Shown: piece after piece, positions 1 to 64,000 of the stretch
Layout of the letters: each line of letters starts with the position of its first letter
Position numbering within the stretch: the first letter of the stretch is position 1
NCBI GenBank assembly: GCA_003166025.1
Contig: PMWT01000073.1
Coordinates: forward strand, 8,657 to 72,656
From: Acidimicrobiaceae bacterium
GTDB lineage: Bacteria > Actinomycetota > Acidimicrobiia > Acidimicrobiales > Palsa-688
Reading direction: 5' to 3'
Length of the DNA: 64,000 nt
The notes under the pieces: generated by a model
What the model saw: the letters and a program-made list of their open reading frames with translations, nothing else
Told to the model about the DNA's origin: nothing
Databases searched by the model: none
Program-made: the position numbers and the translations under genes

Positions 1-1
1 C

Positions 2-460
2 GTGAGCCTCGTACGCGCCCAACGCCCGGACCTGGCCATCCTCGACATCAACCTGCCGGGGGGTGATGGGCTCACCGCGGCGGCCGAGATAACGGCCGAA
101 CGGCTGGCCGCGGTCCTGATCCTGACCGCTTTCAGCCAGCGCGAGCTCGTGGACCGGGCCCGGGAGGCCGGTGCGCTGGCTTACCTCGTCAAGCCGTTCC
201 AGCGCAACGACCTGGTCCCGGCCATGGAACTCGCCCTGGGCCGCTTCGAGGAGATGAAGGCGCTCGAGGAGGCCTACAAGGACCTCGAAGAGCGCATGGA
301 GGCACGCACCCTGGTCGAGCGGGCCAAAGGGGCCCTCATGGACGAGCTCGACATGAAAGAAAGCGAGGCCTTCCGCTGGATCCAGCGCCGCGCCATGGAC
401 GGGCGGACGACGATGAAGGAAGTGTCCCTCCAGGTGCTTTCAGGCGAGTTGCGGCCCTAG
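2..460 (+). CDS. pdtaR: ANTAR-output response regulator (PdtaR-like), 5' end cut by the window edge
   Basis: The tail of a receiver domain (DLAILDINLPGGDGL, LVKPF) is followed by an ANTAR helix region (LVERAKGALMDELDMKESEAFRWIQRRAMDGRTTMKEV). Confidence 0.85.
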   Translation: MSLVRAQRPDLAILDINLPGGDGLTAAAEITAERLAAVLILTAFSQRELVDRAREAGALAYLVKPFQRNDLVPAMELALGRFEEMKALEEAYKDLEERMEARTLVERAKGALMDELDMKESEAFRWIQRRAMDGRTTMKEVSLQVLSGELRP

Positions 461-463
461 ACC

Positions 464-1168
464 TTAGGGCCGGCCCCGCGCCGGGGGAGCGGAGGAGGCG
501 GGGGCGACATAGAGCAACGCGGCCAGGGAGGCCCCGAGGACGACGTTGTCCTCGCCCACTTCGAGCACCAGGCTGCCGTCCGGGCCGCGGGCGACGACGG
601 TGGCCTGGGCGCCGGGGATGAAGTTGTGCTGTTCGAGGTAGACCAAGGCGTTGAGGTCGAACTCGACCAGCTCCATCATCCGGCTCAGCCGCACCCGGTC
701 TCCCACCTTGGCTTTGGCCAGGACGGTGGCCGGCTCGGGCTGGGCGCCCGATCCCGGGATGGGGTTGCCGTGGGGGCAGGTCGGCGGGTTGCCCAGGATT
801 TCGACCAGCCGGCCCTCGACCTCGTCGGAGATGACGTGCTCCCAGCGGTCGGCTTCGGCGTGCACCTTGTGCCAGGGCAGGCCGATGATGTCGGTCAGAA
901 GTCGTTCCGCCAGGCGGTGCTTGCGTATGACGCTGGTCGCCAGGCGGCGCCCTGACGTGGTGAGGGAAAGCGAGCGTCCCCTGACCTCTATGAAGCCCTC
1001 CTCCCGCAGGCGGTGAACCATCTCCGAGACGGTGGGGGCGGAGTGGCCGACGCGCTCGGCCAGACGAGCCTGTATCACCTGGCTGCCCTCTTCCTCCAGG
1101 TTGAAGATCGCCTCGAGGTACTGCTCGTTGGGAGGGTGGGCGCCCGTCCGGCCGGCAACATTGCTCAT
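464..1168 (-). CDS. ideR: Iron-dependent repressor, DtxR/IdeR family
   Basis: It has an HTH (QARLAERVGHSAPTVSEMVHRLREEGFI), a metal-site region (HRLAERLL...WHKVHAEADRWEHVISDEVE...CPHGNPIPG) and a C-terminal SH3/FeoA-like domain. I took the start at ATG 1168 (MSNVAG), not the ORF-track 1207. Confidence 0.85.
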   Translation of the reverse strand: MSNVAGRTGAHPPNEQYLEAIFNLEEEGSQVIQARLAERVGHSAPTVSEMVHRLREEGFIEVRGRSLSLTTSGRRLATSVIRKHRLAERLLTDIIGLPWHKVHAEADRWEHVISDEVEGRLVEILGNPPTCPHGNPIPGSGAQPEPATVLAKAKVGDRVRLSRMMELVEFDLNALVYLEQHNFIPGAQATVVARGPDGSLVLEVGEDNVVLGASLAALLYVAPASSAPPARGRP

Positions 1169-1301
1169 GGCCCGAGCGTAGTTCTGCGTAGGGGCCGAGC
1201 CCCGCACCTAGTCGCGGGCGGCGGCTGGCGCTGGGAGTAAGGCAGACTCTAGGAGTGCAGAGGCGGTTGAAGGGGGCGCGGACGCCCGGGAAGGACCGGT
1301 C

Positions 1302-4046
1302 ATGGCTTTGTTGATGCTCCTCGACGGCAATTCCTTGACCTACCGGGCCTTTTTCGCCCTGCCCACGGACCTGGCCACGGCTTCGGGGCAAGTGACCAAC
1401 GCCGTTTACGGTTTCACCTCGATGCTTGTGAACCTGATCAAGGACCACAAGCCCGACTATCTGGCCGTGGCCTTCGACCGGCCCGAGCCGACCTTCCGCC
1501 ACGAGCTGGTGGAGGGCTATAAGGCGACCCGTTCGGCGGCACCCGACATACTGCGCCAGCAGATGGGCCTCGTGCGCCAGCTGGTGGAGACCATGCGCGT
1601 CCCGGTCGTCGAGGCCCCCGGCTACGAGGCCGACGACGTCCTGGCCACCCTGGCCACCAGGGCGGCGGCGGAGGGCAACGATGTGATCGTGGTCACGGGC
1701 GACCGCGACACCTACCAACTGGTCGAGGACCCCCATCTGAAGGTCCTTTACAACCGGCGGGGCGTCTCGGACTACGCGCTGTACGACGAGGCCGGCATCC
1801 TGGAACGCACGGGCGTGACGCCGGCCCAGTACCCGGACTTCGCCAGCCTGCGGGGCGACCCGTCCGACAACCTGCCCGGGGTCCCCGGCGTGGGCGAGAA
1901 GACGGCCGCCAAGTTGATAACCACCTACGGCGACCTCGACGGCGTGTACGCCCACCTCGACGAGCTCACGCCGCGACTGCGCGCCTCTCTCGTCGCCGGC
2001 GAAGGCTCCGTGCGCAGCAATGCCCGGGTCATACCACTGGTGCGCGACCTCGACGTGTCCCTCGTGCCGGCCGAGGCGGCCGTCGGGGGCTGGGACGTGG
2101 CCGAGCTGCGGCGGCTGTTCGAGTTCCTCGAGTTCCGCACCTTGTGGGACCGCTTCGTCGACGCCACCGGTACGGGGAAGGCCGATGCCGGTGCCGTGCC
2201 CGCGACCGGCGAGCCGTTGTCGGTGGCCGTCGAGCCCTGGGAGGGGCCGGCGGCGGTCGCCGGTGCCCTCGGGGAGTGGGCCAGTAGCGGCGCCGCCCTG
2301 GCTGTAGCCGGTTCGTGGGAGGGACGGGAAGGCCGCTCCCCCCTGAGAGGTCTCGCCTTCGCCCTTATCGGCCAGGACGCTCCGGCCGGCGACGGCGTGG
2401 CGGCCGGCTCCGGCGCGCCGGCGCCTGTCCAGGACCGCGCCTGGTGGCTCGAAGGGCGGCTCGTGGACGACGCCCGGGTGCGCTCCGCCCTGGACGGCGT
2501 GCTCGGCTCGGGCAGCCGCGCCCTGGTGTCCACCCACGACGCCAAGGCCCTCATGAGGAGCCTGGCCTTGCTGGGCGTCGACTTCTCCAACCTCGACCTG
2601 GACACGTCGATCGCCGCTTATCTGGTCGACCCGGCCGGCGACCAGTACCTGTTGGAAGATCTGGCGGCGCGCTTTGCCGGCGTGGCCATCGCCCCGGCGG
2701 GGACCACGCCGAGCGGCCAGCTCGACTTGTCCGGCGCCGCCGAGCCCGGGCGCATGGCTGCCGAGCGGGCTGTCGCCGTCGCCCGGCTCACCGGTCCGCT
2801 GTCGAGCGCCCTGGCCCACCGGGGGATGTCCCGCCTGTACGACGATGTGGAAAGGCCGTTGGTCAGGGTGCTGGCCCGCATGGAGCTCGTCGGCGTGCGG
2901 GTGGACTCGGTCGAGCTCGCCCGTCTGGGCCACCAGCTGGCTGACGAGGCCCGCGCCCTGGAGAGCCAGGTCCACGACCTGGCCGGCACCCAGTTCCTGG
3001 TCAACTCGGTGCAACAGCTGCGCGAAATCCTCTACAACAAGCTCGGGCTCACCCCGGGGAAGAAGACAAAGACGGGGTATTCCACCGACAACCAGACGTT
3101 GGAGAAACTGCGCGACGAGCACCCCATAATCCCGGCCATCCTGCGTTACCGGGAAATCGAAAAACTCCGTTCGACCTATACCGACGCCCTTTTGGCCGAA
3201 GTGGCGCCGGACGGGAGGATACACGCCACCTTCAACCAGACCGTGGCCCGCACCGGCCGGCTCTCCTCGGATGCGCCCAACCTGCACAACATCCCCGTGC
3301 GGACCGAGGAAGGGCGCCAGCTGCGGCGGGTGTTCGTGCCCGCCGAAGGGATGCGCTTCCTCGTGGCCGATTACAACCAGATCGAGCTCCGGGTCATAGC
3401 CCACTTGGCCCAGGACCCCGGTCTGATAGAAGCTTTCCGGACCGGGGCCGACATCCACCGCATGACGGCGGCGCGGATTTTCGGCGTGGACCCGGCCGAA
3501 GTGACGATCGGCATGCGGTCCCGGGCCAAGATGGTCTCCTACGGCCTGGCCTACGGGATGGAGGCCTACGGCTTGGCGCAGCGCCTCGCCATCGAGGTGG
3601 ACGAAGCGGCCGAGATCCTCAAGGCTTATTTCGACAGCTTCCCCCGGGTGCGGGCCTACATGGACGAGGTCGTGGCCGAGGCGCGTCACAAGGGGTACAC
3701 GGAGACGCTTTTTGGCCGACGCCGCCTCATACCCGAACTATCGAGCGAGCGCTACCAGGTCCGCACGGCGGGCGAGCGCCAGGCCATGAACGCCGGTATC
3801 CAGGGCTTGGCGGCCGACATCTTCAAGGTAGCCCTGGTCCGCCTGGACGCCCGCCTCGACGAGGAGGGGCTGCGCGGCCGGCTCGTGCTTCAGGTCCACG
3901 ACGAAGTCATCCTGGAGGTCCCCCCGGACGAGGAAGAAGCGGCGGCGAAGGCCGTGGTCGAAGCCATGCGGGGGGCGGCCGATCTCAGCGTCCCCCTGGA
4001 GGTCAACCTGTCCTGGGGGCGGAGCTGGGCGGACGCCAAGGCCTGA
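1302..4046 (+). CDS. polA: DNA polymerase I
   Basis: 914 aa. The N-terminus is a 5'-3' exonuclease (LLDGNSLTYRAFFAL, GDRDTYQL). The C-terminus carries family-A polymerase motifs (ADYNQIELRVIAHL, RSRAKMVSYGLAYG, LQVHDEVILE). Confidence 0.95.
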   Translation: MALLMLLDGNSLTYRAFFALPTDLATASGQVTNAVYGFTSMLVNLIKDHKPDYLAVAFDRPEPTFRHELVEGYKATRSAAPDILRQQMGLVRQLVETMRVPVVEAPGYEADDVLATLATRAAAEGNDVIVVTGDRDTYQLVEDPHLKVLYNRRGVSDYALYDEAGILERTGVTPAQYPDFASLRGDPSDNLPGVPGVGEKTAAKLITTYGDLDGVYAHLDELTPRLRASLVAGEGSVRSNARVIPLVRDLDVSLVPAEAAVGGWDVAELRRLFEFLEFRTLWDRFVDATGTGKADAGAVPATGEPLSVAVEPWEGPAAVAGALGEWASSGAALAVAGSWEGREGRSPLRGLAFALIGQDAPAGDGVAAGSGAPAPVQDRAWWLEGRLVDDARVRSALDGVLGSGSRALVSTHDAKALMRSLALLGVDFSNLDLDTSIAAYLVDPAGDQYLLEDLAARFAGVAIAPAGTTPSGQLDLSGAAEPGRMAAERAVAVARLTGPLSSALAHRGMSRLYDDVERPLVRVLARMELVGVRVDSVELARLGHQLADEARALESQVHDLAGTQFLVNSVQQLREILYNKLGLTPGKKTKTGYSTDNQTLEKLRDEHPIIPAILRYREIEKLRSTYTDALLAEVAPDGRIHATFNQTVARTGRLSSDAPNLHNIPVRTEEGRQLRRVFVPAEGMRFLVADYNQIELRVIAHLAQDPGLIEAFRTGADIHRMTAARIFGVDPAEVTIGMRSRAKMVSYGLAYGMEAYGLAQRLAIEVDEAAEILKAYFDSFPRVRAYMDEVVAEARHKGYTETLFGRRRLIPELSSERYQVRTAGERQAMNAGIQGLAADIFKVALVRLDARLDEEGLRGRLVLQVHDEVILEVPPDEEEAAAKAVVEAMRGAADLSVPLEVNLSWGRSWADAKA

Positions 4047-4072
4047 GGCACGCGTACGCGAGTTCTGACGGT

Positions 4073-4098
4073 CCTCCGGGCTAGTCCCGGCCCGGAGG
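4073..4098. terminator. Possible bidirectional stem-loop between the convergent polA and membrane-protein genes
   Basis: CCTCCGGG (4073-4080) pairs with CCCGGAGG (4091-4098). There is no T-tract, and it overlaps the last codons of the minus-strand gene. Confidence 0.25.
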
Positions 4099-6144
4099 GG
4101 GCTTGGTGCCGAGCACGATCTTCGGCACGTGGCCAGAAGCGATATCGCTGACGGGAGGAAGGTGCTTCCAGATATAGCTGATGTTGGAGTCCAGGGACTG
4201 CTGAGGGTCCTGGCCCAATAGTTGTTGTACCCAGACCACCACTTCGGCCTGGCCCTGGGGCGTCCACGGCGGGACGGCCGGTGCTTCCGGGCCCACCACG
4301 ATCTCTTTGATGTTCAACGCCTGGATGTCTGCGGCCGCCTCGGCTCGGACCGCCGGGGTTATGGCCGGCACGGGCGCGCCAGGGGCCCCCAGCTTCAGCA
4401 GGAAGCGCATCCGGCTCACATCCCCACCGTTGGTCCCCGTCATGCCCGTGTCGCTCGGCATCGCGTAGCAAAAACCCGATTCGGCCTGCCAGAGAAGGTT
4501 CAGTTCATTGGCCGCTGGCAACATGAGCACCACCGGGGGGCGGCCGGAGCCCCGGGGCCCTGAAGTGGCCTCCGGGCACGCCAAGCCGGCCTTGAAGGCA
4601 CTGTAGAGAGGGCTGGAAGACGCCGGGTAGTTGATGATGGGGCAGAAAAAAGCCAGGCCGACCACGGCTAAGGCGGCCCCGCCGACGCGCAGGGGCCATT
4701 GGAGGCGTTTGAGTTCCTCCAGGCCCAGCGCCAGCAGCAGCCCGACGCCCAGGAACATCATCGACGCGAACCGATCAGGTAGAAGGTTATGGAACAGGGG
4801 CAATTTCTGCAGAAGGTAATCGGGTAGACGAAGGAACGAGGAGAGCTCCCGGTGCCCGTCCACATGGAGCGTGGAGCCCATAGACAGCACGCCCGCGCCC
4901 AGGGCTATGGCGAGGGCCACCCAGGTGACCCGGCGCCGGCGGGCCAGGTATAGCGTGATGCCGACAAAGATGAGAAGGGGGATGCCTATGTAGGCGCCCT
5001 GCTCAGAACCGTTCCCGGTGAAATTCCGGCTCACAGCCAGGACCGAGGGGGGTGCCAGGCGTGTGATGTTGGTGGGGATGACGAAGTTCAACAGATCGCT
5101 CACGTATACGTCGGGAGGGTGCACGTTCTGGACGCGGGCAGGTCCGAAGTACTGGAACGCCAGAAAAGGTGCCGCCAGAACTATGAAAAGGCCGCCCGCC
5201 ACTTTCAGGCTCTTCCAGGCGTAGCCGAAGTGGGCGGCCAACGCGGCCCGGTTGAGCAGGCATAGCACGGCCACGGCTATGGCGGCCGTTACGGCCTCCA
5301 TGGCGAGGACTTCTTCGCCGGTGAGCAGCTGGGCCCAGGCCAACAGGCCCAGGGCCAGCCCTTCTCGCCACGGCTGGGCCGACTGGACCACCAGCAGGCG
5401 GTCGAACAGGATAAGGAAAAGAGGGGCACTGGCCATGAAAACCTGCGCCAAGTGACCGACGGCTTGGGAGGTAACGTAAGGCGAAAAGCCGACCACAAGG
5501 CCGCCGGCCAGCGAGGGTAGCCTTCCCGTCCAACGCCGAAAGGCCAGGTAGGAAAAGGTGCAGGCCAGGGCGGGGGCGAGCGTGAGTACGACGTTGTAAG
5601 AAAGCGCGGCCCCCCAAATGACCGTCACCGGTGCCATGAGGAAGCTCGGCAGTAGCACCGAAGTGTTCCACATCAGGTTTATCCCACTCGGGAAATTGAC
5701 GTAAGTGCTCACGAGCGGGTTGAGGCCGTGCCCGAGCGCGAAGGGCATCCAGGAAAAGAACCAGGAGTACTCGTCGGCGTCGCCGGCACCGCCGATCTGG
5801 TTACCCCGTGGGAACTCCCACGCCAGATGCCACCAGACCACGGCCAGGGCCAGGGTGATAACGAAGACCACGGCGAGTTCCCGGGCCGTTGCTTTACCCC
5901 GGGAGGGCCGGCGCGGGCCTGGTGCCAGCTCCGCGCCGGCCGACGCCGCGTCCGAAGGCGGGCCGGTCTTCGTGCTCGTATGCCGCGTCGGCGCCAGTAC
6001 TACCAAATTGGGCGCAACCGCTGTCCGGACCGATCCCGGTGGTAGGGGCGGTGCCGACGCCTCCAACTCGATGTCGGCGTCCTGCGAACTTGGCTCACTG
6101 CCACCAAGCCCATCGCCAGCAAGCCCTTGGGCAGCGGGGCCCAT
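4081..6144 (-). CDS. Polytopic integral membrane protein, GT-C-like (function unknown)
   Basis: There are many hydrophobic helices (VVFVITLALAVVWW, YSWFFSWMPFALGHGLNPL, FIVLAAPFLAFQYF) and a C-terminal soluble domain. The ORF-track 5' end (to 6390) overlaps prpC, so I placed the start at the internal ATG 6144 (MGPAAQ). This start is uncertain. Confidence 0.5.
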   Translation of the reverse strand: MGPAAQGLAGDGLGGSEPSSQDADIELEASAPPLPPGSVRTAVAPNLVVLAPTRHTSTKTGPPSDAASAGAELAPGPRRPSRGKATARELAVVFVITLALAVVWWHLAWEFPRGNQIGGAGDADEYSWFFSWMPFALGHGLNPLVSTYVNFPSGINLMWNTSVLLPSFLMAPVTVIWGAALSYNVVLTLAPALACTFSYLAFRRWTGRLPSLAGGLVVGFSPYVTSQAVGHLAQVFMASAPLFLILFDRLLVVQSAQPWREGLALGLLAWAQLLTGEEVLAMEAVTAAIAVAVLCLLNRAALAAHFGYAWKSLKVAGGLFIVLAAPFLAFQYFGPARVQNVHPPDVYVSDLLNFVIPTNITRLAPPSVLAVSRNFTGNGSEQGAYIGIPLLIFVGITLYLARRRRVTWVALAIALGAGVLSMGSTLHVDGHRELSSFLRLPDYLLQKLPLFHNLLPDRFASMMFLGVGLLLALGLEELKRLQWPLRVGGAALAVVGLAFFCPIINYPASSSPLYSAFKAGLACPEATSGPRGSGRPPVVLMLPAANELNLLWQAESGFCYAMPSDTGMTGTNGGDVSRMRFLLKLGAPGAPVPAITPAVRAEAAADIQALNIKEIVVGPEAPAVPPWTPQGQAEVVVWVQQLLGQDPQQSLDSNISYIWKHLPPVSDIASGHVPKIVLGTKPPPGRD

Positions 6145-6275
6145 GGGCCCCTGCTCCACCCCTGCCGTAGTCGCCGCGAAGCTGTGGTTCCCCGGGGGAG
6201 GGAAAAGGCGGGAGCGGCGCCGCCGGCTGTGGCGCGGCCCGCGAGCGGGGCTCGCCGGGACAGGCAGCTGTGGGC

Positions 6276-7445
6276 TCACTCGCCTCGAGGAGGCCTCTCC
6301 GGCACCGGGCGCCGGCCCACGCCCACGTAAGCCGACAAGGGCCGGATAAGGGCATTGTGGGCTTTTTGTTCGATTATGTGGGCCGTCCATCCGGTGACAC
6401 GGCTCATGACGAAGATGGGAGTGAACGTGGGCGTGTCGAACCCTGTCAGGTGGTAAACGGGCCCAGTGGCGTAGTCGAGGTTTGGGTAGAGGCCCTTCGA
6501 GTCGAGCATGGCCTGCTCCAGGCGGTCGTAAATGGCCATCAAACGGCGCCCTTCGTCGCTGCGGGCGGCGACCTCGGCCAAGGCGGTGTGCATCGTGGGT
6601 ACCCGGCTGTCGCCGTGCTTGTAGACACGGTGGCCGAAGCCCATGACCTTGCCCCCCTCGGCCAGCGTTGCCTCCAGCCAGCCCGGCACCGCCTCGGGAC
6701 CGGGCAGCGTATTGAATATGGCCATTACCGCCTCATTGGCTCCCCCGTGCAGCGGTCCCTTCAACGCTCCGATGGCACCGGTGACGGCGGAATAAAGGTC
6801 GGAGAGAGTCGAGGTTATGACGCGGGCAGTGAAGGTCGAGGCGTTGAAGCCGTGCTCGGCATAAAGGACCAGCGATATTTCAAAACAGCGCAGCACCTCG
6901 GGGCCGGGGACCGACCCAAAGCACATATGGAAGAAGTTCTCGACAAAAGAGAGAGCGGGGTCGGGCGCGATAGGAGCCTGGCCCCGGCGGCGCCGCTGCT
7001 CGGCGGCCACGATGGTGGGCAGTTGCGCCCACAGCCTGATGGACCGGCGGAGATCCGCCGCCTCGTCGGCGTCGGCATGTCGACTGTGCTCCTCGCCATG
7101 CTCGTCGACCGGATCGAGGGCGCCCAGATAGCTGACGGCGGTGCGCAGGAGGTCCATGGGGTCGCAGGTGAGGGGGAGCTTGGCCAGGGCGTCGGTCAGG
7201 TCCCGGGGCACGTCGCGCTCGGATCTCTCGGCCGCCGTGAACGCTTCGAGCTGCTCGGTGCTGGGGAGCTCGCCGTACCAGATGAGGTAGGCGACCTCTT
7301 CGAAGCTGCAGGACGCGGCCAGCCCGGGCACCGGGTAGCCACGGTACAAAAGGACGCCGGTCTCCTGGTCTATCACCGAGACCGCCGTCGTGTCGGCGAC
7401 GACCCCGGCCAGGCCCCGATGGGCCTCGGGCGTGCCCGCGCTCAT
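6276..7445 (-). CDS. prpC: 2-methylcitrate synthase (citrate synthase family)
   Basis: Citrate-synthase motifs are present (GALKGPLHGGANE, GFGHRVYK, LYPNLDY). The ATG at 7445 overlaps the prpB stop (ATGA), and the gene sits in the prpD-prpB-prpC order. Confidence 0.85.
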   Translation of the reverse strand: MSAGTPEAHRGLAGVVADTTAVSVIDQETGVLLYRGYPVPGLAASCSFEEVAYLIWYGELPSTEQLEAFTAAERSERDVPRDLTDALAKLPLTCDPMDLLRTAVSYLGALDPVDEHGEEHSRHADADEAADLRRSIRLWAQLPTIVAAEQRRRRGQAPIAPDPALSFVENFFHMCFGSVPGPEVLRCFEISLVLYAEHGFNASTFTARVITSTLSDLYSAVTGAIGALKGPLHGGANEAVMAIFNTLPGPEAVPGWLEATLAEGGKVMGFGHRVYKHGDSRVPTMHTALAEVAARSDEGRRLMAIYDRLEQAMLDSKGLYPNLDYATGPVYHLTGFDTPTFTPIFVMSRVTGWTAHIIEQKAHNALIRPLSAYVGVGRRPVPERPPRGE

Positions 7446-8329
7446 ACCTGGCCCAGTCGGGCGTCGAGGGCGCTGTAGTCGTCGTAACCGAGCAGGTCGT
7501 ACAGCTGGGCGCGAGTTTGCATTTGGTCCAACAGCTCCTTTTGCGTCCCATCGGCAGCGAGCACGGACAGCCCGCGTCCCACAGCCCCCATGGCCAGGCG
7601 TAACAGCGTAACCGGGTATATGACGACGTTCACGCCGAGGTCGGCCAGCGTCGTCTGGTCCAATAGTTGGGTCTTGCCGAACTCGGTCATATTGACCAGC
7701 AACGGGGCGTCGACGAGCTGGCGGAAGCGTCCGATCTCTGCCGCGTCGGCCAGGGCCTCGGCGAATATCATGTCCGCCCCGGCGTCCAGGTAGGACTTCG
7801 CCCGCTCCACGGCCGCGTTGAGGCCCTCGACGGCTCGGGCGTCGGTGCGGGCACATATGACAAAGGCCGTGTCGCGTCGCGCCTCCGCCGCCGCCTTGAC
7901 GCGCCGGCGCATGTCCGAGACGGCCACGATCTCTTTGCCGTCCAGATGGCCGCAGCGCTTCGGGTTGACCTGGTCCTCGATGTGGCAGCCGGAAACGCCC
8001 AGGTCCTCCAGGACGTGCACGGTGCGGGCGGCGCTCAAAGGCTCGCCGAAACCTGTGTCCGCGTCGACGAGCGTGGGCAGCCCCGTGGTGCGGGCGACCT
8101 CGTGACTGCGCGCCGCCACTTCGCTCAAGGTCGTCAGGCCGATGTCGGGCAGGGCCAGCGACGCCGCCACGACGGCGCCCGAGACGTACACCCCTTCGAA
8201 GCCCAGGCGCTCGATCAGCAGCGCGGAGAGGGGGTTGAAGGCGCCCGGGAAGCGCAGGAGCCGCCCCGAGGCCAACCCGGCCCGCAGGGCCAAGCGTTTC
8301 TCGGTCGCCGGGACAGGGGAGTGGAACAT
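7442..8329 (-). CDS. prpB: Methylisocitrate lyase
   Basis: PEP-mutase/isocitrate-lyase superfamily motifs are present (DADTGFG, KRCGHLDGK, ICARTDA). The ATG at 8329 shares one base with the prpD stop. Confidence 0.9.
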   Translation of the reverse strand: MFHSPVPATEKRLALRAGLASGRLLRFPGAFNPLSALLIERLGFEGVYVSGAVVAASLALPDIGLTTLSEVAARSHEVARTTGLPTLVDADTGFGEPLSAARTVHVLEDLGVSGCHIEDQVNPKRCGHLDGKEIVAVSDMRRRVKAAAEARRDTAFVICARTDARAVEGLNAAVERAKSYLDAGADMIFAEALADAAEIGRFRQLVDAPLLVNMTEFGKTQLLDQTTLADLGVNVVIYPVTLLRLAMGAVGRGLSVLAADGTQKELLDQMQTRAQLYDLLGYDDYSALDARLGQV

Positions 8330-9825
8330 CAGAACAAGCCCCCTTTTGGCGTCTTTGTCTCCAGGTCCGGGCAGGCAAAGGTGCATTCCCGGACCTCGTC
8401 CGGGGTCAGCGCCGGGAGCCGCTCGACAAGGTCCAAGAAGCGCTGTTGTTCGTCCGCCTCGATCGTGCCCTGCGCCAAACGGCGGAACTTGTCCACGTAG
8501 GCGGCGTGCCCGAAGGGCCGGGCACCCTGAGGATGGGCGTCGGCTACGGCTATCTCGTCCTCCACCGTGGTGCCGTCCATCAGTTCGACCACGACCCGGC
8601 CCCCGAAGGCCTCGCCGGCCAGGTAGCGCTCCGTCCAGGTGCGGTCCTCGGCCGTCGTGACCTTGCCCCACAGAGCCACGGTCTCGGGGCGGTGAGCCCT
8701 TTCCGCCAGGTAGGACGAACTGTGGTCCCATGTGCCGTCCTCCAGGGCAACGGCGAAGATGTAGGGCAGCGAATGGTCGAGAGTCTCGCGCGATGCGTCG
8801 GGGTCGAACTTCTGAGGGTCGCCCGACCCCGTGCCGATGACGTAGTGGGTGTGGTGGCTCGTGAGTATGGTTACCGAGCGCACCTGGGCCAGGTCAGGGA
8901 GCCTCCCCCGCAGGCGTCGGGCCAGGTCGATGAACGCCTGCGCCTGGTATTCGGCCGAATGCTCCTTTGTGTAGGTGGCGAGGATGGCGCGTTTCGGCTC
9001 GCCCGGCTCGGGCAGGGGGACATGGTATACAGCGTCGGGGCCGTCTAGCAGCCACGCGATCACGCCGTCCTCGCCCTCGTAGATGGGCGCCGGCGAGGTC
9101 TCGCCCCGCATGGCCCGGTCGACCGCCTCGATGGCGACCTTGGCGGCAAAGGCGGGAGCGTATGCCTTCCAGGACGAGATGTCGCCCTTTCGCGACTGAC
9201 GGGTGGCCGTAGTGGTGTGCAGGGCCTGCCCTATGGCCTGGTAAACGACCTCCGTGGGCAGGTGCAGCAGTGTCCCCAGACCGGCGGCCACCGACGGCCC
9301 TAGGTGGGCGACGTGGTCGATCTTGTGGGCGTGCAGGGAAATCCCCCGGGACAGGTCGACCTGGACCTCGTAGGCGGTGGCGACGGCCCTCACCAGGTCG
9401 CGGCCCGGGCAGCCGACGTGTTGGGCGACGGCCAGCAAGGGCGGGATGTTGTCGCCGGGGTGGGAGTACTCCGCGGCCAAGAACGTGTCGTGGAAGTCCA
9501 GTTCGCGCACGGCCACGCCGTTGGCCCACGCCGCCCATTCCGGAGCCACCCGGCGGCCCACGGACGCAGCCGGGTACCCCCAGACCGCGGCCCCGGGGAG
9601 GAGCTCGTGGCGGACCGCTTGAGCGCGGGCGTTGGCCACCGGCGGCCGGAACAGGGCGGCGGCGGCCACGCCGGCGTCGTCGATCAGCCGGTTGACCACC
9701 ATCTCGGCCACCGGGGCTTCGACGGGTACCAGGTCGGTGGCCAGCTCGGCCAGCTTCCAGGCCAGTTGCTGTGGGCGCGGCAGTCCTTCGGCGCTGGTGT
9801 ACGAACGGACCTCGTGCTGTCTCAT
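8329..9825 (-). CDS. prpD: 2-methylcitrate dehydratase
   Basis: The length (about 498 aa) and sequence fit the MmgE/PrpD family ([28 protein letters not shown]). I took the start at ATG 9825 (MRQHEV). Confidence 0.9.
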
Positions 9826-9884
9826 CCTCGTCCGGGATGCCCACGGCGGCGGTCGTCCGGCATTGCCAGAAACGATACCCGGCA

Positions 9885-9941
9885 TTGACGACGAGCCAGT
9901 GCCTTGACGACGAGCCAGTGCCTTGACGACGAGCCAGTGCC
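9885..9941. repeat. Three perfect tandem copies of the 19-bp unit TTGACGACGAGCCAGTGCC
   Basis: Read directly. The copies are at 9885-9903, 9904-9922 and 9923-9941, in the divergent region between prpD and the CHAP gene. Confidence 0.95.
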
Positions 9942-9996
9942 TTCGCGAGGTAGCGGTGCTGCGGCCCGCAGGACGGGCAGTGCTAGAAAGGTGACG

Positions 9997-11421
9997 ATGC
10001 GCGGCGCGGCGGGCCGTCCGGTCAAGTACGGCTGGCCGGGCGCGGTGGGGGCGGTTTTTTCAGTCCTGGTATTGATGATGACCTGGCTGTCGACGATCTC
10101 GCCGCCAGCCCTGGCGTCCTCCGCCCCCGGCACCAGGGCGACGGCCGGGTGGCGGGCGGAGGAGCACGGCGGGACCTTCAAGGACGGGGGCGTGATAACC
10201 CGCGGCGACGCGTCTTTCTTCGGCAGCCCGACAAATCTGGTCCTGGCGGCGCCGGTCGTGGCCATGGCGGCCGCGCCGGACGGAGAGGGCTATTGGCTCG
10301 TCGGCGCGGACGGGAGCGTGCTGAGCTACGGCGACGCCCGGTACTTCGGCGGGACCGGTGCCCGGCGCCTGGCTGCCCCGGTAGTGGCTATGGCGGCCAC
10401 GCCCGACGGTCAGGGGTACTGGCTGGTCGGTGCCAATGGCAGCGTCTACTCCTTCGGCGACGCCGTCTTCTACGGCCCGGCCCGTCACTTGTCGTTGCCC
10501 GAGCCCATTGTGGGGTTTGCCAGTACGCCCGACGGCCGGGGCTACTGGATGGTCTCGAGCCATGGTGCCGTTTACGCCTTTGGCGACGCCCGTTACTTCG
10601 GGTCCCTCGGTGCGACCGATCTGCACAACATCCCCGTGGTCGCCATCGCCCCCTCCTTCGACGGGGCCGGTTACTGGCTGGTACAGGGCGGGGGAGAGGT
10701 CGTGGCCTACGGGGACGCTCCGAGGTTGGGAGGGATGCGAGGCCACCCCCCGGTGGACGGTACCGCGGTGACGCCCGATGGCCACGGGTACTGGCTGGTA
10801 TGTGGGAACGGCGAGGTGGACGCCTTCGGTGACGCAACCCACCTCGGCGGCAACAATCGGGCCTTGCCTCGCCCGCCTATCGCCGGGATCGTCGCCGACC
10901 CGGCCGGGCGGGGTTACTGGCTCCTGGACGCCGAGGCCTTCAGGGTCAGGCTGGACAACCCAAGCTCCGGCCACGCCAGCCGTATCGTCAACGTGGCCAC
11001 CAGCCAAGTCGGCCCGAGCCCGGACGGCGGCAACTACTGCAACCCGTACGGGCCGTGCGAGGAATGGTGCTCCCTGTTTGCCACCTGGGTGTGGGAGAAG
11101 GCAGGCATCGGCATCCCTCGCTATGGCTTCGCCGGCGACGTTTATAGATGGGCGGCGCGCCACACCCGGGTCATGAGCGCCCGGGACAGGCCGGCCGCCG
11201 GCGACTTCGTGCTCTACGGCACCGGCCCGCAAAACGTCTGGACCTCTCCGCACATGGGCGTGGTGGCGCAGGTCTGGCCCGATGGGGAGATCGACACAGT
11301 CGAAGGCGATGCCGGCCCCGGCCCTGGCGGTTGGACGTCTGTCCTGGTGAACGGCCCTTTCCTGCCCTCCCAGTCCTACTTCGCCAACGGCCTGCCCATC
11401 TACGCCTTCGCCGTCCCTTGA
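9997..11421 (+). CDS. Secreted cell-wall hydrolase: signal peptide, six GYWLV-type (propeller-like) repeats and a C-terminal CHAP/NlpC-P60-like amidase domain
   Basis: ATG 9997 is preceded by AAAGG. The signal peptide reads [13 protein letters not shown]...PPALA-SS. There are six ~40-aa repeats (PDG.GYWLVG..G.V..FGDA.Y.G). The C-terminus has a Cys/His pair ([19 protein letters not shown]). The ORF-track start at 9904 is a TTG inside the tandem repeat. Confidence 0.75.
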
Positions 11422-11494
11422 GCGCTCTGGCGCCGCGGGCTGGGTGCCCAGTGGCCCCGGCCGGGACATAACCTGTCGCCCCTAGTCTCGTGCT

Positions 11495-12595
11495 ATGTCA
11501 ATGGCCGAGGACTTCGGGGCTCTTGCCGCCTCGCCCGTGGGCGGCACGTCCGTGGGCGGCACGTCCCTGAGCGCGGCCCCCGCCTGCAGCGACTGGGCCA
11601 GGAGCCAGGACTTGAGCCCCATCGGCTCGGCCGGCCACTACCAGGGCTACCTGTTGGTCGAAGTGCCGTTGCCATGGCCGCCTGACATCTCCGAGATCGC
11701 CGAGCTGACGGGCGTGGCTCAACTCGCGCTCCGGGCCGGCCTGCGCCTTCAGGCCATAGCGCCGGGCGCCACAGCCGTCGCGGGTACGGCCGGTGGAGCC
11801 GTCGACCAGCCACGGCGGCTCATTTATTACGGCCCGGCCCGGCCCGGACGGGCCGGCCCACTGCGCCGCCGCGAGCGCCTGGTCGGTCCCGAAGCTGAGG
11901 CCCTGGCCGAGGCCGCGGCCGAGCTGCTGGCCCCGCCGGACAGCGCACCAGACGGTCAGGTGGACGGTAGCGCGGACGATCAGGCAGCCGGCCAGGCGGA
12001 CGGCTCGGGCCCCGTGGACGTCCTCGTGTGCACGCACGGCCGGCGTGACGCCTGCTGCGGAGGACGGGGGACCGACCTCGTACGGGCGTTGGCCGAGACC
12101 ACTCTCAGCGGCGCCCGCACCTGGCCTTCACGTCTTGGACGTGACGGGCCCGCGCCCGAGGTCCGCGTGTGGCGCACCAGCCACACCGGGGGCCACCGCT
12201 TTGCCCCCACGGCGTTGGTGCTGCCCTCCGCCACCCTGTGGGCCTGGGCCGACGTGGCCCTGCTGGACCGGGTCGTCGGGGCCAGAGGGCCGGTCAGCGA
12301 GGTCGTGAGCCGCTACCGGGGTTGTGCCACGCTTGGGCCCCCGGCCCATCAGGCGGTGGAAAAGAGCGTCCTGGCCGAAGTGGGCTGGCCGCTGCTGAGC
12401 TCCTGGCGGCTGTCCTCCAGCCTGGGGGACGGTTGGGTGAGGTTGGCGACCGAGGTGGCCGGCACCTGGGAGGGGCGGGTGGCCGAGGGCCGCCACGTGC
12501 CCCAGCCCGAATGCCGGACGCCGCCGGAACTGGCCTCCAAGCAAGGCGTTGAGTGGGTCGTCGAGGAACTTCACCAGGTGGCGCCCGGGCCGTAA
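11495..12595 (+). CDS. Sucrase/ferredoxin-like (thioredoxin-like Fe-S) family protein
   Basis: Motifs GYLLVEVPLPWP and VCTHGRRDACCGGRG are present, with later HTGGHRFAP. The N-terminus contains a 15-bp in-frame tandem duplication. Confidence 0.6.
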   Translation: MSMAEDFGALAASPVGGTSVGGTSLSAAPACSDWARSQDLSPIGSAGHYQGYLLVEVPLPWPPDISEIAELTGVAQLALRAGLRLQAIAPGATAVAGTAGGAVDQPRRLIYYGPARPGRAGPLRRRERLVGPEAEALAEAAAELLAPPDSAPDGQVDGSADDQAAGQADGSGPVDVLVCTHGRRDACCGGRGTDLVRALAETTLSGARTWPSRLGRDGPAPEVRVWRTSHTGGHRFAPTALVLPSATLWAWADVALLDRVVGARGPVSEVVSRYRGCATLGPPAHQAVEKSVLAEVGWPLLSSWRLSSSLGDGWVRLATEVAGTWEGRVAEGRHVPQPECRTPPELASKQGVEWVVEELHQVAPGP

Positions 12596-12629
12596 TAGCG
12601 CCCCAGCCGGCCAAGCTACGCTCGGTGCC

Positions 12630-15600
12630 GTGCGCAAGGTTCTGGTCGCCAACCGTGGAGAGATCGCGATCAGGGCCTTTCGAGCCATCAACGAGCTCGG
12701 TTTCACGTCGGTGGCTGTCTTTCCCTACGAGGACCGCTACTCGCTCCATCGCCAGAAGGCGGACGAGAGCTACGAGATAGGCGAGCGCGGGCACCCGCTG
12801 CGGGCCTACCTGGACATTCCCGGTCTCATCGAGGTGGCCCAGGACTGCGGGGCTGACGCCATTTACCCGGGCTACGGGTTCCTGTCCGAGAACCCGGGCC
12901 TGGCCCGGGCCTGTGACGACGCCGGCATCACCTTCGTCGGCCCCCCGGCCGAGGTCCTGGCCCTGGCCGGGAGCAAGGTGAGGGCGAAGGAGGAAGCCGC
13001 CGCCGTCGGGATCCCCGTGCTGCGCAGCGTCGGGCCCCGTTCGAGTGTCGACGATCTCGTCCGTTCGGCCGGGGACGTCGGCTTCCCCCTGTTCGTAAAG
13101 GCGGCGGCGGGCGGTGGCGGCCGTGGCTTGCGGCGCGTCGAGACCGCCGACGAGCTCAGAGAGGCGGTCGAGGCGGCGGTGCGCGAAGCCGAGACTGCCT
13201 TCGGTGACCCGACCGTGTTCCTGGAGGCGGCGGTCACCCGTCCTCGGCATATCGAGGTCCAGGTGCTGGCCGACGCTACCGGCGAGGTCGTCCACCTCTA
13301 CGAGCGGGACTGCTCGGTCCAGCGCCGCCACCAAAAGGTGGTGGAGATCGCCCCGGCGCCCAACCTGCCGGCCGGGCTAGGGCCCCGGCTCTGGGCCGAC
13401 GCCATAGCTTTTGCCCGGGCCGTCGGCTACCTCAACGCCGGCACCGTCGAGTTCCTAGTGGACCAGTCGGGCCGCTACGTGTTCATAGAGATGAACCCCC
13501 GGATCCAGGTCGAGCACACCGTCACCGAAGAGGTCACGGCCATTGACCTTGTTCAGGCCCAGTTGCAGATCGCCGCCGGCGCCACCCTGGCCGACCTCGG
13601 CATCTCACAAGGGGAAATCGTAATGACCGGGGCCGCGCTGCAGTGCCGGATCACGACCGAAGACCCGTCTCAGGGCTTCCGGCCCGACACGGGCCGCATC
13701 ACGGCCTACCGTTCTCCGGGGGGCCATGGCGTGCGCCTCGACGGCTGCGCCTACCTGGGGGCCGATGTTTCGCCCCATTTCGATTCACTGCTCGTCAAGT
13801 TGACGTGCCGGGGGCGCACTTTCTCCGAGGCCGTCGCCCGCGCCCGGCGCGCCGTGGCCGAGTTCAGGGTACGGGGCGTGGCCACAAATATCCCGTTCTT
13901 ACAGGCGCTGCTGGCCGAGCCGGATTTCATTGCCGGCAACCTCACGACCGCCTTCATCGAGGAACGCCCAGGCTTGTTGAGCCGGGGCAGCGGCGCCGAC
14001 CGGGGTACCCGCCTGCTCAATTACATGGCCGACGTCACCGTCAACCGGCCCAACGGGCCGGCCCCGGTGGTCCAGAGCCCGAAAGAAAAACTGCCCGCCT
14101 ACGTCCTTACCGTGACCAAAGGCAGGGGCAAGCCGGGGGCGCCCGGCCCGGTCCCCGACGGCAGCCGCCAGTTGCTCGAGCGCCTCGGTCCCGACGGTTT
14201 CGCCCGTTGGCTGCGCCAGTTGGGCCCGGTGGCGGTCACGGACACTACGCTGCGCGACGCCCACCAGTCGCTCCTGGCCACCAGGTTGCGGACCCAGGAC
14301 ATGCTCCAGGCGGCACCGTACTTCGCCCGTATGCTGCCCGGGCTGCTGTCCCTCGAGGCTTGGGGCGGGGCGACTTTCGACGTGGCCCTGCGCTTTTTGA
14401 AAGAGGACCCGTGGGAGCGCCTGGCGGTACTGCACGACGCGGTGCCCAACATCTGCCTGCAGATGTTGATCAGGGGCCGCAACACCGTCGGGTACACCCC
14501 CTACCCCGACGAGGTGGCCTTAGCGTTCGTCAAAGAGGCGGCTCGGACCGGGGTCGATATCTTCAGGGTTTTCGACGCCCTGAACGATGTCGACCAAATG
14601 CTGCCCGCCATCCGCGCCGTGTTCGAGACCGGAAAGGTGGCCGAGGGGGCGGTCTGCTACACGGGCGACCTCGCCAGCCCGTCCGAGCGGCTCTACACGC
14701 TCGATTATTACTTGCGCAAAGCGGAACAACTCGTCCAAGCGGGAGTGCACGTCCTGTGCATAAAGGACATGGCGGGACTGTTGCGCGCCCCCGCCGCCCG
14801 CATCCTCATCGGCGCCCTGCGGGAAAGGTTCGACCAACCCGTCCACCTGCATACCCACGACACCGCCGGGGGCCAGTTGGCCACGTACCTGGCGGCCGTG
14901 GAGGCTGGTGTGGACGCCATAGACGGCGCCCTCGGGCCCTTGGCCGGTACGACCAGCCAGCCATCGCTGGGGGCCATCGTGGCCGCCACCGACCACACCG
15001 AAAAGGCGACGGGGCTTTCCCTGGAGGCCATCGAGGCGTTCGAACCTTACTGGGAGGCGGTCCGGCGCCTGTACAAGCCCTTCGACATCAATATGGGCGC
15101 GCCGACGACGCGCGTCTACCGCCACGAGATGCCGGGTGGCCAGATATCCAACCTCCGCCAGCAGGCGATCGCCCTGGGACTCGGGGAGCGCTACGAAATG
15201 GTGGAGGATCTTTACGCCGAGGCAAACCGGGTCCTCGGCAACATCGTGAAGGTGACGCCGAGCTCCAAAGTGGTGGGCGACCTCGCTTTGTACCTGTGCG
15301 GTTCCAACGCCGACATCGTTGAGTTCGAGCGCAACCCGGCCAGTTTCGACCTGCCGGACAGTGTTATAGGGTTCCTTTCGGGCGAGCTCGGCGTACCGGC
15401 GGGCGGGTGGCCGGAGCCTTTCCGGACCAGGGCCCTGGCCGGCAAAAAGCAGCCCGTACGCGTCCTGGACCTCCCGGCCGAGACGAAGTCGGCTCTCGCC
15501 GACGCGGACCGCTCTCCTCAGGAACTACGCCAGTTGCTCAACTCGCTTCTTTTCCCCGGCCCTACGCAGGAATTCGAAGAAGCCACCCGCCAGTTCGGGG

Positions 15601-16061
15601 AATTGTCCGTCCTACCCACCTCCACCTTTTTCTACGGCCTGTCTCCCGGGGACGAAGTCGAGGTCACCCTGGACGCCGGCCTTTCGTTGTACCTGGCGGT
15701 CGACGCCATCGGGGAGGCGGACGAGAGCGGTTTCCGGTCCGTGTTCTGCCGGCTCAACGGCCAGCCGCGTGTGGTGACGGTCCGGGACCGGTCCGTGAAG
15801 GACACCGCGGCCCGGGGCGAGCGAGCGCAGCCGGACAACCCTGCGCACGTGGCTGCCCCCTTTGCCGGGGCTGTGACACTGACCGTCGGCGTGGGCGACC
15901 AGGTCGATGCGGGCCAGACGGTGGCCACGATCGAGGCCATGAAGATGGAGGCCCCCATTACGACCTCGCTGGCCGGGACGGTCCAGCGCCTGGCCGTCCC
16001 CAAGGTGGCCTCAGTAGATGGGGGCGATCTGCTCATGGTCATCGCCCCGGAGGGGAACTGA
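12630..16061 (+). CDS. pyc: Pyruvate carboxylase
   Basis: It has a biotin carboxylase N-terminus (KVLVANRGEIAIRAFRA), a carboxyltransferase TIM domain (TTLRDAHQSL, HTHDTAGG) and a C-terminal biotinyl motif (EAMKME). I chose GTG 12630 as the start. The ORF-track start at 12549 overlaps the upstream gene. Confidence 0.92.
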   Translation: MRKVLVANRGEIAIRAFRAINELGFTSVAVFPYEDRYSLHRQKADESYEIGERGHPLRAYLDIPGLIEVAQDCGADAIYPGYGFLSENPGLARACDDAGITFVGPPAEVLALAGSKVRAKEEAAAVGIPVLRSVGPRSSVDDLVRSAGDVGFPLFVKAAAGGGGRGLRRVETADELREAVEAAVREAETAFGDPTVFLEAAVTRPRHIEVQVLADATGEVVHLYERDCSVQRRHQKVVEIAPAPNLPAGLGPRLWADAIAFARAVGYLNAGTVEFLVDQSGRYVFIEMNPRIQVEHTVTEEVTAIDLVQAQLQIAAGATLADLGISQGEIVMTGAALQCRITTEDPSQGFRPDTGRITAYRSPGGHGVRLDGCAYLGADVSPHFDSLLVKLTCRGRTFSEAVARARRAVAEFRVRGVATNIPFLQALLAEPDFIAGNLTTAFIEERPGLLSRGSGADRGTRLLNYMADVTVNRPNGPAPVVQSPKEKLPAYVLTVTKGRGKPGAPGPVPDGSRQLLERLGPDGFARWLRQLGPVAVTDTTLRDAHQSLLATRLRTQDMLQAAPYFARMLPGLLSLEAWGGATFDVALRFLKEDPWERLAVLHDAVPNICLQMLIRGRNTVGYTPYPDEVALAFVKEAARTGVDIFRVFDALNDVDQMLPAIRAVFETGKVAEGAVCYTGDLASPSERLYTLDYYLRKAEQLVQAGVHVLCIKDMAGLLRAPAARILIGALRERFDQPVHLHTHDTAGGQLATYLAAVEAGVDAIDGALGPLAGTTSQPSLGAIVAATDHTEKATGLSLEAIEAFEPYWEAVRRLYKPFDINMGAPTTRVYRHEMPGGQISNLRQQAIALGLGERYEMVEDLYAEANRVLGNIVKVTPSSKVVGDLALYLCGSNADIVEFERNPASFDLPDSVIGFLSGELGVPAGGWPEPFRTRALAGKKQPVRVLDLPAETKSALADADRSPQELRQLLNSLLFPGPTQEFEEATRQFGELSVLPTSTFFYGLSPGDEVEVTLDAGLSLYLAVDAIGEADESGFRSVFCRLNGQPRVVTVRDRSVKDTAARGERAQPDNPAHVAAPFAGAVTLTVGVGDQVDAGQTVATIEAMKMEAPITTSLAGTVQRLAVPKVASVDGGDLLMVIAPEGN

Positions 16062-16062
16062 T

Positions 16063-17163
16063 ATGCGCATCGGAGTTGTAAAAGAGATCAAGCCGGCCGA
16101 GCTGAGGGTGGCGCTAACGCCCGCGGGCACCGAGGAACTGGTGGACGCGGGCCACACGGTGCTGGTCGAACGCAGCGCCGGAGAGGGGTCGGGCTTCCCC
16201 GACGGTGCCTATGTCAACGCCGGGGCCGTCATCGTCGACGAGGCGGACAGGGTCTGGCAGGACGTCGAGGTCCTCGTAAAGGTCAAGGAGCCCGTCGGAG
16301 CCGAACTGGGGCGGCTGCGCGAGGGGCTCGTCCTGTTCACCTACCTGCACCTGGCGGCGGCGCCTGAGCTGACCCGGGCACTTGTCAAGGCGGGCACGAC
16401 CGGGGTGGGCTATGAGACGGTCGAGGGCTCCTCGGGCCACCTGCCCCTGCTGGCGCCCATGAGCGAGATCGCCGGCCGGCTGGCCGGCCAGGTCGTGGCC
16501 CACTACCTGACGGCGCCGGTGGGCGGCCGGGGGGTGCTGGCCGGCGGCGCCCCGGGGGTGGCCCCGGCGCGGGTGCTCGTGCTCGGGGGCGGTGTCGTCG
16601 GCATCTATGCGGCCCGCGTGGCCCGGGGCCTGGGCGCCGATGTGACAGTGCTGGAACGCTCGGACGACCGCCTCCGCTACCTCGACGACCGCTTCGAGGG
16701 CTCCGTGCACTGCCTGATGTCCGACGCTCACAGCGTGCTCGAACAGCTGTCCCTGAGCGATGCCGTGATCGGTGCGGTCCTGGTGCCGGGGGCGGTGGCG
16801 CCCCGGCTGGTCACCCGGGCCATGCTCTCGAGCATGCGGCCGCGAGCAGTGATCGTCGACGTTGCCATAGACCAGGGTGGTTGTTTCGAGACCTCCCGGC
16901 CCACGACCCACGAAGCGCCCACTTACGTGGTCGACGACGTTCTGCACTATTGCGTGGCCAACATGCCAGGTGCCGTCCCTGTCACATCGACGCGGGCCCT
17001 GACCAACGCCACTCTTCCTTACCTTCTCCGCCTGGCCGGCATGGGCCTTGACGCCCTATGCGAGAAAGATCCCGGCTTTGCCATGGGGGTCAATGTCCGC
17101 GACCACTGTTTGGTGCACCCGGCGGTGGCGGCCGCTTATGCCGGCGAGGGTGGTGGAAAATAG
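16063..17163 (+). CDS. ald: Alanine dehydrogenase
   Basis: MRIGVVKEIKPAELRVALTP, a Rossmann motif VLGGGVVG, and VDVAIDQGG. The ATG lies 1 nt after the pyc stop. Confidence 0.9.
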   Translation: MRIGVVKEIKPAELRVALTPAGTEELVDAGHTVLVERSAGEGSGFPDGAYVNAGAVIVDEADRVWQDVEVLVKVKEPVGAELGRLREGLVLFTYLHLAAAPELTRALVKAGTTGVGYETVEGSSGHLPLLAPMSEIAGRLAGQVVAHYLTAPVGGRGVLAGGAPGVAPARVLVLGGGVVGIYAARVARGLGADVTVLERSDDRLRYLDDRFEGSVHCLMSDAHSVLEQLSLSDAVIGAVLVPGAVAPRLVTRAMLSSMRPRAVIVDVAIDQGGCFETSRPTTHEAPTYVVDDVLHYCVANMPGAVPVTSTRALTNATLPYLLRLAGMGLDALCEKDPGFAMGVNVRDHCLVHPAVAAAYAGEGGGK

Positions 17164-17231
17164 GGAAAGCCCGGTACCCCGTGCTTAATCACGACTTCGT
17201 ATGGTGAGTTCGGGGCTTCTTTCTCAGGCTG

Positions 17232-18023
17232 GTGCGTCCGCATGCCGACGTCCCTGGAATGCGGGTGGAAAGGTATAAACAAGGCCTGACTTCGGGGAGG
17301 CCCATAGATCTCTCGTCGCCGTTGCCCGGGCCGGGCACGGGCAACGGGACCGTCATATCCGGTCGGTCGGGCATCCCCGGCCGGTCGGGCGGCTCGGGAG
17401 GAGTGGCGGGCCGGGAAGACATCGTCCGGGTACGCCTCCGGCTGCTCTTGACCGCGCTCGGGGAGCTCCCGGCGGACCGCCCGCCGGCGCCGGCGGACTG
17501 GCGGCCGGCGCTGCGGCGCTTCCTGGACGGGAGGTGCCCGCCGGGCACGCTGGTGATGCATGGGCGAAGTTTGCCCAACCGCCCGCTGGTGATCGAGCAC
17601 CTAATAGTTGCCCCTCGGGGCCTCGTGGTGGTGGGCTCGAGCTTCGGACAGGTCCTGCACGGTGGCTACAGCCACCGGGCGCCGGGGTGGCAGGCCAGAG
17701 GATCGGCCGCCCGCCTCAATATCGCTTTGGCCGTTGGGACGGCCGGGGACCGCCGGCCGGCTCTGGTCCGCGAGACGCTGCGCCGCTGCTATGCACTGAG
17801 GTCGTGGCTGGAGGGCGGGCCCTGGGACGGCGTGCCCGTGCTGGCGGCCGTGTGCGGGTGCCCGGCGGCCCGGCCCTCGGCGCCGCCGTGGTTGATGATC
17901 GATGGGCTGTGGTTGGGCACAGCTGACCAGCTGCCCGGCTGGCTCGTATCGGAGGAGCTCCTAGACCTGCCCACCCGTGTCGAGCTGCACCGGGCGCTAA
18001 GCGAGGAGCTGCCTATCGCCTGA
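17232..18023 (+). CDS. Hypothetical protein, possible NERD-like domain
   Basis: The central segment LVIEHLIVAPRGLVVVGS resembles the NERD core. The N-terminal ~90 aa are low-complexity, so the start is uncertain. Confidence 0.35.
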   Translation: MRPHADVPGMRVERYKQGLTSGRPIDLSSPLPGPGTGNGTVISGRSGIPGRSGGSGGVAGREDIVRVRLRLLLTALGELPADRPPAPADWRPALRRFLDGRCPPGTLVMHGRSLPNRPLVIEHLIVAPRGLVVVGSSFGQVLHGGYSHRAPGWQARGSAARLNIALAVGTAGDRRPALVRETLRRCYALRSWLEGGPWDGVPVLAAVCGCPAARPSAPPWLMIDGLWLGTADQLPGWLVSEELLDLPTRVELHRALSEELPIA

Positions 18024-18041
18024 GGACGGGAGCCCGCGGCC

Positions 18042-19661
18042 ATGCCCGAGGGCGGCCCCAGCGCCCGTCGCCCGGGGTGCCTGTCCCTGAGCCGTCCGGT
18101 GGGCCATGCTGGTGGTGTGACCCACGCCGAACGAGCTCCCGGTACCGCGTCTGGCCAGCCCGCCAACCATCCAGATGATCACTTCCTCGTCCCTCCCGAC
18201 GCCCTGCCGGGCCCATCTCGGCGCTGCCTCGGCGAGCAGGCCCGGCGCACGCGTGTCGTGGCCACGGTAGGCCCGGCCTCCGACGCACTTTCCACGCTGT
18301 CCGCCATGCGCGACGCTGGGATGGACGTCGCCCGCGTGCCTCTGGCCCACGGATCGATCCAGGAGGCCGTGTCGCGGTTGCGCCGGATCCGCCAGGCCGC
18401 ACCCGACGTCGGGATCCTCGTCGACCTCCCGGGGCCGAAGATCCGTACGACACCCTTCCCCGAAGGGGGAGTGGTGCTCGCTACGGGGAGCGAAGTCGTA
18501 CTTTCTCCCCACGGCCTCGCCCCGGCCAGCAGCGCTACCACGATCGGGGTGTCCGTGCCCGAGCTGGTCGAAACGCTGATAGAGGGCGACCGGATCGCCC
18601 TGGGCGACGGGGGCGTGGCGCTCCAGGCCGAGCAACGGGTGGGTTATTCCATGAAGGCCAGGGTCCTGGCGGGCGGAAAAGTCCAGGGCCGGCCGGGTGT
18701 GACCGGTCCGGCGTCCAGGCTCTCGCTCAAGACGCCCACGCCCGAAGACCTCGAGCGCTTGGAAGTCATGCTGGAAGAGGGCATCGAGAGCGTGGCCGTC
18801 TCGTTCGTGCGTTCGGCGGCCGACCTGGTGGCGGTCAAGGCGCTCGCCGGCAAGGGCGTGCTGGTGTGCGCCAAGATGGAGACGCCCGAAGCTCTGGAGG
18901 ACATCGACAACATCCTGCAGACGGCCGACACTTTGATGGTCGCCCGCGGGGACCTCGGGGTGCGCGTGGCGCTCGAAGAAGTGCCGCACATCCAGAAAAA
19001 GCTCATCCGTTCATCGGTGTCGTGGGGGCGTCCGGTAATAACCGCGACGCAGATGCTGGAGTCGATGATCAATTCCCCCGTGCCCACCCGAGCCGAGGTC
19101 ACCGACGTCGCCAACGCCGTTTTCGACGGCACCAGCGCCGTTATGCTCTCGGCCGAGACGGCTATCGGTATCGACCCGGTGAATGCGGTGGCGACCATGG
19201 CCCGTATCGCCCGCCGAGCCGATAGGGAGTTCGACAGCTACCAATGGGGGCGCCACCTCCCGGCTCAGAACTTCGGTGCTGAAGGGGCCATTGGGTCGCG
19301 CATCACCGCCGCCATCGGTGCCGCCGCCTGGCGCGCCGCCGTCGACGAGAGGGCCGCCGTCATCGTCGCCTGCACCAACAGCGGCGCCACGGCCCGGGCC
19401 ATCGCCCGTTTCCGGCCCGCCGCCCCGATCGTGGCCGCCACCCCGCACCCGGACACCGCCCGCCAGCTGACAGTCAGCTGGGGGGTGGACACCGTCCTGG
19501 TGCCCCAGGCCAAGACCACCGACGAGGCGGTCGGCTACGGGGTGCAAGCCGTACGGGCGGGGGGCTATGTCAAGCCCGGTGATGTCGTCGTGGTCCTGGC
19601 CGGTTCGCTCCATGACCCCGAACCCGTGACCGACACGCTCCGGCTCGTGCGTATCTACTAG
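18042..19661 (+). CDS. pyk: Pyruvate kinase
   Basis: RRTRVVATVGPAS, DLPGPKIRT, AKMETPEAL, MVARGDLGV, MLSAETA. The canonical PK core begins near 18245, and no ATG lies close to it. The true start is therefore somewhere between 18042 and about 18257. Confidence 0.85.
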   Translation: MPEGGPSARRPGCLSLSRPVGHAGGVTHAERAPGTASGQPANHPDDHFLVPPDALPGPSRRCLGEQARRTRVVATVGPASDALSTLSAMRDAGMDVARVPLAHGSIQEAVSRLRRIRQAAPDVGILVDLPGPKIRTTPFPEGGVVLATGSEVVLSPHGLAPASSATTIGVSVPELVETLIEGDRIALGDGGVALQAEQRVGYSMKARVLAGGKVQGRPGVTGPASRLSLKTPTPEDLERLEVMLEEGIESVAVSFVRSAADLVAVKALAGKGVLVCAKMETPEALEDIDNILQTADTLMVARGDLGVRVALEEVPHIQKKLIRSSVSWGRPVITATQMLESMINSPVPTRAEVTDVANAVFDGTSAVMLSAETAIGIDPVNAVATMARIARRADREFDSYQWGRHLPAQNFGAEGAIGSRITAAIGAAAWRAAVDERAAVIVACTNSGATARAIARFRPAAPIVAATPHPDTARQLTVSWGVDTVLVPQAKTTDEAVGYGVQAVRAGGYVKPGDVVVVLAGSLHDPEPVTDTLRLVRIY

Positions 19662-19689
19662 GGCTGGCGGGTCTACTAGGGCTGGCGGG
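19654..19689. repeat. Perfect 18-bp tandem duplication TCTACTAGGGCTGGCGGG x2 spanning two convergent stop codons
   Basis: Copy 1 is 19654-19671 and carries the pyk TAG at 19659-19661. Copy 2 is 19672-19689 and carries the desaturase stop (CTA on the plus strand, 19676-19678). Confidence 0.95.
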
Positions 19690-20719
19690 CCAGCCGCCCG
19701 ACGTCGCGTAGGTGGCGAAGGGACAAGGCGTACGAGCGGACCAGCGAAGTCTCGCAGTAATCGATGCCGTGGGCCGAGCAGTAGGTCCTCACCATCCCCT
19801 GGCACCGGCGAAGATTGGCCATCGGCATGGTCGGGAACAGGTGGTGTTCGATCTGGTAATTGAGGCCCCCCATGGCCACGTCAAGTGCCCTTCCACCTCT
19901 CACATTGCGAGAGGTGGTGACCTGGCGGTGCACGAAGTCGAGCTTCTGGCCCGGCGCCGGCATGGCCATCCCCTTGTGGTTGGGAGCAAAGGCGCAGGCC
20001 AGGTACAACCCGAAGACGCCCTGCTGCACGGCGATGAAGGCCAACGCGCGCCACGGCGACATGACCACGAAGACCACCCCTAGGTACACGGCGGCATGAG
20101 CGACGAGCAGGGCGGCCTCGGTGGGCGTGTGCCGCACCGGCTTGGTGCCCAGGGACCGAGCGCTCGAGACGTGCAGGCTCAGCGCCTCCAGGCACGCCAG
20201 GGGGAAGAACAGGGCGGCCTGGTGCCTGGCCACCACCCGGCCCAGGCCGGTCTTGGCGCCGGCCTGCTCGGCCGTCCAGGAGATCACGCCGGCACCGACA
20301 TCGGGGTCGGCCCCGATCTCGTTGGGGTGGCTGTGGTGACGGTTGTGCTTGTCGACCCAGTACCCGTAGCTGATGCCCGTGGCCAGATCGGCGCAGGCCA
20401 GCCCGGCGAAGTTGTTCCACCGGCGCGAAGCGAACACCTGGCGGTGGCCGATGTCGTGGCCCAGGAAACCGACCTGAGCGAACACGACGGCGAGGTAGGC
20501 GGCTATGAGCAGCTGGTACCACGAGTTGCCGACAAGGGCCAGGGCGGCCCAACCGGCAGCGTAGAGGCCGCACACCAGGGTCACTCTCACCCCGTCCCGC
20601 CAGGGGGAATGCTGGAACAGGCCGGCGGCGCGGACCTGGTGGGCCAGGTCTAGGTAACTGTCATTGCCCGCCCGCGGCGCCGAGGGGGGCGCAATGGACA
20701 TGGGGGCGGTCACGGGCAC
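19676..20719 (-). CDS. Membrane fatty-acid desaturase (three His-box family)
   Basis: The His boxes are HDIGHRQ, HNRHHSHPN and QIEHHLFP, with flanking hydrophobic segments. An alternative start is ATG 20701. Confidence 0.85.
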   Translation of the reverse strand: MPVTAPMSIAPPSAPRAGNDSYLDLAHQVRAAGLFQHSPWRDGVRVTLVCGLYAAGWAALALVGNSWYQLLIAAYLAVVFAQVGFLGHDIGHRQVFASRRWNNFAGLACADLATGISYGYWVDKHNRHHSHPNEIGADPDVGAGVISWTAEQAGAKTGLGRVVARHQAALFFPLACLEALSLHVSSARSLGTKPVRHTPTEAALLVAHAAVYLGVVFVVMSPWRALAFIAVQQGVFGLYLACAFAPNHKGMAMPAPGQKLDFVHRQVTTSRNVRGGRALDVAMGGLNYQIEHHLFPTMPMANLRRCQGMVRTYCSAHGIDYCETSLVRSYALSLRHLRDVGRLARQP

Positions 20720-20898
20720 ACCGTCAACAGACCGCGGTGAGCGAGGGCGGCGAAGCCAAGCCCGGTGACCGACTCAGGAAGCCTCCCGCACCACATGGTG
20801 TCCTTTACCGTCGCAACTGGCGACGTAGCCAGGAAGCCCTCTTGGTCGAAGGTTGGCTCCAATATACACGGGGCGCGAACGGAGTAGACCTAGTAGCG

Positions 20899-21654
20899 AT
20901 GGCCGCCAGCGAAGACGCCCCCGCCCGCCCCGCGGGGCCTGCCACGGATCTGATCGTCGACCTCACCCAGACGGCTCAGGGCCTTTTCCGGGCCGGGGGG
21001 GTCGAACTGACGCTCCAGGCCGTGGTCGACCTGGCCGTAGCCACCATCGAGGGCTGTGACTTTGCCGGCGTGTTCGTGCTCAAGGCCGGGAAGGTCACCA
21101 CCCCCGTGAAAACCGACGCAATGGTTGCTCAATTGGACGATTGCCAGATCGGCGGAAAGCAAGGGCCGTGCCTGGACTGCATGGCCGAAGGGACCGCCGT
21201 CTACGCCGAGGACCTGGCCAGGGATCCCAGATGGCCCAATTTCGGCCCGGAGGCCGCCGGGTCCGGCGTGCGCAGCGTCCTGGCCCTGTGCCTGGTGGGC
21301 GAGGGCACGGTGATCGGGGCGCTCAACCTCTACGCCCGCTTCCCCCTGGCCTTCGGGGCCGTGGACCGCGCCCGGGGCCTTGTCCTGGCCGGCTTGGCCG
21401 GCCTGGCCCTGTCCGTGGCGGAGGCCCACGACGAGGAACTGCGCCGGGCCGAGAACCTGCGCCAGGCGCTTGTCACGCGCCAGCTGATCGGCCAGGCGCA
21501 GGGGATCCTGATGGAGCGGGAGCGGATCACTGCCGGGCAGGCCTTCGACATCCTGCGCCGGGCTTCACAACATCTGAACACCAAGTTACGCGAGGTTGCC
21601 CAGGAACTGGTCGAGACCGGTGAACGGCCTTCGACCGGGAACCCTAGCCCCTAG
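20899..21654 (+). CDS. GAF-ANTAR RNA-binding antitermination-type regulator
   Basis: A GAF-like N-terminus (GCDFAGVFVL...GALNLY) is followed by ANTAR (LVTRQLIGQAQGILMERERITAGQAFDILRRASQHLNTKLREVA). I placed the start at ATG 20899. Confidence 0.8.
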   Translation: MAASEDAPARPAGPATDLIVDLTQTAQGLFRAGGVELTLQAVVDLAVATIEGCDFAGVFVLKAGKVTTPVKTDAMVAQLDDCQIGGKQGPCLDCMAEGTAVYAEDLARDPRWPNFGPEAAGSGVRSVLALCLVGEGTVIGALNLYARFPLAFGAVDRARGLVLAGLAGLALSVAEAHDEELRRAENLRQALVTRQLIGQAQGILMERERITAGQAFDILRRASQHLNTKLREVAQELVETGERPSTGNPSP

Positions 21655-21677
21655 TGCCCGGCGCCTAGTGCCCGGCC
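21650..21677. repeat. 14-bp tandem duplication CCTAGTGCCCGGC(G/C) x2 at the GAF-ANTAR stop codon
   Basis: The copies are 21650-21663 and 21664-21677, identical at 13 of 14 positions. The first copy contains the TAG stop at 21652-21654. Confidence 0.9.
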
Positions 21678-21688
21678 CCGGTTGGCGA

Positions 21689-22096
21689 TCAGTCCTTTCG
21701 GACCAGCTCGACGACCGGGATGACCCGCGTCGTCTTGGCCTCGTACTCGGCAAAGCCGGGGTAACGGCGAGCTTGCTCTGCGTAGATGCGGTCCCGCTCG
21801 GCCCGGTCGACGGGTTTTGCCTGCGCAGTGTAAGTCTCGGTGCCGACCTCCAGCTTGACCTCGGGATGGGCCACCAGGTTGCGGTACCAGTCCGGGTCGG
21901 TGTCCGCGCCGGCTTTGGAGGCGAAGACGAAACGGCGCCCGTCGAGGTCCAGGTACATCATGGGGTTGACCCGCGCGTGGCCCGTCTTCGCCCCCACCGT
22001 GTGCAGCAAAAGCAAGGGAGCCCCGTCGAACTGCCCGCCGACCCGGCCCTCGTTGGCCCGGAACTCCTCGATGATCTGGACGTTCCAATCGCTCAT
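21689..22096 (-). CDS. Deazaflavin (F420)-dependent nitroreductase-family protein (Ddn/DUF385-like)
   Basis: 135 aa: IIEEFRANEGRVGG, LLLLHTVGAKTGHARVNPMMY, DPDWYRNLVAHPEV. Confidence 0.75.
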   Translation of the reverse strand: MSDWNVQIIEEFRANEGRVGGQFDGAPLLLLHTVGAKTGHARVNPMMYLDLDGRRFVFASKAGADTDPDWYRNLVAHPEVKLEVGTETYTAQAKPVDRAERDRIYAEQARRYPGFAEYEAKTTRVIPVVELVRKD

Positions 22097-22113
22097 TATT
22101 CCTCCGTTTTTTC

Positions 22114-22950
22114 ATGCCAGAGCTTGGTCCTGCCAGGTTACCGATTTGTCCCAAGGGCGTGTGGTTAGGCTCAGTAGCCGTGCCCGCTGAGACTTGCTCC
22201 GTCTCTGTCGTCGTGCCGACGCGCAACGAGGCCGCCAACGTCGGCCCCCTGGCGGCACGCCTGGCCGAGACGCTGAAGGATGTCGAGGGGGGCTGGGAGC
22301 TGCTTTTCGTCGACGACTCCGACGACCCCACCCCCGGCGCGGTGGGGAGCTTGAGACGCCTCGGGTTGCCGGTCGAGCTTCTGCACCGGCCCCCTGGCGC
22401 CCGCCACGGCGGCCTTGGCGGCGCCGTCCAGGAGGGGTTCGCCAGGGTGAGGGGCACGGTCATCGTGGTGATGGACGCCGACCTGCAGCACCCCCCCGAG
22501 GTCGTGCCGGCCCTGGTGGCACCGGTCCTGGCCGGTGAGGCGGCCCTGGTCGCCGGGAGCCGCTATGTCTGGGCGGGCGGGGACGCCGGGTTGTCAGGGC
22601 CATGGCGCCACCTGGTGTCCCGGTCGTGCCGCATGCTCGTCCATCTTCTCGTACCGCCCAGCCGGCCGTTGCAGGATCCTCTGAGCGGCCTGTTCGCCCT
22701 ACAAAGATCGCTTTTGGACGGGGTGGCCCTGCGGCCAGAGGGCTACAAGATCCTCTTGGAAGTGGTCGTGCGGGCGCGGCCGGAACGGGTCGGCAACGTC
22801 GGTTTCGACTTTGCCCCCCGCCATGCCGGGAGCTCGAAGGCGACCGTACGCCAGGGCATGCTGTTCTTCAAGCACCTCGCCCGCCTGGTCGTGGCCGGCC
22901 GGCGCGCCGGGCCGGGCCAACCCGTTGCCCAGGTGCCGTTGTCGTCCTAG
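22114..22950 (+). CDS. GT2 glycosyltransferase, polyprenyl-phosphate sugar synthase (DPM1/Ppm1)-like
   Basis: VSVVVPTRNEAANV, FVDDSDD, VVMDADLQHPP. The start is uncertain: only 17 nt separate ATG 22114 from the divergent gene, and in-frame GTGs lie downstream. Confidence 0.75.
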   Translation: MPELGPARLPICPKGVWLGSVAVPAETCSVSVVVPTRNEAANVGPLAARLAETLKDVEGGWELLFVDDSDDPTPGAVGSLRRLGLPVELLHRPPGARHGGLGGAVQEGFARVRGTVIVVMDADLQHPPEVVPALVAPVLAGEAALVAGSRYVWAGGDAGLSGPWRHLVSRSCRMLVHLLVPPSRPLQDPLSGLFALQRSLLDGVALRPEGYKILLEVVVRARPERVGNVGFDFAPRHAGSSKATVRQGMLFFKHLARLVVAGRRAGPGQPVAQVPLSS

Positions 22951-24497
22951 CTCTTGCGCTGGTACAGCACGTAATTAGCGTTGCGAGCCACGACCTTGAA
23001 CTCCGGCACCAGCTCGTCGAAGGTCTCCACCCAGGGAGAAGAACCCTGGTTGCAGGAGATGCAGGCGGGGAGCACGAGGTACTGCACCTGCGACGAAAAG
23101 GGCCAGTCCGTGCCGTCGTACTTGGGGTTGCCGTAGTACGCCTGGTGGAACGGGTTGGGCCACATGTACACCCGGGTGCGGTGGTCCAAATCGGGCACGA
23201 ACTCTTCCACGGCGGACACGACCGCATTGGGCGGCACTTTGCTGAGCAACTGGCGGTCGCTCACGAACGTCGGCGAATTGGCGCTGGGGATACTGGGTTT
23301 TACGTCGGAGAAAGGAGACGCGCCCCACAGGATGCACGACCAGAGCGCGCACAATAACACGAGCGAGGTTGCGACCTGTCGCCACCAGAGGGTGCGCAAC
23401 CGCGATATGGCGTAGACGGTGCCACAGATGAGTATGGGGACGAGCGGCATCGTGTAGTGGTAGAGGATCTGGTGCTGGTAACCGAAGTCCGACACCACGT
23501 TGACGGCCAGTTGGAGGATGCAGATGGCGGCGATCTCCGGCGCAGCCAGGAACACCAAGCCCGTGCTGAAACCCATCTGCCACAAGTACCACGGCCGGTC
23601 CTGGGAGGTTATGTAGCTCCAAAACTGGCCCGGCGTACGCACGATTGCCCGCAGAGTGCCCCCGAACCCGCCGAAGGGGAGCCGCCCCCCGTGGGCACTC
23701 GCGTAGCCGATGAGCGCCGGCACGAGGATGACGTTGTCGAAGCCCGCCATGAGCGCCGACGCTCCGATAAGGGCCCCGCCCACCTTGCGGTCCCGTCGCA
23801 AGAGGGCCCACAGCGCGAGAGGGACCGTGTACAGCGCCGCGTCCTCCTTGCACATGAGCACCAGGACGACGCAGAGGATGAACAGGCGCGGCCTCCATAC
23901 GACGGCGGCATAGATGCCCAAAGCCAGCAGCGGGGTCTCGAAGCACTCCACGTGGAACTGTTCGAGGTTGGTCTGTTGCAACGCCGGGTTGAGCAGGTAG
24001 GCCGCCGCCAGACAGGTGGCCAGGGCCCAACTACGCAGAAGGTAACGGGCGAGCAGGTAGACGGGCACTGCGCCCAGCGCGATGAGCACCGATTGGACCA
24101 CGAGCAACGTCTCGGTATGAGGGAACACCCAGTACACCGGGACCAGGAGCAGGTATATGAACGAAGGGTGGTCGCCGAAAAGGTTGCGGCCGGCCACGGT
24201 GAGAAAAGGGTCGTGGAACCGGCTCAGTAGCCAAATGCCCTGGTCCGGTATGGCCATATCGAAGGCGGGTTGTTCGTAGGCGTGCAGCATGGCGACCGTG
24301 ATGGCGCTGAAGTGTTCGGCGTAGGCCACGACCAGGGCCACCAGGGGGACGTGTTGCAACCAGGCCGGGGCGGGGCGCCTGGTCGAGGCCGGGCCGGCGT
24401 TGGACGCCGGCGCGGGCGGTCCGAGCGGGACAGGAGCGCCGTCATCGCCGGCCCGCTCGGCCGGGGCCACGACCTGGTGCCCGTCGCTGTCAAGCAT
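22947..24497 (-). CDS. DUF2079-like polytopic membrane protein (putative GT-C-type transferase)
   Basis: There are about 12 hydrophobic helices and a soluble C-terminal domain, with motif-level resemblance to DUF2079 (GDHPSFIYLLLVPVYW, ILYHYTMPLVP). Candidate starts are ATG 24497 and GTG 24533. The 3' end overlaps the convergent GT2 by 4 nt. Confidence 0.6.
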   Translation of the reverse strand: MLDSDGHQVVAPAERAGDDGAPVPLGPPAPASNAGPASTRRPAPAWLQHVPLVALVVAYAEHFSAITVAMLHAYEQPAFDMAIPDQGIWLLSRFHDPFLTVAGRNLFGDHPSFIYLLLVPVYWVFPHTETLLVVQSVLIALGAVPVYLLARYLLRSWALATCLAAAYLLNPALQQTNLEQFHVECFETPLLALGIYAAVVWRPRLFILCVVLVLMCKEDAALYTVPLALWALLRRDRKVGGALIGASALMAGFDNVILVPALIGYASAHGGRLPFGGFGGTLRAIVRTPGQFWSYITSQDRPWYLWQMGFSTGLVFLAAPEIAAICILQLAVNVVSDFGYQHQILYHYTMPLVPILICGTVYAISRLRTLWWRQVATSLVLLCALWSCILWGASPFSDVKPSIPSANSPTFVSDRQLLSKVPPNAVVSAVEEFVPDLDHRTRVYMWPNPFHQAYYGNPKYDGTDWPFSSQVQYLVLPACISCNQGSSPWVETFDELVPEFKVVARNANYVLYQRKS

Positions 24498-24566
24498 CCT
24501 CAACCACTTTACGGGCCCGGCCGGGGCCCCCACCGCCCGCCGAACCTACGTTCGAACAGGCTTCAG

Positions 24567-25352
24567 CTATGCGCGCTTGCCATGCCCGCCGCCCAGCGCC
24601 CGGTACAGCCAGGGCCAGCCACCGTGGAGCCGGGCCGCCAGGGCCAGCCACGCCGGTATGACCACGTCTTCCCGGCGCGTTTCGATGGCCCGCACGATGG
24701 CCTTGGCGACCGTGGCCGCGGGGATGGGCCGAGGCCAGGAATGCGTGTAGGGCCGGTTGCGGCGGAGGTAAAAGGGCGTGTCGACGGGACCGGGGCTGAC
24801 CAGGGTGACCGTCACCTGGTCGCTCGTCCACTCCGCCCTCAGGCTGTCGGCTAGTCCCTGCAGGCCGGCTTTGGCCGTGCTGTAAGCGACCTCTTCGGCC
24901 ACCCCGACCAGGCCGGCGATGGAGCCGACGAGCACGAGCTGGCCTCCGGTAACGCTTTTTCGGAGGTAGGGGGAGGCGGCGTGGGCCAGGTGCATGGGGG
25001 CCCGAAGGTTGATGTCGAGCAGAGCGTCGATCTCGGCCGGGGGCATCTGTTCGAAAAAGCCCAGCCATCCGGCGCCGGCATTGGAGACCACGACGTCGAG
25101 CCCGTCCAGCGTGGCCGCCGCTTGTTCGACAACGTCGGTAGGGGCGCCCGGCTCGATCAGGTCGCGGGCCACGGTGGCCTCGAAGTGGCCTGGCCCCGCC
25201 ACGACCACCCGGGCCAGTGCTGACGCGTCCCTTCCGGTGCCCACCACCCGGGCGCCGCGCTGGGCCAACAGCGAGCTCACGGCGGCGCCGATGCCGCTCG
25301 AGGCACCTGTGACGAGCACCCGGAGCCCGTCCAGCGGCCGGGAAGGGGGCAA
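24567..25352 (-). CDS. Classical short-chain dehydrogenase/reductase, last gene of the hopanoid operon
   Basis: TGASSGIG, NAGAG, YSTAKAG, and a Trp-rich C-terminal helix. TTG 25352 lies 4 nt after the hpnH stop. An alternative start is GTG 25319. Confidence 0.8.
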   Translation of the reverse strand: MPPSRPLDGLRVLVTGASSGIGAAVSSLLAQRGARVVGTGRDASALARVVVAGPGHFEATVARDLIEPGAPTDVVEQAAATLDGLDVVVSNAGAGWLGFFEQMPPAEIDALLDINLRAPMHLAHAASPYLRKSVTGGQLVLVGSIAGLVGVAEEVAYSTAKAGLQGLADSLRAEWTSDQVTVTLVSPGPVDTPFYLRRNRPYTHSWPRPIPAATVAKAIVRAIETRREDVVIPAWLALAARLHGGWPWLYRALGGGHGKRA

Positions 25353-25356
25353 TTGA

Positions 25357-26361
25357 TCAGCGGGCGTTTACAAGAGCGCGCAGGGACTGGCGCAAACTGC
25401 CCGTAGTGGCCAGGACGGCGCTGGGCTCGAACCCGCAATGGGCCATGCAATTGTGGCAGCGGGGGTCGCGGCCCCGGCCGTACTTGGACCAGTCGGTGGT
25501 CTCGATGAGCTCCTTGTACGTCTCGGTGTAACCGTCGGCCAGCAGGTAGCACGGCCGCTGCCAGCCGAAGACCGAGTAGGAGGGCACGCCCCAGGGGGTG
25601 CACTCGAACTCGACCTTTCCTTCCAGGAAGTCAAGGAAAAGTGGGCTGTGGTTAAGCCGCCAGTTTTTGCGCTTGCCCGCGAAGGCCTCCCTGAACAGCT
25701 TGGTCGACTGGTTGACGCCGAGGAAGTGCACCTGGTCCGGGGCTTTTTCGTAGGCGTACCCCGGAGAGATCATCATGGTGTCCACCTCGAGCTCGTCGTT
25801 CAGGAAGTCGAGCACCTCCTGCACCGTCTTGGGCGAGTCGGTGTCGAAAAAAGTCGTGTTGGTGGCGACGCGGAAGCCCTTTTCCTTGGCCGCCTTTATG
25901 GCGGCGACAGCCTTTTCGAAAACACCTTCCCGGCTGACGGACTCGTCGTGGCGCTCTTTCAGGCCATCGATGTGGATAACCCACGAAAAGGCGGGATGGG
26001 GCTTGAACCGGTCGAGCTTGCGTTCCAGCAGCAGGGCGTTGGTGCACAGGTAGACGAAGCGCTTGCGCTCGAGCAGGGCCTCGGTCATTTTCTCGATCTG
26101 GGGGTGCAGCAACGGCTCGCCCCCGGCGATCGACACCATGGGGGCCCCGCACTCCTCGATGGCGGCCACGGCCTGTTCGACCGAGAGGCGCTGGCGTAGT
26201 ACGTCGGTCGGGTACTGGATCTTGCCGCAACCATTGCACTCGAGGTTGCAGGCGAACAGCGGTTCGAGCTCGACGATGAGGGGGAACTTTTCCCGGCCAG
26301 CCAGTTTCTGGCGGGCGATATAACTGCCCACCTTGACGCTTTGGCGCAAAGGCACACCCAT
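25357..26361 (-). CDS. hpnH: Hopanoid radical-SAM protein HpnH (adenosylhopane synthase)
   Basis: The radical-SAM motif CNLECNGCG is present, with full-length resemblance to HpnH (KFPLIVELEPLFACN...GWQRPCYLL...RCHNCMAHCGFE). The ATG directly abuts the upstream TAA. Confidence 0.88.
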   Translation of the reverse strand: MGVPLRQSVKVGSYIARQKLAGREKFPLIVELEPLFACNLECNGCGKIQYPTDVLRQRLSVEQAVAAIEECGAPMVSIAGGEPLLHPQIEKMTEALLERKRFVYLCTNALLLERKLDRFKPHPAFSWVIHIDGLKERHDESVSREGVFEKAVAAIKAAKEKGFRVATNTTFFDTDSPKTVQEVLDFLNDELEVDTMMISPGYAYEKAPDQVHFLGVNQSTKLFREAFAGKRKNWRLNHSPLFLDFLEGKVEFECTPWGVPSYSVFGWQRPCYLLADGYTETYKELIETTDWSKYGRGRDPRCHNCMAHCGFEPSAVLATTGSLRQSLRALVNAR

Positions 26362-27909
26362 TTATCGGACCTCCGGAGGAAGGGGAAAGGACACGTTCTC
26401 ATGGCCGGTCGAGCGCTCCTCGATGGATATGGAGCCCAGCCCGGCCAGGCAATCGACGACTTGCTGTACGAGCTCGGGGGGTGCCGACGCGCCCGCCGTC
26501 ACACCCACGCGGCGCGCCCCGGCGAGCCAGGAGAGGCGCAGGTCCGCCTGGTTGTCGACCAGATGGGCGCGGGCCCCACAACGTCTGGCGACCTCGACCA
26601 AGCGGTTGGAATTGGACGAGTTGTGCGAGCCCACAACGATGACGACGTCGCAGTCAGGAGCCATTTCCCGCACCGCTTCTTGACGGTTTTGGCTGGCGTA
26701 ACAGATGTCCGACGCCGCCGGCCGGGCGAGGTCGGTGAAGTGCTGCTCGAGCGCGCCGACCACCGTCTTCACTTCGTCGGTGGCGAGCGTGGTCTGGGTC
26801 ACGAAAGCGGTGGGCTTGGTCGCGTCGAGCTCGAGGTGATCGACGTCATCGGGGACGCTGACCAGTTTTGTGCCCGGTACGATGCCCATTGTCCCTTCGA
26901 CCTCATCGTGCCCAGCATGGCCGATGAGGACGAGTTGGCGGCCGGCCGCGGCGAAACGACGGGCCTCGTTGTGGACTTTGGTCACGAGGGGGCACGTGGC
27001 GTCGATGGTGGGCATCTGGCGCCGCCTCGCCTCGTCGTGGACGCTGTTGCCCACCCCGTGGGCGGAGAACACGACTCGGGCCCCGTCGGGCACTTCCGCC
27101 AGTTCCTCCACGAACACGGCGCCGGCGGATTCCAGGCGGGAGACAACGTGCGCATTGTGGACTATTTGGCGGCGCACGTAGATAGGCGCGCCGTAGCGCT
27201 GCAGAGCCCGCTCGACCGTCTCGATGGCGCGCTCCACTCCGGCGCAGAACGACCTCGGTTCGGCCAGCAGTACCTGCCTCGGCCCGGCCGCCGCCGCCCA
27301 GTCGGCCAGCGCTCGCCGGCAGCGGCGCAGGCTGTGCAGCCCCTTGAGGGCGCCCACGACGCCGGCGGGGGAGAACAGCTCGGCGCCCGGCGAGTCGGAC
27401 ACAGCCCTCAGCACGGCTAGGGGCGCCCCCCAGTCGGCCCCGGCCAGGGCGGTCGACTCCATGTCCACGACATCGGCGCCCAGGGCCGCCAGCGCGGCCC
27501 GTTGGCTCCCGCTGACGAGGTGGCCGGTGCTCAGCACCGCCCCCGTGCGGGCGCGCAGGCCGTCCCTCACCAGCTCGCCGACGAGCAGCGGAGCAGAGGC
27601 CAACCGGGCCACCTCGCGGCCCTGGTCGTCGAGGAGGCGGTCGGCCACCACCACGTCGCCCGGCACCAGGCCCGGTGCCAGCGCACCCCCGAGGCCGGCC
27701 ACCACCACGGCGGCAGGGGGGCCCGGTACGGCGCTCAAACGTCGTGCCGACGCACCGGCCCGGGCCAGGCCCATGCCCGTTCGCTCGACGACCAGGTCCG
27801 CCGGCCCGACCTTGCCGCTCGGGCCGAGGGCCATGGCCTCGAGCCTCAGCGGCGCCAGGACCAACAGACGAGGGGCGCCGGCCGTTGTCACCCGGTTATG
27901 GCTTTGCAC
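26362..27909 (-). CDS. ispH: Fusion protein: HpnG-like PNP/UDP-family nucleosidase (N-terminal ~195 aa) plus IspH/LytB HMBPP reductase (C-terminal ~320 aa)
   Basis: N-terminal part: LLVLAPLRLEA, VVVAGLGGALAPGLVPGDVVVADRL, GADVVDMESTALA. C-terminal part: FCAGVERAIE, FSAHGV, DATCPLVTKVH, GHAGHDEVEGT, GSHNSSNSNRL. Candidate starts are GTG 27909 and GTG 27891. Confidence 0.8.
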   Translation of the reverse strand: MQSHNRVTTAGAPRLLVLAPLRLEAMALGPSGKVGPADLVVERTGMGLARAGASARRLSAVPGPPAAVVVAGLGGALAPGLVPGDVVVADRLLDDQGREVARLASAPLLVGELVRDGLRARTGAVLSTGHLVSGSQRAALAALGADVVDMESTALAGADWGAPLAVLRAVSDSPGAELFSPAGVVGALKGLHSLRRCRRALADWAAAAGPRQVLLAEPRSFCAGVERAIETVERALQRYGAPIYVRRQIVHNAHVVSRLESAGAVFVEELAEVPDGARVVFSAHGVGNSVHDEARRRQMPTIDATCPLVTKVHNEARRFAAAGRQLVLIGHAGHDEVEGTMGIVPGTKLVSVPDDVDHLELDATKPTAFVTQTTLATDEVKTVVGALEQHFTDLARPAASDICYASQNRQEAVREMAPDCDVVIVVGSHNSSNSNRLVEVARRCGARAHLVDNQADLRLSWLAGARRVGVTAGASAPPELVQQVVDCLAGLGSISIEERSTGHENVSFPLPPEVR

Positions 27910-29887
27910 CCTTGGGGCGGGGGCCCGTACCTAAGTGGTAGCGGCCCAGCGCAGTGAGCGGGAAGACGTGGCGGTAAAGGTGGTAGTTCAGGGAAAAGTC
28001 CCACGGGAACCCGGTGCCGGTGAACCAGGGCTCGTCCCAGGTCCCGTCGGGGGTCTGGTTGCCCACGAGCCACTCGACACCGTTTTTGGTGGCCGGGTTT
28101 TCTCGTTCCCCGGCCGCCAGGAGGCCGAGCAGCGCCCAGGCGGTCTGGGAAGCGGTGGACGCCCCCCGGCCGTGCCAGCCCGGCTCGACGTAGGAGCGCA
28201 GGTCCTCGCCCCAGCCTCCGTCGGGGTTCTGGTGTTCGGTCAACCACCGCGCCCCGTCCGCCACTCGGGGATCTTTGGCCGGTACGCCGGCGGCGACGAG
28301 GGCCGGTAGGACCGCGCCCGTGCCGTATATGTAGTTGACGCCCCAGCGTCCCCAGTAGGAGCCGTCGGGCTCCTGGTGCCCTCCCAGCCAGTCGAGGCCC
28401 TTCTGCATGGCTTCGCGCCATTCCGGCGGCCTGTTCTCGACCGCCAGCATCTCGGCCGCCAGCATCTCGACCACGTGGGCGGTGACGTCCGCCGTCGGCG
28501 GGTCGGTGACGACCCCGAAGTCGAAGAACGGCAGCTGGGTAGGCAGCTCGGAGGTGTTGTCGGCGTCGAAGGCGGCCCAGCCCCCGTCCTTGCACTGCAT
28601 GCCGACGAGCCAGTTGACGGCGCGACGGCAGGCGCCCTCCCCGTCGGGGCCGCCGGCCCCCCGGCGCAGGGCGATGACGACTTCAGCGGTGTCGTCGATG
28701 TCGGGGTAATGGACGTTCTGGAACTCGAAAGCCCAGCCGCCGGGTGCCAGCCCCGGCCTCCTGACTGACCAGTCGCCGACGACGGTCACTTCTCTTTGCA
28801 CGAGCCAGTCCCGGGCCATCTTGATGGACGGGTCATCGTGGGCCGTACCCGCGTCCAATAGGGCGGTTACGGCCAGAGCGGTGTCCCAGACAGGGGACTG
28901 GCACGCCTCGATGCGCCGGCCGGACTCGTCGTCTACGGCGAAGGCGTCGAGGCCACGCAAAGCGGCGGCGATGACCGGGTGGTCGAGGGGATAGCCCTGC
29001 AGGACCAAGGCGATCGTGGAGTAGACCATCGGCGGCTGGATCCCGCCCCAGGAACCGTCCGCCTCCTGGCGGGCCACGATCCAGCGCTCGGCCTCGCGTA
29101 GGGCGGCACCCCTGATCACGCGCTTGGGCCACCACTGGTCGGAAAGTGACTCGTAGTAGTGAAGGGCCTTGTCGAGCGCCACCAGGGCCACGCCCAGGGC
29201 GTTCAAGCGCCGGCCCCGGGGTTGTTTGCCTGATTTGAGCTCTTCGATCTCGAACGGGAGCGGGTGCGCCGGCCGGTGCGCCGATATGACCGACAGGGCG
29301 ACGATCGTCTGGCGGGCCCAACAGGCGAAAGACCAGATGGACAGGGGCCAGTCCGAAGGTAGGAACACCAGCTCGGGCGGGATGGCGGGCAGCTTTTGCC
29401 AGTCCCAGCGGCCCACCATGGCCAGCCAGACATGGGTGAACATCCGGGCTGACTCGACACCACCGTGCCGGCGGGCCCACGCCGCCGCCTTGGCCATGTG
29501 CGGCTGGTCGGGGTCGTCACCGGCGAGGCGGAGGGCGACGTACGCCTCAATGGTGGCCGAAAGCTCGCCCGGGCCCCCGTAGAAGGTTGTCCAGGGCCCG
29601 TCCGGCCGTTGTTGCGACCGGATGCGGCCGGCGGCGGCGCCGACGATGTCGTCGTCCAGGATCCCGAGGAAATGACGCAGCAGGACGTCCTCGGCGTCCA
29701 TGGTGACGTTGGTCTCGAGTTCGCCCTTCCACCAGCCGTCGGGTTCCTGGCGGTCCTTCAGGTGGGCACTGGCCAGGGCGATGGCCTCGGCCACGCTCCT
29801 TTCGACCACCAGGGGATCTGTCTCGGTCACGCTGATGTCGGACGAGGTGCTCTCGTCTTCGCCGGGGGCACGGGCGAGCAGCGTCAT
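27896..29887 (-). CDS. shc: Squalene-hopene cyclase
   Basis: QW-type repeats are present (DGGWG, DGSWGG, DGWWKG), along with a DDTAEV catalytic motif and GWAFEF. ATG 29887 overlaps the upstream stop (ATGA). Confidence 0.92.
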   Translation of the reverse strand: MTLLARAPGEDESTSSDISVTETDPLVVERSVAEAIALASAHLKDRQEPDGWWKGELETNVTMDAEDVLLRHFLGILDDDIVGAAAGRIRSQQRPDGPWTTFYGGPGELSATIEAYVALRLAGDDPDQPHMAKAAAWARRHGGVESARMFTHVWLAMVGRWDWQKLPAIPPELVFLPSDWPLSIWSFACWARQTIVALSVISAHRPAHPLPFEIEELKSGKQPRGRRLNALGVALVALDKALHYYESLSDQWWPKRVIRGAALREAERWIVARQEADGSWGGIQPPMVYSTIALVLQGYPLDHPVIAAALRGLDAFAVDDESGRRIEACQSPVWDTALAVTALLDAGTAHDDPSIKMARDWLVQREVTVVGDWSVRRPGLAPGGWAFEFQNVHYPDIDDTAEVVIALRRGAGGPDGEGACRRAVNWLVGMQCKDGGWAAFDADNTSELPTQLPFFDFGVVTDPPTADVTAHVVEMLAAEMLAVENRPPEWREAMQKGLDWLGGHQEPDGSYWGRWGVNYIYGTGAVLPALVAAGVPAKDPRVADGARWLTEHQNPDGGWGEDLRSYVEPGWHGRGASTASQTAWALLGLLAAGERENPATKNGVEWLVGNQTPDGTWDEPWFTGTGFPWDFSLNYHLYRHVFPLTALGRYHLGTGPRPKGAKP

Positions 29888-31083
29888 GACTCGCGCTCCA
29901 CTGCGTAGACGGCCAGGTCGGCCAGTGCCCGTCGGGGCACGGCCGATAGGCGGGCCCGTTCGAGCGAGCCGAGGGCGGCGTCGAGGTGGGCCTTGGCCCG
30001 GGCGGCCGTCCATTCCCGGCCACCGCACGCCTCCACCAGCCACGTCGCCCGAGCCAGGTCCTCCGGGCTCAGGTACCGCAGCGGTGCCGGTGACCAGTCG
30101 GGGGTGGCCACCGTGACCTGGTCCGCCATGAGCATGGCACCGTTGTGGTGCCCGGCCCTCGGCTCCCGGCCATCAGGTATGGCCTCGCCCAGAATGATCC
30201 CGCCCGGGACAACTTCGCCCGAGATGGCGGGGCCCGAGATGGCGGGACCTGGTCTGGTGTCGAACAGCAGGCTCTCGAGTTCCCGGGCACCGTCGTCGCC
30301 GGCAGCCAGGGCGGCAACTATGGGCATCGACTTCTTCCGCTGGCGGATGTCGTTGCCGGCCGGCTTGCCCGTCGTCCGCGGGTCTCCCCATATCCCCAGC
30401 AGGTCGTCGACGGCCTGGAAGGCCACGCCCAGATGACGGCCGAAGTCCCGGAGGGCATACACCGTGGCCGGTGGTGCATCGGCCAGGACGGCCCCGATCG
30501 ACGCTGCGCACCCGAGCAGCGCGCCCGTCTTCGCCGTCGACATGGCCATGCACTCCTCGACACTGACCGAACGCCGTTTTTCGAACGCCAGGTCGTCGGC
30601 CTGGCCCGCGATCATCTCCGCGGTGGCCTCGCCGAGGGCCGCGGCGGCGGCCGCCCCGGCCGCGTTAGGGCTGCGGAGCAGGACATCGGTAGCCAGCGTG
30701 GCCAGGGCGTCCCCGACCAACAGGGCCACACAGGGGCCCCACAACGCCCAGACGGTAGGGCGGTGACGGCGCTCGATGTCGCCGTCCATCAGGTCGTCAT
30801 GCACGAGCGAAAAGTTGTGCACGAGCTCTATCGCCACCCCGCCGGGCGCCCCGACCTCGGCGCCGGCCCAGGTCGCCTCGGCCGACAGGACGGCCAGGGC
30901 GGCCCGGATCCCCTTGCCCCCGCGGGCTGGGGACGGCGTCCCGTCGGCCTCTGTCCAGCCCAGGTGGTAGCTCACCACTCCCGAGATGTTGGGAGACAGA
31001 CGTCCGACGGCGTCGCGCATAAGTGGCTGAGTCAGATCGCGTGCCCGTTCGAGCACTTCTACAACTGACGTGGTCGGCGTCAC
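29884..31083 (-). CDS. Polyprenyl diphosphate synthase (hopanoid-cluster FPP-synthase type)
   Basis: It has the first DDxxD motif (LVHDDLMD) and the second (FQAVDDLLG), followed by KPAGNDIRQRKKS. GTG 31083 overlaps the hpnE stop (GTGA). It contains an in-frame 15-bp duplication (GPAISGPAIS). Confidence 0.85.
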   Translation of the reverse strand: MTPTTSVVEVLERARDLTQPLMRDAVGRLSPNISGVVSYHLGWTEADGTPSPARGGKGIRAALAVLSAEATWAGAEVGAPGGVAIELVHNFSLVHDDLMDGDIERRHRPTVWALWGPCVALLVGDALATLATDVLLRSPNAAGAAAAAALGEATAEMIAGQADDLAFEKRRSVSVEECMAMSTAKTGALLGCAASIGAVLADAPPATVYALRDFGRHLGVAFQAVDDLLGIWGDPRTTGKPAGNDIRQRKKSMPIVAALAAGDDGARELESLLFDTRPGPAISGPAISGEVVPGGIILGEAIPDGREPRAGHHNGAMLMADQVTVATPDWSPAPLRYLSPEDLARATWLVEACGGREWTAARAKAHLDAALGSLERARLSAVPRRALADLAVYAVERES

Positions 31084-32711
31084 GTAACCTCCTGGAGCTG
31101 TTCAGGCTGTGGCCGGGCCCCCACCGCCGAGGGGGCTGTTGGCAACGGGCTGTTCGGGGACCGGGTGCTTGACAAATCGGTGTTCGACATATTCCTGTTC
31201 AACAGGGTGCCCGACAAATAGGCCCGGGGCAAAGACGCGCGACGCCCGGTGGCCGCCAGCACGGTGCGAGCGGCCGCCAGTCCGCTGCGGACAGCCCCTT
31301 CCATGGTCGGGGGCCAGCCCGTCGCCGTCCAGGCGCCCGCCACTGCGAGCCCGGGAGCCCGGGTACGGGCCGGGGCACGGTGCTGTGCGGAGCCCGGGGA
31401 CGCCCGGAAAGTGGCGTTGTGCTCACGGGTGACGAGGGTTTTCAGGACCTTCGCCTCCCGAGCCGCGGGGAAAAGGGCGCCTAGGGCTTCCACCATGTCG
31501 CTGCCGAGGTCCAAAGGGCGCGCCCCGATGTAATCGTCGGCGCCGGATATAGAGACGGCCAGGTACTGGCCCTGCCCAGCCCCCGAGGAGACAGTGCGGT
31601 CGAAAATCCACTGGGCCGGCGAGTCGAGGGCCGCGGCCAGACGAAGGTCGGTGACGCGGCGGTCGAAATGGACGTGCACGTTGACTATGGGCGAGCTGCC
31701 CAGCTCTGATGGCCGTATGCCGTCGGGCAGAGCGCCCGAAGGCAGCACGTCCTCGATCAGGTAGTGGGGGAGGGCCACGATGACGCCGTCGGCGGGCAGC
31801 TCCCCCTGGGAGGTGTGGACGACGAAGCGAGGGGTGCCCGCGACGCCGTCGGTGACCTCGCTCACGGGCCGGACCGCCGTGACCGCGTCCGACAGGTGCA
31901 CCTCCACGCCCGCCTTTCGTAGCGCGAGGGCTCCCTTTTCGCCGTGGAGGGCGCCCAGGGGCACGCGGCTCCAGCCGATGTCCCCGGCGCGACTGTCGGT
32001 CAGCAGTCCCGTTTGGAAGACCTTGGCCGCCATGGCCAAGGAGGCCCGGCGAGCCGGCAGGTTGACAGTGGGCAGGCAGATGAGGTCCCACAACGCCGAA
32101 ATGACGACCTCGCTCTGACCGTGCGCGCGCAGCCATTCCTCGAAGGTCTGCTGGTCCAGGGCGGGGTCGTCGAGGTCGAGGTGGGCGAGAGCGAGCGCGG
32201 CGGGGCCGAAGCGGGCCCGGTCGGCCCACGAGATCAGGCCGTAGCGCAGCAGCGATCGGGCCAGGTGCAGTGGGGCAGGCACTCGGTCTCGGCTCAGGCG
32301 GGCCGCGTCGACGCCGGCTGGCGGCACCCAGCTCCCGGGCCCGCCCGGGCGGCTCGGCCCGGCCCGGAGCACGGTGACGTCGAGGCGCTCCTGGAGCTCC
32401 ACGTCGCCGGCCGAGCCTATTCGGCCCAGGAAGTCGAGGTAGGCGGTGCAGCAGCGCAAGAAGACGTGCTGGCCGTTGTCGACCTGGAGGCCGTCGTGGG
32501 TGAACGACCATGTCAGCCCGCCCAGCCGGGAGCGCTTCTCCAGGAGCGTGACCCCGGCCCCGGCGTCCGCACAAGCGAGGGCGGCGGAGATCCCTGCCAG
32601 CCCGCCGCCGACGACGACGACGTGGGGCTGGCTGTCTGGGGCTCGGGCGCCTGGCGCCCCGCCGGCGCCAGGCCCGGGCTGTACGGCCAGTCCGGCTCCC
32701 GGGGCGCTCAT
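31080..32711 (-). CDS. hpnE: FAD-dependent hydroxysqualene dehydroxylase, HpnE-like (phytoene desaturase family)
   Basis: The dinucleotide fold is VVVVGGGLAGISAALACADAGAGVTLLEKRSRLGG. ATG 32711 overlaps the hpnD stop (ATGA). The ORF-track 5' extension lies in the upstream gene. Confidence 0.8.
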   Translation of the reverse strand: MSAPGAGLAVQPGPGAGGAPGARAPDSQPHVVVVGGGLAGISAALACADAGAGVTLLEKRSRLGGLTWSFTHDGLQVDNGQHVFLRCCTAYLDFLGRIGSAGDVELQERLDVTVLRAGPSRPGGPGSWVPPAGVDAARLSRDRVPAPLHLARSLLRYGLISWADRARFGPAALALAHLDLDDPALDQQTFEEWLRAHGQSEVVISALWDLICLPTVNLPARRASLAMAAKVFQTGLLTDSRAGDIGWSRVPLGALHGEKGALALRKAGVEVHLSDAVTAVRPVSEVTDGVAGTPRFVVHTSQGELPADGVIVALPHYLIEDVLPSGALPDGIRPSELGSSPIVNVHVHFDRRVTDLRLAAALDSPAQWIFDRTVSSGAGQGQYLAVSISGADDYIGARPLDLGSDMVEALGALFPAAREAKVLKTLVTREHNATFRASPGSAQHRAPARTRAPGLAVAGAWTATGWPPTMEGAVRSGLAAARTVLAATGRRASLPRAYLSGTLLNRNMSNTDLSSTRSPNSPLPTAPSAVGARPQPEQLQEVT

Positions 32712-33601
32712 GCCGTACCCGTTGTCATGGCCCGGGCCGCCACGACCAGCTTCTCGGCCGAGGACAGGCCGAGCCGCCCGTGGAGCACGGCCTCGGGGTC
32801 GACCCGGATCTTGTCCAGGAGCCGGCGGTATATCCCTGTCATGGCCGCGGTGCAGGCCCGGCTGCGTTTGTCCAGCAGGGGTAGCAGGGCCATCCCCCGC
32901 TCGTACCATTCGGCGGCCCGGCCTGTCTCGAAGCAGATGAGGGCCACGAGGTCGTCGCGCCGCCCCGTAAGGGCGGCGTCCACGCCGAAGCGGGCCAAGT
33001 CTTCGCTCGGCAGGTAAACCCGGCCCATCACGTCACGGTCCTCGATCAGGTCTCGCAGTATGTTCGTGAGCTGCAACCCTACGCCCAGGGCGTCCGCCAG
33101 GGGTTCGGCCGCCGGCCCGTCGCTGCTGCCGTAGACGGCCAGCGACAGGCGGCCGATCGTACCGGCTACCCGGCGACAGTACTCGACGAGCTCGGAGAAG
33201 CTCCCGTACCTCCGGCCGGCGATGTCCCACTCGCACCCCTCCACCAGGTCCAGGAAGGCGCCGATCGGTACCGGGAACTGCCGGGCCGTGTCGGCCAGCG
33301 CGGTCAGGACGGGGTCGCCCGGGGGGGCGGCGACCGCCGGGGTACCTTCGCCGGTCGCCTTGGCCAGCAACTCGAGCGACGTCCGTACCTCCTGCAGGGC
33401 ATGGAGCCTGTTGTCGGCCGCGCCAGCAGCACCGGGCCCGTCGCCGATGTCGTCGATGCGCCGGGCCATGGCGTAGAGGGCGCACATGGCAGAACGCTGG
33501 CGGGGCGGGAGCAGCCGGATCCCGTAATAGAAGTTCCGCGCTCGCGACCGGGTTATCCTCTCGCACTGCTTGTAGGCGAGGGCAACGGCGGCCGCGTTCA
33601 A
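32708..33601 (-). CDS. hpnD: Presqualene diphosphate synthase, HpnD-like (squalene/phytoene synthase family)
   Basis: SRARNFYYGIRLLP, YAMARRIDDIGD, NILRDLIEDRDVMGRVYLP. The start is TTG 33601, preceded by GGAGGAG, and it overlaps the hpnC stop (TTGA). Confidence 0.8.
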   Translation of the reverse strand: MNAAAVALAYKQCERITRSRARNFYYGIRLLPPRQRSAMCALYAMARRIDDIGDGPGAAGAADNRLHALQEVRTSLELLAKATGEGTPAVAAPPGDPVLTALADTARQFPVPIGAFLDLVEGCEWDIAGRRYGSFSELVEYCRRVAGTIGRLSLAVYGSSDGPAAEPLADALGVGLQLTNILRDLIEDRDVMGRVYLPSEDLARFGVDAALTGRRDDLVALICFETGRAAEWYERGMALLPLLDKRSRACTAAMTGIYRRLLDKIRVDPEAVLHGRLGLSSAEKLVVAARAMTTGTA

Positions 33602-34602
33602 ATTGTCTCCTCCCGCGTCCCGGCCCCGGGCCGGGCCGACCGGTAGGCATTCTGGAGCAGACGGGCCAGATGGGGCCCGAAGCGTCCGATCGTGGGCCGG
33701 GAGGGCTCGGCATAAATGTCGAAGTCGACGGCAGCCAGGCCGTCCAGGGCGGCGTGGCCACCGGCCGTGAAACTGGCGACCGCAATGCGGAGGCGGCCTT
33801 TGAGGCTGGCCACCAGGGGGCTCCCGTCGTCGAGCATCCGCCGTGCCCGGGCTACTTCGAAGGCCAGAAGGGCGCGGCAGGCCGGGCTCGCACCGCCGGC
33901 GGCGCCTCGCCGGCGACGGTCGACGTACCCGGCGGACGGGGGGACCAGCTCTTCGACGCTGACCCCGAAGCGTCTCATGTCTTCTAACGGCAGGTAGACC
34001 CGCCCGACGATGGCGTCCTCGGCCACGTCCTGCCAGTGCTCGACCAGTTGCAGAGCGGTACAGGTGCTGTCGGACCAGGTGTTGCGTTGCGGTGTGGCCA
34101 CGCCGAAGATGCCGAGCACCATGCGCCCGACCGGGTTGGCGGAGAGCCGGCAATAGCCGACCAGGTCCGCGAAGGTCTCATAACGAGAGACGACCTGGTC
34201 CTGGCGGTTGGCCTGGACCAGGTCGAAGAGAGGCTCCGTGGGCAGGTCGAGCCGGTGTACCGTTTCGGCCATCCTCTTGACCAGGGGGTGTACGTCGTCG
34301 TCCGGCCTGGGGCCGTCGGGGGAGCCCCCCTGTCCCGGCCCGGGGCCGAGGGCGAGCCGGAGCTGGTGCTCGACTTCGTCGAGGGCGGCCATACGGTCAC
34401 CGGCGTAGTCGTCGCCGATCTGGTCCACGAGCCGGGCCCAGCCGTAAAGAGCCATGAGGTCGGACCGCACAGCCGCCGGCAGCAGCCGCGAGGCGACAGG
34501 GAAGTTCTCGGTGCCGGCGCGGCCGAGGACGACGTACTCAGGAGGCAGGTCCGATTTGGCGCGAGCGGCCCGGGACGGTGCACGCATCGCCGCTGCCGTC
34601 AT
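33598..34602 (-). CDS. hpnC: Hydroxysqualene synthase, HpnC-like (squalene/phytoene synthase family)
   Basis: ENFPVASRLLP, YGWARLVDQIGDD, WQDVAEDAIVGRVYLP. It is the first gene of the operon, with an AGAGGGGA RBS. Confidence 0.8.
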   Translation of the reverse strand: MTAAAMRAPSRAARAKSDLPPEYVVLGRAGTENFPVASRLLPAAVRSDLMALYGWARLVDQIGDDYAGDRMAALDEVEHQLRLALGPGPGQGGSPDGPRPDDDVHPLVKRMAETVHRLDLPTEPLFDLVQANRQDQVVSRYETFADLVGYCRLSANPVGRMVLGIFGVATPQRNTWSDSTCTALQLVEHWQDVAEDAIVGRVYLPLEDMRRFGVSVEELVPPSAGYVDRRRRGAAGGASPACRALLAFEVARARRMLDDGSPLVASLKGRLRIAVASFTAGGHAALDGLAAVDFDIYAEPSRPTIGRFGPHLARLLQNAYRSARPGAGTREETI

Positions 34603-34624
34603 GTCAAGTCCCCTCTGTGCCCGG

Positions 34625-34663
34625 GGCGGGCACCGCCCGCCGTGAGTTGTGGTGCAAACTCAC
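34625..34663 (-). promoter_or_regulatory. Structured elements in the hpnC leader: a GC hairpin and a 7-bp-arm inverted repeat
   Basis: The hairpin is GGCGGGC-acc-GCCCGCC (34625-34641). The inverted repeat is GTGAGTT-N8-AACTCAC (34642-34663). Both lie 20-60 nt upstream of the hpnC ATG at 34602. Confidence 0.4.
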
Positions 34664-34727
34664 TGACCCGTCGGTCATCTTAGACACCGTGACGAACGGC
34701 GTTGCGGAGGCTTGACGTTGGCCATCA

Positions 34728-34739
34728 GGGAGATCTCCC
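34728..34739. promoter_or_regulatory. Perfect 12-bp palindrome GGGAGATCTCCC between the regulator gene and hpnC
   Basis: Read directly. It lies 55 nt downstream of the regulator stop and about 125 nt upstream of hpnC. Confidence 0.3.
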
Positions 34740-34793
34740 GCCGGAGGGGGGATCCGCACGGCGTCCGTCCCGTCCCCGGCCGCAGCCTCGGGC

Positions 34794-35639
34794 TCAGGGC
34801 GATGCCGGCCGTAGTGCCCAATCGGGCCCGACGGCCCACTGGAGCACGGTGGCGAACGCCGTCTCGATGACCTCGAGCCCGGCCGGGACCGGGTCGTCGG
34901 ACAACGGTCGCCCGGCTGCCTCCGCCAGGGTACGCAGGACCCGAGCAGCGAGGATCTGGCTGGGGAAGTCACCTCGGGCCGCCCGCGCGCCCAGTTCCAA
35001 GAGGATGGGCATGGCCCGGGTGATGAGCCGACCGAAGACGACTGCGGTCTTGCCCGGGTCGTGAGCCAGGCCCTCAGGGCCCCCGAGCTCGGCGACCGCT
35101 TGGGCGAAGCGCTCGGCGGTGTCCTGGCAGAGGCTCTCCACTACGGCGGTGAAAAGGGCCTCCTTGGAGGGGAAATGCCGGTAAACGGTCCCCTTGGCCA
35201 CACCTGCCGTGGCCGCGATCTCGCTTACGGTGACTGCAGCGTAGCCCTTGGGTTCGGAGAACAATTTGAACGCTGCGTCGACCAGGCGTTTCTGGGGTTC
35301 TTCGCTGCAGTCGGGCGTGGCCGGCGGCAGCGGGTGGCGGCCGTCCATGAGGTCGGGCAGGACCGCTTTGATCTGGCCCAGGCCCATGGCCCGTTCCTCG
35401 CGAAGCTCCCGGATGAGCTGCAGCGCGTGCAGGTGGACCTCGGAGTACACGTAGCGGCCCGGGCGGGTCAGCTCCGGCTCGGGCAGGAGGCCCAGGCGAC
35501 GGTAGTGGTGCACGGTGCTCGGGGGAACGCCGGATAGGGCGACGAGCCGGCCGAGCGAGATCGGCTCGCCGGCGCGACTACCAGGGCCGGCCCGGTCCGG
35601 GCCGCCTTGGCGGGCTGGTTGGGTTGCTCCTGAGGCCAT
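34794..35639 (-). CDS. Dual-HTH transcription regulator: MerR-type N-terminal HTH fused to a TetR-family regulator
   Basis: MerR-like part: ISLGRLVALSGVPPSTVHHYRRLGLLPEP...YVYSEVHLHALQLIRELRE. TetR-like part: RLVDAAFKLFSEPKGYAAVTVSEIAATAGVAKGTVYRHFPSKEALF. I prefer ATG 35639 over the ORF-track TTG 35675. Confidence 0.75.
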   Translation of the reverse strand: MASGATQPARQGGPDRAGPGSRAGEPISLGRLVALSGVPPSTVHHYRRLGLLPEPELTRPGRYVYSEVHLHALQLIRELREERAMGLGQIKAVLPDLMDGRHPLPPATPDCSEEPQKRLVDAAFKLFSEPKGYAAVTVSEIAATAGVAKGTVYRHFPSKEALFTAVVESLCQDTAERFAQAVAELGGPEGLAHDPGKTAVVFGRLITRAMPILLELGARAARGDFPSQILAARVLRTLAEAAGRPLSDDPVPAGLEVIETAFATVLQWAVGPDWALRPASP

Positions 35640-35687
35640 AGGCACCGTCCGTGCGGTTCTGCCACCCAGATTCAAGCACGGCCGCGC

Positions 35688-37121
35688 CTACAGCGCCCTG
35701 CGCAGTACCCACCGCTTGAAGCCGTTGTAGGGCGGGTAGACCAGCGGCACCTCACCGTGCGTGGGCCGGCGGAGGACGGACTTGGTGTGGCTGAAGGTAT
35801 CGAAGCCGGCCTTGCCGTGGTAGGCCCCCAGCCCGCTGGCACCCACGCCGCCGAAGGGTAGGCCCGGGACGCCCAGCTGGACGGCGTTGTGATTGGTGCA
35901 CACCGAACCCGACGAGGTACCGGCTATGACTTTTTCGACGAGGTTGTCGTCGTCCGAGTAGATGTAGAGGGCCAAAGGCTTGTCCCGTCGGTTCAGTTCG
36001 ACCAGAGCGTCGTCTATGTCGTCATAGGTGACAATGGGGAGGACAGGACCGAAGATCTCCTCCTGCATAAGCGGGTCGTCCCAGCTCACGTCGGCCACCA
36101 CCGTCGGAGCGAAGTAGCGGGACGGCCCGTCCCAGGTCCCGCCCACCACCACCCGGCCCTGCGTGGCCCTGACCAGGCCCACCAGCCTGTCCATATGGGC
36201 TTGGTTGACCACCCGGGCGAGGTCCGGGCTGGGCCCGGGGCCGTCGCCGTAAAACTTGGACAGCTGGCGCACCACCGCCTCGACCAGGGGGCGTTCGGCC
36301 GCCCGGGCGACAAGGGCATAGTCGGGGGCCACGCACGTCTGCCCGGCGTTGAGGAACTTCCCCCAGGTCAGGCGCCGGGCCACGACGTCCACATCTCTAG
36401 GAGAGCCGACGATGGCGGGGTTTTTTCCTCCGAGCTCGAGCGTTACCGGGGTCAGGTGCCGGGCCGCGGCCGTCATCACCAGACGGCCCACCCTCCCGCT
36501 CCCGGTAAAAAACACATGGTCCCAACGTTGCTCGAGCAGGCTCCGGGCTACGTCCGGGCCACCTTCGGCCACGCTCACGGCGGCATCGTCGAGGTAGGCG
36601 GGGAGCAACCTGGCCAGGACGGCCGACGTGGCCGGGGCCAGTTCCGAGGGCTTGACGGCGGCTGTGTTGCCCGCCGCCAAGGCGAAGGCGAGAGGAAGGA
36701 CCACGCAGCGGACTGGGTAGTTCCACGGCCCGATCACCAGGACGGCGCCAAGTGGCTCGGGCACGGTCTGCGCTCTTCCCGGCCATAGTGGCCATGGGAC
36801 AGGCACCGCCTGTGGCGCCGCCCAGCCATCGAGGTGGCGGGCAATGCCCTCGATGTCCCTGCGCACGGCGGCGACATCGGTCAACCAGGCCTCCAGTTCA
36901 GGTTTGCCCATGTCAGCCGCCATGGCGTCCGTGAGCGTCCCGGCATCGTGGCGCAGCATGAGCACCAGACGGTCGAGCTGCCGGCGGCGCCATTGGAGCG
37001 GGCGTGTCACGCCCGTGGCGAAGGTGGCCCGGAGCCGGTCGGCCAAGGCAAGTTGGGGAAGGGCAGCGCCGCTGAGTACCGGGCTGGTCATCAGGTACAT
37101 AGTGTGGCCCGCCCTGTCCAT
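35688..37121 (-). CDS. Aldehyde dehydrogenase, class-3-like
   Basis: ELGGKNP, FLNAGQTCVAPDY, EEIFGPVLP. I placed the start at ATG 37121, downstream of the XRE gene stop. Confidence 0.85.
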   Translation of the reverse strand: MDRAGHTMYLMTSPVLSGAALPQLALADRLRATFATGVTRPLQWRRRQLDRLVLMLRHDAGTLTDAMAADMGKPELEAWLTDVAAVRRDIEGIARHLDGWAAPQAVPVPWPLWPGRAQTVPEPLGAVLVIGPWNYPVRCVVLPLAFALAAGNTAAVKPSELAPATSAVLARLLPAYLDDAAVSVAEGGPDVARSLLEQRWDHVFFTGSGRVGRLVMTAAARHLTPVTLELGGKNPAIVGSPRDVDVVARRLTWGKFLNAGQTCVAPDYALVARAAERPLVEAVVRQLSKFYGDGPGPSPDLARVVNQAHMDRLVGLVRATQGRVVVGGTWDGPSRYFAPTVVADVSWDDPLMQEEIFGPVLPIVTYDDIDDALVELNRRDKPLALYIYSDDDNLVEKVIAGTSSGSVCTNHNAVQLGVPGLPFGGVGASGLGAYHGKAGFDTFSHTKSVLRRPTHGEVPLVYPPYNGFKRWVLRRAL

Positions 37122-37173
37122 GGTGCAACCGCCTTTTGGCCCGCCACCTCGGGGGTGGGCGGGCCGCACCGCG

Positions 37174-37683
37174 TTAGGTCCTGATGCCCAGCTCCTCGAT
37201 GCGGCTGCGCATGGCCTGTTCGTCCCGTTCAAAGACCCGGGCCAGTGCCCGTACGTCCTCGGCCCGGATGGTGATGAGGCGTCCGTTGAAGTCGCCCCGC
37301 TGGATCTGGATCATGCCTATATAGCGGCGCAGTACCTCCCGCTCGGGCGCGTCCAGGCGCTCGAGGCGGGAAAGGTCGATCGTTATCGGCCCTCCAGCGT
37401 GATTGGGCGTGGCCCGGCTTTCGGTGCCGTAGTCGGGGTCGGGTGACAACTTGGGGAGCAGCTGGTCTACAGGGACGCCGTACAGGCGAGCGAGGCGCTG
37501 CAAACGCAGGACCGAGATGATCCTCTCGCCGCGCTCGTAGGCCCCCAGGACGGAGGCCTTGAACTCCCGCTCGGACTGCTCTTCGACCGCTTGTAGTGAC
37601 AGACCCTGCTGGCGACGGATGTTCCGTAGCCGTTCGCCCACGTGACGGGCATATACAGGTGTCATCTCCTCCGTGACGCTCAT
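37174..37683 (-). CDS. XRE-family HTH transcriptional regulator with an uncharacterised C-terminal domain
   Basis: The HTH is GERLRNIRRQQGLSLQAVEEQSEREFKASVLGAYERGER. Candidate starts are ATG 37683 and ATG 37665. Confidence 0.7.
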   Translation of the reverse strand: MSVTEEMTPVYARHVGERLRNIRRQQGLSLQAVEEQSEREFKASVLGAYERGERIISVLRLQRLARLYGVPVDQLLPKLSPDPDYGTESRATPNHAGGPITIDLSRLERLDAPEREVLRRYIGMIQIQRGDFNGRLITIRAEDVRALARVFERDEQAMRSRIEELGIRT

Positions 37684-37814
37684 CGCTGTTGCTCCATTGG
37701 TCGGGGCTGTCTCCAGCTCGTTCGAACTGATAACACTAAGAGTAGCCAAAACTGGCTACGGAAAGTAGTAATACCTGTCCAAACAGGCCAGAACCGGCCA
37801 AACCGTCGGTCCGA

Positions 37815-39944
37815 TCAAGTCACGAACGACCGCTGCAACACCACGAAATGCTGGCCGAGCAGGGGCAATGGCTCACCGGCGGCGATGAGCGAGGGCTTGT
37901 AGACGGGCTTGTCGTCGGAGGTGTCGACGACCACCTGCCACGGGCCTCCCCATTTCGGGGCGGGGAGCCTGAAGGTGAGGGGCTTTTCCCAGGCGTTGAG
38001 CGCCAGGTAGAACGAGGCGTCAGGGGCGTGGCGGCCATGGCGGTCGGCGTCGGAGGGTGCCGAGCCGTTGGCCAGCACGGCGAGCGACTTGGCGTAGCCC
38101 ACCCGCCAGTCCTCGTCCGTCATGAGCTGCCCGTCGGGACGGAACCAGCCGATGTCCGCCGAGGCGGGGTCGATGTCCAGCTGGCGCAGGGACCGGCCCT
38201 GGAAGAAACGCCTGCGGCGGAAGACCGGATGGTCGTGCCGCAGCTTCAGCAGGGCCTGGGACCAGGCCAGCAGGTCGGTGTCGACGTTGGCCCAGTCGTA
38301 CCAGGAGAGCTCGTCGTCCTGGCAATACGCATTGTTGTTGCCCTCCTGCGTCCGCCCGAGCTCGTCGCCTCCCAGCAGCATGGGCACCCCGAGCGAAAGG
38401 GCCAGGGTCGTGAGGAAGTTCCGGACCTGGCGCTTGCGCAACGTGACTACGGCAGGGTCATCGGTCTGGCCCTCGACCCCGCAGTTCCAGGAGCGGTTGT
38501 CGTCGGTACCGTCTTTGTTCCCCTCACCGTTGGCCTCGTTGTGCTTGGCGTTGTAACTGACGAGGTCGGCGAGGGTGAAGCCGTCGTGGGCGGTGACGAA
38601 GTTGACGCTCGCCCAGGGGCGCCGGCCGGTGGCCTCGTAGAGGTCCGAGCTACCGGTCAGGCGGTGGGCCAGTTCTCCGATGGACGTGCTCTGCTGGCGC
38701 CAATAGTCCCGGACGTTGTCGCGGTAGCGGCCGTTCCATTCTGACCAGAGCACCGGGAAGTTGCCCACCTGGTACCCCCCCGTACCGAGGTCCCACGGCT
38801 CCGCGATGAGCTTGATCTGGCTGATCACCGGGTCCTGATGGATCAGGTCGAAGAAAGCGGAGAGCTTGTCGACCTCGTGGAACTGGCGGGCGAGACTGGC
38901 CGCGAGGTCGAAGCGGAAACCGTCCACGTGCATTTCCAGCACCCAGTAGCGCAGGGAGTCCATCATCAGCTGCAAGGTCTGGGGATTGCTCACATTGAGG
39001 GTGTTGCCGGTGCCCGTCGTGTCGTAGTAAAGGCGGGGGTCACCCGGGTTGAGGCGGTAATAGCTGGCGTTGTCGAGGCCGCGGAAGCTCAGGGTCGGCC
39101 CCAGGTGGTCGGACTCCGCCGTGTGGTTGTAGACGACGTCGAGGACCACCTCGATCTGGGCCGCGTGCAAAGCGCGCACCATGGCCTTGAACTCGTTGAC
39201 GACTCTTTGGACTCGGCGGGAGGCGTAGCCGTTGTGAGGGGCGAAGAAACCGATCGAGTTATAGCCCCAGTAGTTGCGTAGGCCTCTTTCCACCAGTTCG
39301 TGGTCGTCCACGAACTGGTGGACAGGCATCAGTTCGACGGCGGTGATGCCAAGGCGCTGGAAGTGCTCGATCATCTCGGGGTGCGCCACCCCGGCGTAGG
39401 TGCCCCGTTGGTGGGGCGGCACCTCGGGGTGACGCGCGGTGAGGCCACGCACGTGGGTCTCGTAAATCACCGTGTCGTGCCAGGGCGTCCGGGGACGGTG
39501 GTCGTCGGCCCAGTCGAAGGCCGTGTCCAGCACTATGGACTTGGGCATGGACGGGGCCGAATCGGTCTTGTCCAGGATGCGGTCGTCGCCGCTGGTCAGC
39601 GGGTAGCTGTAAACGGGCTGGCCCCAGTGCACTTCACCCGCTATCGCCCGGGCGTAGGGGTCGAGCAGGAGCTTGGCGTAATTGGCGCGCAGGCCCTGTG
39701 ACGGGTTGTAAGCCCCCCGGACGCGGTAGCCGTACAGCTGGCCGGGCTCGGCCTCTTCGAGGTAGCCGTGCCAGACATAAGCGTCCACCTCCGGCAGCTC
39801 GTAGCGGACCTCCTTGCCGGACGCGTCGAAAAGGCAGAGGTCCACCGATTCGGCGGCTTGCGAGTACACGGCGAAGTTGGTCCCCGAACCGTCCCAGGTC
39901 GCTCCGAGCGGGTACGGGTCGCCGGGGCTGATGGTCTCGGGCAT
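37815..39944 (-). CDS. glgX: Glycogen debranching enzyme
   Basis: 709 aa, GH13: YPLGATWDGSGTNFAVYS, GFRFDLA, EPWD, NFVTAHDGFTL. Confidence 0.92.
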   Translation of the reverse strand: MPETISPGDPYPLGATWDGSGTNFAVYSQAAESVDLCLFDASGKEVRYELPEVDAYVWHGYLEEAEPGQLYGYRVRGAYNPSQGLRANYAKLLLDPYARAIAGEVHWGQPVYSYPLTSGDDRILDKTDSAPSMPKSIVLDTAFDWADDHRPRTPWHDTVIYETHVRGLTARHPEVPPHQRGTYAGVAHPEMIEHFQRLGITAVELMPVHQFVDDHELVERGLRNYWGYNSIGFFAPHNGYASRRVQRVVNEFKAMVRALHAAQIEVVLDVVYNHTAESDHLGPTLSFRGLDNASYYRLNPGDPRLYYDTTGTGNTLNVSNPQTLQLMMDSLRYWVLEMHVDGFRFDLAASLARQFHEVDKLSAFFDLIHQDPVISQIKLIAEPWDLGTGGYQVGNFPVLWSEWNGRYRDNVRDYWRQQSTSIGELAHRLTGSSDLYEATGRRPWASVNFVTAHDGFTLADLVSYNAKHNEANGEGNKDGTDDNRSWNCGVEGQTDDPAVVTLRKRQVRNFLTTLALSLGVPMLLGGDELGRTQEGNNNAYCQDDELSWYDWANVDTDLLAWSQALLKLRHDHPVFRRRRFFQGRSLRQLDIDPASADIGWFRPDGQLMTDEDWRVGYAKSLAVLANGSAPSDADRHGRHAPDASFYLALNAWEKPLTFRLPAPKWGGPWQVVVDTSDDKPVYKPSLIAAGEPLPLLGQHFVVLQRSFVT

Positions 39945-39998
39945 GTGCGGCAGGCTACCTGGCGGTGGTCTCGCGCTACCAAGCCGCCGGGGCGCACC

Positions 39999-40041
39999 GG
40001 GCCCGCTCCCCGAGGCGGGCGCGGCCCGCTCCCCGAGGCGG
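39999..40041. repeat. 19-bp perfect direct repeat GGCCCGCTCCCCGAGGCGG x2 separated by 5 bp
   Basis: The copies are at 39999-40017 and 40023-40041, in the divergent region between glgX and the membrane-protein gene. Confidence 0.9.
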
Positions 40042-40064
40042 CGTGGCCTGGTTAAGCTGGCGCC

Positions 40065-42074
40065 GTGCTAGGCCGAACAAGCGTCTCCCGGCCGGCACCG
40101 GAGCAGATCAGCCCGTCGTTGTCATCGTCGCCCTCGCGAGCGGGCGCATCTTCGCCGTCACCGCCGCGACTGCCACGGTCGGTCGTCACTGTCCATGCCC
40201 TCACCCTGGTTTCGGCGTTCGCCGTATGGGCGTACCTTGACCGCAACCTGTGGTTCTTCGGCGACGAGTGGGACTTCCTCACCCGGCGCGGCCTCGACGG
40301 CGCTTACTTCAGCATTTGGGCGCCACATAACGAGCACTGGTCGGTCCTGCCCATATTGCTCTGGCGGGCCATCTATTCCCTCGAGCACCTCTCAACTTAC
40401 TGGGCCTACCTCATCCCACTGCTGCTCGTGCACGTGGCCGTTGTCCATCTCATCTGGCGCCGCTGCCTGCGGGAGGGGGCCGACGTCTGGCTGGCCACGG
40501 CCGTGGCCCTGCTGTTCGCACTGCTTGGTACGGGCGCCGAAAACCTGACGTGGGCCTTCCAGATCGGGTTCGTGTCGTCGTTGCTGTTCGGGTTCTTAGC
40601 CATGGAGGCTGCTGAAGGGCCTATGCGGGCCAGGGCGCCCCGGCTTACGGGCCCATGGGGACGCGACATGACGGCGGCGGCCCTGGCCCTGGCCGCGTTG
40701 ATGTGCTCGACCGTCGGGCTGGCGACCGCGCTGGCGCTCGGTGTGGTGGTCTTGTCACGTAGTGGCTGGAGGCGGACCGTCCGCACGCTGGCGGTGCCGC
40801 TCGGCGCCTTCGTCCTCTGGTTCGCCCTGGCTGGTCACACGGGGCTGAAGGACACCGGGGACACCGTCGACGCGTCCGTCTTCGCCAAAGCCCCCGAGTT
40901 CGTTGCCACCAATCTCTCCCAGGCCCTGGGCCACATCGCCGGTCGGGGCGCGTTGGGCGGCCCGCTGGCCCTCGTTGTGGCGGCCTGGCTGCTGTGGTGT
41001 TCGGTCAGCCTTTTCCGGCGCCATCCCGCCGCCCTGGGCGGGGCGGCCGGGGCGGTCCTGTTCTACCTGTTGGCGGCCGTCGGGCGTGACCGCATCAGTG
41101 CCACCGAGTCCCCCTCCCGCTATGCCTACGTCGGAGCGGCGCTTCTCATGCCCGCCCTCGCCCTTTTCATCTCGGCTGCCGTCTCGGCGCTGGCCCGCAG
41201 CCCGGCGGGGCCGCCACAGGCGTCGTCAAGGGGGGCAGCGGCCGCTGTCGCCCGGGTCGTGCTGGTGCTCCTGGTGGTGGCCGCCACCGCCGGCAACGTG
41301 GTCTCCGGGGCCCGCTTCGCCCGGAGCCGCACGATTTACGTCCGAGGTCTCGAGAACGAAATCGTCACGACCGGCGCCCTGCTCCAGTCGCATACGCAGT
41401 TGGCCCGGGCGATCAACACCTACCCCATCTGGGCGAGCGGCTTCGCGGCCGGGTACCTGACGCCGGGGTTGCTGGCCGACCTCTACCGTGAGCGACTACT
41501 GCCCCGGGCCCGGCCGGGGCTCATGACGACAGGTGAACTGTTGAACGACGAGTCTTGGCTGGACCTGACCGGAAAGGGTGGCCCGCTGTTCAAGGGGCGT
41601 TTCCAGCTCCTGGGCGTGGTCGGGCTGAGCGTGAGCCGGATCTCCGGCCTTCGGGGGCCCCACCGGTCCGTCCCGGGGGATTGGCCCACCGGCCCGGGCA
41701 ACTGCGTGTTCGTCACCTCGGCCGGTCGCTACCTCGCCCGCTCCTTCCCGTCCTCAGTTAGGTTTGGGCCGGCCGGCGCTGCTGTCCCCGCTACCTTCTG
41801 GGTGTCGCTGGGCGCCCCTGGAGGTCTGGTCCTCGTCTACCTGGCCCGACCCTGGGGGCTGGAGGGCCTGCCCGGCGGCACGGCCCTCGAGGGCCCCCAG
41901 GTGAGAGTGCCGTCCGGCGGCCACGTGTGGCTGAGCGACTCGGTCCCCGGGGAGGATTTGGTACTGCAACTGCCGGCGCGCTCGTCTGCCGAGCTCTGCG
42001 GGTTGTCGATGGCCGTCAGCCCTACCCTCCGAGGCGCTCAACCCCACCATAGGGAGGCGGCCACAATTACGTAG
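40065..42074 (+). CDS. Large polytopic membrane protein of unknown function with a C-terminal soluble domain
   Basis: The N-terminal ~430 aa contain many hydrophobic helices (WFFGDEWDFLTRRG, HWSVLPILLWRAIY), followed by ~200 aa that look soluble. The start is uncertain (GTG 40065 or later). Confidence 0.5.
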   Translation: MLGRTSVSRPAPEQISPSLSSSPSRAGASSPSPPRLPRSVVTVHALTLVSAFAVWAYLDRNLWFFGDEWDFLTRRGLDGAYFSIWAPHNEHWSVLPILLWRAIYSLEHLSTYWAYLIPLLLVHVAVVHLIWRRCLREGADVWLATAVALLFALLGTGAENLTWAFQIGFVSSLLFGFLAMEAAEGPMRARAPRLTGPWGRDMTAAALALAALMCSTVGLATALALGVVVLSRSGWRRTVRTLAVPLGAFVLWFALAGHTGLKDTGDTVDASVFAKAPEFVATNLSQALGHIAGRGALGGPLALVVAAWLLWCSVSLFRRHPAALGGAAGAVLFYLLAAVGRDRISATESPSRYAYVGAALLMPALALFISAAVSALARSPAGPPQASSRGAAAAVARVVLVLLVVAATAGNVVSGARFARSRTIYVRGLENEIVTTGALLQSHTQLARAINTYPIWASGFAAGYLTPGLLADLYRERLLPRARPGLMTTGELLNDESWLDLTGKGGPLFKGRFQLLGVVGLSVSRISGLRGPHRSVPGDWPTGPGNCVFVTSAGRYLARSFPSSVRFGPAGAAVPATFWVSLGAPGGLVLVYLARPWGLEGLPGGTALEGPQVRVPSGGHVWLSDSVPGEDLVLQLPARSSAELCGLSMAVSPTLRGAQPHHREAATIT

Positions 42075-43177
42075 AGCGCGATCAGGGCCACGCCTTCGAG
42101 CCACGAGTACTCGCCGTCGTACACCACGACGGCGACTACGACGACGGCGACGGCCAGGGCGACGACAAGGAGAGGCGGGAAGACCAGGGTGAGATGGGAC
42201 GGGCCGATCAAGGGGCTGACCAGTACGAGCACTGGTGTCAGCAACAGGGTGATCTGGAGAGGGCTGTTGAGGATGGTGCTGATGGCGTAGTCGGGGCGGG
42301 CCTTCCAAGCGAAGCGGATGCCTGCGGCGTTCTCGACGGCGTTGGACGCGAGCGCCACGATCACCAAGCCCGTGAACATGGGGGAGATGCCGAGGGACCG
42401 GGTCGCGGGCGTCAAGGCGGTGACGAACCAATCGGAAACCGCGCCCGAAGCCACGCCGGCGCCGGCCAGGAGGCCTACGGCCAGCCCGAAAGGCCATAGT
42501 GGGCGAGCCGCTGGAGCCGTCGACAACCACTTCGGGGCTTGCCGGGCGGGTGCCGCGTCGGGGGCCCCCGGCGCGGGCCGGGAGTCGGGGCTCATGTCCG
42601 GTCCGCCCCTCAACCAGAAAGGGATACTGATCACATAGACGGCTAGCAGGACGATGGCGGCGACGTCCGAAAGAGCGGCGGCGTGGTGAACAGCCGGGGT
42701 CTCGAGCCGTACGGCCAGCGTGGGGACCACGGTGGCGCCCACGGCCAGCGTGAGCAGCGTGACGAGCATCCGGGGGGCCTCGGGCCGGAACCTCTGCGTG
42801 CCGTGCCGCGCCCCTCCGCTCAGGAACGCTGCTCCCAGCACCAGCAGGACATTGCCCAGGACGGAACCCACCAACGCGGCCTGGACCACTGACGTGAGCC
42901 CCTTTCGCAGGGCGAAGATGGCCACCATGAGCTCGGGCAGGTTGCCGAGGCTGGACTGCAGGAGGCCGGTCGGGCCGGGACCGAGATGTTCACCGATCTG
43001 CTCGATCGCCTCGCCCACCAGGACCGCCAGCGCCGCCAGGGCGAGGCCGGCAACGACAAACCGGGCCACGTTGGGCGCGCCGGCACCGGCCATCGCCCCG
43101 GCCGCGGCGGTGAGGGCGGCCGCGGCGGCGATGGCCAGGCGTTGTTGCTTAGCGAGGGCGTTCACGGAGAGGGGCAT
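42038..43177 (-). CDS. chaA: Ca2+/H+ antiporter (CaCA/ChaA family)
   Basis: It has two alpha-repeat motifs (GNLPELMVAIFALRKG and ASNAVENAAGIRFAWK) and about 11 TM helices. The 3' end overlaps the convergent gene by 37 nt. Confidence 0.8.
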   Translation of the reverse strand: MPLSVNALAKQQRLAIAAAAALTAAAGAMAGAGAPNVARFVVAGLALAALAVLVGEAIEQIGEHLGPGPTGLLQSSLGNLPELMVAIFALRKGLTSVVQAALVGSVLGNVLLVLGAAFLSGGARHGTQRFRPEAPRMLVTLLTLAVGATVVPTLAVRLETPAVHHAAALSDVAAIVLLAVYVISIPFWLRGGPDMSPDSRPAPGAPDAAPARQAPKWLSTAPAARPLWPFGLAVGLLAGAGVASGAVSDWFVTALTPATRSLGISPMFTGLVIVALASNAVENAAGIRFAWKARPDYAISTILNSPLQITLLLTPVLVLVSPLIGPSHLTLVFPPLLVVALAVAVVVVAVVVYDGEYSWLEGVALIALYVIVAASLWWG

Positions 43178-43248
43178 GTCGTCGACCAGCGCCGACGTTA
43201 CAGCGGTGTTGCGGCAGGCTGTACAGTAAGTCCTTCGGTACAGCCCTG

Positions 43249-43320
43249 GGCGGCGTGGCCGAGTGGTTCAGGCAAGGGCCTGCAAAGCCCTCTACAGCGG
43301 TTCGATTCCGCTCGCCGCCT
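43249..43320 (+). tRNA. tRNA-Cys (anticodon GCA)
   Basis: I folded the cloverleaf by hand. The acceptor stem is GGCGGCG/CGCCGCC. The anticodon stem is AGGGC/GCCCT with loop CUGCAAA. The T arm is AGCGG-TTCGATT-CCGCT. The variable loop is 4 nt and the discriminator is U. CCA is not encoded. Confidence 0.9.
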
Positions 43321-43564
43321 CCCTGGTCAGAGGGCCTTTCCTCTCTGGAGGGGGACGGCCCATCCCGCGGGCTTCCCGCCCGGCTAGGCATTGGCCCACC
43401 CACTCACCAGGCAGACCAGATAAGCCCTGGTAAGGGCGGTGGGCGCAGGCGGACCACGGGCCCCCAGTTGGCAGCCAAGGGGCAGCCTCGGCGAGGCTGC
43501 ATTTGCCCTGGTGGGTAACGGCAGCCGGGGGCATGCCGAGCCCGAGCTCGTCCAAACAGTCCGC

Positions 43565-43613
43565 TTGCGCTCGGCCCTCGCCGCCATTAGCCTACACGTC
43601 ATATGGCATACCA
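43565..43613 (+). promoter_or_regulatory. Class A promoter-operator module: TTGCGC-N17-TAGCCT-N4-GTCATATGGCATACCA
   Basis: Read directly. It lies about 45 nt upstream of ATG 43659 and has a near-identical counterpart at 49783-49831. Confidence 0.6.
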
Positions 43614-43658
43614 TAGACAGGGCCTACTGGCGCCGGGGCTACGGGAAGGTTGACACCC

Positions 43659-44705
43659 ATGGGCCACCCGCTGCGGTTCGCCATCTTTGGCGCTGGGTTC
43701 TGGTCCCGGTTCCAGCTGGGGGCCTGGCGTGAGCTCGAGGGGGCCGAGTGTGTGGCGGTGTACAACCGGACTCGCTCGAAAGCCGAGGCCCTGGCCAGGG
43801 AGTTCGGCATCCCCGCCGTTTACGACGACCCAAAGGCTCTGCTGGCCAGTGAACGTCTTGACTTCGTCGACATCGTGACCGGTGTCGAGAGCCATGAGGA
43901 GCTGACCTGTCTGGCCGCCGCCGACGGGATAGCCGTGATCTGCCAGAAACCGATGGCACCCTCGGCAGCCGGCGCCGAGGCCATGGTGGCCGAGTGCCAC
44001 GCCGCGGGCGTGCCCCTGCTGGTCCACGAGAACTGGCGCTGGCAAGTCCCGATCAGATATGTGTCCCAGGTGCTCTCCGAGGGCACGATAGGCAAGCCCT
44101 TCCGGGCGCGGGTCGACATGATCTCAGGCCACCCGGTGTTCAAGAACCAACCGTTCTTGCGTGAGCTTGACCAGTTTATCCTGATGGATCTGGGAAGCCA
44201 CATCCTGGACGTGGGCCGGTTCCTGTTCGGTGAGCCCACAAGCGTGTATTGCCAGCACCGGCGGGTGCGCGATGATATCAAAGGCGAAAACGTGGCGACG
44301 GTAATGATGAATACCGAGCGTGATGTCACCGTGCTGTGCGAAATGGCTTATGCCGAGAACCACCTCGAGAGGGAGTGCTTCCCGCAAACGCTCATTTTTG
44401 TCGAGGGCGACCGGGGATCGGTCGAAGTAACGCCTGATTACTGGGTGCGGGTGACAACCGAGGCGGGCACGCTGGCCCGTCGTTGCCCGCCCCCGCGCTA
44501 CCCGTGGGCCGACCCCGGCCACGATATTGTCCACGCCAGCATCGTCCCGTGCCAAGCCAACCTCTTGGCTGCCTTGCGGGACGGCCAGCCGGCGGAAACC
44601 ACAGGTGATGACAATCTGAAGACAGTGCGGCTCGTTTTCGCCGCCTACGCCTCGGCCGGGCTCGACGCCGTGCTCAAGAAGGGCCCGGCCGGCCGGTGGC
44701 TGTGA
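43659..44705 (+). CDS. Gfo/Idh/MocA-family NAD(P)-dependent sugar oxidoreductase
   Basis: LRFAIFGAGFWSRF is the Rossmann motif, followed by ICQKPMA and ENWRW. ATG 43659 is preceded by GGGAAGG. Confidence 0.8.
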   Translation: MGHPLRFAIFGAGFWSRFQLGAWRELEGAECVAVYNRTRSKAEALAREFGIPAVYDDPKALLASERLDFVDIVTGVESHEELTCLAAADGIAVICQKPMAPSAAGAEAMVAECHAAGVPLLVHENWRWQVPIRYVSQVLSEGTIGKPFRARVDMISGHPVFKNQPFLRELDQFILMDLGSHILDVGRFLFGEPTSVYCQHRRVRDDIKGENVATVMMNTERDVTVLCEMAYAENHLERECFPQTLIFVEGDRGSVEVTPDYWVRVTTEAGTLARRCPPPRYPWADPGHDIVHASIVPCQANLLAALRDGQPAETTGDDNLKTVRLVFAAYASAGLDAVLKKGPAGRWL

Positions 44706-44733
44706 GGGAGCCAAAGCAGCGAGGAGGTCGCAA

Positions 44734-45525
44734 ATGGAGACGACAGGCACACTAGAACGTTTTTTCGGCTTGAAGGGTAAGACCGCGCTGGTGACCGGTG
44801 CCGGGGGCGGCCTGGGCTCGGCGCTGGCGGAGGGACTGGCGGGAGCGGGTGCCGCAGTGGCTCTTGCCGATCTACCCGGCTCAGCGGGCCTGCGTGAAGT
44901 GCACGCCCGGCTTGAGCAGGAGGGCTATGCCGTATCCACCGTGGAGGCCGACGTTTCCGACGTGCCGGCTGCGCCGTCGATGGTCCAGCAGGTCGTCGAC
45001 GACCATGGTTCGATCGACATTTTAGTCAATTGTGCCGGCATTAACCGCCGTGAGCCGATCCTTGAGGTCACGCCGGAGATTTTCGACCGGATTACCGGGG
45101 TCAACCTGCGCGGCTTATATTTTTTGAGCCAGGCGGCAGCCCGGGTAATGAAAGACAATGGAGGCGGGAAAATAATTAACATCGGCTCCCTGACTTCGAC
45201 CATCGCATTGTCGGAAGTCTCGGTCTACGGCTGCACCAAGTCGGCTGTGGCGCAGCTGACCAAGACCATGGCCGTCGAGTGGGCGCAATACAACATACAG
45301 GTCAACGCTATTGGACCTGGCTTCATGCGCACCGCTTTGTCGGTCCCGGTGTGGGACAACCCAGCTCGTCGTAGTTGGATGGAGGGCAGGATCCCCATGC
45401 GTAGAGGGGGGCAGCCGGACGAGCTCGTCGCTACAGCCATCCTTCTCGCCAGCCAGGCATCGTCGTACATAAGCGGGCAGATAATCTTCGTCGACGGGGG
45501 TTTCCTGTCAGGCAGCCCCTGGTAG
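44734..45525 (+). CDS. SDR oxidoreductase (gluconate 5-dehydrogenase / KduD-like)
   Basis: TGAGGGLG, NCAG, YGCTKSA, with a GAGGAGG RBS. Confidence 0.8.
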   Translation: METTGTLERFFGLKGKTALVTGAGGGLGSALAEGLAGAGAAVALADLPGSAGLREVHARLEQEGYAVSTVEADVSDVPAAPSMVQQVVDDHGSIDILVNCAGINRREPILEVTPEIFDRITGVNLRGLYFLSQAAARVMKDNGGGKIINIGSLTSTIALSEVSVYGCTKSAVAQLTKTMAVEWAQYNIQVNAIGPGFMRTALSVPVWDNPARRSWMEGRIPMRRGGQPDELVATAILLASQASSYISGQIIFVDGGFLSGSPW

Positions 45526-45565
45526 GACTGAGGTCGGCCCGCAGCCGTGCGGGCTGTCCGCCCGG

Positions 45566-47482
45566 TTATCCCCGGCGAGCCGTGATCACCGCGATTTCGT
45601 GAGGCTGCAACTGGACAGTCCCCGTCAAGGGCCGCCCTTGCTCGGGAACCCCGGCGTGGTCCCCCAGCATCCGCTCGGCCGCGGCAACGTCGAGCAGTTC
45701 GTAGCGGAAGGAAAGGCTGTTCCCCTCGATCTTGAACTCGGTGGCGCTGGGGCGAAGGTTGCCGACAAAGACGGTGACGTCGCCCTCGTCAGCAAGGCCA
45801 AGGACGGTCAGGGCGTTGTCATCGGTCGTTTCGAGATGAACCAATCTGGACCGGCGATGATGAGCCAGGTGGCGGAACACCTCGTAAACCGGGTATAACC
45901 CGAGCGGTGAGGGCGAACCCTCCCCTCCGGGGCTCATCACTCCCCGGGGCCCCACCGTCTCGAAGTAGGTAAGGACCTTCGCCCCTGCCCTGGCCAACGC
46001 GCTTACGCTGCCGAGAGCCCAGCACGCCGCCCACAAGGAGTTCTGGCGAGGGTCCGTCTCCGGTCCGGTTGCCCTCACCTTGTCTGTGGCCACCGGGTTG
46101 AACCGCTGAAGCAGTGTCACCGGTCCTACGTGCAGGGGCAGGCCCTCCGCCATCGAGATCGCTTGGCGGGCGACGATTTCCTGCACGGGGAGGGTCTGGA
46201 GGATTTCCTCGTTGCTGAAGGCGTGCACCTGGGGGTTGACGGCGAAGGTGACGCCGGCAAGGAGGCCGTACGGAGGCTGGGCCCGGTTGAGCTCGACGAA
46301 GTTGGCCCGGCTCCCCCCGAAGATTTCGGGGGTGAGCCGGAGCTCGTCGGCCAGCGACTGCCAGGTTGCCACTAGGGCCGGTGTCGTCACCGACGTGGTC
46401 TTGTCGAACAGCATCAACCGGGCCAGGTTGACGGGCGGGTCGCCCACGGCCTCCGCCAGCGCGCGGGCCACATCGCTCAGCTGGTCGACGTCGTCCACTA
46501 CCACTTCGCACTGGAGCTGGGCACCCACCTCCAGGGCAGTGCCGGCGGCTCGACGAAGGCCTTGCTCCCAGAGCGGTTGGCTGGGTTCTACCACGGCGTG
46601 GAGATGGGCCGGCCCTAATCGGCGCAGGGCTTGTCTGACGTCACCTCGAGCCTCATCATCGCCAACGGTGTTAGCGCCCAAGCCGAGCGCCGGCACCCGG
46701 GCGGCGCTCGCGCTGCCGACGCGGATCTCAATGGGAGCAGAGCGGGCCGGGGCCGCGTGGGAAGGCGTGTGGCCCGAAGCGAGCCGGACGACGACCCGCT
46801 GGCTCAGCTCCTCGCCGGCCTCGAAGGGACGGGGATAGGGCAGGCGCAAGGGCGGGCAATAGGTCTTGAAGGACGCATCGGTCCAGTTGCGCTGGTCCTC
46901 GGTCTCGAACACGTCCCCTTCGAACGAGATGTCCACCTTGGCGTCGCCAACTGAATATGCCATGCCCGTCAGGTCGAAGAACGGCTGCCACGGAGAAACC
47001 TCGGCTGGGAACACGCTTTTCGAAACCCCCGACGTTGACCTCAAGGACAGCGGTTGGCCGGCCACGGCCAGGGGGTGGAGCAGGACCAGGCCTACCCGAT
47101 TGCTCAAAAAGGCCCTCGTGGCGTGGCCGGTCATGGCGTACGTCATCACAGTGGTCCCTTGGTCCAGGGCCCGGACCGCTATTTGGCCGTCCCAGACGAA
47201 GCCGACATCGTCGTTGTCATGCGTGCAACAAAACCGGACCATGGTCTTCCCGGGGGAGATATCGCGGTCGATGCGGCTCAGCGTGGCCGGGACTGTACCC
47301 CAGTTGCGGTCCCTGACCGCCACCAGGACAGCCTGGATGACTTCGGAGCCGGCGCAGCTAACGGCGCGGACCGCCGGCAGCTCCAGGCGCGCCGTCACCT
47401 GGCCGAGCTGCAGGATCTCCGGCGCCCCACCCGCAGTGCCTAGCCCCAGGATCTCTTCGGGTGACTGTGACGGCCCTACCAC
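45566..47482 (-). CDS. Conserved-looking 638-aa protein of unknown function (N-terminal beta-rich part plus C-terminal barrel-like part)
   Basis: It is a long clean ORF with balanced amino-acid composition and a GTG start, and it is the last gene of a three-gene minus-strand operon. I recognise no family motif with confidence. Confidence 0.6.
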   Translation of the reverse strand: MVGPSQSPEEILGLGTAGGAPEILQLGQVTARLELPAVRAVSCAGSEVIQAVLVAVRDRNWGTVPATLSRIDRDISPGKTMVRFCCTHDNDDVGFVWDGQIAVRALDQGTTVMTYAMTGHATRAFLSNRVGLVLLHPLAVAGQPLSLRSTSGVSKSVFPAEVSPWQPFFDLTGMAYSVGDAKVDISFEGDVFETEDQRNWTDASFKTYCPPLRLPYPRPFEAGEELSQRVVVRLASGHTPSHAAPARSAPIEIRVGSASAARVPALGLGANTVGDDEARGDVRQALRRLGPAHLHAVVEPSQPLWEQGLRRAAGTALEVGAQLQCEVVVDDVDQLSDVARALAEAVGDPPVNLARLMLFDKTTSVTTPALVATWQSLADELRLTPEIFGGSRANFVELNRAQPPYGLLAGVTFAVNPQVHAFSNEEILQTLPVQEIVARQAISMAEGLPLHVGPVTLLQRFNPVATDKVRATGPETDPRQNSLWAACWALGSVSALARAGAKVLTYFETVGPRGVMSPGGEGSPSPLGLYPVYEVFRHLAHHRRSRLVHLETTDDNALTVLGLADEGDVTVFVGNLRPSATEFKIEGNSLSFRYELLDVAAAERMLGDHAGVPEQGRPLTGTVQLQPHEIAVITARRG

Positions 47483-47534
47483 GTGACGACCTGGCCTTCA
47501 AAAAGGGCGCCCCGACCTAGTGCTTGAGCCGGCA

Positions 47535-48353
47535 TCAGCTTTGAACGCACAGCAGCTTTTTCAAGTTGTGGACGCTCCGCTCGGCCCATTCGCCTTCGGT
47601 GGCGATGGTCGCTTCAAGGGTCGGGCCTGGCGGCGTCCACAGCTCGATTATGGCGCTCAGGTTGCGGTCACGGGCGCCGAGCTTGTCCAAGAGCCAGGTG
47701 ACGTTCAGCTGTCCTTCGCCGGCCGGCCGCCCCTCGATCTCAAAACCCATCATGTGCCCGGCCCGCCGCACGGCGAAGTCCTTCACGTGCAGGTTGACGG
47801 CGAAGGGGCCAAGCTTGTCGACAACGACACCAGGGCCCTCGAGAGCGCCGAACGAGTTCACCGTGTCCAGGCATATACCGGCCCAGTCGGTCCCGAGCTC
47901 CTGGACCACATGGACCAGCTCGTCGGTTGAGAACTTGTCGTGGTTCTCAATGGCCAGAGTTACCCCCGCGCTTTCGAAGGCGTCTTGTTGGGGCTTCAAG
48001 ATGGAGATGGCTTCGTCCGGGGTGAGCTCACGGCCCTTCTGGGCGATTATGACCCGCAACAAGGGAGAGCCCAGAAGCTGGGCCAGTGAGAGGTACCGGG
48101 CGATGTAGTCGGCGTCGATGCCCCGGGTACCGATTTCTATCGAGACGCCCAAGGCACGTGCACGCGCGGCCAAGGCGTTGAGGTCGTCTTCGGGTAGCTG
48201 GTCGAGGGGCAGGTTGTCCGCCACCTGGAGCACGGGCACACCTAGGGAATGAGCACGCTCGACCAAGTCGAGCACGCCCAAGGTCTGCGCCGGGAGGTGG
48301 CCGGGAACGCCGACGGCCCACGTGTAGGTGTAGGACGAGATCCCGATCCTCAT
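47535..48353 (-). CDS. Sugar(-phosphate) isomerase/epimerase, xylose-isomerase-like TIM barrel
   Basis: MRIGISSYTYTW, LAIENHD, HVKDF, LSAIIELW. Confidence 0.75.
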   Translation of the reverse strand: MRIGISSYTYTWAVGVPGHLPAQTLGVLDLVERAHSLGVPVLQVADNLPLDQLPEDDLNALAARARALGVSIEIGTRGIDADYIARYLSLAQLLGSPLLRVIIAQKGRELTPDEAISILKPQQDAFESAGVTLAIENHDKFSTDELVHVVQELGTDWAGICLDTVNSFGALEGPGVVVDKLGPFAVNLHVKDFAVRRAGHMMGFEIEGRPAGEGQLNVTWLLDKLGARDRNLSAIIELWTPPGPTLEATIATEGEWAERSVHNLKKLLCVQS

Positions 48354-48371
48354 CGGCCCGTACTCGATGGG

Positions 48372-49214
48372 TCAGTCGCCGCCGGTTATCTCCCGAACGC
48401 TTTGCATGATCGACTCGCGCTCGAAGATCTTGAACCAGTCATCCTTGAACAGAGCGCTGCGGGCTTTGTCCAACGCCATCTGAGCGCCGGCCGAGAGCTT
48501 CCAATTGAGCTGCTCGAAGATGATGGCGGTACCGATCTGGAAGTGCCCCATGAGGAAGTCACGCGCTGCCTCTTCGGGGATCCCGGCCTCCACCACACGG
48601 GACAAGCCCTCCCGGATGATGGCGATGCAACCGTTGGTGAGGGTCTCGCTGAGGGCGGGCTCGAGCATCGCCATCTGGTCGACGGTTATCCGGTGCGAGC
48701 GCGTGACGGGGGCGAACATCGTCATGGCCAGCTTCTCCACCTGGTCGGAAATGGGCCCGGCGTCTCCCCAGGCGACGGCGAAGACGATGGCCTGGCGTGC
48801 CAGCCCACCGCCCCAGTAGTCGGCCCGGGCCTCTGGCTCGGTCTCGCTCAGCAGGCTGTAGAGGGGCGGGTGTGTGGGGTGGGTGACATAGCAATTGATA
48901 TCGGAGCGATGCGGTATCCGGTCGGCGGCAATGGCGGCGGGGTCGAGGAACAGCATGCTCGTGCCCCGGTCCAGCTTGGGCACGATGTCCGCTGCCACAT
49001 CGCGCACGATGAAATCGGGAACGGCGAAGATAACGACCTCGGCGCCCTCGAGGCCGGGCTCCGGGTCGACCACCGACAGGCCCATCTCGGCCAGCAAACC
49101 GCGGCCGCGTTCGCCGGGCTCGATCAGGCGGAGCTTGTAAGAGTCGTCGCCCTGCAGGGCCCCGCTGATCCGCCGGCCCATGTTCCCGCCCGCTCCAAGT
49201 ATTGCCACCTGCAT
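48372..49214 (-). CDS. NAD(P)-binding oxidoreductase (Rossmann N-terminus plus helical C-terminal domain, 6PGDH-C-like)
   Basis: MQVAILGAGGNMG is at the N-terminus. ATG 49214 is preceded by GGGAG. The ORF-track GTG 49223 is an alternative start. Confidence 0.65.
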   Translation of the reverse strand: MQVAILGAGGNMGRRISGALQGDDSYKLRLIEPGERGRGLLAEMGLSVVDPEPGLEGAEVVIFAVPDFIVRDVAADIVPKLDRGTSMLFLDPAAIAADRIPHRSDINCYVTHPTHPPLYSLLSETEPEARADYWGGGLARQAIVFAVAWGDAGPISDQVEKLAMTMFAPVTRSHRITVDQMAMLEPALSETLTNGCIAIIREGLSRVVEAGIPEEAARDFLMGHFQIGTAIIFEQLNWKLSAGAQMALDKARSALFKDDWFKIFERESIMQSVREITGGD

Positions 49215-49782
49215 GTTCGTCACTCCCTATGCCGCTGGGCGGGCGTTTGGCCCGCGGGCTCGTCGAAAAGCTATGATCGGACGATCAGTCGGCATGCAGC
49301 ATACCAAAACCTGCTTCCTTAGGTCAAATCACCGGGCCGGCGATTGGTTACCGGCGCCGTCGGCGCGCTTACGCCAGGGCCACGATGACCTCGTCCCGCA
49401 ACAGTTCGAGGGTGCCTCAATTTCTGGCCCCAGCAGCTTGGGCGCTGCCCGTAGGGGAAAGGGCGGCGGTGACCTGTTGCCCAGGATCCTGGAAGAGAAC
49501 TCAAAATGGTGCCCTCGGTACCGTCATTTACTATCGCATCTTCCTTCGTCGACCGGTACTGGCGACATAACCCCGCGACGAGCGACCGTCGACGCTCGGG
49601 GACACCCCGGCCGGGTGCGCGTAGCCGGTACCGGCAACTCCGAGCGTTCCTGTGGTGCGCAGACGGCCGGGCGGTCGCCCGCGCTTAGAAGTCCGAGCGC
49701 CCCGCCTGTAAGGCGCTGGCTGTGGGTGCTGACCGACTGCTGGACCTCAGCCCCGACTAGGTGCGCTAGCGGCTAGCTGCAC

Positions 49783-49831
49783 TTGCGCTTGCTCGGACCG
49801 GGAGATAGTCTAAGTGTCATATGGCATGCCA
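49783..49831 (+). promoter_or_regulatory. Class A promoter-operator module: TTGCGC-N17-TAGTCT-N4-GTCATATGGCATGCCA
   Basis: Read directly. It ends 31 nt upstream of GTG 49863. The core TGGCATGCCA is a perfect 10-bp palindrome. Confidence 0.6.
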
Positions 49832-49862
49832 GCTGCCCAGGCGCTGAGCCGGGAAAACCTGC

Positions 49863-50903
49863 GTGACCGAGGCGGTAGCATCCTCACCCGGCAAGGTGAT
49901 CCTTTTTGGGGAGCACGGCGTTCACCGGGGACAGGCCAACATAACGACCGCGGTGGATTTGCGGACCTGGTGCCGCGTGACCGTGCGGCCGGACAGTGGC
50001 TACAGCCTGGCCTCCGGCGCCCTTTGCGAAGAGGGCAGCCGTGAGAGGTTGGCCGCTTTCAAGGCTCAGGTCGACGCTCTGCGGGAGGCAAACGCGCTCA
50101 GCGAACTGGCCGCGCTGACCAAGGACTTCTTTGTCCCGGCGCGTTACGTCATGGCCACCCTGGCCCATAACCCACAGGTCCCAGGGCTCGACGTTGAGTG
50201 GCGTTCGACGTCGCCGATCGGGTCGGGGCTCGGCTCAGGTGCCGCCGCCTTTACCTCGATGGTCCTGGCCGCGGCCCAGGCGTCGGGGCTAGACCTGTCG
50301 GCTGAGGAAGTTATCTTCACCGCCTGGCAGGGCGATGTCATCGCTCATGGCGGCTACGGCTCCAGCCTGGACAGCAGCACGTGCACCTATGGAGGCTTGA
50401 TCAGCTACACCCTCGACGATGGTGCCGTGCGACTGCCATACGATGTGCCTCTCCCTTTGGTTGTCGGCGACACCCTTATCGAGCACAAGACCTCGAAAGT
50501 AAACACTCACCTGCGATTGTGGCTGCAAGAACGCCCGTCGCGCATGCATATTTTCAGCGATATGGGCTATCTGGTAGAGCGGTTCATGGCCGGCCTTGAG
50601 GACGCGGACTTGGTTAGCCTGGGCCGGCTGATGAACATTCACCAATTGCTCCAGGAAAAGATGGGCACCTCTTGTCCCGAAAGCGACGTCCTGGTCGAGG
50701 CGGCCATAGCGGGGGGAGCATTGGGCGCCAAAATCTCGGGCTCAGGTTGTGGCGGGATCGTGATCGCCTTGTGCCAACCGGGGCACGAGGAGCAGGTTGC
50801 CGCGTCCATGGAGGCGGCGGGGGGCAAGAGTTACGTTGTCCGCACCGGCGAAGCCGGTGCGCGTTCGGAGCCCGCCGGTGCATGGAGCGCGTCGGTTGGC
50901 TGA
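49863..50903 (+). CDS. GHMP-family kinase, mevalonate-kinase-like
   Basis: PGKVILFGEHGV, SPIGSGLGSGAAA (the GHMP ATP motif), GAKISGSGCGG. Confidence 0.8.
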   Translation: MTEAVASSPGKVILFGEHGVHRGQANITTAVDLRTWCRVTVRPDSGYSLASGALCEEGSRERLAAFKAQVDALREANALSELAALTKDFFVPARYVMATLAHNPQVPGLDVEWRSTSPIGSGLGSGAAAFTSMVLAAAQASGLDLSAEEVIFTAWQGDVIAHGGYGSSLDSSTCTYGGLISYTLDDGAVRLPYDVPLPLVVGDTLIEHKTSKVNTHLRLWLQERPSRMHIFSDMGYLVERFMAGLEDADLVSLGRLMNIHQLLQEKMGTSCPESDVLVEAAIAGGALGAKISGSGCGGIVIALCQPGHEEQVAASMEAAGGKSYVVRTGEAGARSEPAGAWSASVG

Positions 50904-50939
50904 AGGCCGCATGACCCTAGTTGCAAAGGAGAAGGATCT

Positions 50940-51632
50940 ATGGCAAATGCAGTAGGCGAGACGAAACCGACCGACTTTATGGTCAGCATCCCGAAAGGTC
51001 GGGTTGTCGACCTGAGCCACCGGCTTTACCCGGGTGCCGAGCAGTACACGCTCGAGGTAACCCACCGTGGCGACCGCAACACGCCTGAAGGCGACATTAT
51101 GAGCAGCGTCTACATGTGGTCGCACGTGGGCACCCACGTAGAAGCCATGCTCCACTTTTTGTGGGATGGCACTGATGCCGCCGGCTTGGCCATCGACCGC
51201 CTGATGGGGCCGGCCATCGTGCTTGACTTCCGGGACAAGGGCGTCAATGAGCCGATCAGCCTGGAGGAAATGAAAAAGGCGGGCGACATCGAAGTGGGCG
51301 ACCGGGTACTGGTCATGACGGGACGGCACGTCCAGTACCGCACACCGCAGTCGCATGACCGGCCGTACATCACCGAAGAGGCCACTCGATGGCTCGTCGA
51401 TGACAGGAAGATCAACTGCCTGGGCACGGACAGCTCGGGTTTCGAAGTGCGGGGAGTGAGCCACCATCCCAACCACCAGATCCTCAACTACGCCGGCGTG
51501 CCGGTCATCGAATGTATGAACAACTTGGTAGAGCTGCGCAGCAAGCGCGTCTACCTGATCGCCTTGCCGCTGCCGATCACCGAACTGGACGCCAGCCCGG
51601 TGCGGGCTATTGCCATTGACCCAGAGGAGTAA
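50940..51632 (+). CDS. Cyclase-family metal-dependent hydrolase (kynurenine formamidase / isatin hydrolase fold)
   Basis: WSHVGTHVEA matches the HxGTHxDA-type motif. There is a strong AAGGAGAAGG RBS. Confidence 0.7.
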   Translation: MANAVGETKPTDFMVSIPKGRVVDLSHRLYPGAEQYTLEVTHRGDRNTPEGDIMSSVYMWSHVGTHVEAMLHFLWDGTDAAGLAIDRLMGPAIVLDFRDKGVNEPISLEEMKKAGDIEVGDRVLVMTGRHVQYRTPQSHDRPYITEEATRWLVDDRKINCLGTDSSGFEVRGVSHHPNHQILNYAGVPVIECMNNLVELRSKRVYLIALPLPITELDASPVRAIAIDPEE

Positions 51633-51637
51633 CCGTT

Positions 51638-52351
51638 ATGCCCGGGCCCTCGGCCGTAAGCCCCCGCCCCCAAGGCGTACGGCTAGGGGCGGCCCTCTAC
51701 AACGGTGACCACAGTCGTTTGGGAGACGAGATCGGCCGGCTGGAGCCCGCCGGTTTGGATTTTGTCCACATCGACGTCTTCGACGGCCATTTCGTCCCTG
51801 ACATCGGTTTCGCGCCCCGCACGATTGCCGCCCTGCGCCCGCTGACCAAGCTGCCTTTCGAAGTGCACCTGGGAGCGGCGGAGCCGTTGCGCATGGTGCC
51901 CTCCCTGGTGGACGCGGGGGTGGACCTTGTGCTCATCCATATCGAATGCCTGCCGTTGCCCTACGAGGCTCTGAGGCTGGCCCGGACGTATGGTTGCAAG
52001 ATCGGTCTGGCATTAACCTTGGGCACGCCCATAAGCCACCTGGGCCCGGTTGTCAGCCTTGTCGATTCGGTCCTTCTGCTGTCACGGGTGACCGGCGAGG
52101 GAGCCCAGGGGTCGTTTGACCCTCTGGTCCTGGCGCGCCTGCGTGCCGTACGGGAAATGGTAGACGCCATTGCGGGCGAAGTCGACATCCAGGCCGCTGG
52201 GGGTGTCAGGCGCCAACACGTGAGCGATCTGGTGGCGGCGGGCGCGGCGACCATTTCTATAGGTGGCGGCATTTACGGTGCCGCCGACATGGCGGAGGCG
52301 ATAGCCGAAATGCGTATAGCGGCCGCGGGCGAGGCGGGGGACCATGGCTGA
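51638..52351 (+). CDS. Ribulose-phosphate 3-epimerase-family protein
   Basis: [27 protein letters not shown]. The GAGGAG RBS lies inside the end of the upstream gene. Confidence 0.8.
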
Positions 52352-52985
52352 GGCGCCAATGGGGAGCGCGGACATCCTGCGGGAAGCCCGGGCCTTGGTG
52401 CGGGCCGAAGGCGGGGCTGTGACGGCCGTGGCCGAGCAGTTGGGCGAGACCTTCGTGCAGGCCGTCCAGCTGGTAGCGGGGTGCACCGGCCGCATCTTCG
52501 TGACCGGGTCAGGGACCTCGGGCGCCATGGCCTACCGCCTGGCACACCTCCTGGCCACGTGCGGGATGCCAGCTTTTTTCATTCCTCCCAGCGATGCCCT
52601 CCACGGTGAATCGGCGATGGTGGCGCCCGGCGACGTGATGATCGCCCTGTCCAAAGCGGGCAAGAGCGCCGATATCAACGAGTTCGCCGCCATCGCCGCC
52701 CAGCGCGGTTGTGCGGTAATGGCGTGGACCGCCGACGCTACGTCGGAGCTGGCGCGTTTGAGCCAACTCGTTGTTGTGATCGAGACGGACCAGGCCGGCG
52801 AAGGTGAGGGCGTGCTCCCCTTCGGTAGCACTCTGGCGCACGGCGCCGTCGGTGACGCCTTGTGCCTACTGACCAAGCGCTGGCGTGGCTTCAACCTGGC
52901 CGAGCTGGCCCAGACGCACCCGCTCGGAGGCGCGGCGCAACTGCTGACGAGGCCGGCGGACAACCCACGGCGGGCGACGCAATGA
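52344..52985 (+). CDS. SIS-domain sugar-phosphate isomerase (KpsF/GutQ- or PHI-like, single domain)
   Basis: [15 protein letters not shown] and [11 protein letters not shown]. It overlaps the upstream gene by 8 nt. Confidence 0.75.
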
Positions 52986-53980
52986 ACGCGCAACCCGGGC
53001 CCCAGTCTGGGGGGATCCCTCCGGTGCCGCCCCGGTGGACAGTGCTGATCGGCTCCCGGTCGTTCGGCCAGCTGTTCCCCGAGCACATCACTGAGCTGGA
53101 GCGGGCGGGTTGTGCCGTGGTCCCCAACCCGATTGGCCGCGCTCTCAACGAGAACGAGCTCCTTCGGGCCTTGGACGGGGTCGACGCCATCATCACCGGG
53201 ACAGACGAGCTGACCGCACGCGTCATAGAGTCGGCTTCCCAATTAAAGACGATCGTCAAACACGGTGTCGGGTTGGAAACCATAGACCTGGCCGCGGCCC
53301 GGGCCCGAGGCATCGTCGTCTCCTTCACCCCGGGCACGATCCACGACTCGGTTGCTGACTTGACGATGGCGCTGTTGTTGGCGCTGGCGCGCAAGATCGT
53401 GCCTGCTCACCTCAGCACCCGGCTGGGTTCGTGGAAGCCCTTTTTCGGCATGGAGCTGAGGGACGCCACCCTTGGGCTGGTGGGGCTGGGCCGGATCGGC
53501 CAGGCGGTCTGTGTCCGTGCCCGAGCCTTCGGCATGGGCGTCCTCGCCTGCGACCCGTACCCCAATGAGGGTTTCGCAGCTGAGCACGACGTTACCTTCG
53601 TGTCTTTGGCCGAGCTGTTGAAGGCGTCCGATGTCGTGTCGTTGCACGCCGCCGCCGAACAAGTGCCGGGGGCCCTCATCGGGCACGACGAGCTGCGGCT
53701 CATGAAGCCGGGGGCTCTGCTCATCAACACGGCACGAGGGCAGCTCGTCGACGAAGCCGCACTGGCCGCGGCATTGCGCGACAACCGCTTGGGTGGGGCG
53801 GGTATTGACGCATTCGTCAATGAGCCGCCCGTGGGCAGCCCATTGTTGGGCCTCGACAATGTAGTGCTGACGCCTCACCTCGGTGGTCGCACCCAGGGGG
53901 GACAGCGCCGGATGGGCGAGATGGCCATCGAGAATTGCCTGCGGGCGCTCCGGGGCGAAATGCCGTTGTACGCCGTCTGA
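52982..53980 (+). CDS. D-isomer-specific 2-hydroxyacid dehydrogenase (PGDH/GyaR-like)
   Basis: [17 protein letters not shown], and DAF...EP motifs. ATG 52982 overlaps the upstream stop (ATGA). Confidence 0.8.
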
Positions 53981-54069
53981 AAGTCACACCACCTTAGCTG
54001 TACTCATTGTCGCGAACTGTTCCGGCCCAGCGCGACAGGCGGGAACGCCGAGTTGTCAGCGCGGTGGAC

Positions 54070-54098
54070 TTGCACACGATCTGATGGTATGCCAAGCT
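54070..54098 (+). promoter_or_regulatory. Class B promoter-operator module: TTGCAC-ACGATCTGATGGTATGC-CAAGCT
   Basis: Read directly. 23 of 29 positions match 60965-60993. The TGGTATGCCA core sits across the spacer/-10 junction. It lies about 250 nt upstream of the ABC binding-protein start. Confidence 0.5.
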
Positions 54099-54299
54099 GG
54101 GGCAACTGTCCTGGGGGGCATATGCCGCTTGTATTGAGGTCGTTGGGCCCAACGAGGGCTGCGGCGACGGGAACATCTCGAGCTTGTCTTCGCTTCGCCG
54201 CGGGCGGAGGCACCGATCGGTACGGCTGCAATGGCCGAGAGCGGCACTAAGCAGAAAAACAGGGCGTCGTCTTGCAAACGCCGACGCGGTACTCGGGTA

Positions 54300-54327
54300 T
54301 TGCAACAATGCATTACCTCGATATACA
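54300..54327 (+). promoter_or_regulatory. Candidate proximal promoter TTGCAA-N16-TATACA
   Basis: Read directly. It lies 18 nt upstream of GTG 54346, and the GGAGGGGAG RBS falls in between. Confidence 0.35.
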
Positions 54328-54345
54328 AAACGGAGGGGAGCTCAA

Positions 54346-55437
54346 GTGAAAAGACATTGGTTCACTAGATTGTCCGGCCTCGTTGTTGCCGCCGCACTGC
54401 TCGGGTCGGGCGGCTCGATCGCTTCGACGGCGGCAGGTGCGGCACCGGCCGGTGCCAGCGGTAAATACGTCATCGCTCTCAGCAACTCGTTTTTGGGCAA
54501 CACATGGCGCCAGACGATGGTGAACATCTTCGAGCAGACGGCCAAGACCGCCGAGAGCCAAGGCCTCATCTCGGGCTACAAGGTTGAGAACACTTCAGAC
54601 AATGATGCCACGACTCAGATTTCACAGATCAAGAGCCTTATTCTCGAACATGTCAACGCTCTGTTGATCGATGCCGCGTCACCCACGGCCCTGAACTCGA
54701 CCATCAAGGAGGCGTGCCAGGCCGGCATAACCGTCCTGGTGTTCGACTCGCTGGCCTCGGCCCCTTGCGAGTACAACCTCGCCGATAACTTCAGCCTCTA
54801 CGGCCAAGAGGAGGCGCAGCTGGTCGGGTCGTGCATGCACGGCACCGGCAACGTCATCGTGGCCCAGGGCGTGGTCGGCTCGGCGCCGTCGGAGGAGATC
54901 TACCACCAGCAGCTGGCCGAGCTGAAGATGTTCCCCAAGATCAAAATCGCATCGACGGTGGTGGGCGAGGCGGACAATTCCACGACCGAGCAGGCCATCG
55001 CTAGTGTGTTGCCGAGCCTCCCGACCGTACAGGGGGTGATCACCGGCGGCAGCTCTTACGGCGCCGTGGAGGCGTTCCTCAACGCCAAGCGTCCCCTGCC
55101 TTGCGCCGTGTACGACAATACGGGGCTGGCTCTGCGGTTCTGGATGGCCCAGCACCAAAAGGACGGGTACAACGCCTACTCCTACCGCACCGAGCCCGGG
55201 CAGGCGGCAGCGGCGTTCTGGGAGGCTTTGCAGCTTCTCCAGGGCAAGCACTTCGCCAGGAACCTGACCTTCCCGAACATCGAGGTCACGCCGAGCACGC
55301 TCACCCAGTGGATCAAGGTCGTGCCGTCACAGCAGGTTTGCGCCTGGCTGTGGACTGAAGCACAGTTCAACCAGGAGATAACGGCGATCGCCGCGCACCA
55401 CCTCTACTACCCGCCGATCTCCACATCGACCGTTTGA
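54346..55437 (+). CDS. ABC transporter periplasmic monosaccharide/polyol-binding protein (CUT2, PBP type I)
   Basis: GTG 54346 follows a GGAGGGGAG RBS. The signal peptide is VKRHWFTRLSGLVVAAALLGSGGSIAS. The body is ribose-binding-protein-like (KYVIALSNSFLGNTW). Confidence 0.8.
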   Translation: MKRHWFTRLSGLVVAAALLGSGGSIASTAAGAAPAGASGKYVIALSNSFLGNTWRQTMVNIFEQTAKTAESQGLISGYKVENTSDNDATTQISQIKSLILEHVNALLIDAASPTALNSTIKEACQAGITVLVFDSLASAPCEYNLADNFSLYGQEEAQLVGSCMHGTGNVIVAQGVVGSAPSEEIYHQQLAELKMFPKIKIASTVVGEADNSTTEQAIASVLPSLPTVQGVITGGSSYGAVEAFLNAKRPLPCAVYDNTGLALRFWMAQHQKDGYNAYSYRTEPGQAAAAFWEALQLLQGKHFARNLTFPNIEVTPSTLTQWIKVVPSQQVCAWLWTEAQFNQEITAIAAHHLYYPPISTSTV

Positions 55438-55460
55438 ACAGGCGGGACAACAAGGGCTAA

Positions 55461-57002
55461 GTGAGGCCGCGGCACGTGAGCAAACAGACGGCGAAACGAT
55501 GCCCCTCCGAGGCAGAGGAGGGAGAAGCCCGTGGGGGCGGTTCCCTCCTCTGCCTCAGCGCCATTACCAAGCGCTATGGCAGTACCCAGGCCTTGGACGG
55601 GGTGGACCTTGTGGTCAGGCGGGGCGAAATCCTCGGTATTGTCGGTCACAACGGAGCCGGGAAGAGCACGCTCATGCGGGTCGTGCTCGGTATCACGCGG
55701 TGCGATTCAGGGACCATCGAGTTCAACCACGAGCGCGCCGGCCCGGGCTACTCACTGGCCCAGGCCTACGCCCGGGGCGTCCGCATAGTCTTCCAAGAGC
55801 TCGCCCTGTGCCCATCGCTGCGCGTTTTCGAGAACGTCTACGTGGCCCGGCCCGCGCTCCGGGGCCGGGGCTGGCGCCGTCGCTCTCGCCAGGCGATCGT
55901 CCAAAGTCTTCAGAACGTCTTTCCTGGCAGTCGTATTTCCGCCCGGGCCGGGATCGGCCGCCTTCCTCTCGCTCAGCGCCAAATGGTCGAGATCGCTCAG
56001 GCCGTGATCGGCGGCGAAGAAGAAGTCAGCCTCCTCGTCCTCGACGAACCGACCTCGGCCCTCAGCCGCGAGGCGGCCGAGCAACTCTACGACTTCCTCC
56101 GCCGTCTGCGCGCCGGAGGCGTCTCGACGATAGTCATTTCCCATCGCATGCAGGAGGTGCTCAACAACACGGACCGCACCGTCGTCATGCGTGACGGCCG
56201 CGTGGTCGGCGAGCGGATATCGGCTGAGACAAGCTATGACGAAGTGCTGGCCCTGATGGGAGCGGCGCCGGTCGACGCCGCGGAGGCCTCAAAGGGCAGC
56301 CTGCGACCGGTCGGCGAGCAGATCCTGAGCGTGAGCGTGCTGTCGACGCACCGGCTGTTCGACGTTTCGTTTTCCGTTCGCCGAGGCGAGGTGGTCGGCA
56401 TCGCCGGTCTCGACGGTCAGGGGCAGCAGGACCTGCTGCTCGAACTGTGGAGGTGCCGACGGCGCTGGCGCAGCCGCTCCGTTCGTTGCAGCGGGGAAAT
56501 GGCGTTTGTGACGGGGGACCGCCAGAGGGCAGGTGTTTTTTCTCTTTGGGATCTCAAGCGCAACGCCTCGGCGTCGGCCATGAGCGAGATCAGCTCGCTG
56601 GGCGTCCTGAACGCGCCCAAAGAGCTCGCGCTTGTAGATCGCTGGATCGCCCGCTTGGCTATCCGGGGTCAGCGCTCCTCAGGCATCGACGAGCTCAGCG
56701 GCGGTACGCAGCAAAAAGTCCTGGTAGCCCGGGCGCTGGCCAGCCAGGCCGACCTGGTATTGCTCGATGACCCGTTCCGCGGCGTGGACGTGGCCACCAA
56801 GCACGACACTTACGGCCTGATCCACGAGGAGGCGGACCGGGGACGGGCCTTTGTCTGGTTTTCGACCGAGAACGCTGAGTTCGAGGAATGTGACCGGATC
56901 TACGTCCTACGAGGGGGCCGCATCGCGGCCGAGCTAGCCGGCGCCGAGGCCACCGAGGACAAGCTGATCGCCGCCTCGTTCGGTTCGGGGAAACCGTCAT
57001 GA
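55461..57002 (+). CDS. ABC transporter ATPase, duplicated cassette (CUT2 type)
   Basis: The first cassette has GHNGAGKST, LVLDEPTSAL and ISHR. The second has LSGGTQQKV and LLDDPFRGVD. Candidate starts are GTG 55461 and GTG 55476. Confidence 0.85.
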   Translation: MRPRHVSKQTAKRCPSEAEEGEARGGGSLLCLSAITKRYGSTQALDGVDLVVRRGEILGIVGHNGAGKSTLMRVVLGITRCDSGTIEFNHERAGPGYSLAQAYARGVRIVFQELALCPSLRVFENVYVARPALRGRGWRRRSRQAIVQSLQNVFPGSRISARAGIGRLPLAQRQMVEIAQAVIGGEEEVSLLVLDEPTSALSREAAEQLYDFLRRLRAGGVSTIVISHRMQEVLNNTDRTVVMRDGRVVGERISAETSYDEVLALMGAAPVDAAEASKGSLRPVGEQILSVSVLSTHRLFDVSFSVRRGEVVGIAGLDGQGQQDLLLELWRCRRRWRSRSVRCSGEMAFVTGDRQRAGVFSLWDLKRNASASAMSEISSLGVLNAPKELALVDRWIARLAIRGQRSSGIDELSGGTQQKVLVARALASQADLVLLDDPFRGVDVATKHDTYGLIHEEADRGRAFVWFSTENAEFEECDRIYVLRGGRIAAELAGAEATEDKLIAASFGSGKPS

Positions 57003-57976
57003 TCGTCCCCGCGCCCCGAGAGCGGTTGCGTCACCGGCGCCTGCACGAGCTGGACGACTGGCGACAAACGACGTCGGACGCCCTACCCGCCTTCGCTTTG
57101 GTCGGGATGCTGGTCTGCACCCTCGTCCTCGTCCCCGGGGCTCGCAGTGTGAGCGGCCTGGAGCTGCTCCTTTCCTCGGCTATCCCTCTTGTTATCGCGT
57201 CACTGTCGCAGATGTTCGTTATCGTGCTGGGGGACATCGACCTCGGCACGGGCTACCTCGTGGGCTTGGCCAACGTGATCTCGGCCCGCTTCCTGGAGTC
57301 GAGCCCGGAGGTCGCCGTTGGCTTGTTAATTTTGGTCGTGCTTGCCTACATGGCCGCCGGCGCCCTCATCCATCTCCGCAAGATCCCATCGATAATTGTC
57401 ACTCTCGGAGCGTCGTTCATCTGGCTCGGTTGGGCTCTGGTGATCTTCCCCATACCCGGAGGGGATTCCCCGGGATGGCTGTCGTCCTTGATGAGCTGGG
57501 AACCCTCCTTCGTTCCGGCCGCAGTCGTGTTCGCCTTGGTGATCGCCGCCGTCGGGTACCTCATCACCAATCGCACGGCCTATGGCACGGTGATGCGCGG
57601 CGCCGGTTCCAACCGCCTGGCGGTCACTCGCTACGGCTGGTCGATGCTGCGGGTACGGGTCGTTTGTTACGGCTTGGCCGCGGTGTTCGGCATCATCGCC
57701 GGGCTCGCCCTGACGGGGATCACGTCCTCCGGCGACCCCAACGCGTCGGCCAACTACACCCTGCTCGCCATCGCTTCGGTGATCCTGGGCGGGGGCGAGT
57801 TCGCCGGCGGGCGGGCGCTCCCCGTCGGCACCGTTATGGGGGCGTTCTCCATCTCCCTCGTCGGGCAGCTTCTCGTCTTCTTCAACGTCTCGTCCGCCTA
57901 CCAGGCCGGTGCCCAAGGAATGATCCTCGTCGCCGTCCTGGCCGGGCGAGCGCTGTTGCGGATCGGGGTGCGATGA
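56999..57976 (+). CDS. ABC transporter permease (CUT2, RbsC-like)
   Basis: It is multi-TM (IDLGTGYLVGL). It overlaps the upstream stop by 4 nt. Confidence 0.8.
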   Translation: MIVPAPRERLRHRRLHELDDWRQTTSDALPAFALVGMLVCTLVLVPGARSVSGLELLLSSAIPLVIASLSQMFVIVLGDIDLGTGYLVGLANVISARFLESSPEVAVGLLILVVLAYMAAGALIHLRKIPSIIVTLGASFIWLGWALVIFPIPGGDSPGWLSSLMSWEPSFVPAAVVFALVIAAVGYLITNRTAYGTVMRGAGSNRLAVTRYGWSMLRVRVVCYGLAAVFGIIAGLALTGITSSGDPNASANYTLLAIASVILGGGEFAGGRALPVGTVMGAFSISLVGQLLVFFNVSSAYQAGAQGMILVAVLAGRALLRIGVR

Positions 57977-58962
57977 CGGCGGCCGAGCTCGGGGTGCCCG
58001 CCCCGCATAAACGCAGGGCCTGGGCCACGGCCAAGTCGCTGGCCGTCGAGTTGCCCTGGATATGGGTGTTCCTCGCCGTCGTTGCCATGTGGGCCGGTAT
58101 CGTAGCCGTCTCCGGGCGTGGGCTCCTAGGGACGATGACGGCGGCCATAGCGCTGGCTCCTTTCCTGGTGATCGTCGGTATCGGCCAGATGTTCGTGATT
58201 ACCAGCGGCAATGGCAATATCGACCTTTCCGTCCAGTACACAATGCCGTTGGCGGGTTTTGTCGGCATAAGCGTTATGAGCGGCGGGAGCGGCCGGGCTG
58301 CTCTCGGGGCTCTGGCCGCCATAGGGGTAGGTACCGCCGTTGCCGCCGCCAATCTCTTTTGCATCCTGGTGCTCGCTATCCCGCCCATTGTGGCCACCCT
58401 CAGCGTTGGCCTTATGGCGTACTCGGCCTCCTCGCTCCAGGCCCAGAGTTTCTCGGCCCTACCCGACCCGGGGTTGCACGCCTTCACGGTGAGCAGCGTC
58501 GGGGGCGTTTCCTGGCTTGCCATAGCCTGTGTCGGGCTCGCCCTGGTCGCCGGCGGAGCGCTTCACCGCATGACCTACGGGCGAGCGCTGCAGGCCGTGG
58601 GCCAGAACCGGCGCGCTGCCAGCCTGGCCGGCCTGCCCGTGACAAGGGTCATCATCATCTCTTACGTCGTATGCGGGGTGCTCGCCGCTATCTCGGGCCT
58701 TCTCTTGGCCACTTACGTGTCCCCGTCGGTCTCGATCGGCCAGCCCTACCTGTTGAACTCGATCGCCGTGGTCGTGCTCGGTGGCTCGTTGGTTTCCGGC
58801 GGCCGCTCCAATGTCGTCGGAGTGTGGGGCGGGGCCCTGTTCCTGCTCCTGCTCACGACCCTTCTGAACGTCATGAACATCGCCGTCGCGACCCAGGACA
58901 TCGTCAAGGGTGCTTTGATCATTCTTGTGCTTGCCCTTGTGGGCACGGACCAGGGCTCCTGA
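57973..58962 (+). CDS. ABC transporter permease (CUT2, RbsC-like), second subunit
   Basis: ATG 57973 overlaps the upstream stop (ATGA). It contains NGNIDLSVQYTMPLAG and multiple TM helices. Confidence 0.8.
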   Translation: MTAAELGVPAPHKRRAWATAKSLAVELPWIWVFLAVVAMWAGIVAVSGRGLLGTMTAAIALAPFLVIVGIGQMFVITSGNGNIDLSVQYTMPLAGFVGISVMSGGSGRAALGALAAIGVGTAVAAANLFCILVLAIPPIVATLSVGLMAYSASSLQAQSFSALPDPGLHAFTVSSVGGVSWLAIACVGLALVAGGALHRMTYGRALQAVGQNRRAASLAGLPVTRVIIISYVVCGVLAAISGLLLATYVSPSVSIGQPYLLNSIAVVVLGGSLVSGGRSNVVGVWGGALFLLLLTTLLNVMNIAVATQDIVKGALIILVLALVGTDQGS

Positions 58963-58987
58963 GGGAGCCAGAACGGAGGACGCAGTC

Positions 58988-60022
58988 ATGCGAGCAGCCT
59001 TGACAACGGGGCCGGGGCAGATGGGCCTCTATGACCTGCCGGCCCCCGAGGCTGGTCCTGGGCAGGTGCGGGTCTCGGTCGGCGTCGTAGGCCTGTGCGG
59101 AGGGGACATCCACATATACCGGGGGCAACATCCCTATGCCACCTACCCCCTGGTGCAGGGCCACGAGTTCTGCGGGACAGTGCTTTCGTTCGGGCCCGGT
59201 TACACGGGCGCCCTGCGTCCTGGCGAGCTCGTCGCCATCGAACCTTTGTTGCCCTGCGGCACCTGTTTCGCCTGCCGGCGCCGTCACCCGAACTGTTGTT
59301 CGGAGCTCAAGGTCATGGGCGCGCATGTTGATGGGGCATTGGCGGAGGAAGTCGTGGTGCCTGTCTCTTGTTGCTACCCGGTGGGGGACTTGCCCGCTGA
59401 GCTCGCCGCCCTGGTGGAGCCGGTCTCGATCGGGCTCCAGGCGGTCGTACGCTCGGGCGCGGCGGCCGGGGACCAGGTGCTCGTGCTTGGTGCCGGCCCC
59501 ATCGGGCAGGCCGTCACGATCTGTGCCGCTGACCGGGGCGCTGAGGTGATGGTGGTAGACAAGCTTGCCAACCGACTGGAGCTAGCCTCCCATCTCGGTG
59601 CCAGCCGCGTGGTCGACGTGTCCCACGAGTCGGTCGAAGGGGCGGTCAAGAGCTGGACCTCGGGTGACGGCCCCGCGGTGGTGGTTGAAGCTACGGGTGT
59701 ACCCGCCCTTATCCGCCAGGCGGCCGACGTCGTCGCCCCCTCGGGCACCGTCGTCGTTGTCGGCATATCCATGGAGGACGTGGCCCTCTCCGTCCTCGAC
59801 TTCACTCGTAAGGAGCTCAACATCCTCGGCTCGCGCAATAACGCCGGCCTGTTCGCCGAGGCCGTGGAGACGGTGCGGCGTAGCCCGAAGCGCGTGGCGC
59901 AGCTCATAACCCACCGCTTTCCCTTTGAGGAAGCCCCACGCGCCATGGAGCTACTCCGCGACCACCCCGAGAAAGCCGAAAAGGTGCTGGTGACCTTGGG
60001 CGAGCGGGCCGAAGCCCACTAG
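58988..60022 (+). CDS. Zn-dependent medium-chain alcohol/polyol dehydrogenase
   Basis: GLCGGDIHIY, GHEFCG, CGTCFACRRRHPNCC (structural Zn site), VLGAGPIG. The RBS is GGAGGA. Confidence 0.85.
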   Translation: MRAALTTGPGQMGLYDLPAPEAGPGQVRVSVGVVGLCGGDIHIYRGQHPYATYPLVQGHEFCGTVLSFGPGYTGALRPGELVAIEPLLPCGTCFACRRRHPNCCSELKVMGAHVDGALAEEVVVPVSCCYPVGDLPAELAALVEPVSIGLQAVVRSGAAAGDQVLVLGAGPIGQAVTICAADRGAEVMVVDKLANRLELASHLGASRVVDVSHESVEGAVKSWTSGDGPAVVVEATGVPALIRQAADVVAPSGTVVVVGISMEDVALSVLDFTRKELNILGSRNNAGLFAEAVETVRRSPKRVAQLITHRFPFEEAPRAMELLRDHPEKAEKVLVTLGERAEAH

Positions 60023-60035
60023 GCGCGGCCCTCGC

Positions 60036-60842
60036 TCAGGGACGGGTTGCCTCGATTGGTGGTGCCGGCCGTCGGCTCCGGCCGCTGGCCGCCCGCCGGG
60101 CCGCCCCGATGGAGCGCCACATGTCGGCCGAGTCATCGAGGTGGTCGGACATCGCCCGCCGCGCCCCGTCGCTGTCGCCGCGCTCTATGGCGTCCAGTAT
60201 GCGCTTGTGAAACTCGAGCACGAAGCGCCGTCGTTCCTTTTTCACCAGGGTCTCCCGCCTGACCTCCAGGAGCACGTGGCGGATCGAGTCCAGCATGATC
60301 AGGTACATGTCGTTGTGGGTGATCTTGGCTATTGTCCGATGGAACTCGACGTCCTTGACCGACGAGAGCTCGACGGAGTCGGCGGCATCGGCCAACTCTT
60401 GGAACGCGGTGCGAAGCGCATCGAGATCTTCCGGCGTGGCCCGCTCGGCGGCGACGCCGGCGACACGAACCTCGAGCATCTCCCTGACCTCGTGGACCTT
60501 CTCGTAGGAAAAGGGCCCGTCTACGTCATGGCCGCCGCGCGTCTGGATGAAGAGCCGCATGGTCTCGGCTACGTTCTCCTGGCCGATCTGGGTGACTACC
60601 ACACCGCTGCCCGACTTGACCCCCAGCACGCCCTTGCCGCTCAGGACGCGAATAGCCTCCCTCACCACCGTCCTGGACACGCCGAGCTCCTGGCCGATCT
60701 CACGCTCGGGTGGGAGGCGGTCACCAGGCCGGAACTGCTGGGACACGATCATCTCGAGGAGTTGGCTGGCCACGCGGTCAGCCAGCCCGGGATCCCGCTC
60801 AACCCGGGTGAACTGGACTTTGCGCTCGTTGGGTTCAAGCAA
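60036..60842 (-). CDS. GntR-family transcriptional regulator, FadR subfamily (FCD C-terminal domain)
   Basis: LPPEREIGQELGVSRTVVREAIRVLSGKGVL is the winged HTH, followed by a helical FCD-like C-terminus. The start is TTG 60842. Confidence 0.85.
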   Translation of the reverse strand: MLEPNERKVQFTRVERDPGLADRVASQLLEMIVSQQFRPGDRLPPEREIGQELGVSRTVVREAIRVLSGKGVLGVKSGSGVVVTQIGQENVAETMRLFIQTRGGHDVDGPFSYEKVHEVREMLEVRVAGVAAERATPEDLDALRTAFQELADAADSVELSSVKDVEFHRTIAKITHNDMYLIMLDSIRHVLLEVRRETLVKKERRRFVLEFHKRILDAIERGDSDGARRAMSDHLDDSADMWRSIGAARRAASGRSRRPAPPIEATRP

Positions 60843-60964
60843 GTCGGCTGGTCACTCCTGCCTGCACAATAGCGCGCCGGGTGCCCGGCGCGCGGCCTGG
60901 CCCGGCCATGACGTCCACCAACGTCGGTCCGACCCTGTACGAGTCCTACATTCGACCGGCTGGC

Positions 60965-61010
60965 TTGCAGACGGTCTGATGGAATGCCAGAATGCCTCTG
61001 ATGAATGGCA
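60965..61010 (+). promoter_or_regulatory. Class B promoter-operator module TTGCAG-ACGGTCTGATGGAATGC-CAGAAT plus an adjacent degenerate half-copy TCTGATGAATGGCA
   Basis: Read directly. It lies in the divergent region between the GntR gene and the DUF4038-like gene. Confidence 0.5.
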
Positions 61011-61077
61011 ACGGCGTGGCTCGCTTCGGGCGCAGTCGCCTCCTATGAGCGGGCCAAGGCTTCCGGGGGGACGAGGC

Positions 61078-62382
61078 ATGGACATTCGGGCCGTTGGAAG
61101 AGCCCTGTCGATGGACGGCCAGTCCTTCTTCTACCTGGGTGACACGGCGTGGAGCGCGTTTGCCGACGCCAGAGCGGACGAGTGGAGCTATTACCTCGAC
61201 TACCGCCGTCGCCAGGGGTTCAACGCCGTGCAGGTTTCGCTCCTACCCATATTGCACGATCGCTCACTGAACCCGGATAGTGACCCTGCCTTCGATATCG
61301 ACCAAGTCCAGGAGCACTCCCGCTGGCAGTTCAACGACCGCTACTTCTCCCGGGCGGCCCGGATGGTGGATGAGGCGGCCGAACAAGGAATGATCTGCAC
61401 CCTCGTTGTCGTCTGGTGCTCATACGTGGCCGGCACCTGGGCGTCGGCCCGGTCGCCCCAGTTTGTCATGTCCAACGAGGTGCTGGGCGACTACATGGCC
61501 CGTTGCCAAGAACTGCTCTTGCGTCCCAATGTGGTCTTGGTGGCCAGCGGTGACTCGGGTTTCGTGGCTCCCGAGGAGGAGCCCTTCTACGCAGAGTTGA
61601 TCGAGGGGATGAGGAAGGTCAACCCCCGAGCGGTGATCGGCTGCCACCTTCAGCCTCGAGCCCTCCTGCCGGCTGCGCTGGACAAGCTTGTAGACGTGCT
61701 CATGTACCAGTCGGGGCACCACTTCGAGGAGCAGTCTCTTGGGTGGCGTTTGGCTCAGTACTACTCGTCCTGCCCGCCGCCGCGCCCGACGATCGACATG
61801 GAGCCCTGCTACGAAGGGCACGCCTTGGGGGGCCGGAAGCGTCGCTACCGGGCTGAGGACGTTCGTCGCGTAGTGTGGCAGAGCGTCGTCGCCGGAGCCA
61901 CGGCCGGCGCCGGGTATGCCGCTCATGGCGTGTGGTCATGGCACCGCACGGGCAGTACCTTCACCAACCCGCAGTTCTCCGGCGAGCCCGCCGACTGGCG
62001 TGAAGCTCTGTCGTTCGAGGGAGCACGTGACATGGCCGTGTGCCGCGGCGTCATGGAAGCGGAGCGCCTGGTGGGGACCGAGAATGTCCTGCGCGGCTTG
62101 GTCACGCCGGTGCCGGTGGTGCAAGGCGTGAACACGCACCGTGAGGGCGAAGACGACGTCATGGTCGCCACCAACGGCCAACAAGGGGCCGGTGGTATGG
62201 CTTATCTCGCCCCCGGCCAGGAGGCGCGCCTACCGGTTGCCGCCTCAGAGATCTCCGACATCCGGGCTATCGACCTGCGCACAAGAGCACCAGCAGAGGT
62301 CTCCGCCCGGGGTTCGGCCCCCCGAGAAACACTTGTCACGGCCGGGCCGGCCAGCGGGGATGTTGTCATCGTCTGGAAATAA
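61078..62382 (+). CDS. DUF4038/GH140-like TIM-barrel glycoside hydrolase (putative)
   Basis: The N-terminus GQSFFYLGDTAWSAF...YLDYRRRQGFNAVQV is as I remember for DUF4038. I placed the start at ATG 61078. The ORF-track 5' extension is antisense to the GntR gene. Confidence 0.55.
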   Translation: MDIRAVGRALSMDGQSFFYLGDTAWSAFADARADEWSYYLDYRRRQGFNAVQVSLLPILHDRSLNPDSDPAFDIDQVQEHSRWQFNDRYFSRAARMVDEAAEQGMICTLVVVWCSYVAGTWASARSPQFVMSNEVLGDYMARCQELLLRPNVVLVASGDSGFVAPEEEPFYAELIEGMRKVNPRAVIGCHLQPRALLPAALDKLVDVLMYQSGHHFEEQSLGWRLAQYYSSCPPPRPTIDMEPCYEGHALGGRKRRYRAEDVRRVVWQSVVAGATAGAGYAAHGVWSWHRTGSTFTNPQFSGEPADWREALSFEGARDMAVCRGVMEAERLVGTENVLRGLVTPVPVVQGVNTHREGEDDVMVATNGQQGAGGMAYLAPGQEARLPVAASEISDIRAIDLRTRAPAEVSARGSAPRETLVTAGPASGDVVIVWK

Positions 62383-62485
62383 GCCTGCAAGGGAGGGCAG
62401 GCATGAGCGCAGTTGATGTCCACTTCCGTCACGGACAGTTGCTTCATCTAACAACGTCATCAGTCGCACACAGAAGGGAGACCGA

Positions 62486-63787
62486 ATGAAATCACTTATA
62501 CGCAACAAATGGTTGAGCGTATTGGTCGCCGGCGTCACCGCGGGTGGCCTGATCGGGGGCGTGACCAGCGTCCCTGCGGCGTCAGCCGGAACTGCACCGG
62601 TCACGATCCAGTACTGGACCAACGACACCAACCCGGTCGAGGCCCAGATCGTCAGTTCGTTCGAGAAGGCATACCCGAACATCACCGTCAAGCTCACTCA
62701 GTACCAGACGGACACCTACCTGGCTGCCTTGGCCACTGGGGCCAGCAACAGATCGCTGCCTGACGTGTTCTTCGAGGGGCTAGGCGACACCCTGGCCCAC
62801 GAGTACGAGGACGCCGGCCTGATCATGAACCTCACCCCTTACGCAGTGCAGGGGGACTGGGCCAAGAAGTTCTCTCCGTTAGCCATCAAGTTGCTCACCT
62901 ATAAGAACAAGTGGTGGGAAGAGCCGCTCTACAACATCGGGATGGGCATCTGGTACCGCAAGGACATCTTCACCAAGTTGCACATCGGTGTGCCTACCAC
63001 CTTCGCTCAATTCACCACTGATTTGGGGATAATTAAGAAGGCCGGCTACACGCCGATCTCGCTTGGTGGCCAGGACTATTGGATGCCCATGCGGTTCTTC
63101 GACGGGCTGCTGCAGTATTACGGCAAGAACAGCTTCTACACCGCGCTTGCTGACCGCAAGGTGTCGTGGGACTCCCCGCAGGTGATCCAGGCTTTCACCA
63201 CGCTGCACCAGTGGACCGTCGATGACTACTTCACTCCCGGTTTCATGTCGATCAACCCCAACAACGACTACATACCGTGGTTCCAGGGATCGGCGACGAT
63301 GGTGCTAGAGGGCCCGTGGGAAGATGCCACGATCAACTCCAACAAACAGGCGATGGCCGACTATGGTTTCTTCCCCTTCCCGGCCGATGAGAGCCCCAAC
63401 CTGTTGAGCACCTTCTCGCAGGGGATAATGATCGCGGCCAATACCAAGCACGTTCAGGCTGCTCTGACGTTCGTGAACTACTACGACGGCAAAACGAACT
63501 TGACGCAGTTCGCCAGCACGTTGACCCAGCCCGACGCCCTGCTGAGCGTCTCGCCGCCGGCGTCGCAACCGCACGCACAGGCCATTGCCGCCCTGATCAA
63601 CAAGGAGGGCGTGGGCTATCTTCCCACGGACCAAATCCTGCCGCAGCCCCTGGTCAACTCCTTCTCCAAGGCCCAGGCTGGCGTGATCACGGGCACCATG
63701 ACGCCCACCGCAGCGGCGCAGTTCCTCGCCAGCGCAGTCGCAGGTTACAAAGGCGCCTGGCCCTGGGGCAATCAACCGGTGCCATGA
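62486..63787 (+). CDS. ABC transporter extracellular solute-binding protein (CUT1, oligosaccharide type)
   Basis: An AAGGGAG RBS precedes it. The signal peptide is MKSLIRNKWLSVLVAGVTAGG...PAASA. It is 433 aa with a family-1 SBP-like sequence (ITVKLTQYQTD, LPDVFF). Confidence 0.8.
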   Translation: MKSLIRNKWLSVLVAGVTAGGLIGGVTSVPAASAGTAPVTIQYWTNDTNPVEAQIVSSFEKAYPNITVKLTQYQTDTYLAALATGASNRSLPDVFFEGLGDTLAHEYEDAGLIMNLTPYAVQGDWAKKFSPLAIKLLTYKNKWWEEPLYNIGMGIWYRKDIFTKLHIGVPTTFAQFTTDLGIIKKAGYTPISLGGQDYWMPMRFFDGLLQYYGKNSFYTALADRKVSWDSPQVIQAFTTLHQWTVDDYFTPGFMSINPNNDYIPWFQGSATMVLEGPWEDATINSNKQAMADYGFFPFPADESPNLLSTFSQGIMIAANTKHVQAALTFVNYYDGKTNLTQFASTLTQPDALLSVSPPASQPHAQAIAALINKEGVGYLPTDQILPQPLVNSFSKAQAGVITGTMTPTAAAQFLASAVAGYKGAWPWGNQPVP

Positions 63788-63833
63788 GACCGACCTGCCT
63801 CACCCGGCCTAGCTAGTTGTCTTTCATGCTCAC

Positions 63834-63871
63834 GTCGCCCGCCGCAACGCCTTATCGGTGCGGCGGGCGAC
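63834..63871 (+). terminator. Perfect 13-bp stem-loop downstream of the CUT1 binding-protein gene
   Basis: GTCGCCCGCCGCA (63834-63846) pairs with TGCGGCGGGCGAC (63859-63871) around a 12-nt loop. No T-tract follows. Confidence 0.4.
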
Positions 63872-64000
63872 GACGCGAGGTAGCGCCTCGTGCGGAGGAC
63901 GCCAAGGGTACCTGGTTCCTGGAGGCCCAGGCGGACGGAGGCAAGCGCACGGCGAGCCCGTCCACGGTGGACTAGGTGGGTCGCCATGGGGACCACAGGC

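What the first reader, a model, noticed from the sequence alone, without database searches (positions are those of the whole stretch)
43565..43613. A duplicated promoter-operator module (class A) heads two operons of the sugar island
Seen in the sequence: 43565-43613 reads TTGCGC-N17-TAGCCT-ACAC-GTCATATGGCATACCA. 49783-49831 reads TTGCGC-N17-TAGTCT-AAGT-GTCATATGGCATGCCA. The -35 hexamers and the spacing are the same. The -10 hexamers differ at one base, and the 16-nt block just downstream differs at one base. The N17 spacers are otherwise unrelated. The blocks lie 45 nt upstream of the Gfo/Idh/MocA gene start and 31 nt upstream of the GHMP-kinase operon start. The core TGGCA-TGCCA is a 10-bp palindrome, perfect in the second copy.

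Inference: this is a repressor operator positioned at or just after the transcription start. The obvious candidate binder is the GntR/FadR-family regulator at 60036-60842, because FadR-type proteins bind short palindromes. A weaker match (CAGCATACCA, 49297-49306) lies about 85 nt upstream of the divergent minus-strand operon.
Basis: partly seen in the sequence, partly recalled or inferred. Interest (0 to 1): 0.6.

Follow-up and report, generated by a model that had tools for sequence, protein, structure and literature searches.

The report
GntR repressor operator of apiose genes
The duplicated 49-base module is real. It is a conserved promoter plus a 16-base binding site, most likely for the neighbouring GntR/FCD-type repressor, and it switches a set of operons for eating the plant sugar D-apiose in an uncultured Acidimicrobiales bacterium; this is an ordinary kind of regulation on a pathway whose control has not been described.

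Summary
Both modules read as described. The 16-mer GTCATATGGCATRCCA occurs nowhere else in the 5.33-Mb genome, even with one mismatch.

The core TGGNATNCCA occurs 4 times in the window against 0.38 expected. All four sit in promoter regions of one island for D-apiose/apioside catabolism. The only regulator gene in that island is the GntR/FCD gene at 60036-60842.

A weight matrix built only from other organisms' orthologous loci ranks three window sites as the top 3 of 10.7 million genome positions. The class A layout is TTGCGC, 17-18 nt, TAGYCT/TACTCT, 4 nt, then the 16-nt operator. It recurs in front of the same genes in three other contigs whose spacers are not conserved.

Eleven more promoters carry the same operator inside the spacer and -10 (class B). 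More distant homologues of the regulator (33-47% identity, Actinomycetes and Chloroflexota) carry the same motif 70-110 nt upstream of their own gene.

The core resembles the E. coli UxuR box (TGGTATACCA). Best reading: a ligand-released repressor operator overlapping the transcription start.

Binding, transcription starts and the inducer are untested. The tool that finds sequencing runs was closed, so no read data could be laid.

Verdict: a new member of a known kind, of moderate interest.

The parts
43565..43570 (+). -35-like hexamer TTGCGC of the class A promoter in front of the Gfo/Idh/MocA gene (candidate apiose 1-dehydrogenase)
   Evidence: Read. cTTGCGC is invariant in all 5 class A promoters of alignment A1. 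It is below the E. coli-type consensus threshold of the promoter scan.
43588..43593 (+). -10-like hexamer TAGCCT (TANNNT type), 17 nt after the -35
   Evidence: The columns TA..CT are invariant across the 5 promoters.
43598..43613 (+). 16-nt operator GTCATA-TGGCATACCA, 4 nt after the -10, so it covers the predicted transcription start
   Evidence: 24.4 bits with the 16-nt matrix. An orthologous Gfo/Idh/MocA promoter in L033 has the same layout.
49783..49788 (+). -35-like hexamer TTGCGC of the class A promoter of the GHMP kinase operon
49806..49811 (+). -10-like hexamer TAGTCT
   Evidence: It is identical in the GHMP promoters of L029 and L030.
49816..49831 (+). 16-nt operator GTCATA-TGGCATGCCA with a perfect 10-bp palindrome
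   Evidence: Top-scoring position in the whole genome (27.4 bits) with a matrix trained only on other organisms' loci.
54070..54098 (+). Class B promoter-operator in front of the ABC sugar-transporter operon: TTGCAC, then ACG, then the operator ATCTGA-TGGTATGCCA. The -10 CAAGCT overlaps the last two bases of the operator.
   Evidence: 26.2 bits, rank 2 genome-wide; alignment A2 of 11 class B promoters.
60965..60993 (+). Class B promoter-operator between the divergent GntR gene and the apiosidase-like operon: TTGCAG, then ACG, then the operator GTCTGA-TGGAATGCCA. The -10 CAGAAT overlaps the last two bases of the operator.
   Evidence: (25.4 bits, rank 3). It is conserved in L005 and L029.
49290..49327 (-). 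Promoter of the minus-strand ApnO-like / TIM-barrel / apionate-lactonase operon. On the minus strand it reads TTGACC (49327-49322), 18 nt, TATGCT (49303-49298), then a degenerate core CTGCATGCCG (49299-49290).
   Evidence: Promoter scan. The same TGGTATACTGCATGCCA arrangement lies about 70 nt upstream of the orthologous operon in L022 and L031. It scores below 11 bits in the window, so it is weak.
60036..60842 (-). GntR/FCD (FadR-subfamily) regulator, the proposed binder
   Evidence: Pfam GntR 1.8e-20, FCD 1e-27 and FadR_C. The closest solved structures are NanR, PdhR and FadR. The recognition-helix stretch GVSRTVVREA and residues D164, H168, H212 and H234 are invariant in homologues.
43659..45525 (+). 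Regulated unit 1: Gfo/Idh/MocA oxidoreductase plus a short-chain dehydrogenase
45566..49223 (-). Regulated unit 2 (weak operator): ApnO-like (PGDH_C/KARI_N), xylose-isomerase-like TIM barrel, and a 638-aa apionate-lactonase homologue
   Evidence: Orthologues carry Pfam Apionate_lact_N/M/C. ApnO is KARI-like (PMC13753588).
49863..53980 (+). Regulated unit 3: GHMP kinase, cyclase-family protein, RPE-like, SIS, 2-hydroxyacid dehydrogenase
   Evidence: The same gene order lies behind the same class A promoter in L029 and L030.
54346..60022 (+). Regulated unit 4: ABC sugar transporter (binding protein, ATPase, permeases) and a Zn-dependent alcohol dehydrogenase
61079..64000 (+). Regulated unit 5: apiosidase-like hydrolase and a family-1 solute-binding protein. 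It continues beyond the window with two permeases, an epimerase and an unknown gene.

Best explanation
The 16-nt block (consensus RTCnkA-TGGCATGCCA) is the operator of the GntR/FCD (FadR-subfamily) regulator encoded at 60036-60842.

The regulator probably binds as a dimer to the TGG(C/T)AT(G/A)CCA inverted repeat. In the two class A modules the operator starts 4 nt after a TANNNT-type -10 element. It therefore covers about -2 to +14 around the predicted start and would block open-complex formation or promoter escape. In the class B modules (54070-54098 and 60965-60993) the same operator fills the spacer and overlaps the -10, so it would exclude RNA polymerase.

Together these sites put five transcription units of a D-apiose/apioside catabolic island, and probably the regulator gene itself, under one repressor. 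By analogy with UxuR, NanR, PdhR and FadR, a carboxylate intermediate would bind the metal-containing FCD domain and release the repressor from DNA. D-apionate or a product of it is the likeliest inducer.

Shown here: the motif, its restriction to the island's promoters, its conservation with the regulator, and its placement relative to conserved -35/-10-like hexamers.

Inferred: physical binding, the transcription starts, repression rather than activation, and the inducer.
For: 1. Specificity. The 16-mer with up to 1 mismatch occurs only at the two sites in 5.33 Mb. TGGNATNCCA occurs 4 times in the window against 0.38 expected. All four are in promoter regions of the island.

2. Independent prediction. 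A matrix trained on 13 sites from other organisms' contigs ranks window sites 49822, 54085 and 60980 as numbers 1-3 of 10.66 million positions (27.4, 26.2 and 25.4 bits; the next is 20.7). Site 43604 ranks about tenth.

3. Footprint. In 5 class A promoters from 4 organisms the -35, the -10 and the operator are invariant while the spacers differ (A1). Eleven class B promoters show the same pattern (A2).

4. Only candidate nearby. No other transcription-factor gene lies in the island. The nearest others are a MerR/TetR fusion and a BldD-like gene more than 5 kb upstream, in an unrelated context.

5. Link to the regulator gene.
- Orthologues (64-80% identical in alignment A3) sit in apiose clusters with the motif.
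- Homologues at 33-47% identity in uncultured Actinomycetes, Caldilineaceae and Chloroflexota have GTCATACGGCATGCCA, ATCATACGGCATGCCA, GTCAGGTGGTATGCCA, GTCATATGGTATACCA or ATATTATGGTATACCA 73-112 nt upstream of their own start codon.
- None of 53 more distant, mostly proteobacterial, homologue loci (37% identity or less) has a hit of 15 bits or more there.

6. Family fit. The protein has a GntR wHTH plus an FCD domain. The UxuR operator AAATTGGTATACCAATTT has the same core type (PMC8092373).
Against: - There is no experimental binding, footprint, 5'-end or expression data.
- The proposed -35 and -10 hexamers match the E. coli consensus at only 3 of 6 positions each, and the promoter scan does not call them. 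Their status rests on conservation and geometry.
- The genome has four other FCD-type GntR genes. One of them could in principle recognise a similar box.
- The conserved 5' extension is on one side only, which a symmetric dimer does not explain.
- Locus L036 shows no site. In L030 and L033 I found no site directly upstream of the regulator gene, and L032 has only one weaker site (18.3 bits), upstream of its solute-binding-protein operon.
Confidence: 0.85

Rival explanations
1. The box is a real operator, but it is bound by a different transcription factor, for example one of the four other FCD-type GntR paralogues of this genome or an unlinked regulator. The neighbouring GntR would then have other targets.
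For: Five FCD-domain genes exist in the genome. Some related loci (L031, L034) carry a second FCD regulator next to apiose genes. No binding data exist.
Against: The motif follows this regulator's orthologues and more distant homologues across phyla, and lies 73-112 nt upstream of their own genes whatever the neighbours are. No other transcription-factor gene is in the island.
Confidence: 0.07
2. The local GntR binds the box but acts as an activator or dual regulator at the class A promoters rather than as a simple repressor.
For: The class A -35 and -10 are weak by consensus, as activator-dependent promoters often are. Some FadR-family proteins activate certain promoters (own knowledge: E. 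coli FadR at fabA).
Against: Activator sites normally lie upstream of or at the -35. Here the box lies downstream of the -10 (class A) or inside the spacer and -10 (class B), where a bound protein would clash with RNA polymerase.
Confidence: 0.05
3. The shared block acts at the RNA level, as a 5'-leader element common to the two transcripts such as a hairpin or a protein- or sRNA-binding site.
For: In class A the block would be transcribed. The first copy can form a small hairpin (-7.7 kcal/mol, z -5.6).
Against: The second copy has no such fold (z +0.77). In class B promoters the same block lies upstream of the predicted start and would not be transcribed. A 10-bp palindrome with no loop cannot make a stable hairpin.
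Confidence: 0.02
4. The resemblance is a by-product of a local sequence duplication, or chance, and has no regulatory role. Alternatively it is a sigma-54 type TGGCA/TTGCA promoter.
For: The two copies are only 6 kb apart. TGGCA and TTGCA resemble the sigma-54 -24 and -12 elements (papers returned).
Against: The spacers and flanks are unrelated, so this is not a duplicated segment. The module is conserved in other organisms. Shuffles never reach the observed counts. No sigma-54 gene was found in the genome, which is 92% complete. The order and spacing of TTGCA and TGGCA do not fit -24/-12 geometry.
Confidence: 0.01

Closest known systems
E. coli UxuR/ExuR (FadR-subfamily GntR, FCD domain) and their operator AAATTGGTATACCAATTT
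   Same: Same protein architecture (GntR wHTH plus FCD). It is a sugar-acid catabolic regulon. The operator is a 10-bp inverted-repeat core, TGGTATACCA against TGG(C/T)AT(G/A)CCA here, with 8 of 10 positions identical. Window variants TGGTATGCCA and TGGCATACCA are hybrids of the two. The operator works when placed between -35 and -10 (PMC8092373), like class B here. The effector is a carboxylate coordinated to the FCD metal.
   Different: There are no AAAT/ATTT flanks. Instead there is a one-sided 5' extension, RTCnkA. C/G is preferred at the fourth and seventh core positions. The organism is from a different phylum, and the pathway is D-apiose rather than hexuronates. I did not compare the protein directly with UxuR. 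The best solved-structure match is NanR at E 1.5e-20.
E. coli FadR and its palindromic operators (PDB 1HW2, 1H9T)
   Same: Founding member of the subfamily. A dimer binds a palindrome symmetrically, with helix alpha-3 in the major groove and the wing in the minor groove (PMC8012715). Operators overlap core promoters when it represses.
   Different: FadR has the FadR_C acyl-CoA-binding domain, no metal site, and a longer spacer between half-sites (own knowledge). The match to the window protein is weak (E 1.7e-11).
E. coli NanR and its (GGTATA)3 operator
   Same: Closest solved structure (6on4, E 1.5e-20). It has a Zn-containing FCD domain and is a carboxylate-induced repressor. Its half-site GGTATA resembles GG(C/T)AT. 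It binds asymmetrically and has an N-terminal extension (PMC8012715). That offers a precedent for the one-sided flank seen here.
   Different: NanR uses three direct repeats and three cooperating dimers. Here there is a single inverted repeat per promoter. The N-terminal arm here is about 19 residues, against 32 in NanR.
Oxidative D-apiose/D-apionate pathways (Carter et al. 2018, Nat Chem Biol, own knowledge; ApnO study PMC13753588)
   Same: The regulated genes include homologues of apionate lactonase, ApnO (KARI-like), a Gfo/Idh/MocA dehydrogenase and an apiosidase-like hydrolase.
   Different: In those works, regulators appear only as grey boxes in gene-cluster figures. No paper in the searchable library holds both 'apiose' and 'GntR'. 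The GHMP-kinase operon is not part of the published routes.

Membership tests
FadR-subfamily (FCD) GntR repressor with its operator | The regulator has an N-terminal GntR winged helix-turn-helix and a C-terminal all-helical FCD/FadR_C domain | tested here: met
   Pfam GntR 1.8e-20, FCD 1e-27, FadR_C 1.2e-8. PDB matches to NanR, PdhR and FadR cover both domains.
FadR-subfamily (FCD) GntR repressor with its operator | FCD metal-binding residues (Asp/Glu plus three His) are conserved | tested here: inconclusive
   D164, H168, H212 and H234 are invariant in 10 homologues. Their spacing fits the known FCD metal site as I recall it. I made no structure-based mapping.
FadR-subfamily (FCD) GntR repressor with its operator | The operator is a short inverted repeat of TGG...CCA type | tested here: met
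   TGG(C/T)AT(G/A)CCA occurs at 17 aligned sites (counts). The UxuR box core is TGGTATACCA.
FadR-subfamily (FCD) GntR repressor with its operator | The operator overlaps the core promoter of the target operons | tested here: inconclusive
   The geometry relative to conserved -35- and -10-like hexamers fits.
FadR-subfamily (FCD) GntR repressor with its operator | The motif co-occurs with the regulator gene across genomes, including upstream of the regulator itself | tested here: met
FadR-subfamily (FCD) GntR repressor with its operator | The protein binds the site and an effector releases it | not testable with these tools
   Needs EMSA, footprinting or a reporter assay.
UxuR/ExuR box proper | An 18-bp AAATTGGTATACCAATTT-type palindrome with AT-rich symmetric flanks | tested here: not met
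   The core is similar (8 of 10). The flanks here are RTCnkA on one side only and not conserved on the other.
NanR-type repeat operator | Two or three direct GGTATA repeats at fixed spacing | tested here: not met
   There is a single inverted repeat per promoter. No direct repeats appear in A1 or A2.
Sigma-54 promoter | GG and GC elements 10 nt apart (-24/-12), and an rpoN gene in the genome | tested here: not met
   No Sigma54_DBD match in the genome, which is 92% complete. TTGCA lies upstream of TGGCA at the wrong spacing.

The most novel reading that the evidence does not exclude
This GntR/FCD clade is a dedicated D-apionate (or apiose-pathway) sensor, conserved across Actinomycetota and Chloroflexota. 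It may read its operator asymmetrically. The invariant 5' extension (T at -5 in 16 of 17 sites, A at -1 in 17 of 17) always lies on the promoter-upstream side. It would be contacted by the conserved N-terminal arm (VQFTRVERD, with F11 and R16 invariant) of one subunit, a binding mode between the symmetric FadR mode and the asymmetric NanR mode. If so, the protein and box would form a ready-made biosensor for a rare branched sugar acid, and would be the first described regulator of apiose catabolism.
Probability: 0.3. Interest if true: 0.5.

Novelty: new member of a known kind. Interest (0 to 1): 0.35.

Why it matters
The finding defines a compact regulon of five transcription units plus the regulator, with a sharp 16-nt operator, for D-apiose/apioside use. 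It does so in an uncultured bog Acidimicrobiales lineage, from sequence alone.

The regulon ties the unassigned operon of GHMP kinase, cyclase, RPE, SIS and 2-hydroxyacid dehydrogenase to the apiose pathway by shared control. That is independent support for a missing branch of the pathway.

The operator also gives real promoter examples for Acidimicrobiia: -35 TTGC(A/G)C and -10 TANNNT or CANNNT.

The regulator-operator pair could be turned into a biosensor for apionate-type sugar acids. The mechanism itself is textbook.

Tried and rejected
- **Loose pattern across relatives.** TCNNAYGGNATNCCA across 41 related genomes was too permissive. Scattered chance hits (mostly GGGAT variants) appeared in 27 genomes, so the counts do not discriminate. 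Only G000 has four hits, all on one contig.
- **Literature search for the literal cores.** It returned primers and sigma-54 papers, and no operator.
- **Other high-scoring genome sites.** C28:20769, C38 and C118:76548 lie inside coding-like ORFs and are probably chance. C118:77252, upstream of a 2Fe-2S ferredoxin gene, has two mismatches and is uncertain.
- **C239:4870.** This is a perfect 14-bp palindrome in a non-coding stretch beside a scaffold gap. Its downstream 701-aa secreted protein has no Pfam or PDB match, so regulon membership is undecided.
- **Promoter consensus scan.** It does not call the class A or class B promoters.
- **Sigma-54 and RNA-hairpin readings.** Both rejected.
- **A symmetric 20-22-bp palindrome** (GTCTA-core-TAGAC). 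Only site 43598-43618 and C239 show it, so it is not general.

Full report
**1. Observation**

Reading the window confirms both modules letter for letter.
- First copy: TTGCGC (43565-43570), 17 nt, TAGCCT (43588-43593), ACAC, GTCATATGGCATACCA (43598-43613).
- Second copy: TTGCGC (49783-49788), 17 nt, TAGTCT (49806-49811), AAGT, GTCATATGGCATGCCA (49816-49831).

The first block ends 45 nt before ATG 43659, which has a GGGAAGG ribosome-binding site. The second ends 31 nt before GTG 49863.

The window is contig C118:8657-72656 of a 5.33-Mb, 67% GC, 248-contig genome. In that whole genome the 16-mer with up to one mismatch occurs only at these two places. In the window, 4 matches with up to 3 mismatches compare with 0.36 expected. 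The core TGGNATNCCA occurs 4 times against 0.38 expected, and no shuffle out of 100 reaches 4. Genome-wide there are 23 such cores, five of them within 24 kb of C118.

**2. Context**

The organism is an uncultured Acidimicrobiales bacterium. A bog MAG labelled 'Candidatus Changshengia sp.' carries a 99% identical regulator.

From 43.6 kb to about 77 kb of the contig lies a sugar island:
- a Gfo/Idh/MocA oxidoreductase and an SDR;
- on the minus strand, a PGDH_C/KARI_N protein, a xylose-isomerase-like TIM barrel and a 638-aa protein;
- a GHMP kinase, cyclase, RPE-like, SIS and 2-hydroxyacid dehydrogenase;
- an ABC sugar transporter and a Zn-ADH;
- a GntR/FCD regulator (60036-60842, minus strand);
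- an apiosidase-like hydrolase with a second ABC system.

Orthologues of the 638-aa protein carry Pfam Apionate_lact_N/M/C. The PGDH_C/KARI-like protein fits D-apionate oxidoisomerase, ApnO, which is KARI-like (PMC13753588). The island therefore serves D-apiose/apioside catabolism.

The GntR/FCD gene is the only transcription-factor gene in it. The nearest others, a MerR+TetR fusion and a BldD-like gene, lie 6-9 kb upstream beside hopanoid and aldehyde-dehydrogenase genes.

**3. The motif marks the island's promoters**

The four perfect cores in the window lie upstream of the following genes:
- the Gfo/Idh/MocA gene (43604);
- the GHMP-kinase operon (49822);
- the ABC transporter operon (54085; its real start is GTG 54346);
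- the apiosidase-like operon, divergent from the regulator gene (60980).

All share a conserved 5' extension. In 17 aligned sites the counts are T at -5 in 16, C at -4 in 12, G or T at -2 in 17, and A at -1 in 17. The 3' side is not conserved.

**4. Conservation elsewhere**

The regulator has a clear orthologue group (63-94% identity), followed by a drop to about 53%. I fetched nine orthologous loci from other MAGs and metagenomes.

Class A. The GHMP-kinase operons of L029 and L030 and the Gfo/Idh/MocA gene of L033 are preceded by cTTGCGC, 18 nt, TAGTCT or TACTCT, 4 nt, then GTCCTA/CTTATA-TGGCATGCCA. In the 5-sequence alignment the -35, the -10 (TA..CT) and the operator columns are invariant, while the spacers differ (A1).

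Class B. Eleven further promoters read cTTGCAc, 9 nt that include the extension, the core, and then a -10-like CANNNT whose first two bases are the last two of the core. The -35 to -10 spacing is exactly 17 nt (A2).

A third layout precedes the ApnO-like operon in the window, L022 and L031: TTGACy, 16-18 nt, TAT(A/G)CT, then GCATGCC(A/G). The operator-like piece is the adjacent degenerate core at 49290-49299, whose last two bases overlap that -10.

**5. Independent prediction test**

A 20-column weight matrix was built only from 13 sites in other organisms' contigs and used to scan both strands of the whole genome. The three best of 10.66 million positions were window sites 49822 (27.4 bits), 54085 (26.2) and 60980 (25.4). 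The next were 20.7 (C239) and 20.5 (a coding site). Site 43604 scored 15.3, about tenth. It was penalised because no training site had A at the seventh core position.

**6. Link to the regulator**

More distant homologues were collected from named genome records. In uncultured Actinomycetes (46-47% identity) the best site of the whole 12-kb locus lies 73-79 nt upstream of the regulator's own start: GTCATACGGCATGCCA and ATCATACGGCATGCCA, at 24.0 and 24.7 bits.

The same holds in three other records:
- a Caldilineaceae record (42% identity): GTCAGGTGGTATGCCA;
- one Chloroflexota record (33%): GTCATATGGTATACCA;
- another Chloroflexota record (33%): ATATTATGGTATACCA.

In 53 more distant, mostly proteobacterial, homologue loci no upstream hit reaches 15 bits.

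Homologues at 47-49% identity (P0024, P0053) also sit beside apionate-lactonase genes and have related boxes such as GTCATACCGCATGCCA.

The helix-turn-helix stretch GVSRTVVREA is invariant in all ten aligned homologues, as are D164, H168, H212 and H234 of the FCD domain.

**7. Comparison with known systems**

The closest solved structures are NanR, a DgoR-like regulator, PdhR and FadR. The E. coli UxuR operator is AAATTGGTATACCAATTT, and it represses when placed between -35 and -10 (PMC8092373). Its core differs from TGGCATGCCA only at the symmetric fourth and seventh positions. The window's own variants, TGGTATGCCA and TGGCATACCA, are intermediates between the two.

FadR binds palindromes symmetrically. 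NanR binds GGTATA repeats asymmetrically with help from an N-terminal extension, contains Zn2+, and is released by its carboxylate effector (PMC8012715).

This system works like those. It is not a UxuR box proper, because the flanks differ. It is not a NanR-type repeat operator either.

**8. Rivals**

- **Another binder.** Four other FCD genes exist, so this cannot be excluded without biochemistry. The autoregulatory association argues against it.
- **Activator role.** It fits poorly with boxes placed downstream of the -10 or inside the spacer.
- **RNA-level role.** It fails because only one copy folds, and class B boxes would not be transcribed.
- **Sigma-54.** Excluded by geometry and by the absence of an rpoN match.
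- **Segmental duplication.** Excluded by the unrelated spacers.

**9. Limits**

There are no transcription starts, no binding data and no expression data. The -35 and -10 hexamers are weak by the E. coli consensus and are not called by the scan. They rest on conservation and spacing. The one-sided extension is unexplained.

**10. Verdict**

The finding is genuine and well supported. Mechanistically it is ordinary: a FadR-subfamily GntR repressor operator defining a D-apiose regulon. No paper in the searchable library links apiose to a GntR regulator.

Earlier notes of this scan on the same window had already described the class B module and the apiose context. My analysis reached the same reading independently and tested it.

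Noticed in passing
window 45566-47482 (-): The local Pfam copy gives no family for the 638-aa protein. Its orthologues in fetched loci carry Apionate_lact_N/M/C, so it is an apionate-lactonase homologue.
   Followed up: partly
window 49863-53980 (+): The operon of GHMP kinase, cyclase, RPE-like, SIS and 2-hydroxyacid dehydrogenase shares the operator and is syntenic in L029 and L030. It is not part of the published apiose routes. Other loci (L031, L034, L068) have a DUF1537-type kinase and an aldolase instead, which suggests alternative downstream branches.
   Followed up: partly
G000 contig C239:4866-4879 (locus L002): A perfect 14-bp palindrome TATGGCATGCCATA (20.7 bits) lies in a roughly 2-kb stretch without coding-like ORFs, next to an NN scaffold gap. 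It is about 480 nt upstream of a 701-aa secreted protein with no Pfam or PDB match. It may be an outlying regulon member.
   Followed up: partly
window 54099-54345: If the class B promoter is used, the transporter operon has a leader of about 240 nt of lower GC content. The leader contains the palindrome GGCATATGCC (54118-54127), which is the operator half-sites with 2 extra central bases.
   Followed up: no
window 60988-61016: Just after the class B operator, GAATGCC is repeated (GAATGCCAGAATGCC). It is followed by TCTGATGAATGGCAACGG, a stretch conserved in L005 and L029. It may be a second weak box or a leader element.
   Followed up: no
window 43529-43538: A partial core GGGCATGCCG lies 27 nt upstream of the class A -35 of the Gfo/Idh/MocA promoter. 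It could be an auxiliary site.
   Followed up: no
window 34794-35687 (-): One open frame hits both MerR_1 (residues 44-111) and TetR_N (135-182), which would be an unusual fusion of two DNA-binding modules. It lies next to hopanoid and squalene genes.
   Followed up: no
L031 1916-1998 and L034 796-1545: Some related loci carry a second FCD-type GntR beside the apiosidase cluster, with boxes of slightly different type (TAGTATACCA, TGGCATTCCA) in its upstream region.
   Followed up: no

Follow-up and report, generated by a model that had tools for sequence, protein, structure and literature searches.

The kinase, cyclase-family, RPE-fold, SIS and 2-hydroxyacid dehydrogenase genes of the five-gene operon formed a conserved unit within a locus whose gene content strongly supports its being a D-apiose/D-apionate utilisation regulon, presumably under GntR control, with the operon as one of its transcription units. 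D-apiose is a branched pentose that plants build into rhamnogalacturonan-II and apiosides. We hypothesize, with the chances about evenly balanced, that the module, in which the SIS protein would be optional, constitutes a non-homologous 'lower' D-apionate pathway. No described pathway containing the five genes was found, and to our knowledge, and from secondary papers, the module matches no published apiose pathway. An earlier note on this DNA had recognised no textbook pathway; this holds for the module but not for the whole locus, whose upper part corresponds to the oxidative D-apiose pathway already published, with its dehydrogenase, lactonase and oxidoisomerase.

In the window, the whole 64-kb stretch of DNA analysed, the five genes were tightly packed on the plus strand (Table 1), with open reading frames and junctions as first described. 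The kinase and cyclase genes were 36 nt apart and the cyclase and RPE-like (RPE*) genes 5 nt; the RPE* and SIS genes overlapped by 8 nt (52344–52351), and the SIS and 2-hydroxyacid dehydrogenase (2-HADH) genes by the 4 nt of an ATGA (52982–52985). The kinase N-terminus agreed with its homologues (MT..VASSPGKVILFGEHGV), and AAGGAG preceded the cyclase gene start. Alternative gene callers chose later starts (RPE* 210 aa, SIS 208 aa, 2-HADH 312 aa), with which the overlaps turn into short gaps and the packing is still tight. From this spacing we infer that the five genes are co-transcribed.

Table 1. Annotated features of the locus, with positions in the 64-kb window.
Feature	Position	Strand	Evidence and remarks
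tRNA-Cys	43248–43323	+	ARAGORN, Rfam; borders the sugar locus
Operator copy	43604–43613		TGGCATACCA; exact match; upstream of the Gfo/Idh/MocA–SDR operon
Gfo/Idh/MocA oxidoreductase, candidate D-apiose 1-dehydrogenase	43650–44705	+	PF01408/PF22725
SDR, aldose-1-dehydrogenase/KduD-like	44734–45525	+	NF005559 (glucose 1-dehydrogenase subfamily), 222 bits, cutoff 215
Apionate-lactonase-family protein (ApnL-like)	45566–47482	-	NF049900 (ApnL), 4.5e-78, 263 bits, full length
Xylose-isomerase-like TIM barrel	47535–48353	-	PF01261
D-apionate oxidoisomerase (ApnO) homologue	48372–49223	-	PF16896, weak KARI_N
Operator copy	49822–49831		TGGCATGCCA; perfect palindrome; 32 nt upstream of the kinase start
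GHMP kinase	49863–50903	+	PF00288/PF08544; GTG start
Cyclase family	50940–51632	+	PF04199, 3e-25
RPE-like (RPE*)	51638–52351	+	PF00834, 1e-41
SIS	52344–52985	+	PF01380, 2e-16
2-HADH	52982–53980	+	PF02826, 5e-54; PF00389
Operator copy	54085–54094		TGGTATGCCA; upstream of the ABC transporter operon
CUT2 ABC transporter (binding protein, ATPase, two permeases)	54184–58962	+	PF13407, PF00005, PF02653 (two); first and last gene starts uncertain
Zn-dependent alcohol/polyol dehydrogenase (Zn-ADH)	58985–60022	+	PF08240/PF00107
GntR/FCD regulator	60036–60842	-	PF00392, PF07729
Near-operator	60981–60990		TGGAATGCCA; one mismatch to the palindrome; GntR/GH140 intergenic region
GH140 apiosidase-family glycoside hydrolase	61060–62382	+	PF13204 (Apiosidase), 2.4e-66; start approximate
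CUT1 oligosaccharide-type binding protein	62486–63787	+	PF01547/PF13416

The kinase–cyclase–RPE*–2-HADH core was syntenic in 33 non-redundant loci from Chloroflexota, Actinomycetes, Myxococcota-like MAGs, a Bathyarchaeia MAG and [Eubacterium] cellulosolvens. Among the 19 well-flanked loci (8 kb or more on each side), RPE* was present in all, the cyclase and 2-HADH in 18 each, and the ApnL-like gene, counted within 10 kb, in 16; SIS occurred in nine and is dispensable to the module. The SDR gene, which lies outside the operon, was linked to the core as tightly as the cassette genes (18/19), and its orthologue directly followed the 2-HADH gene in most other loci. Zn-ADH homologues were found in 13 of the 19, often directly upstream of the kinase gene. 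The ApnL-like gene led straight into the kinase gene, on the same strand, in at least ten Chloroflexota loci, none of which had an ApnO gene within 10 kb. All genes formed one run on a single strand in two Myxococcota-like MAGs, with no unassigned ORF in the run left to be a DUF1537 kinase. No lactonase, sugar dehydrogenase or GH140 gene accompanied the cassette on the 15-kb contig of [Eubacterium] cellulosolvens or in one Anaerolineae MAG, and in the Bathyarchaeia MAG a gene for a LarA-type 2-hydroxyacid racemase preceded the kinase gene (LarA substrates are described in PMC11770544).

All neighbours named in the earlier note were found at the locus, over which the G+C content was 0.62–0.67, compared with 0.68–0.72 upstream. 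The Gfo/Idh/MocA protein matched the 5UHW series best in the PDB (257 bits; runner-up 71 bits), and homologues with 39–67% identity were present in 16 of the 33 cassette loci. The ApnL-like protein scored below the NF049900 equivalog cutoff of 750 bits and was only 29–40% identical between loci, so it may act on a related lactone; its orthologues bear the PF25837/8/9 domains (Apionate_lact_N/M/C). JGI gives the name 'D-apionate oxidoisomerase' to proteins with 68–82% identity to the ApnO homologue, whose top PDB match was 5T57 (230 bits). The PF01261 barrel, which gave no match in comparisons with PDB and NCBIfam, always adjoins the ApnO homologue, as in the window and in L027, L029, L030, L070 and L075, and we take it to be a candidate 3-oxoisoapionate decarboxylase (MetaCyc/EC 4.1.1.120). 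The CUT2 binding protein matched 4PE6 best (267 bits). No obvious signal peptide was seen by eye in the GH140 protein, of which the start is approximate; GH140 genes adjoin the cassette in L016, L070 and L072, and ApnO in L075 and L077. The previously suggested route from sugar through lactone to hydroxy acid held for the five genes, and the guess that this acid may be branched agrees well with a locus carrying the markers of a branched pentose, namely GH140, the apionate-lactonase family and an ApnO homologue. Of the canonical enzyme set (PMC11747546), the downstream members OiaK, a DUF1537 kinase, and the RuBisCO-like decarboxylase had no gene in the 64-kb window.

The operator to which the operon had been ascribed proved real: TGGYATRCCA had three exact sites in 64 kb against 0.09 expected, a count reached in 0 of 100 shuffles, and each site lay shortly upstream of an operon start. 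The flanks of the near-operator resembled those of the site preceding the ABC transporter. An orthologue of the site upstream of the kinase gene was kept in L070 (at 9937) and in L067–L069, and the motif also stood at promoter positions in related Actinomycetes and Chloroflexota loci. L075 carried it together with ApnO, ApnL and GH140 genes, without the cassette. The GntR/FCD regulator, which was found together with the operator in Chloroflexota and Actinomycetes loci, is presumed to bind it.

The cyclase gene was the best conserved of the module, with 50–77% identity across phyla and at least 66% in all loci except four; its relatives comprised 686 clusters at E ≤ 1e-40. The motif H62-x3-H66-x-E68-x3-H72 was intact, and the protein had subfamily-specific basic residues (GRHVQYRTPQSHDRP, EVRGV) and extra conserved Arg, Lys and His beside the metal motif. 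RPE* retained H44, D46, H77 and Gly-rich phosphate loops, and scored 153 bits on TIGR01163 (cutoff 212.6). Its A187 replaces the Asp of 'EVDGG' in E. coli, and 25 of the 27 family sequences compared had Ala or Val here. Classical epimerisation, as originally suggested, is doubtful because this second acid/base Asp is missing. The SIS protein was a single arabinose-5-phosphate-isomerase-like domain without CBS domains; it fell below the cutoff of every KpsF/GutQ model, its top PDB matches were 5UQI and 2XHZ, and T58, conserved in the family, stood in place of the Lys of the GKSG motif. The 2-HADH was D-isomer-specific and phosphoglycerate/glyoxylate-reductase-like, with the R252/E281/H299 triad and D191 conserved, and matched 1WWK (phosphoglycerate dehydrogenase) and 2CUK (glycerate dehydrogenase) best. 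The database labels mevalonate kinase, arylformamidase and ribulose-phosphate epimerase are mislabels for the module.

On the strongly supported regulon reading, the GH140-family enzyme would free apiose and the CUT2 system would take it up; the Gfo/Idh/MocA or SDR dehydrogenase and the apionate-lactonase homologue would convert it to D-apionate, and the ApnO homologue and its PF01261 partner would carry out the published first step or steps beyond. In the lower D-apionate pathway that we propose, the module would follow the known logic of acid-sugar catabolism, with oxidation of C2, movement of the carbonyl to C3, phosphorylation of C4 and breakage of a beta-keto acid; for tetronates, a dehydrogenase–isomerase–kinase–decarboxylase scheme is documented (PMC12994016, PMC12540250). 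The kinase would first phosphorylate a primary hydroxyl, either of D-apionate or of a derivative, as archaeal pantoate kinase and mevalonate kinase do with similarly branched hydroxy acids. The PdxB/SerA-like dehydrogenase would then oxidise C2 of the phospho-acid, and RPE*, with its metal site, one base and phosphate loops, would perform a metal-assisted ketol (hydroxymethyl-shift) isomerisation and possibly the decarboxylation as well. The cyclase-fold metalloenzyme would cleave a C–C bond by decarboxylation or hydrolysis, or else open a lactone, and SIS would turn the resulting tetrulose phosphate into erythrose 4-phosphate. The step order and the division of labour between RPE* and cyclase are guesses; we know of no precedent for a hydroxymethyl shift on the RPE fold or C–C cleavage on the cyclase fold, and the scheme requires only one or two of the three dehydrogenases linked to the module (2-HADH, SDR and Zn-ADH). 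The RPE* phosphate loops, the basic residues of the cyclase, the similarity of 2-HADH to phosphoglycerate dehydrogenases and the LarA neighbour hint at a phospho-acid as the substrate.

With ApnO and its PF01261 partner in the window, a second apionate route seems redundant, which fits a cassette acting downstream of their product. The module might then act on L-erythrulose, the kinase being a tetrulose kinase and RPE* and SIS the tetrulose-/tetrose-phosphate isomerases that give erythrose 4-phosphate; Zn-ADH and SDR would turn L- and D-erythrulose into each other via erythritol or threitol, with the cyclase and 2-HADH as accessories. The window, L027, L029, L030 and L070 pair ApnO and PF01261 with the cassette and no other kinase, and L075 has the two without any kinase between. 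Sugar phosphates are the usual substrates of the RPE and SIS folds, the single-base RPE* suits a 1,2-proton-shift isomerase, and the SDR scored on the GolD/DthD (threitol dehydrogenase) subfamily model. We nevertheless consider this reading unlikely: 15 of the 19 well-flanked loci have no ApnO or PF01261 gene within 10 kb, yet the lactonase gene leads directly to the kinase gene on the same strand. Moreover, the two best conserved genes, cyclase and 2-HADH, are left without a role, SIS would be needed yet is absent from half of the loci, and the kinase resembles hydroxy-acid rather than ketose kinases.

The order first suggested, in which the cyclase opens a sugar lactone (perhaps a second apionolactone ring form or a phosphorylated lactone) before the kinase, true epimerisation, isomerisation and dehydrogenation, appears improbable. 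The cyclase need not open the ring, since most loci own a dedicated lactonase homologue, and RPE* has no second base for classical epimerisation; the many conserved basic residues of the cyclase weakly favour an anionic substrate over a neutral lactone. Apiose does have two furanose ring series, many loci have both a Gfo/Idh/MocA and an SDR sugar dehydrogenase, and no other lactonase gene lies near the cassette of [Eubacterium] cellulosolvens. Besides its intact hydrolase motif, the cyclase belongs to a family, PF04199, with a metal-dependent carboxylesterase and a trans-dienelactone hydrolase among its members (PMC5341072), so the ring-opening part of the suggestion may still hold.

Of similarly small probability is a general phosphorylative route for C4 acid sugars (D-erythronate, D-/L-threonate) or a small 2-hydroxy acid, merely co-located with apiose genes. 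The kinase would yield a 4-phospho-tetronate, PdxB-like oxidation 2-oxo-3-hydroxy-4-phosphobutanoate, and 2-oxo/3-oxo isomerisation by single-base RPE* and decarboxylation DHAP. The PdxB reaction is established biochemistry. All steps except one are known reaction types, with the OtnI/OtnC logic described for tetronates (PMC12994016, PMC12540250). The Asp-to-Ala change in RPE* is most simply read as giving a single-base enediol isomerase, the cassette is found by itself in [Eubacterium] cellulosolvens and follows the racemase gene in the Bathyarchaeia MAG, and overlapping specificity is plausible because D-apionate is a 3-C-hydroxymethyl tetronate. However, the apionate-lactonase gene (16/19), GH140 (window and three loci) and the operator common to ApnO/GH140 loci make a linkage far beyond casual co-location. 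We also know of no free tetroses or tetronolactones as common substrates requiring a sugar dehydrogenase and a lactonase.

That the first gene encodes a genuine mevalonate kinase in an isoprenoid-related operon is extremely improbable: although its TIGR00549 score (161.5 bits) is just 1.5 bits below the cutoff of 163.05, its top PDB matches are mevalonate kinases and JGI and NCBI label its relatives so, identity does not exceed 32% for true mevalonate kinases, against at least 43% for the cassette clade, a 60-residue insertion sets it apart from archaeal mevalonate kinases, its context across phyla is sugar-catabolic and never includes mevalonate-pathway genes, and the window, as the earlier note had argued, holds ispH (as a fusion in a hopanoid cluster) and no mevalonate-pathway gene. 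Judged by its sequence, the protein is a member of a distinct mevalonate-kinase-like GHMP clade, not a mevalonate kinase. In the family alignment K11 was invariant, and D203 was at least 90% conserved, being replaced in one Caldilineaceae/Anaerolineae subclade.

All five genes that the earlier note had described as an operon were recovered on the forward strand at the same positions, with matching Pfam families (Table). Their junctions were, in order, a 36-nt gap, a 5-nt gap, an 8-nt overlap and a 4-nt overlap (ATGA), and this tight packing was unaffected by the later starts that other gene callers gave for three of the genes. We infer that the five genes are co-transcribed. The palindromic class A operator reported with them also exists: TGGYATRCCA was found at three places in the window, where chance predicts 0.09: at 43604, 49822 and 54085, every copy immediately 5' of an operon. 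These were the Gfo/Idh/MocA-SDR operon, the five-gene operon (32 nt 5' of the GTG start) and the ABC transporter operon, respectively. A copy with one mismatch lay between the GntR gene and the next downstream gene. The motif was also found at promoter positions of orthologous loci in Actinomycetes and Chloroflexota, including L075, a locus on a metagenome contig. A repeated palindromic operator before operons and an adjacent GntR/FCD gene form the pattern of a GntR/FCD-controlled sugar-acid regulon, in which binding of the regulator to the operator is predicted. A scan for consensus promoters and terminators was uninformative. Between the divergent ApnO homologue and the kinase operon, 639 nt (49224-49862) contained no convincing ORF, which is long for a compact genome. 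This region had a single short palindrome (49621-49638), the operator at its extreme right end, and neither an Rfam match nor a notable repeat.

Coordinates of the five-gene operon, the apiose marker genes and the hopanoid-type genes
Feature	Position (nt)	Strand	Domains and matches
GHMP kinase	49863-50903	+	PF00288 + PF08544; GTG start
Cyclase-family protein	50940-51632	+	PF04199
RPE-like protein	51638-52351	+	PF00834
SIS protein	52344-52985	+	PF01380; 213 aa
2-Hydroxyacid dehydrogenase (2-HADH)	52982-53980	+	PF00389 + PF02826
Gfo/Idh/MocA protein, candidate D-apiose 1-dehydrogenase	43650-44705		257 bits to PDB 5UHW series; next best 71 bits
ApnL-like protein (D-apionate lactonase family)	45566-47482		638 aa; NF049900 full length, 4.5e-78
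ApnO (D-apionate oxidoisomerase) homologue	48372-49223		PF16896; best PDB relative 5T57, 230 bits
GH140 'apiosidase' family gene	about 61060-62382		PF13204, 2.4e-66
Radical-SAM/DUF3463 protein	25357-26361
PNP_UDP_1 domain fused to IspH/LytB	26362-27909
Squalene-hopene cyclase	27896-30043
Amine-oxidase-type desaturase	31080-32909
Squalene/phytoene synthase	33598-34602

The operon is part of a sugar-utilisation island that begins at 43.6 kb and takes up all of the window beyond that point. Its G+C content is below that of the remaining sequence, dropping from about 0.69-0.72 to 0.62-0.67 across the locus (43600-64000). A tRNA-Cys gene (43248-43323) lies immediately 5' of the apiose locus and borders the island; an Rfam search over the whole window returned tRNA only. 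The adjoining tRNA gene and the drop in G+C suggest that the whole island was horizontally acquired, and the identity of the cassette proteins across phyla (50-77%, a range given for the cyclase-family protein) agrees with this.

The markers of the locus point to D-apiose as its substrate. This sugar is present in every vascular plant cell wall (in RG-II) and in many plant glycosides, and routes for its breakdown were reportedly first worked out in 2018 by Carter et al. The ApnL-like protein scored 263 bits on NF049900, below the equivalog cutoff of 750, and its orthologues carry the Pfam domains Apionate_lact_N/M/C. JGI gives the name D-apionate oxidoisomerase to relatives of the ApnO homologue that are 68-82% identical to it, and at the level of homology the protein appears to belong to ApnO. 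A PF01261 barrel always followed the ApnO homologue, in the window as well as in L027, L029, L030, L070 and L075; a sequence search gave no PDB relative for it. The candidate dehydrogenase is closest to the 5UHW series, which we take to be structures deposited with the apiose work, 5UHW being the apiose enzyme. The canonical oxidative pathway consists of a dehydrogenase, a lactonase, an oxidoisomerase, a DUF1537 kinase and a RuBisCO-like decarboxylase (PMC11747546). Homologues of the first three are present in the window. DUF1537, the family of 3-oxoisoapionate kinase (OiaK), was found in no predicted protein of the window nor in the annotated flanks of L001, L070, L071, L072, L074 and L076, and the window contained neither a RuBisCO-large domain, as in the decarboxylase or the alternative transcarboxylase/hydrolase, nor the transketolase domain of the non-oxidative route. 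As far as could be established, the five-gene module replaces the known lower-pathway enzymes of apiose catabolism. Taken as a whole, the locus belongs to the known category of D-apiose catabolism, so that the earlier view of a gene combination outside any textbook pathway falls for the locus and stands for the module. Literature on apionate, isoapionate/apulose, PF04199 and apiose with GHMP did not describe the cassette; the account of the published pathways follows secondary papers (PMC11747546, PMC12994016, PMC12540250, PMC13001218).

When one genome of each species was scanned, proteins related to the kinase and 43-62% identical to it were found in Chloroflexota (Anaerolineae, Caldilineaceae, Aggregatilineales, Thermomicrobiales and Chloroflexia), in MAGs of Actinomycetes, and in an Anaeromyxobacter, a 'delta proteobacterium' and a Bathyarchaeia MAG. 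Searches with the window proteins (tblastn) gave a recurrent gene order of kinase, cyclase, RPE-like, (SIS), 2-HADH and SDR. Linkage was counted within the fetched flanks of 19 non-redundant loci, those that had 8 kb or more of sequence on either side. The RPE-like gene was present in all 19, the cyclase, 2-HADH and SDR genes in 18 each and a lactonase homologue in 16, followed by Zn-ADH (13/19), Gfo/Idh/MocA (11/19), SIS and GntR (9/19 each), ApnO and PF01261 (4/19 each) and GH140 (3/19). On these counts the SDR, which in the window is placed in a neighbouring operon, is part of the core and the SIS protein is outside it. GH140 genes also adjoined the cassette in L016, L070 and L072. Two Myxococcota-like MAGs (L027 and L029) had the entire set unbroken on a single strand, in the order ApnO, PF01261, ABC transporter, kinase, cyclase, RPE-like, 2-HADH, lactonase, SDR and Zn-ADH. 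A Gfo/Idh/MocA gene stood between 2-HADH and lactonase in L027 only, and a GntR gene on the opposite strand followed the first two genes of the run in L029. No unassigned ORF in either run was able to be a DUF1537 kinase. In at least 10 Chloroflexota loci the lactonase gene was directly followed by the kinase gene on the same strand, with no ApnO within 10 kb, and isolated cassettes without apiose genes also occurred. The cyclase subfamily comprised 686 sequence clusters (E<=1e-40). Among the best 120 of these, nearly all sources were uncultured, and the window protein was 72-78% identical to members from Chloroflexota and [Eubacterium] cellulosolvens; identity to the one Bathyarchaeia copy was 66%.

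The five-gene module is conserved, widespread and systematically mis-annotated, and has no assigned function as far as we could establish. Cluster look-ups of its proteins returned pipeline names only, and relatives were called 'mevalonate kinase', 'arylformamidase', 'ribulose-phosphate 3-epimerase', 'arabinose-5-phosphate isomerase GutQ' and 'D-3-phosphoglycerate dehydrogenase'. Because of these labels, carried by hundreds of sequence clusters, MAG reconstructions can be expected to infer wrongly steps of the mevalonate pathway, tryptophan catabolism and the pentose phosphate pathway.

The kinase scored 161.5 on TIGR00549 (mevalonate kinase equivalog; cutoff 163.05), 166.8 on NF003036 (cutoff 403) and 27 on the pantoate kinase model (cutoff 380). 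It lies 1.5 bits below the first of these cutoffs, and slightly different relatives would be named mevalonate kinase automatically. With mevalonate kinase and archaeal pantoate kinase it shares the fold and the ATP motifs (PF00288/PF08544; K11, Gly-rich loop 120-129). Both of those enzymes act on small branched hydroxy acids, in which they phosphorylate a primary hydroxyl, and this resembles the role proposed here; by our own chemical comparison, pantoate (2,4-dihydroxy-3,3-dimethylbutanoate) has the carbon skeleton of apionate apart from substituents. In contrast to them, the module kinase has sub-cutoff scores, an insertion of roughly 60 residues relative to the archaeal enzymes and a sugar-catabolic context. 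It is also separated by a clear gap, as genuine mevalonate kinases from archaea, Lactiplantibacillus and Myxococcales are at most 32% identical to the cassette clade. The window holds no other mevalonate-pathway gene, as the earlier note had stated, and none was found in the assigned or annotated flanks of the 33 related loci. Context and identity gap make a role in the mevalonate pathway very unlikely. That the GHMP kinase simply takes the place of OiaK, acting after ApnO and before the PF01261 protein, is made unlikely by the kinase-free locus L075 and by the many cassette loci lacking ApnO.

One subclade of the kinases, from eight loci labelled Caldilineaceae, Anaerolineae or Chloroflexota (L008, L011, L012, L015, L017, L018, L020 and L024), has Asn, Val, Glu or Gln at the position of D203, the presumed catalytic Asp of the window protein (VVGDT). 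A one-residue insertion five positions downstream gives a new Asp in most of them (for example 'VKDRST' and 'VADRST') and Gly in L017 and L024. Their N-terminal ILFGEHGV is changed to IILCGDHGV (IILAGDHGV in L024).

The RPE-fold protein resembles the RPE/AlsE/KGPDC-UlaD/HPS superfamily in its PF00834 fold, in the His-Asp-His of the metal site (His44, Asp46, His77) and in the Gly-rich phosphate loops, with about 135 bits to Synechocystis RPE. It differs in scoring 153.2 on TIGR01163, below the rpe equivalog cutoff of 212.6, in the replacement of one catalytic Asp, and in family-specific changes to three further signature motifs. True RPE has two Asp acid/base catalysts and His, Asp, His, Asp as metal ligands, and according to the enzymology of Akana et al. 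from 2006 the two Asp residues are said to be an opposed acid/base pair. The Asp of E. coli 'EVDGG', at the fourth metal position, corresponds to Ala187 in the window protein; of the 27 family sequences aligned, 25 have Ala or Val there. Since this second metal-ligand and acid/base Asp is replaced, the protein is unlikely to be a two-base epimerase as judged from its sequence. The RPE-like epimerisation suggested in the earlier note is therefore doubtful, and a classical ribulose-phosphate or allulose-phosphate epimerase was rejected on the missing Asp. The residues retained would fit a single-base isomerase, or protonation of a metal-bound enediolate from one face, as after a decarboxylation. 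By analogy, its function may have more in common with that of single-base isomerases, or of decarboxylases such as UlaD.

In the cyclase-family protein the metal motif of the hydrolases is preserved except that Glu replaces Asp, and conserved basic residues are added beside it. Its HVGTHVEAMLH differs from the arylformamidase motif HxGTHxDxPxH by Asp to Glu and Pro to Met. Kynurenine formamidase was ruled out by the score on the arylformamidase model TIGR03035 (74.5 bits, cutoff 223) and by the context. PF04199 also includes esterase and dienelactone-hydrolase members (PMC5341072). With kynurenine formamidase, isatin hydrolase, esterase MGS0169 and trans-dienelactone hydrolase, the module protein shares the fold family, the metal motif and the downstream GxDxxGxE and HPxH. 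Unlike these, it has no tryptophan-catabolic context, a subfamily-specific basic insert (GRHVQYRTPQSHDRP) and unusually high conservation.

The SIS protein resembles arabinose-5-phosphate isomerases without CBS domains, for which PDB 5UQI is a precedent. In place of the SIS plus tandem CBS architecture with a GKSG lysine it has the SIS domain only and T58 at the lysine position, and it scored 93-113 bits on the KdsD/GutQ/KpsF models (cutoffs 204-505). An activity of the arabinose-5-phosphate isomerase type is possible. D-Arabinose/Kdo salvage, in which the GHMP kinase would feed this isomerase and then RPE, was rejected: the SIS gene is dispensable, its Lys is Thr, the RPE-fold protein lacks a base, and the cyclase-family protein and 2-HADH would be left without a role. 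In 2-HADH, the Arg-Glu-His triad (R252, E281, H299) and the Rossmann NAD site (GLGRIG, D191) are conserved in 25 family members. Its nearest relatives are phosphoglycerate dehydrogenases and glyoxylate/glycerate reductases, and it falls below every equivalog cutoff.

Acid-sugar pathways oxidize C2, move the carbonyl to C3, phosphorylate C4 and decarboxylate the beta-keto acid (PMC12994016, PMC12540250). The module would provide four proteins for four such functions, every one of a different fold. In the apionate pathway, ApnO alone performs the first two steps, with migration of a hydroxymethyl group. In the route that we propose as the most likely, the GHMP kinase would phosphorylate D-apionate at a primary hydroxyl, for which pantoate kinase and mevalonate kinase would be the structural precedents. 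The PdxB/SerA-like dehydrogenase would oxidize the phospho-acid at C2, rearrangement would take place on the metal site of the RPE-fold protein, and the cyclase-fold protein would cleave the product. Alternatively, the RPE-fold protein would decarboxylate and the cyclase-fold protein would be a lactonase. The product could be a tetrulose phosphate, which the SIS protein would convert to erythrose 4-phosphate, or 3-phosphoglycerate plus glycolate. In favour of this route are the kinase gene directly after the lactonase gene in genomes without ApnO, the retained phosphate loops of the RPE-fold protein, the abundant basic residues of the cyclase subfamily, the similarity of 2-HADH to phospho-acid dehydrogenases, and a LarA-type 2-hydroxyacid racemase gene beside the kinase gene in the Bathyarchaeia MAG (PMC11770544). 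Against it are redundancy with ApnO and the PF01261 protein in the window itself, three dehydrogenases linked to the module, which is more than needed, chemistry without known precedent for two of the folds, and cassettes standing alone without apiose genes. Tentatively, and with more doubt than confidence, we suggest that the module adds a fifth pathway for D-apionate, one that is fully non-homologous to the others and would be widespread among uncultured Chloroflexota and further lineages of soil and sediment. Three of its activities would have no known precedent in their folds: phosphorylation of a branched aldonic acid by a GHMP-family kinase, a single-base, metal-dependent ketol isomerisation (hydroxymethyl shift) and/or decarboxylation on an RPE fold, and cleavage of a C-C bond in a phosphorylated keto acid by a cyclase-fold enzyme.

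Consumption by the module of L-erythrulose formed by ApnO and the PF01261 protein would be attractive for the kinase, the RPE-fold protein and the SIS protein, but it would give the two best conserved genes nothing to do and does not work for loci without ApnO. Chemically simplest would be a general phospho-tetronate pathway, although the strong linkage to the lactonase, GH140 and the shared operator is then unexplained. The order given in the earlier note, with lactone opening by the cyclase-family protein before phosphorylation, epimerisation, isomerisation and dehydrogenation, is possible. A true mevalonate kinase was rejected on the identity gap (<=32%), the sugar-catabolic context and the sub-cutoff score.

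The locus shares several features with the oxidative D-apiose/D-apionate pathways (Carter et al. 2018): the substrate markers, the upper steps (here a candidate dehydrogenase of the Gfo/Idh/MocA family, a protein of the lactonase family and a homologue of ApnO), a CUT2 binding-protein transporter, the association with plant-glycan hydrolases, and, as proposed for the module, the logic of making and then cleaving a phosphorylated beta-keto acid. In contrast to them, neither the window nor the related loci with readable flanks contained a DUF1537 kinase, a RuBisCO-like protein or a transketolase. GHMP, cyclase, RPE-fold and 2-HADH proteins are found instead, and ApnO is also absent from most Chloroflexota loci. 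The tetronate (L-threonate/D-erythronate) pathways use LtnD/DenD, OtnI, OtnK (DUF1537) and OtnC (PMC12994016, PMC12540250). Their reaction types (2-dehydrogenase, 2-oxo to 3-oxo isomerase, 4-kinase, decarboxylase) are alike, as are their substrates, small 2,3,4-trihydroxy acids of which D-apionate is the 3-C-hydroxymethyl analogue. Whereas the tetronate enzymes have beta-hydroxyacid dehydrogenase, PF01261, DUF1537 and class II aldolase/F_bP_aldolase folds, the module differs in all four families (2-HADH, RPE or cyclase, and GHMP folds), and the order of phosphorylation may differ.

Other gene arrangements were seen among the related loci. A third kind of apiose-linked lower module was present at L075:10001-20634 (2.8-Mb metagenome contig), with ApnO, PF01261, SDR, lactonase homologue, Zn-ADH and GH140 genes. 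Its lower module is kinase-free, has the same TGGYATRCCA operator and consists of FAH-family, metallo-beta-lactamase-fold, ApbA/ketopantoate-reductase-like and glyoxalase-fold proteins; its composition suggests a non-phosphorylative equivalent of the cassette. Next to the Gfo/Idh/MocA gene of the cassette locus, two related Chloroflexota contigs (L001:3682-6662 and L074:1-2904) carry genes for isocitrate lyase and malate synthase. These neighbours would fit a glycolate or glyoxylate product but may reflect a single phylogenetic event. In a Caldilineaceae locus (L071:1806-7962), genes for Zn-ADH, a PF01261 barrel, SIS, an FGGY kinase, an aldo-keto reductase and an F_bP_aldolase-family protein lie 5' of the lactonase and kinase genes on the same strand. 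The F_bP_aldolase fold is that of 2-oxo-tetronate-4-phosphate decarboxylase (PMC12540250), and these upstream genes may form a second, parallel route. In the Bathyarchaeia MAG (L073:5299-6594), a gene for a LarA-family (nickel-pincer) 2-hydroxyacid racemase/epimerase is directly 5' of the kinase and cyclase genes, and the contig ends within the cyclase gene.

The module is carried mainly by uncultured Chloroflexota and Actinomycetes, known from metagenomes of environments in which plant carbon turns over. It makes a well-defined target for testing: its four or five proteins are small and soluble, the substrate can be bought, and a regulator and an operator are predicted. New reaction types could come to light for three heavily studied folds (GHMP, RPE barrel and cyclase/KynB).

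The remainder of the window contained housekeeping and actinobacterium-type genes (a BldD-like regulator, a DtxR-family repressor, an F420H2-dependent quinone reductase) and a hopanoid-type cluster spanning 25357-34602. The ispH gene taken in the earlier note as a marker of the MEP pathway is present; this copy is the fused PNP_UDP_1-IspH/LytB gene of that cluster. Two long ORFs, at 4081-6390 (-; 769 aa) and 40065-42074 (+; 669 aa), had coding-like codon bias and no Pfam match at E<=1e-5. At 6276-9885 (-), a citrate-synthase-family gene lies beside a PrpD/MmgE gene, an arrangement of the methylcitrate-cycle type. About 320 N-terminal codons in the longest ORF of the synthase are surplus, which probably places the true start much further downstream.
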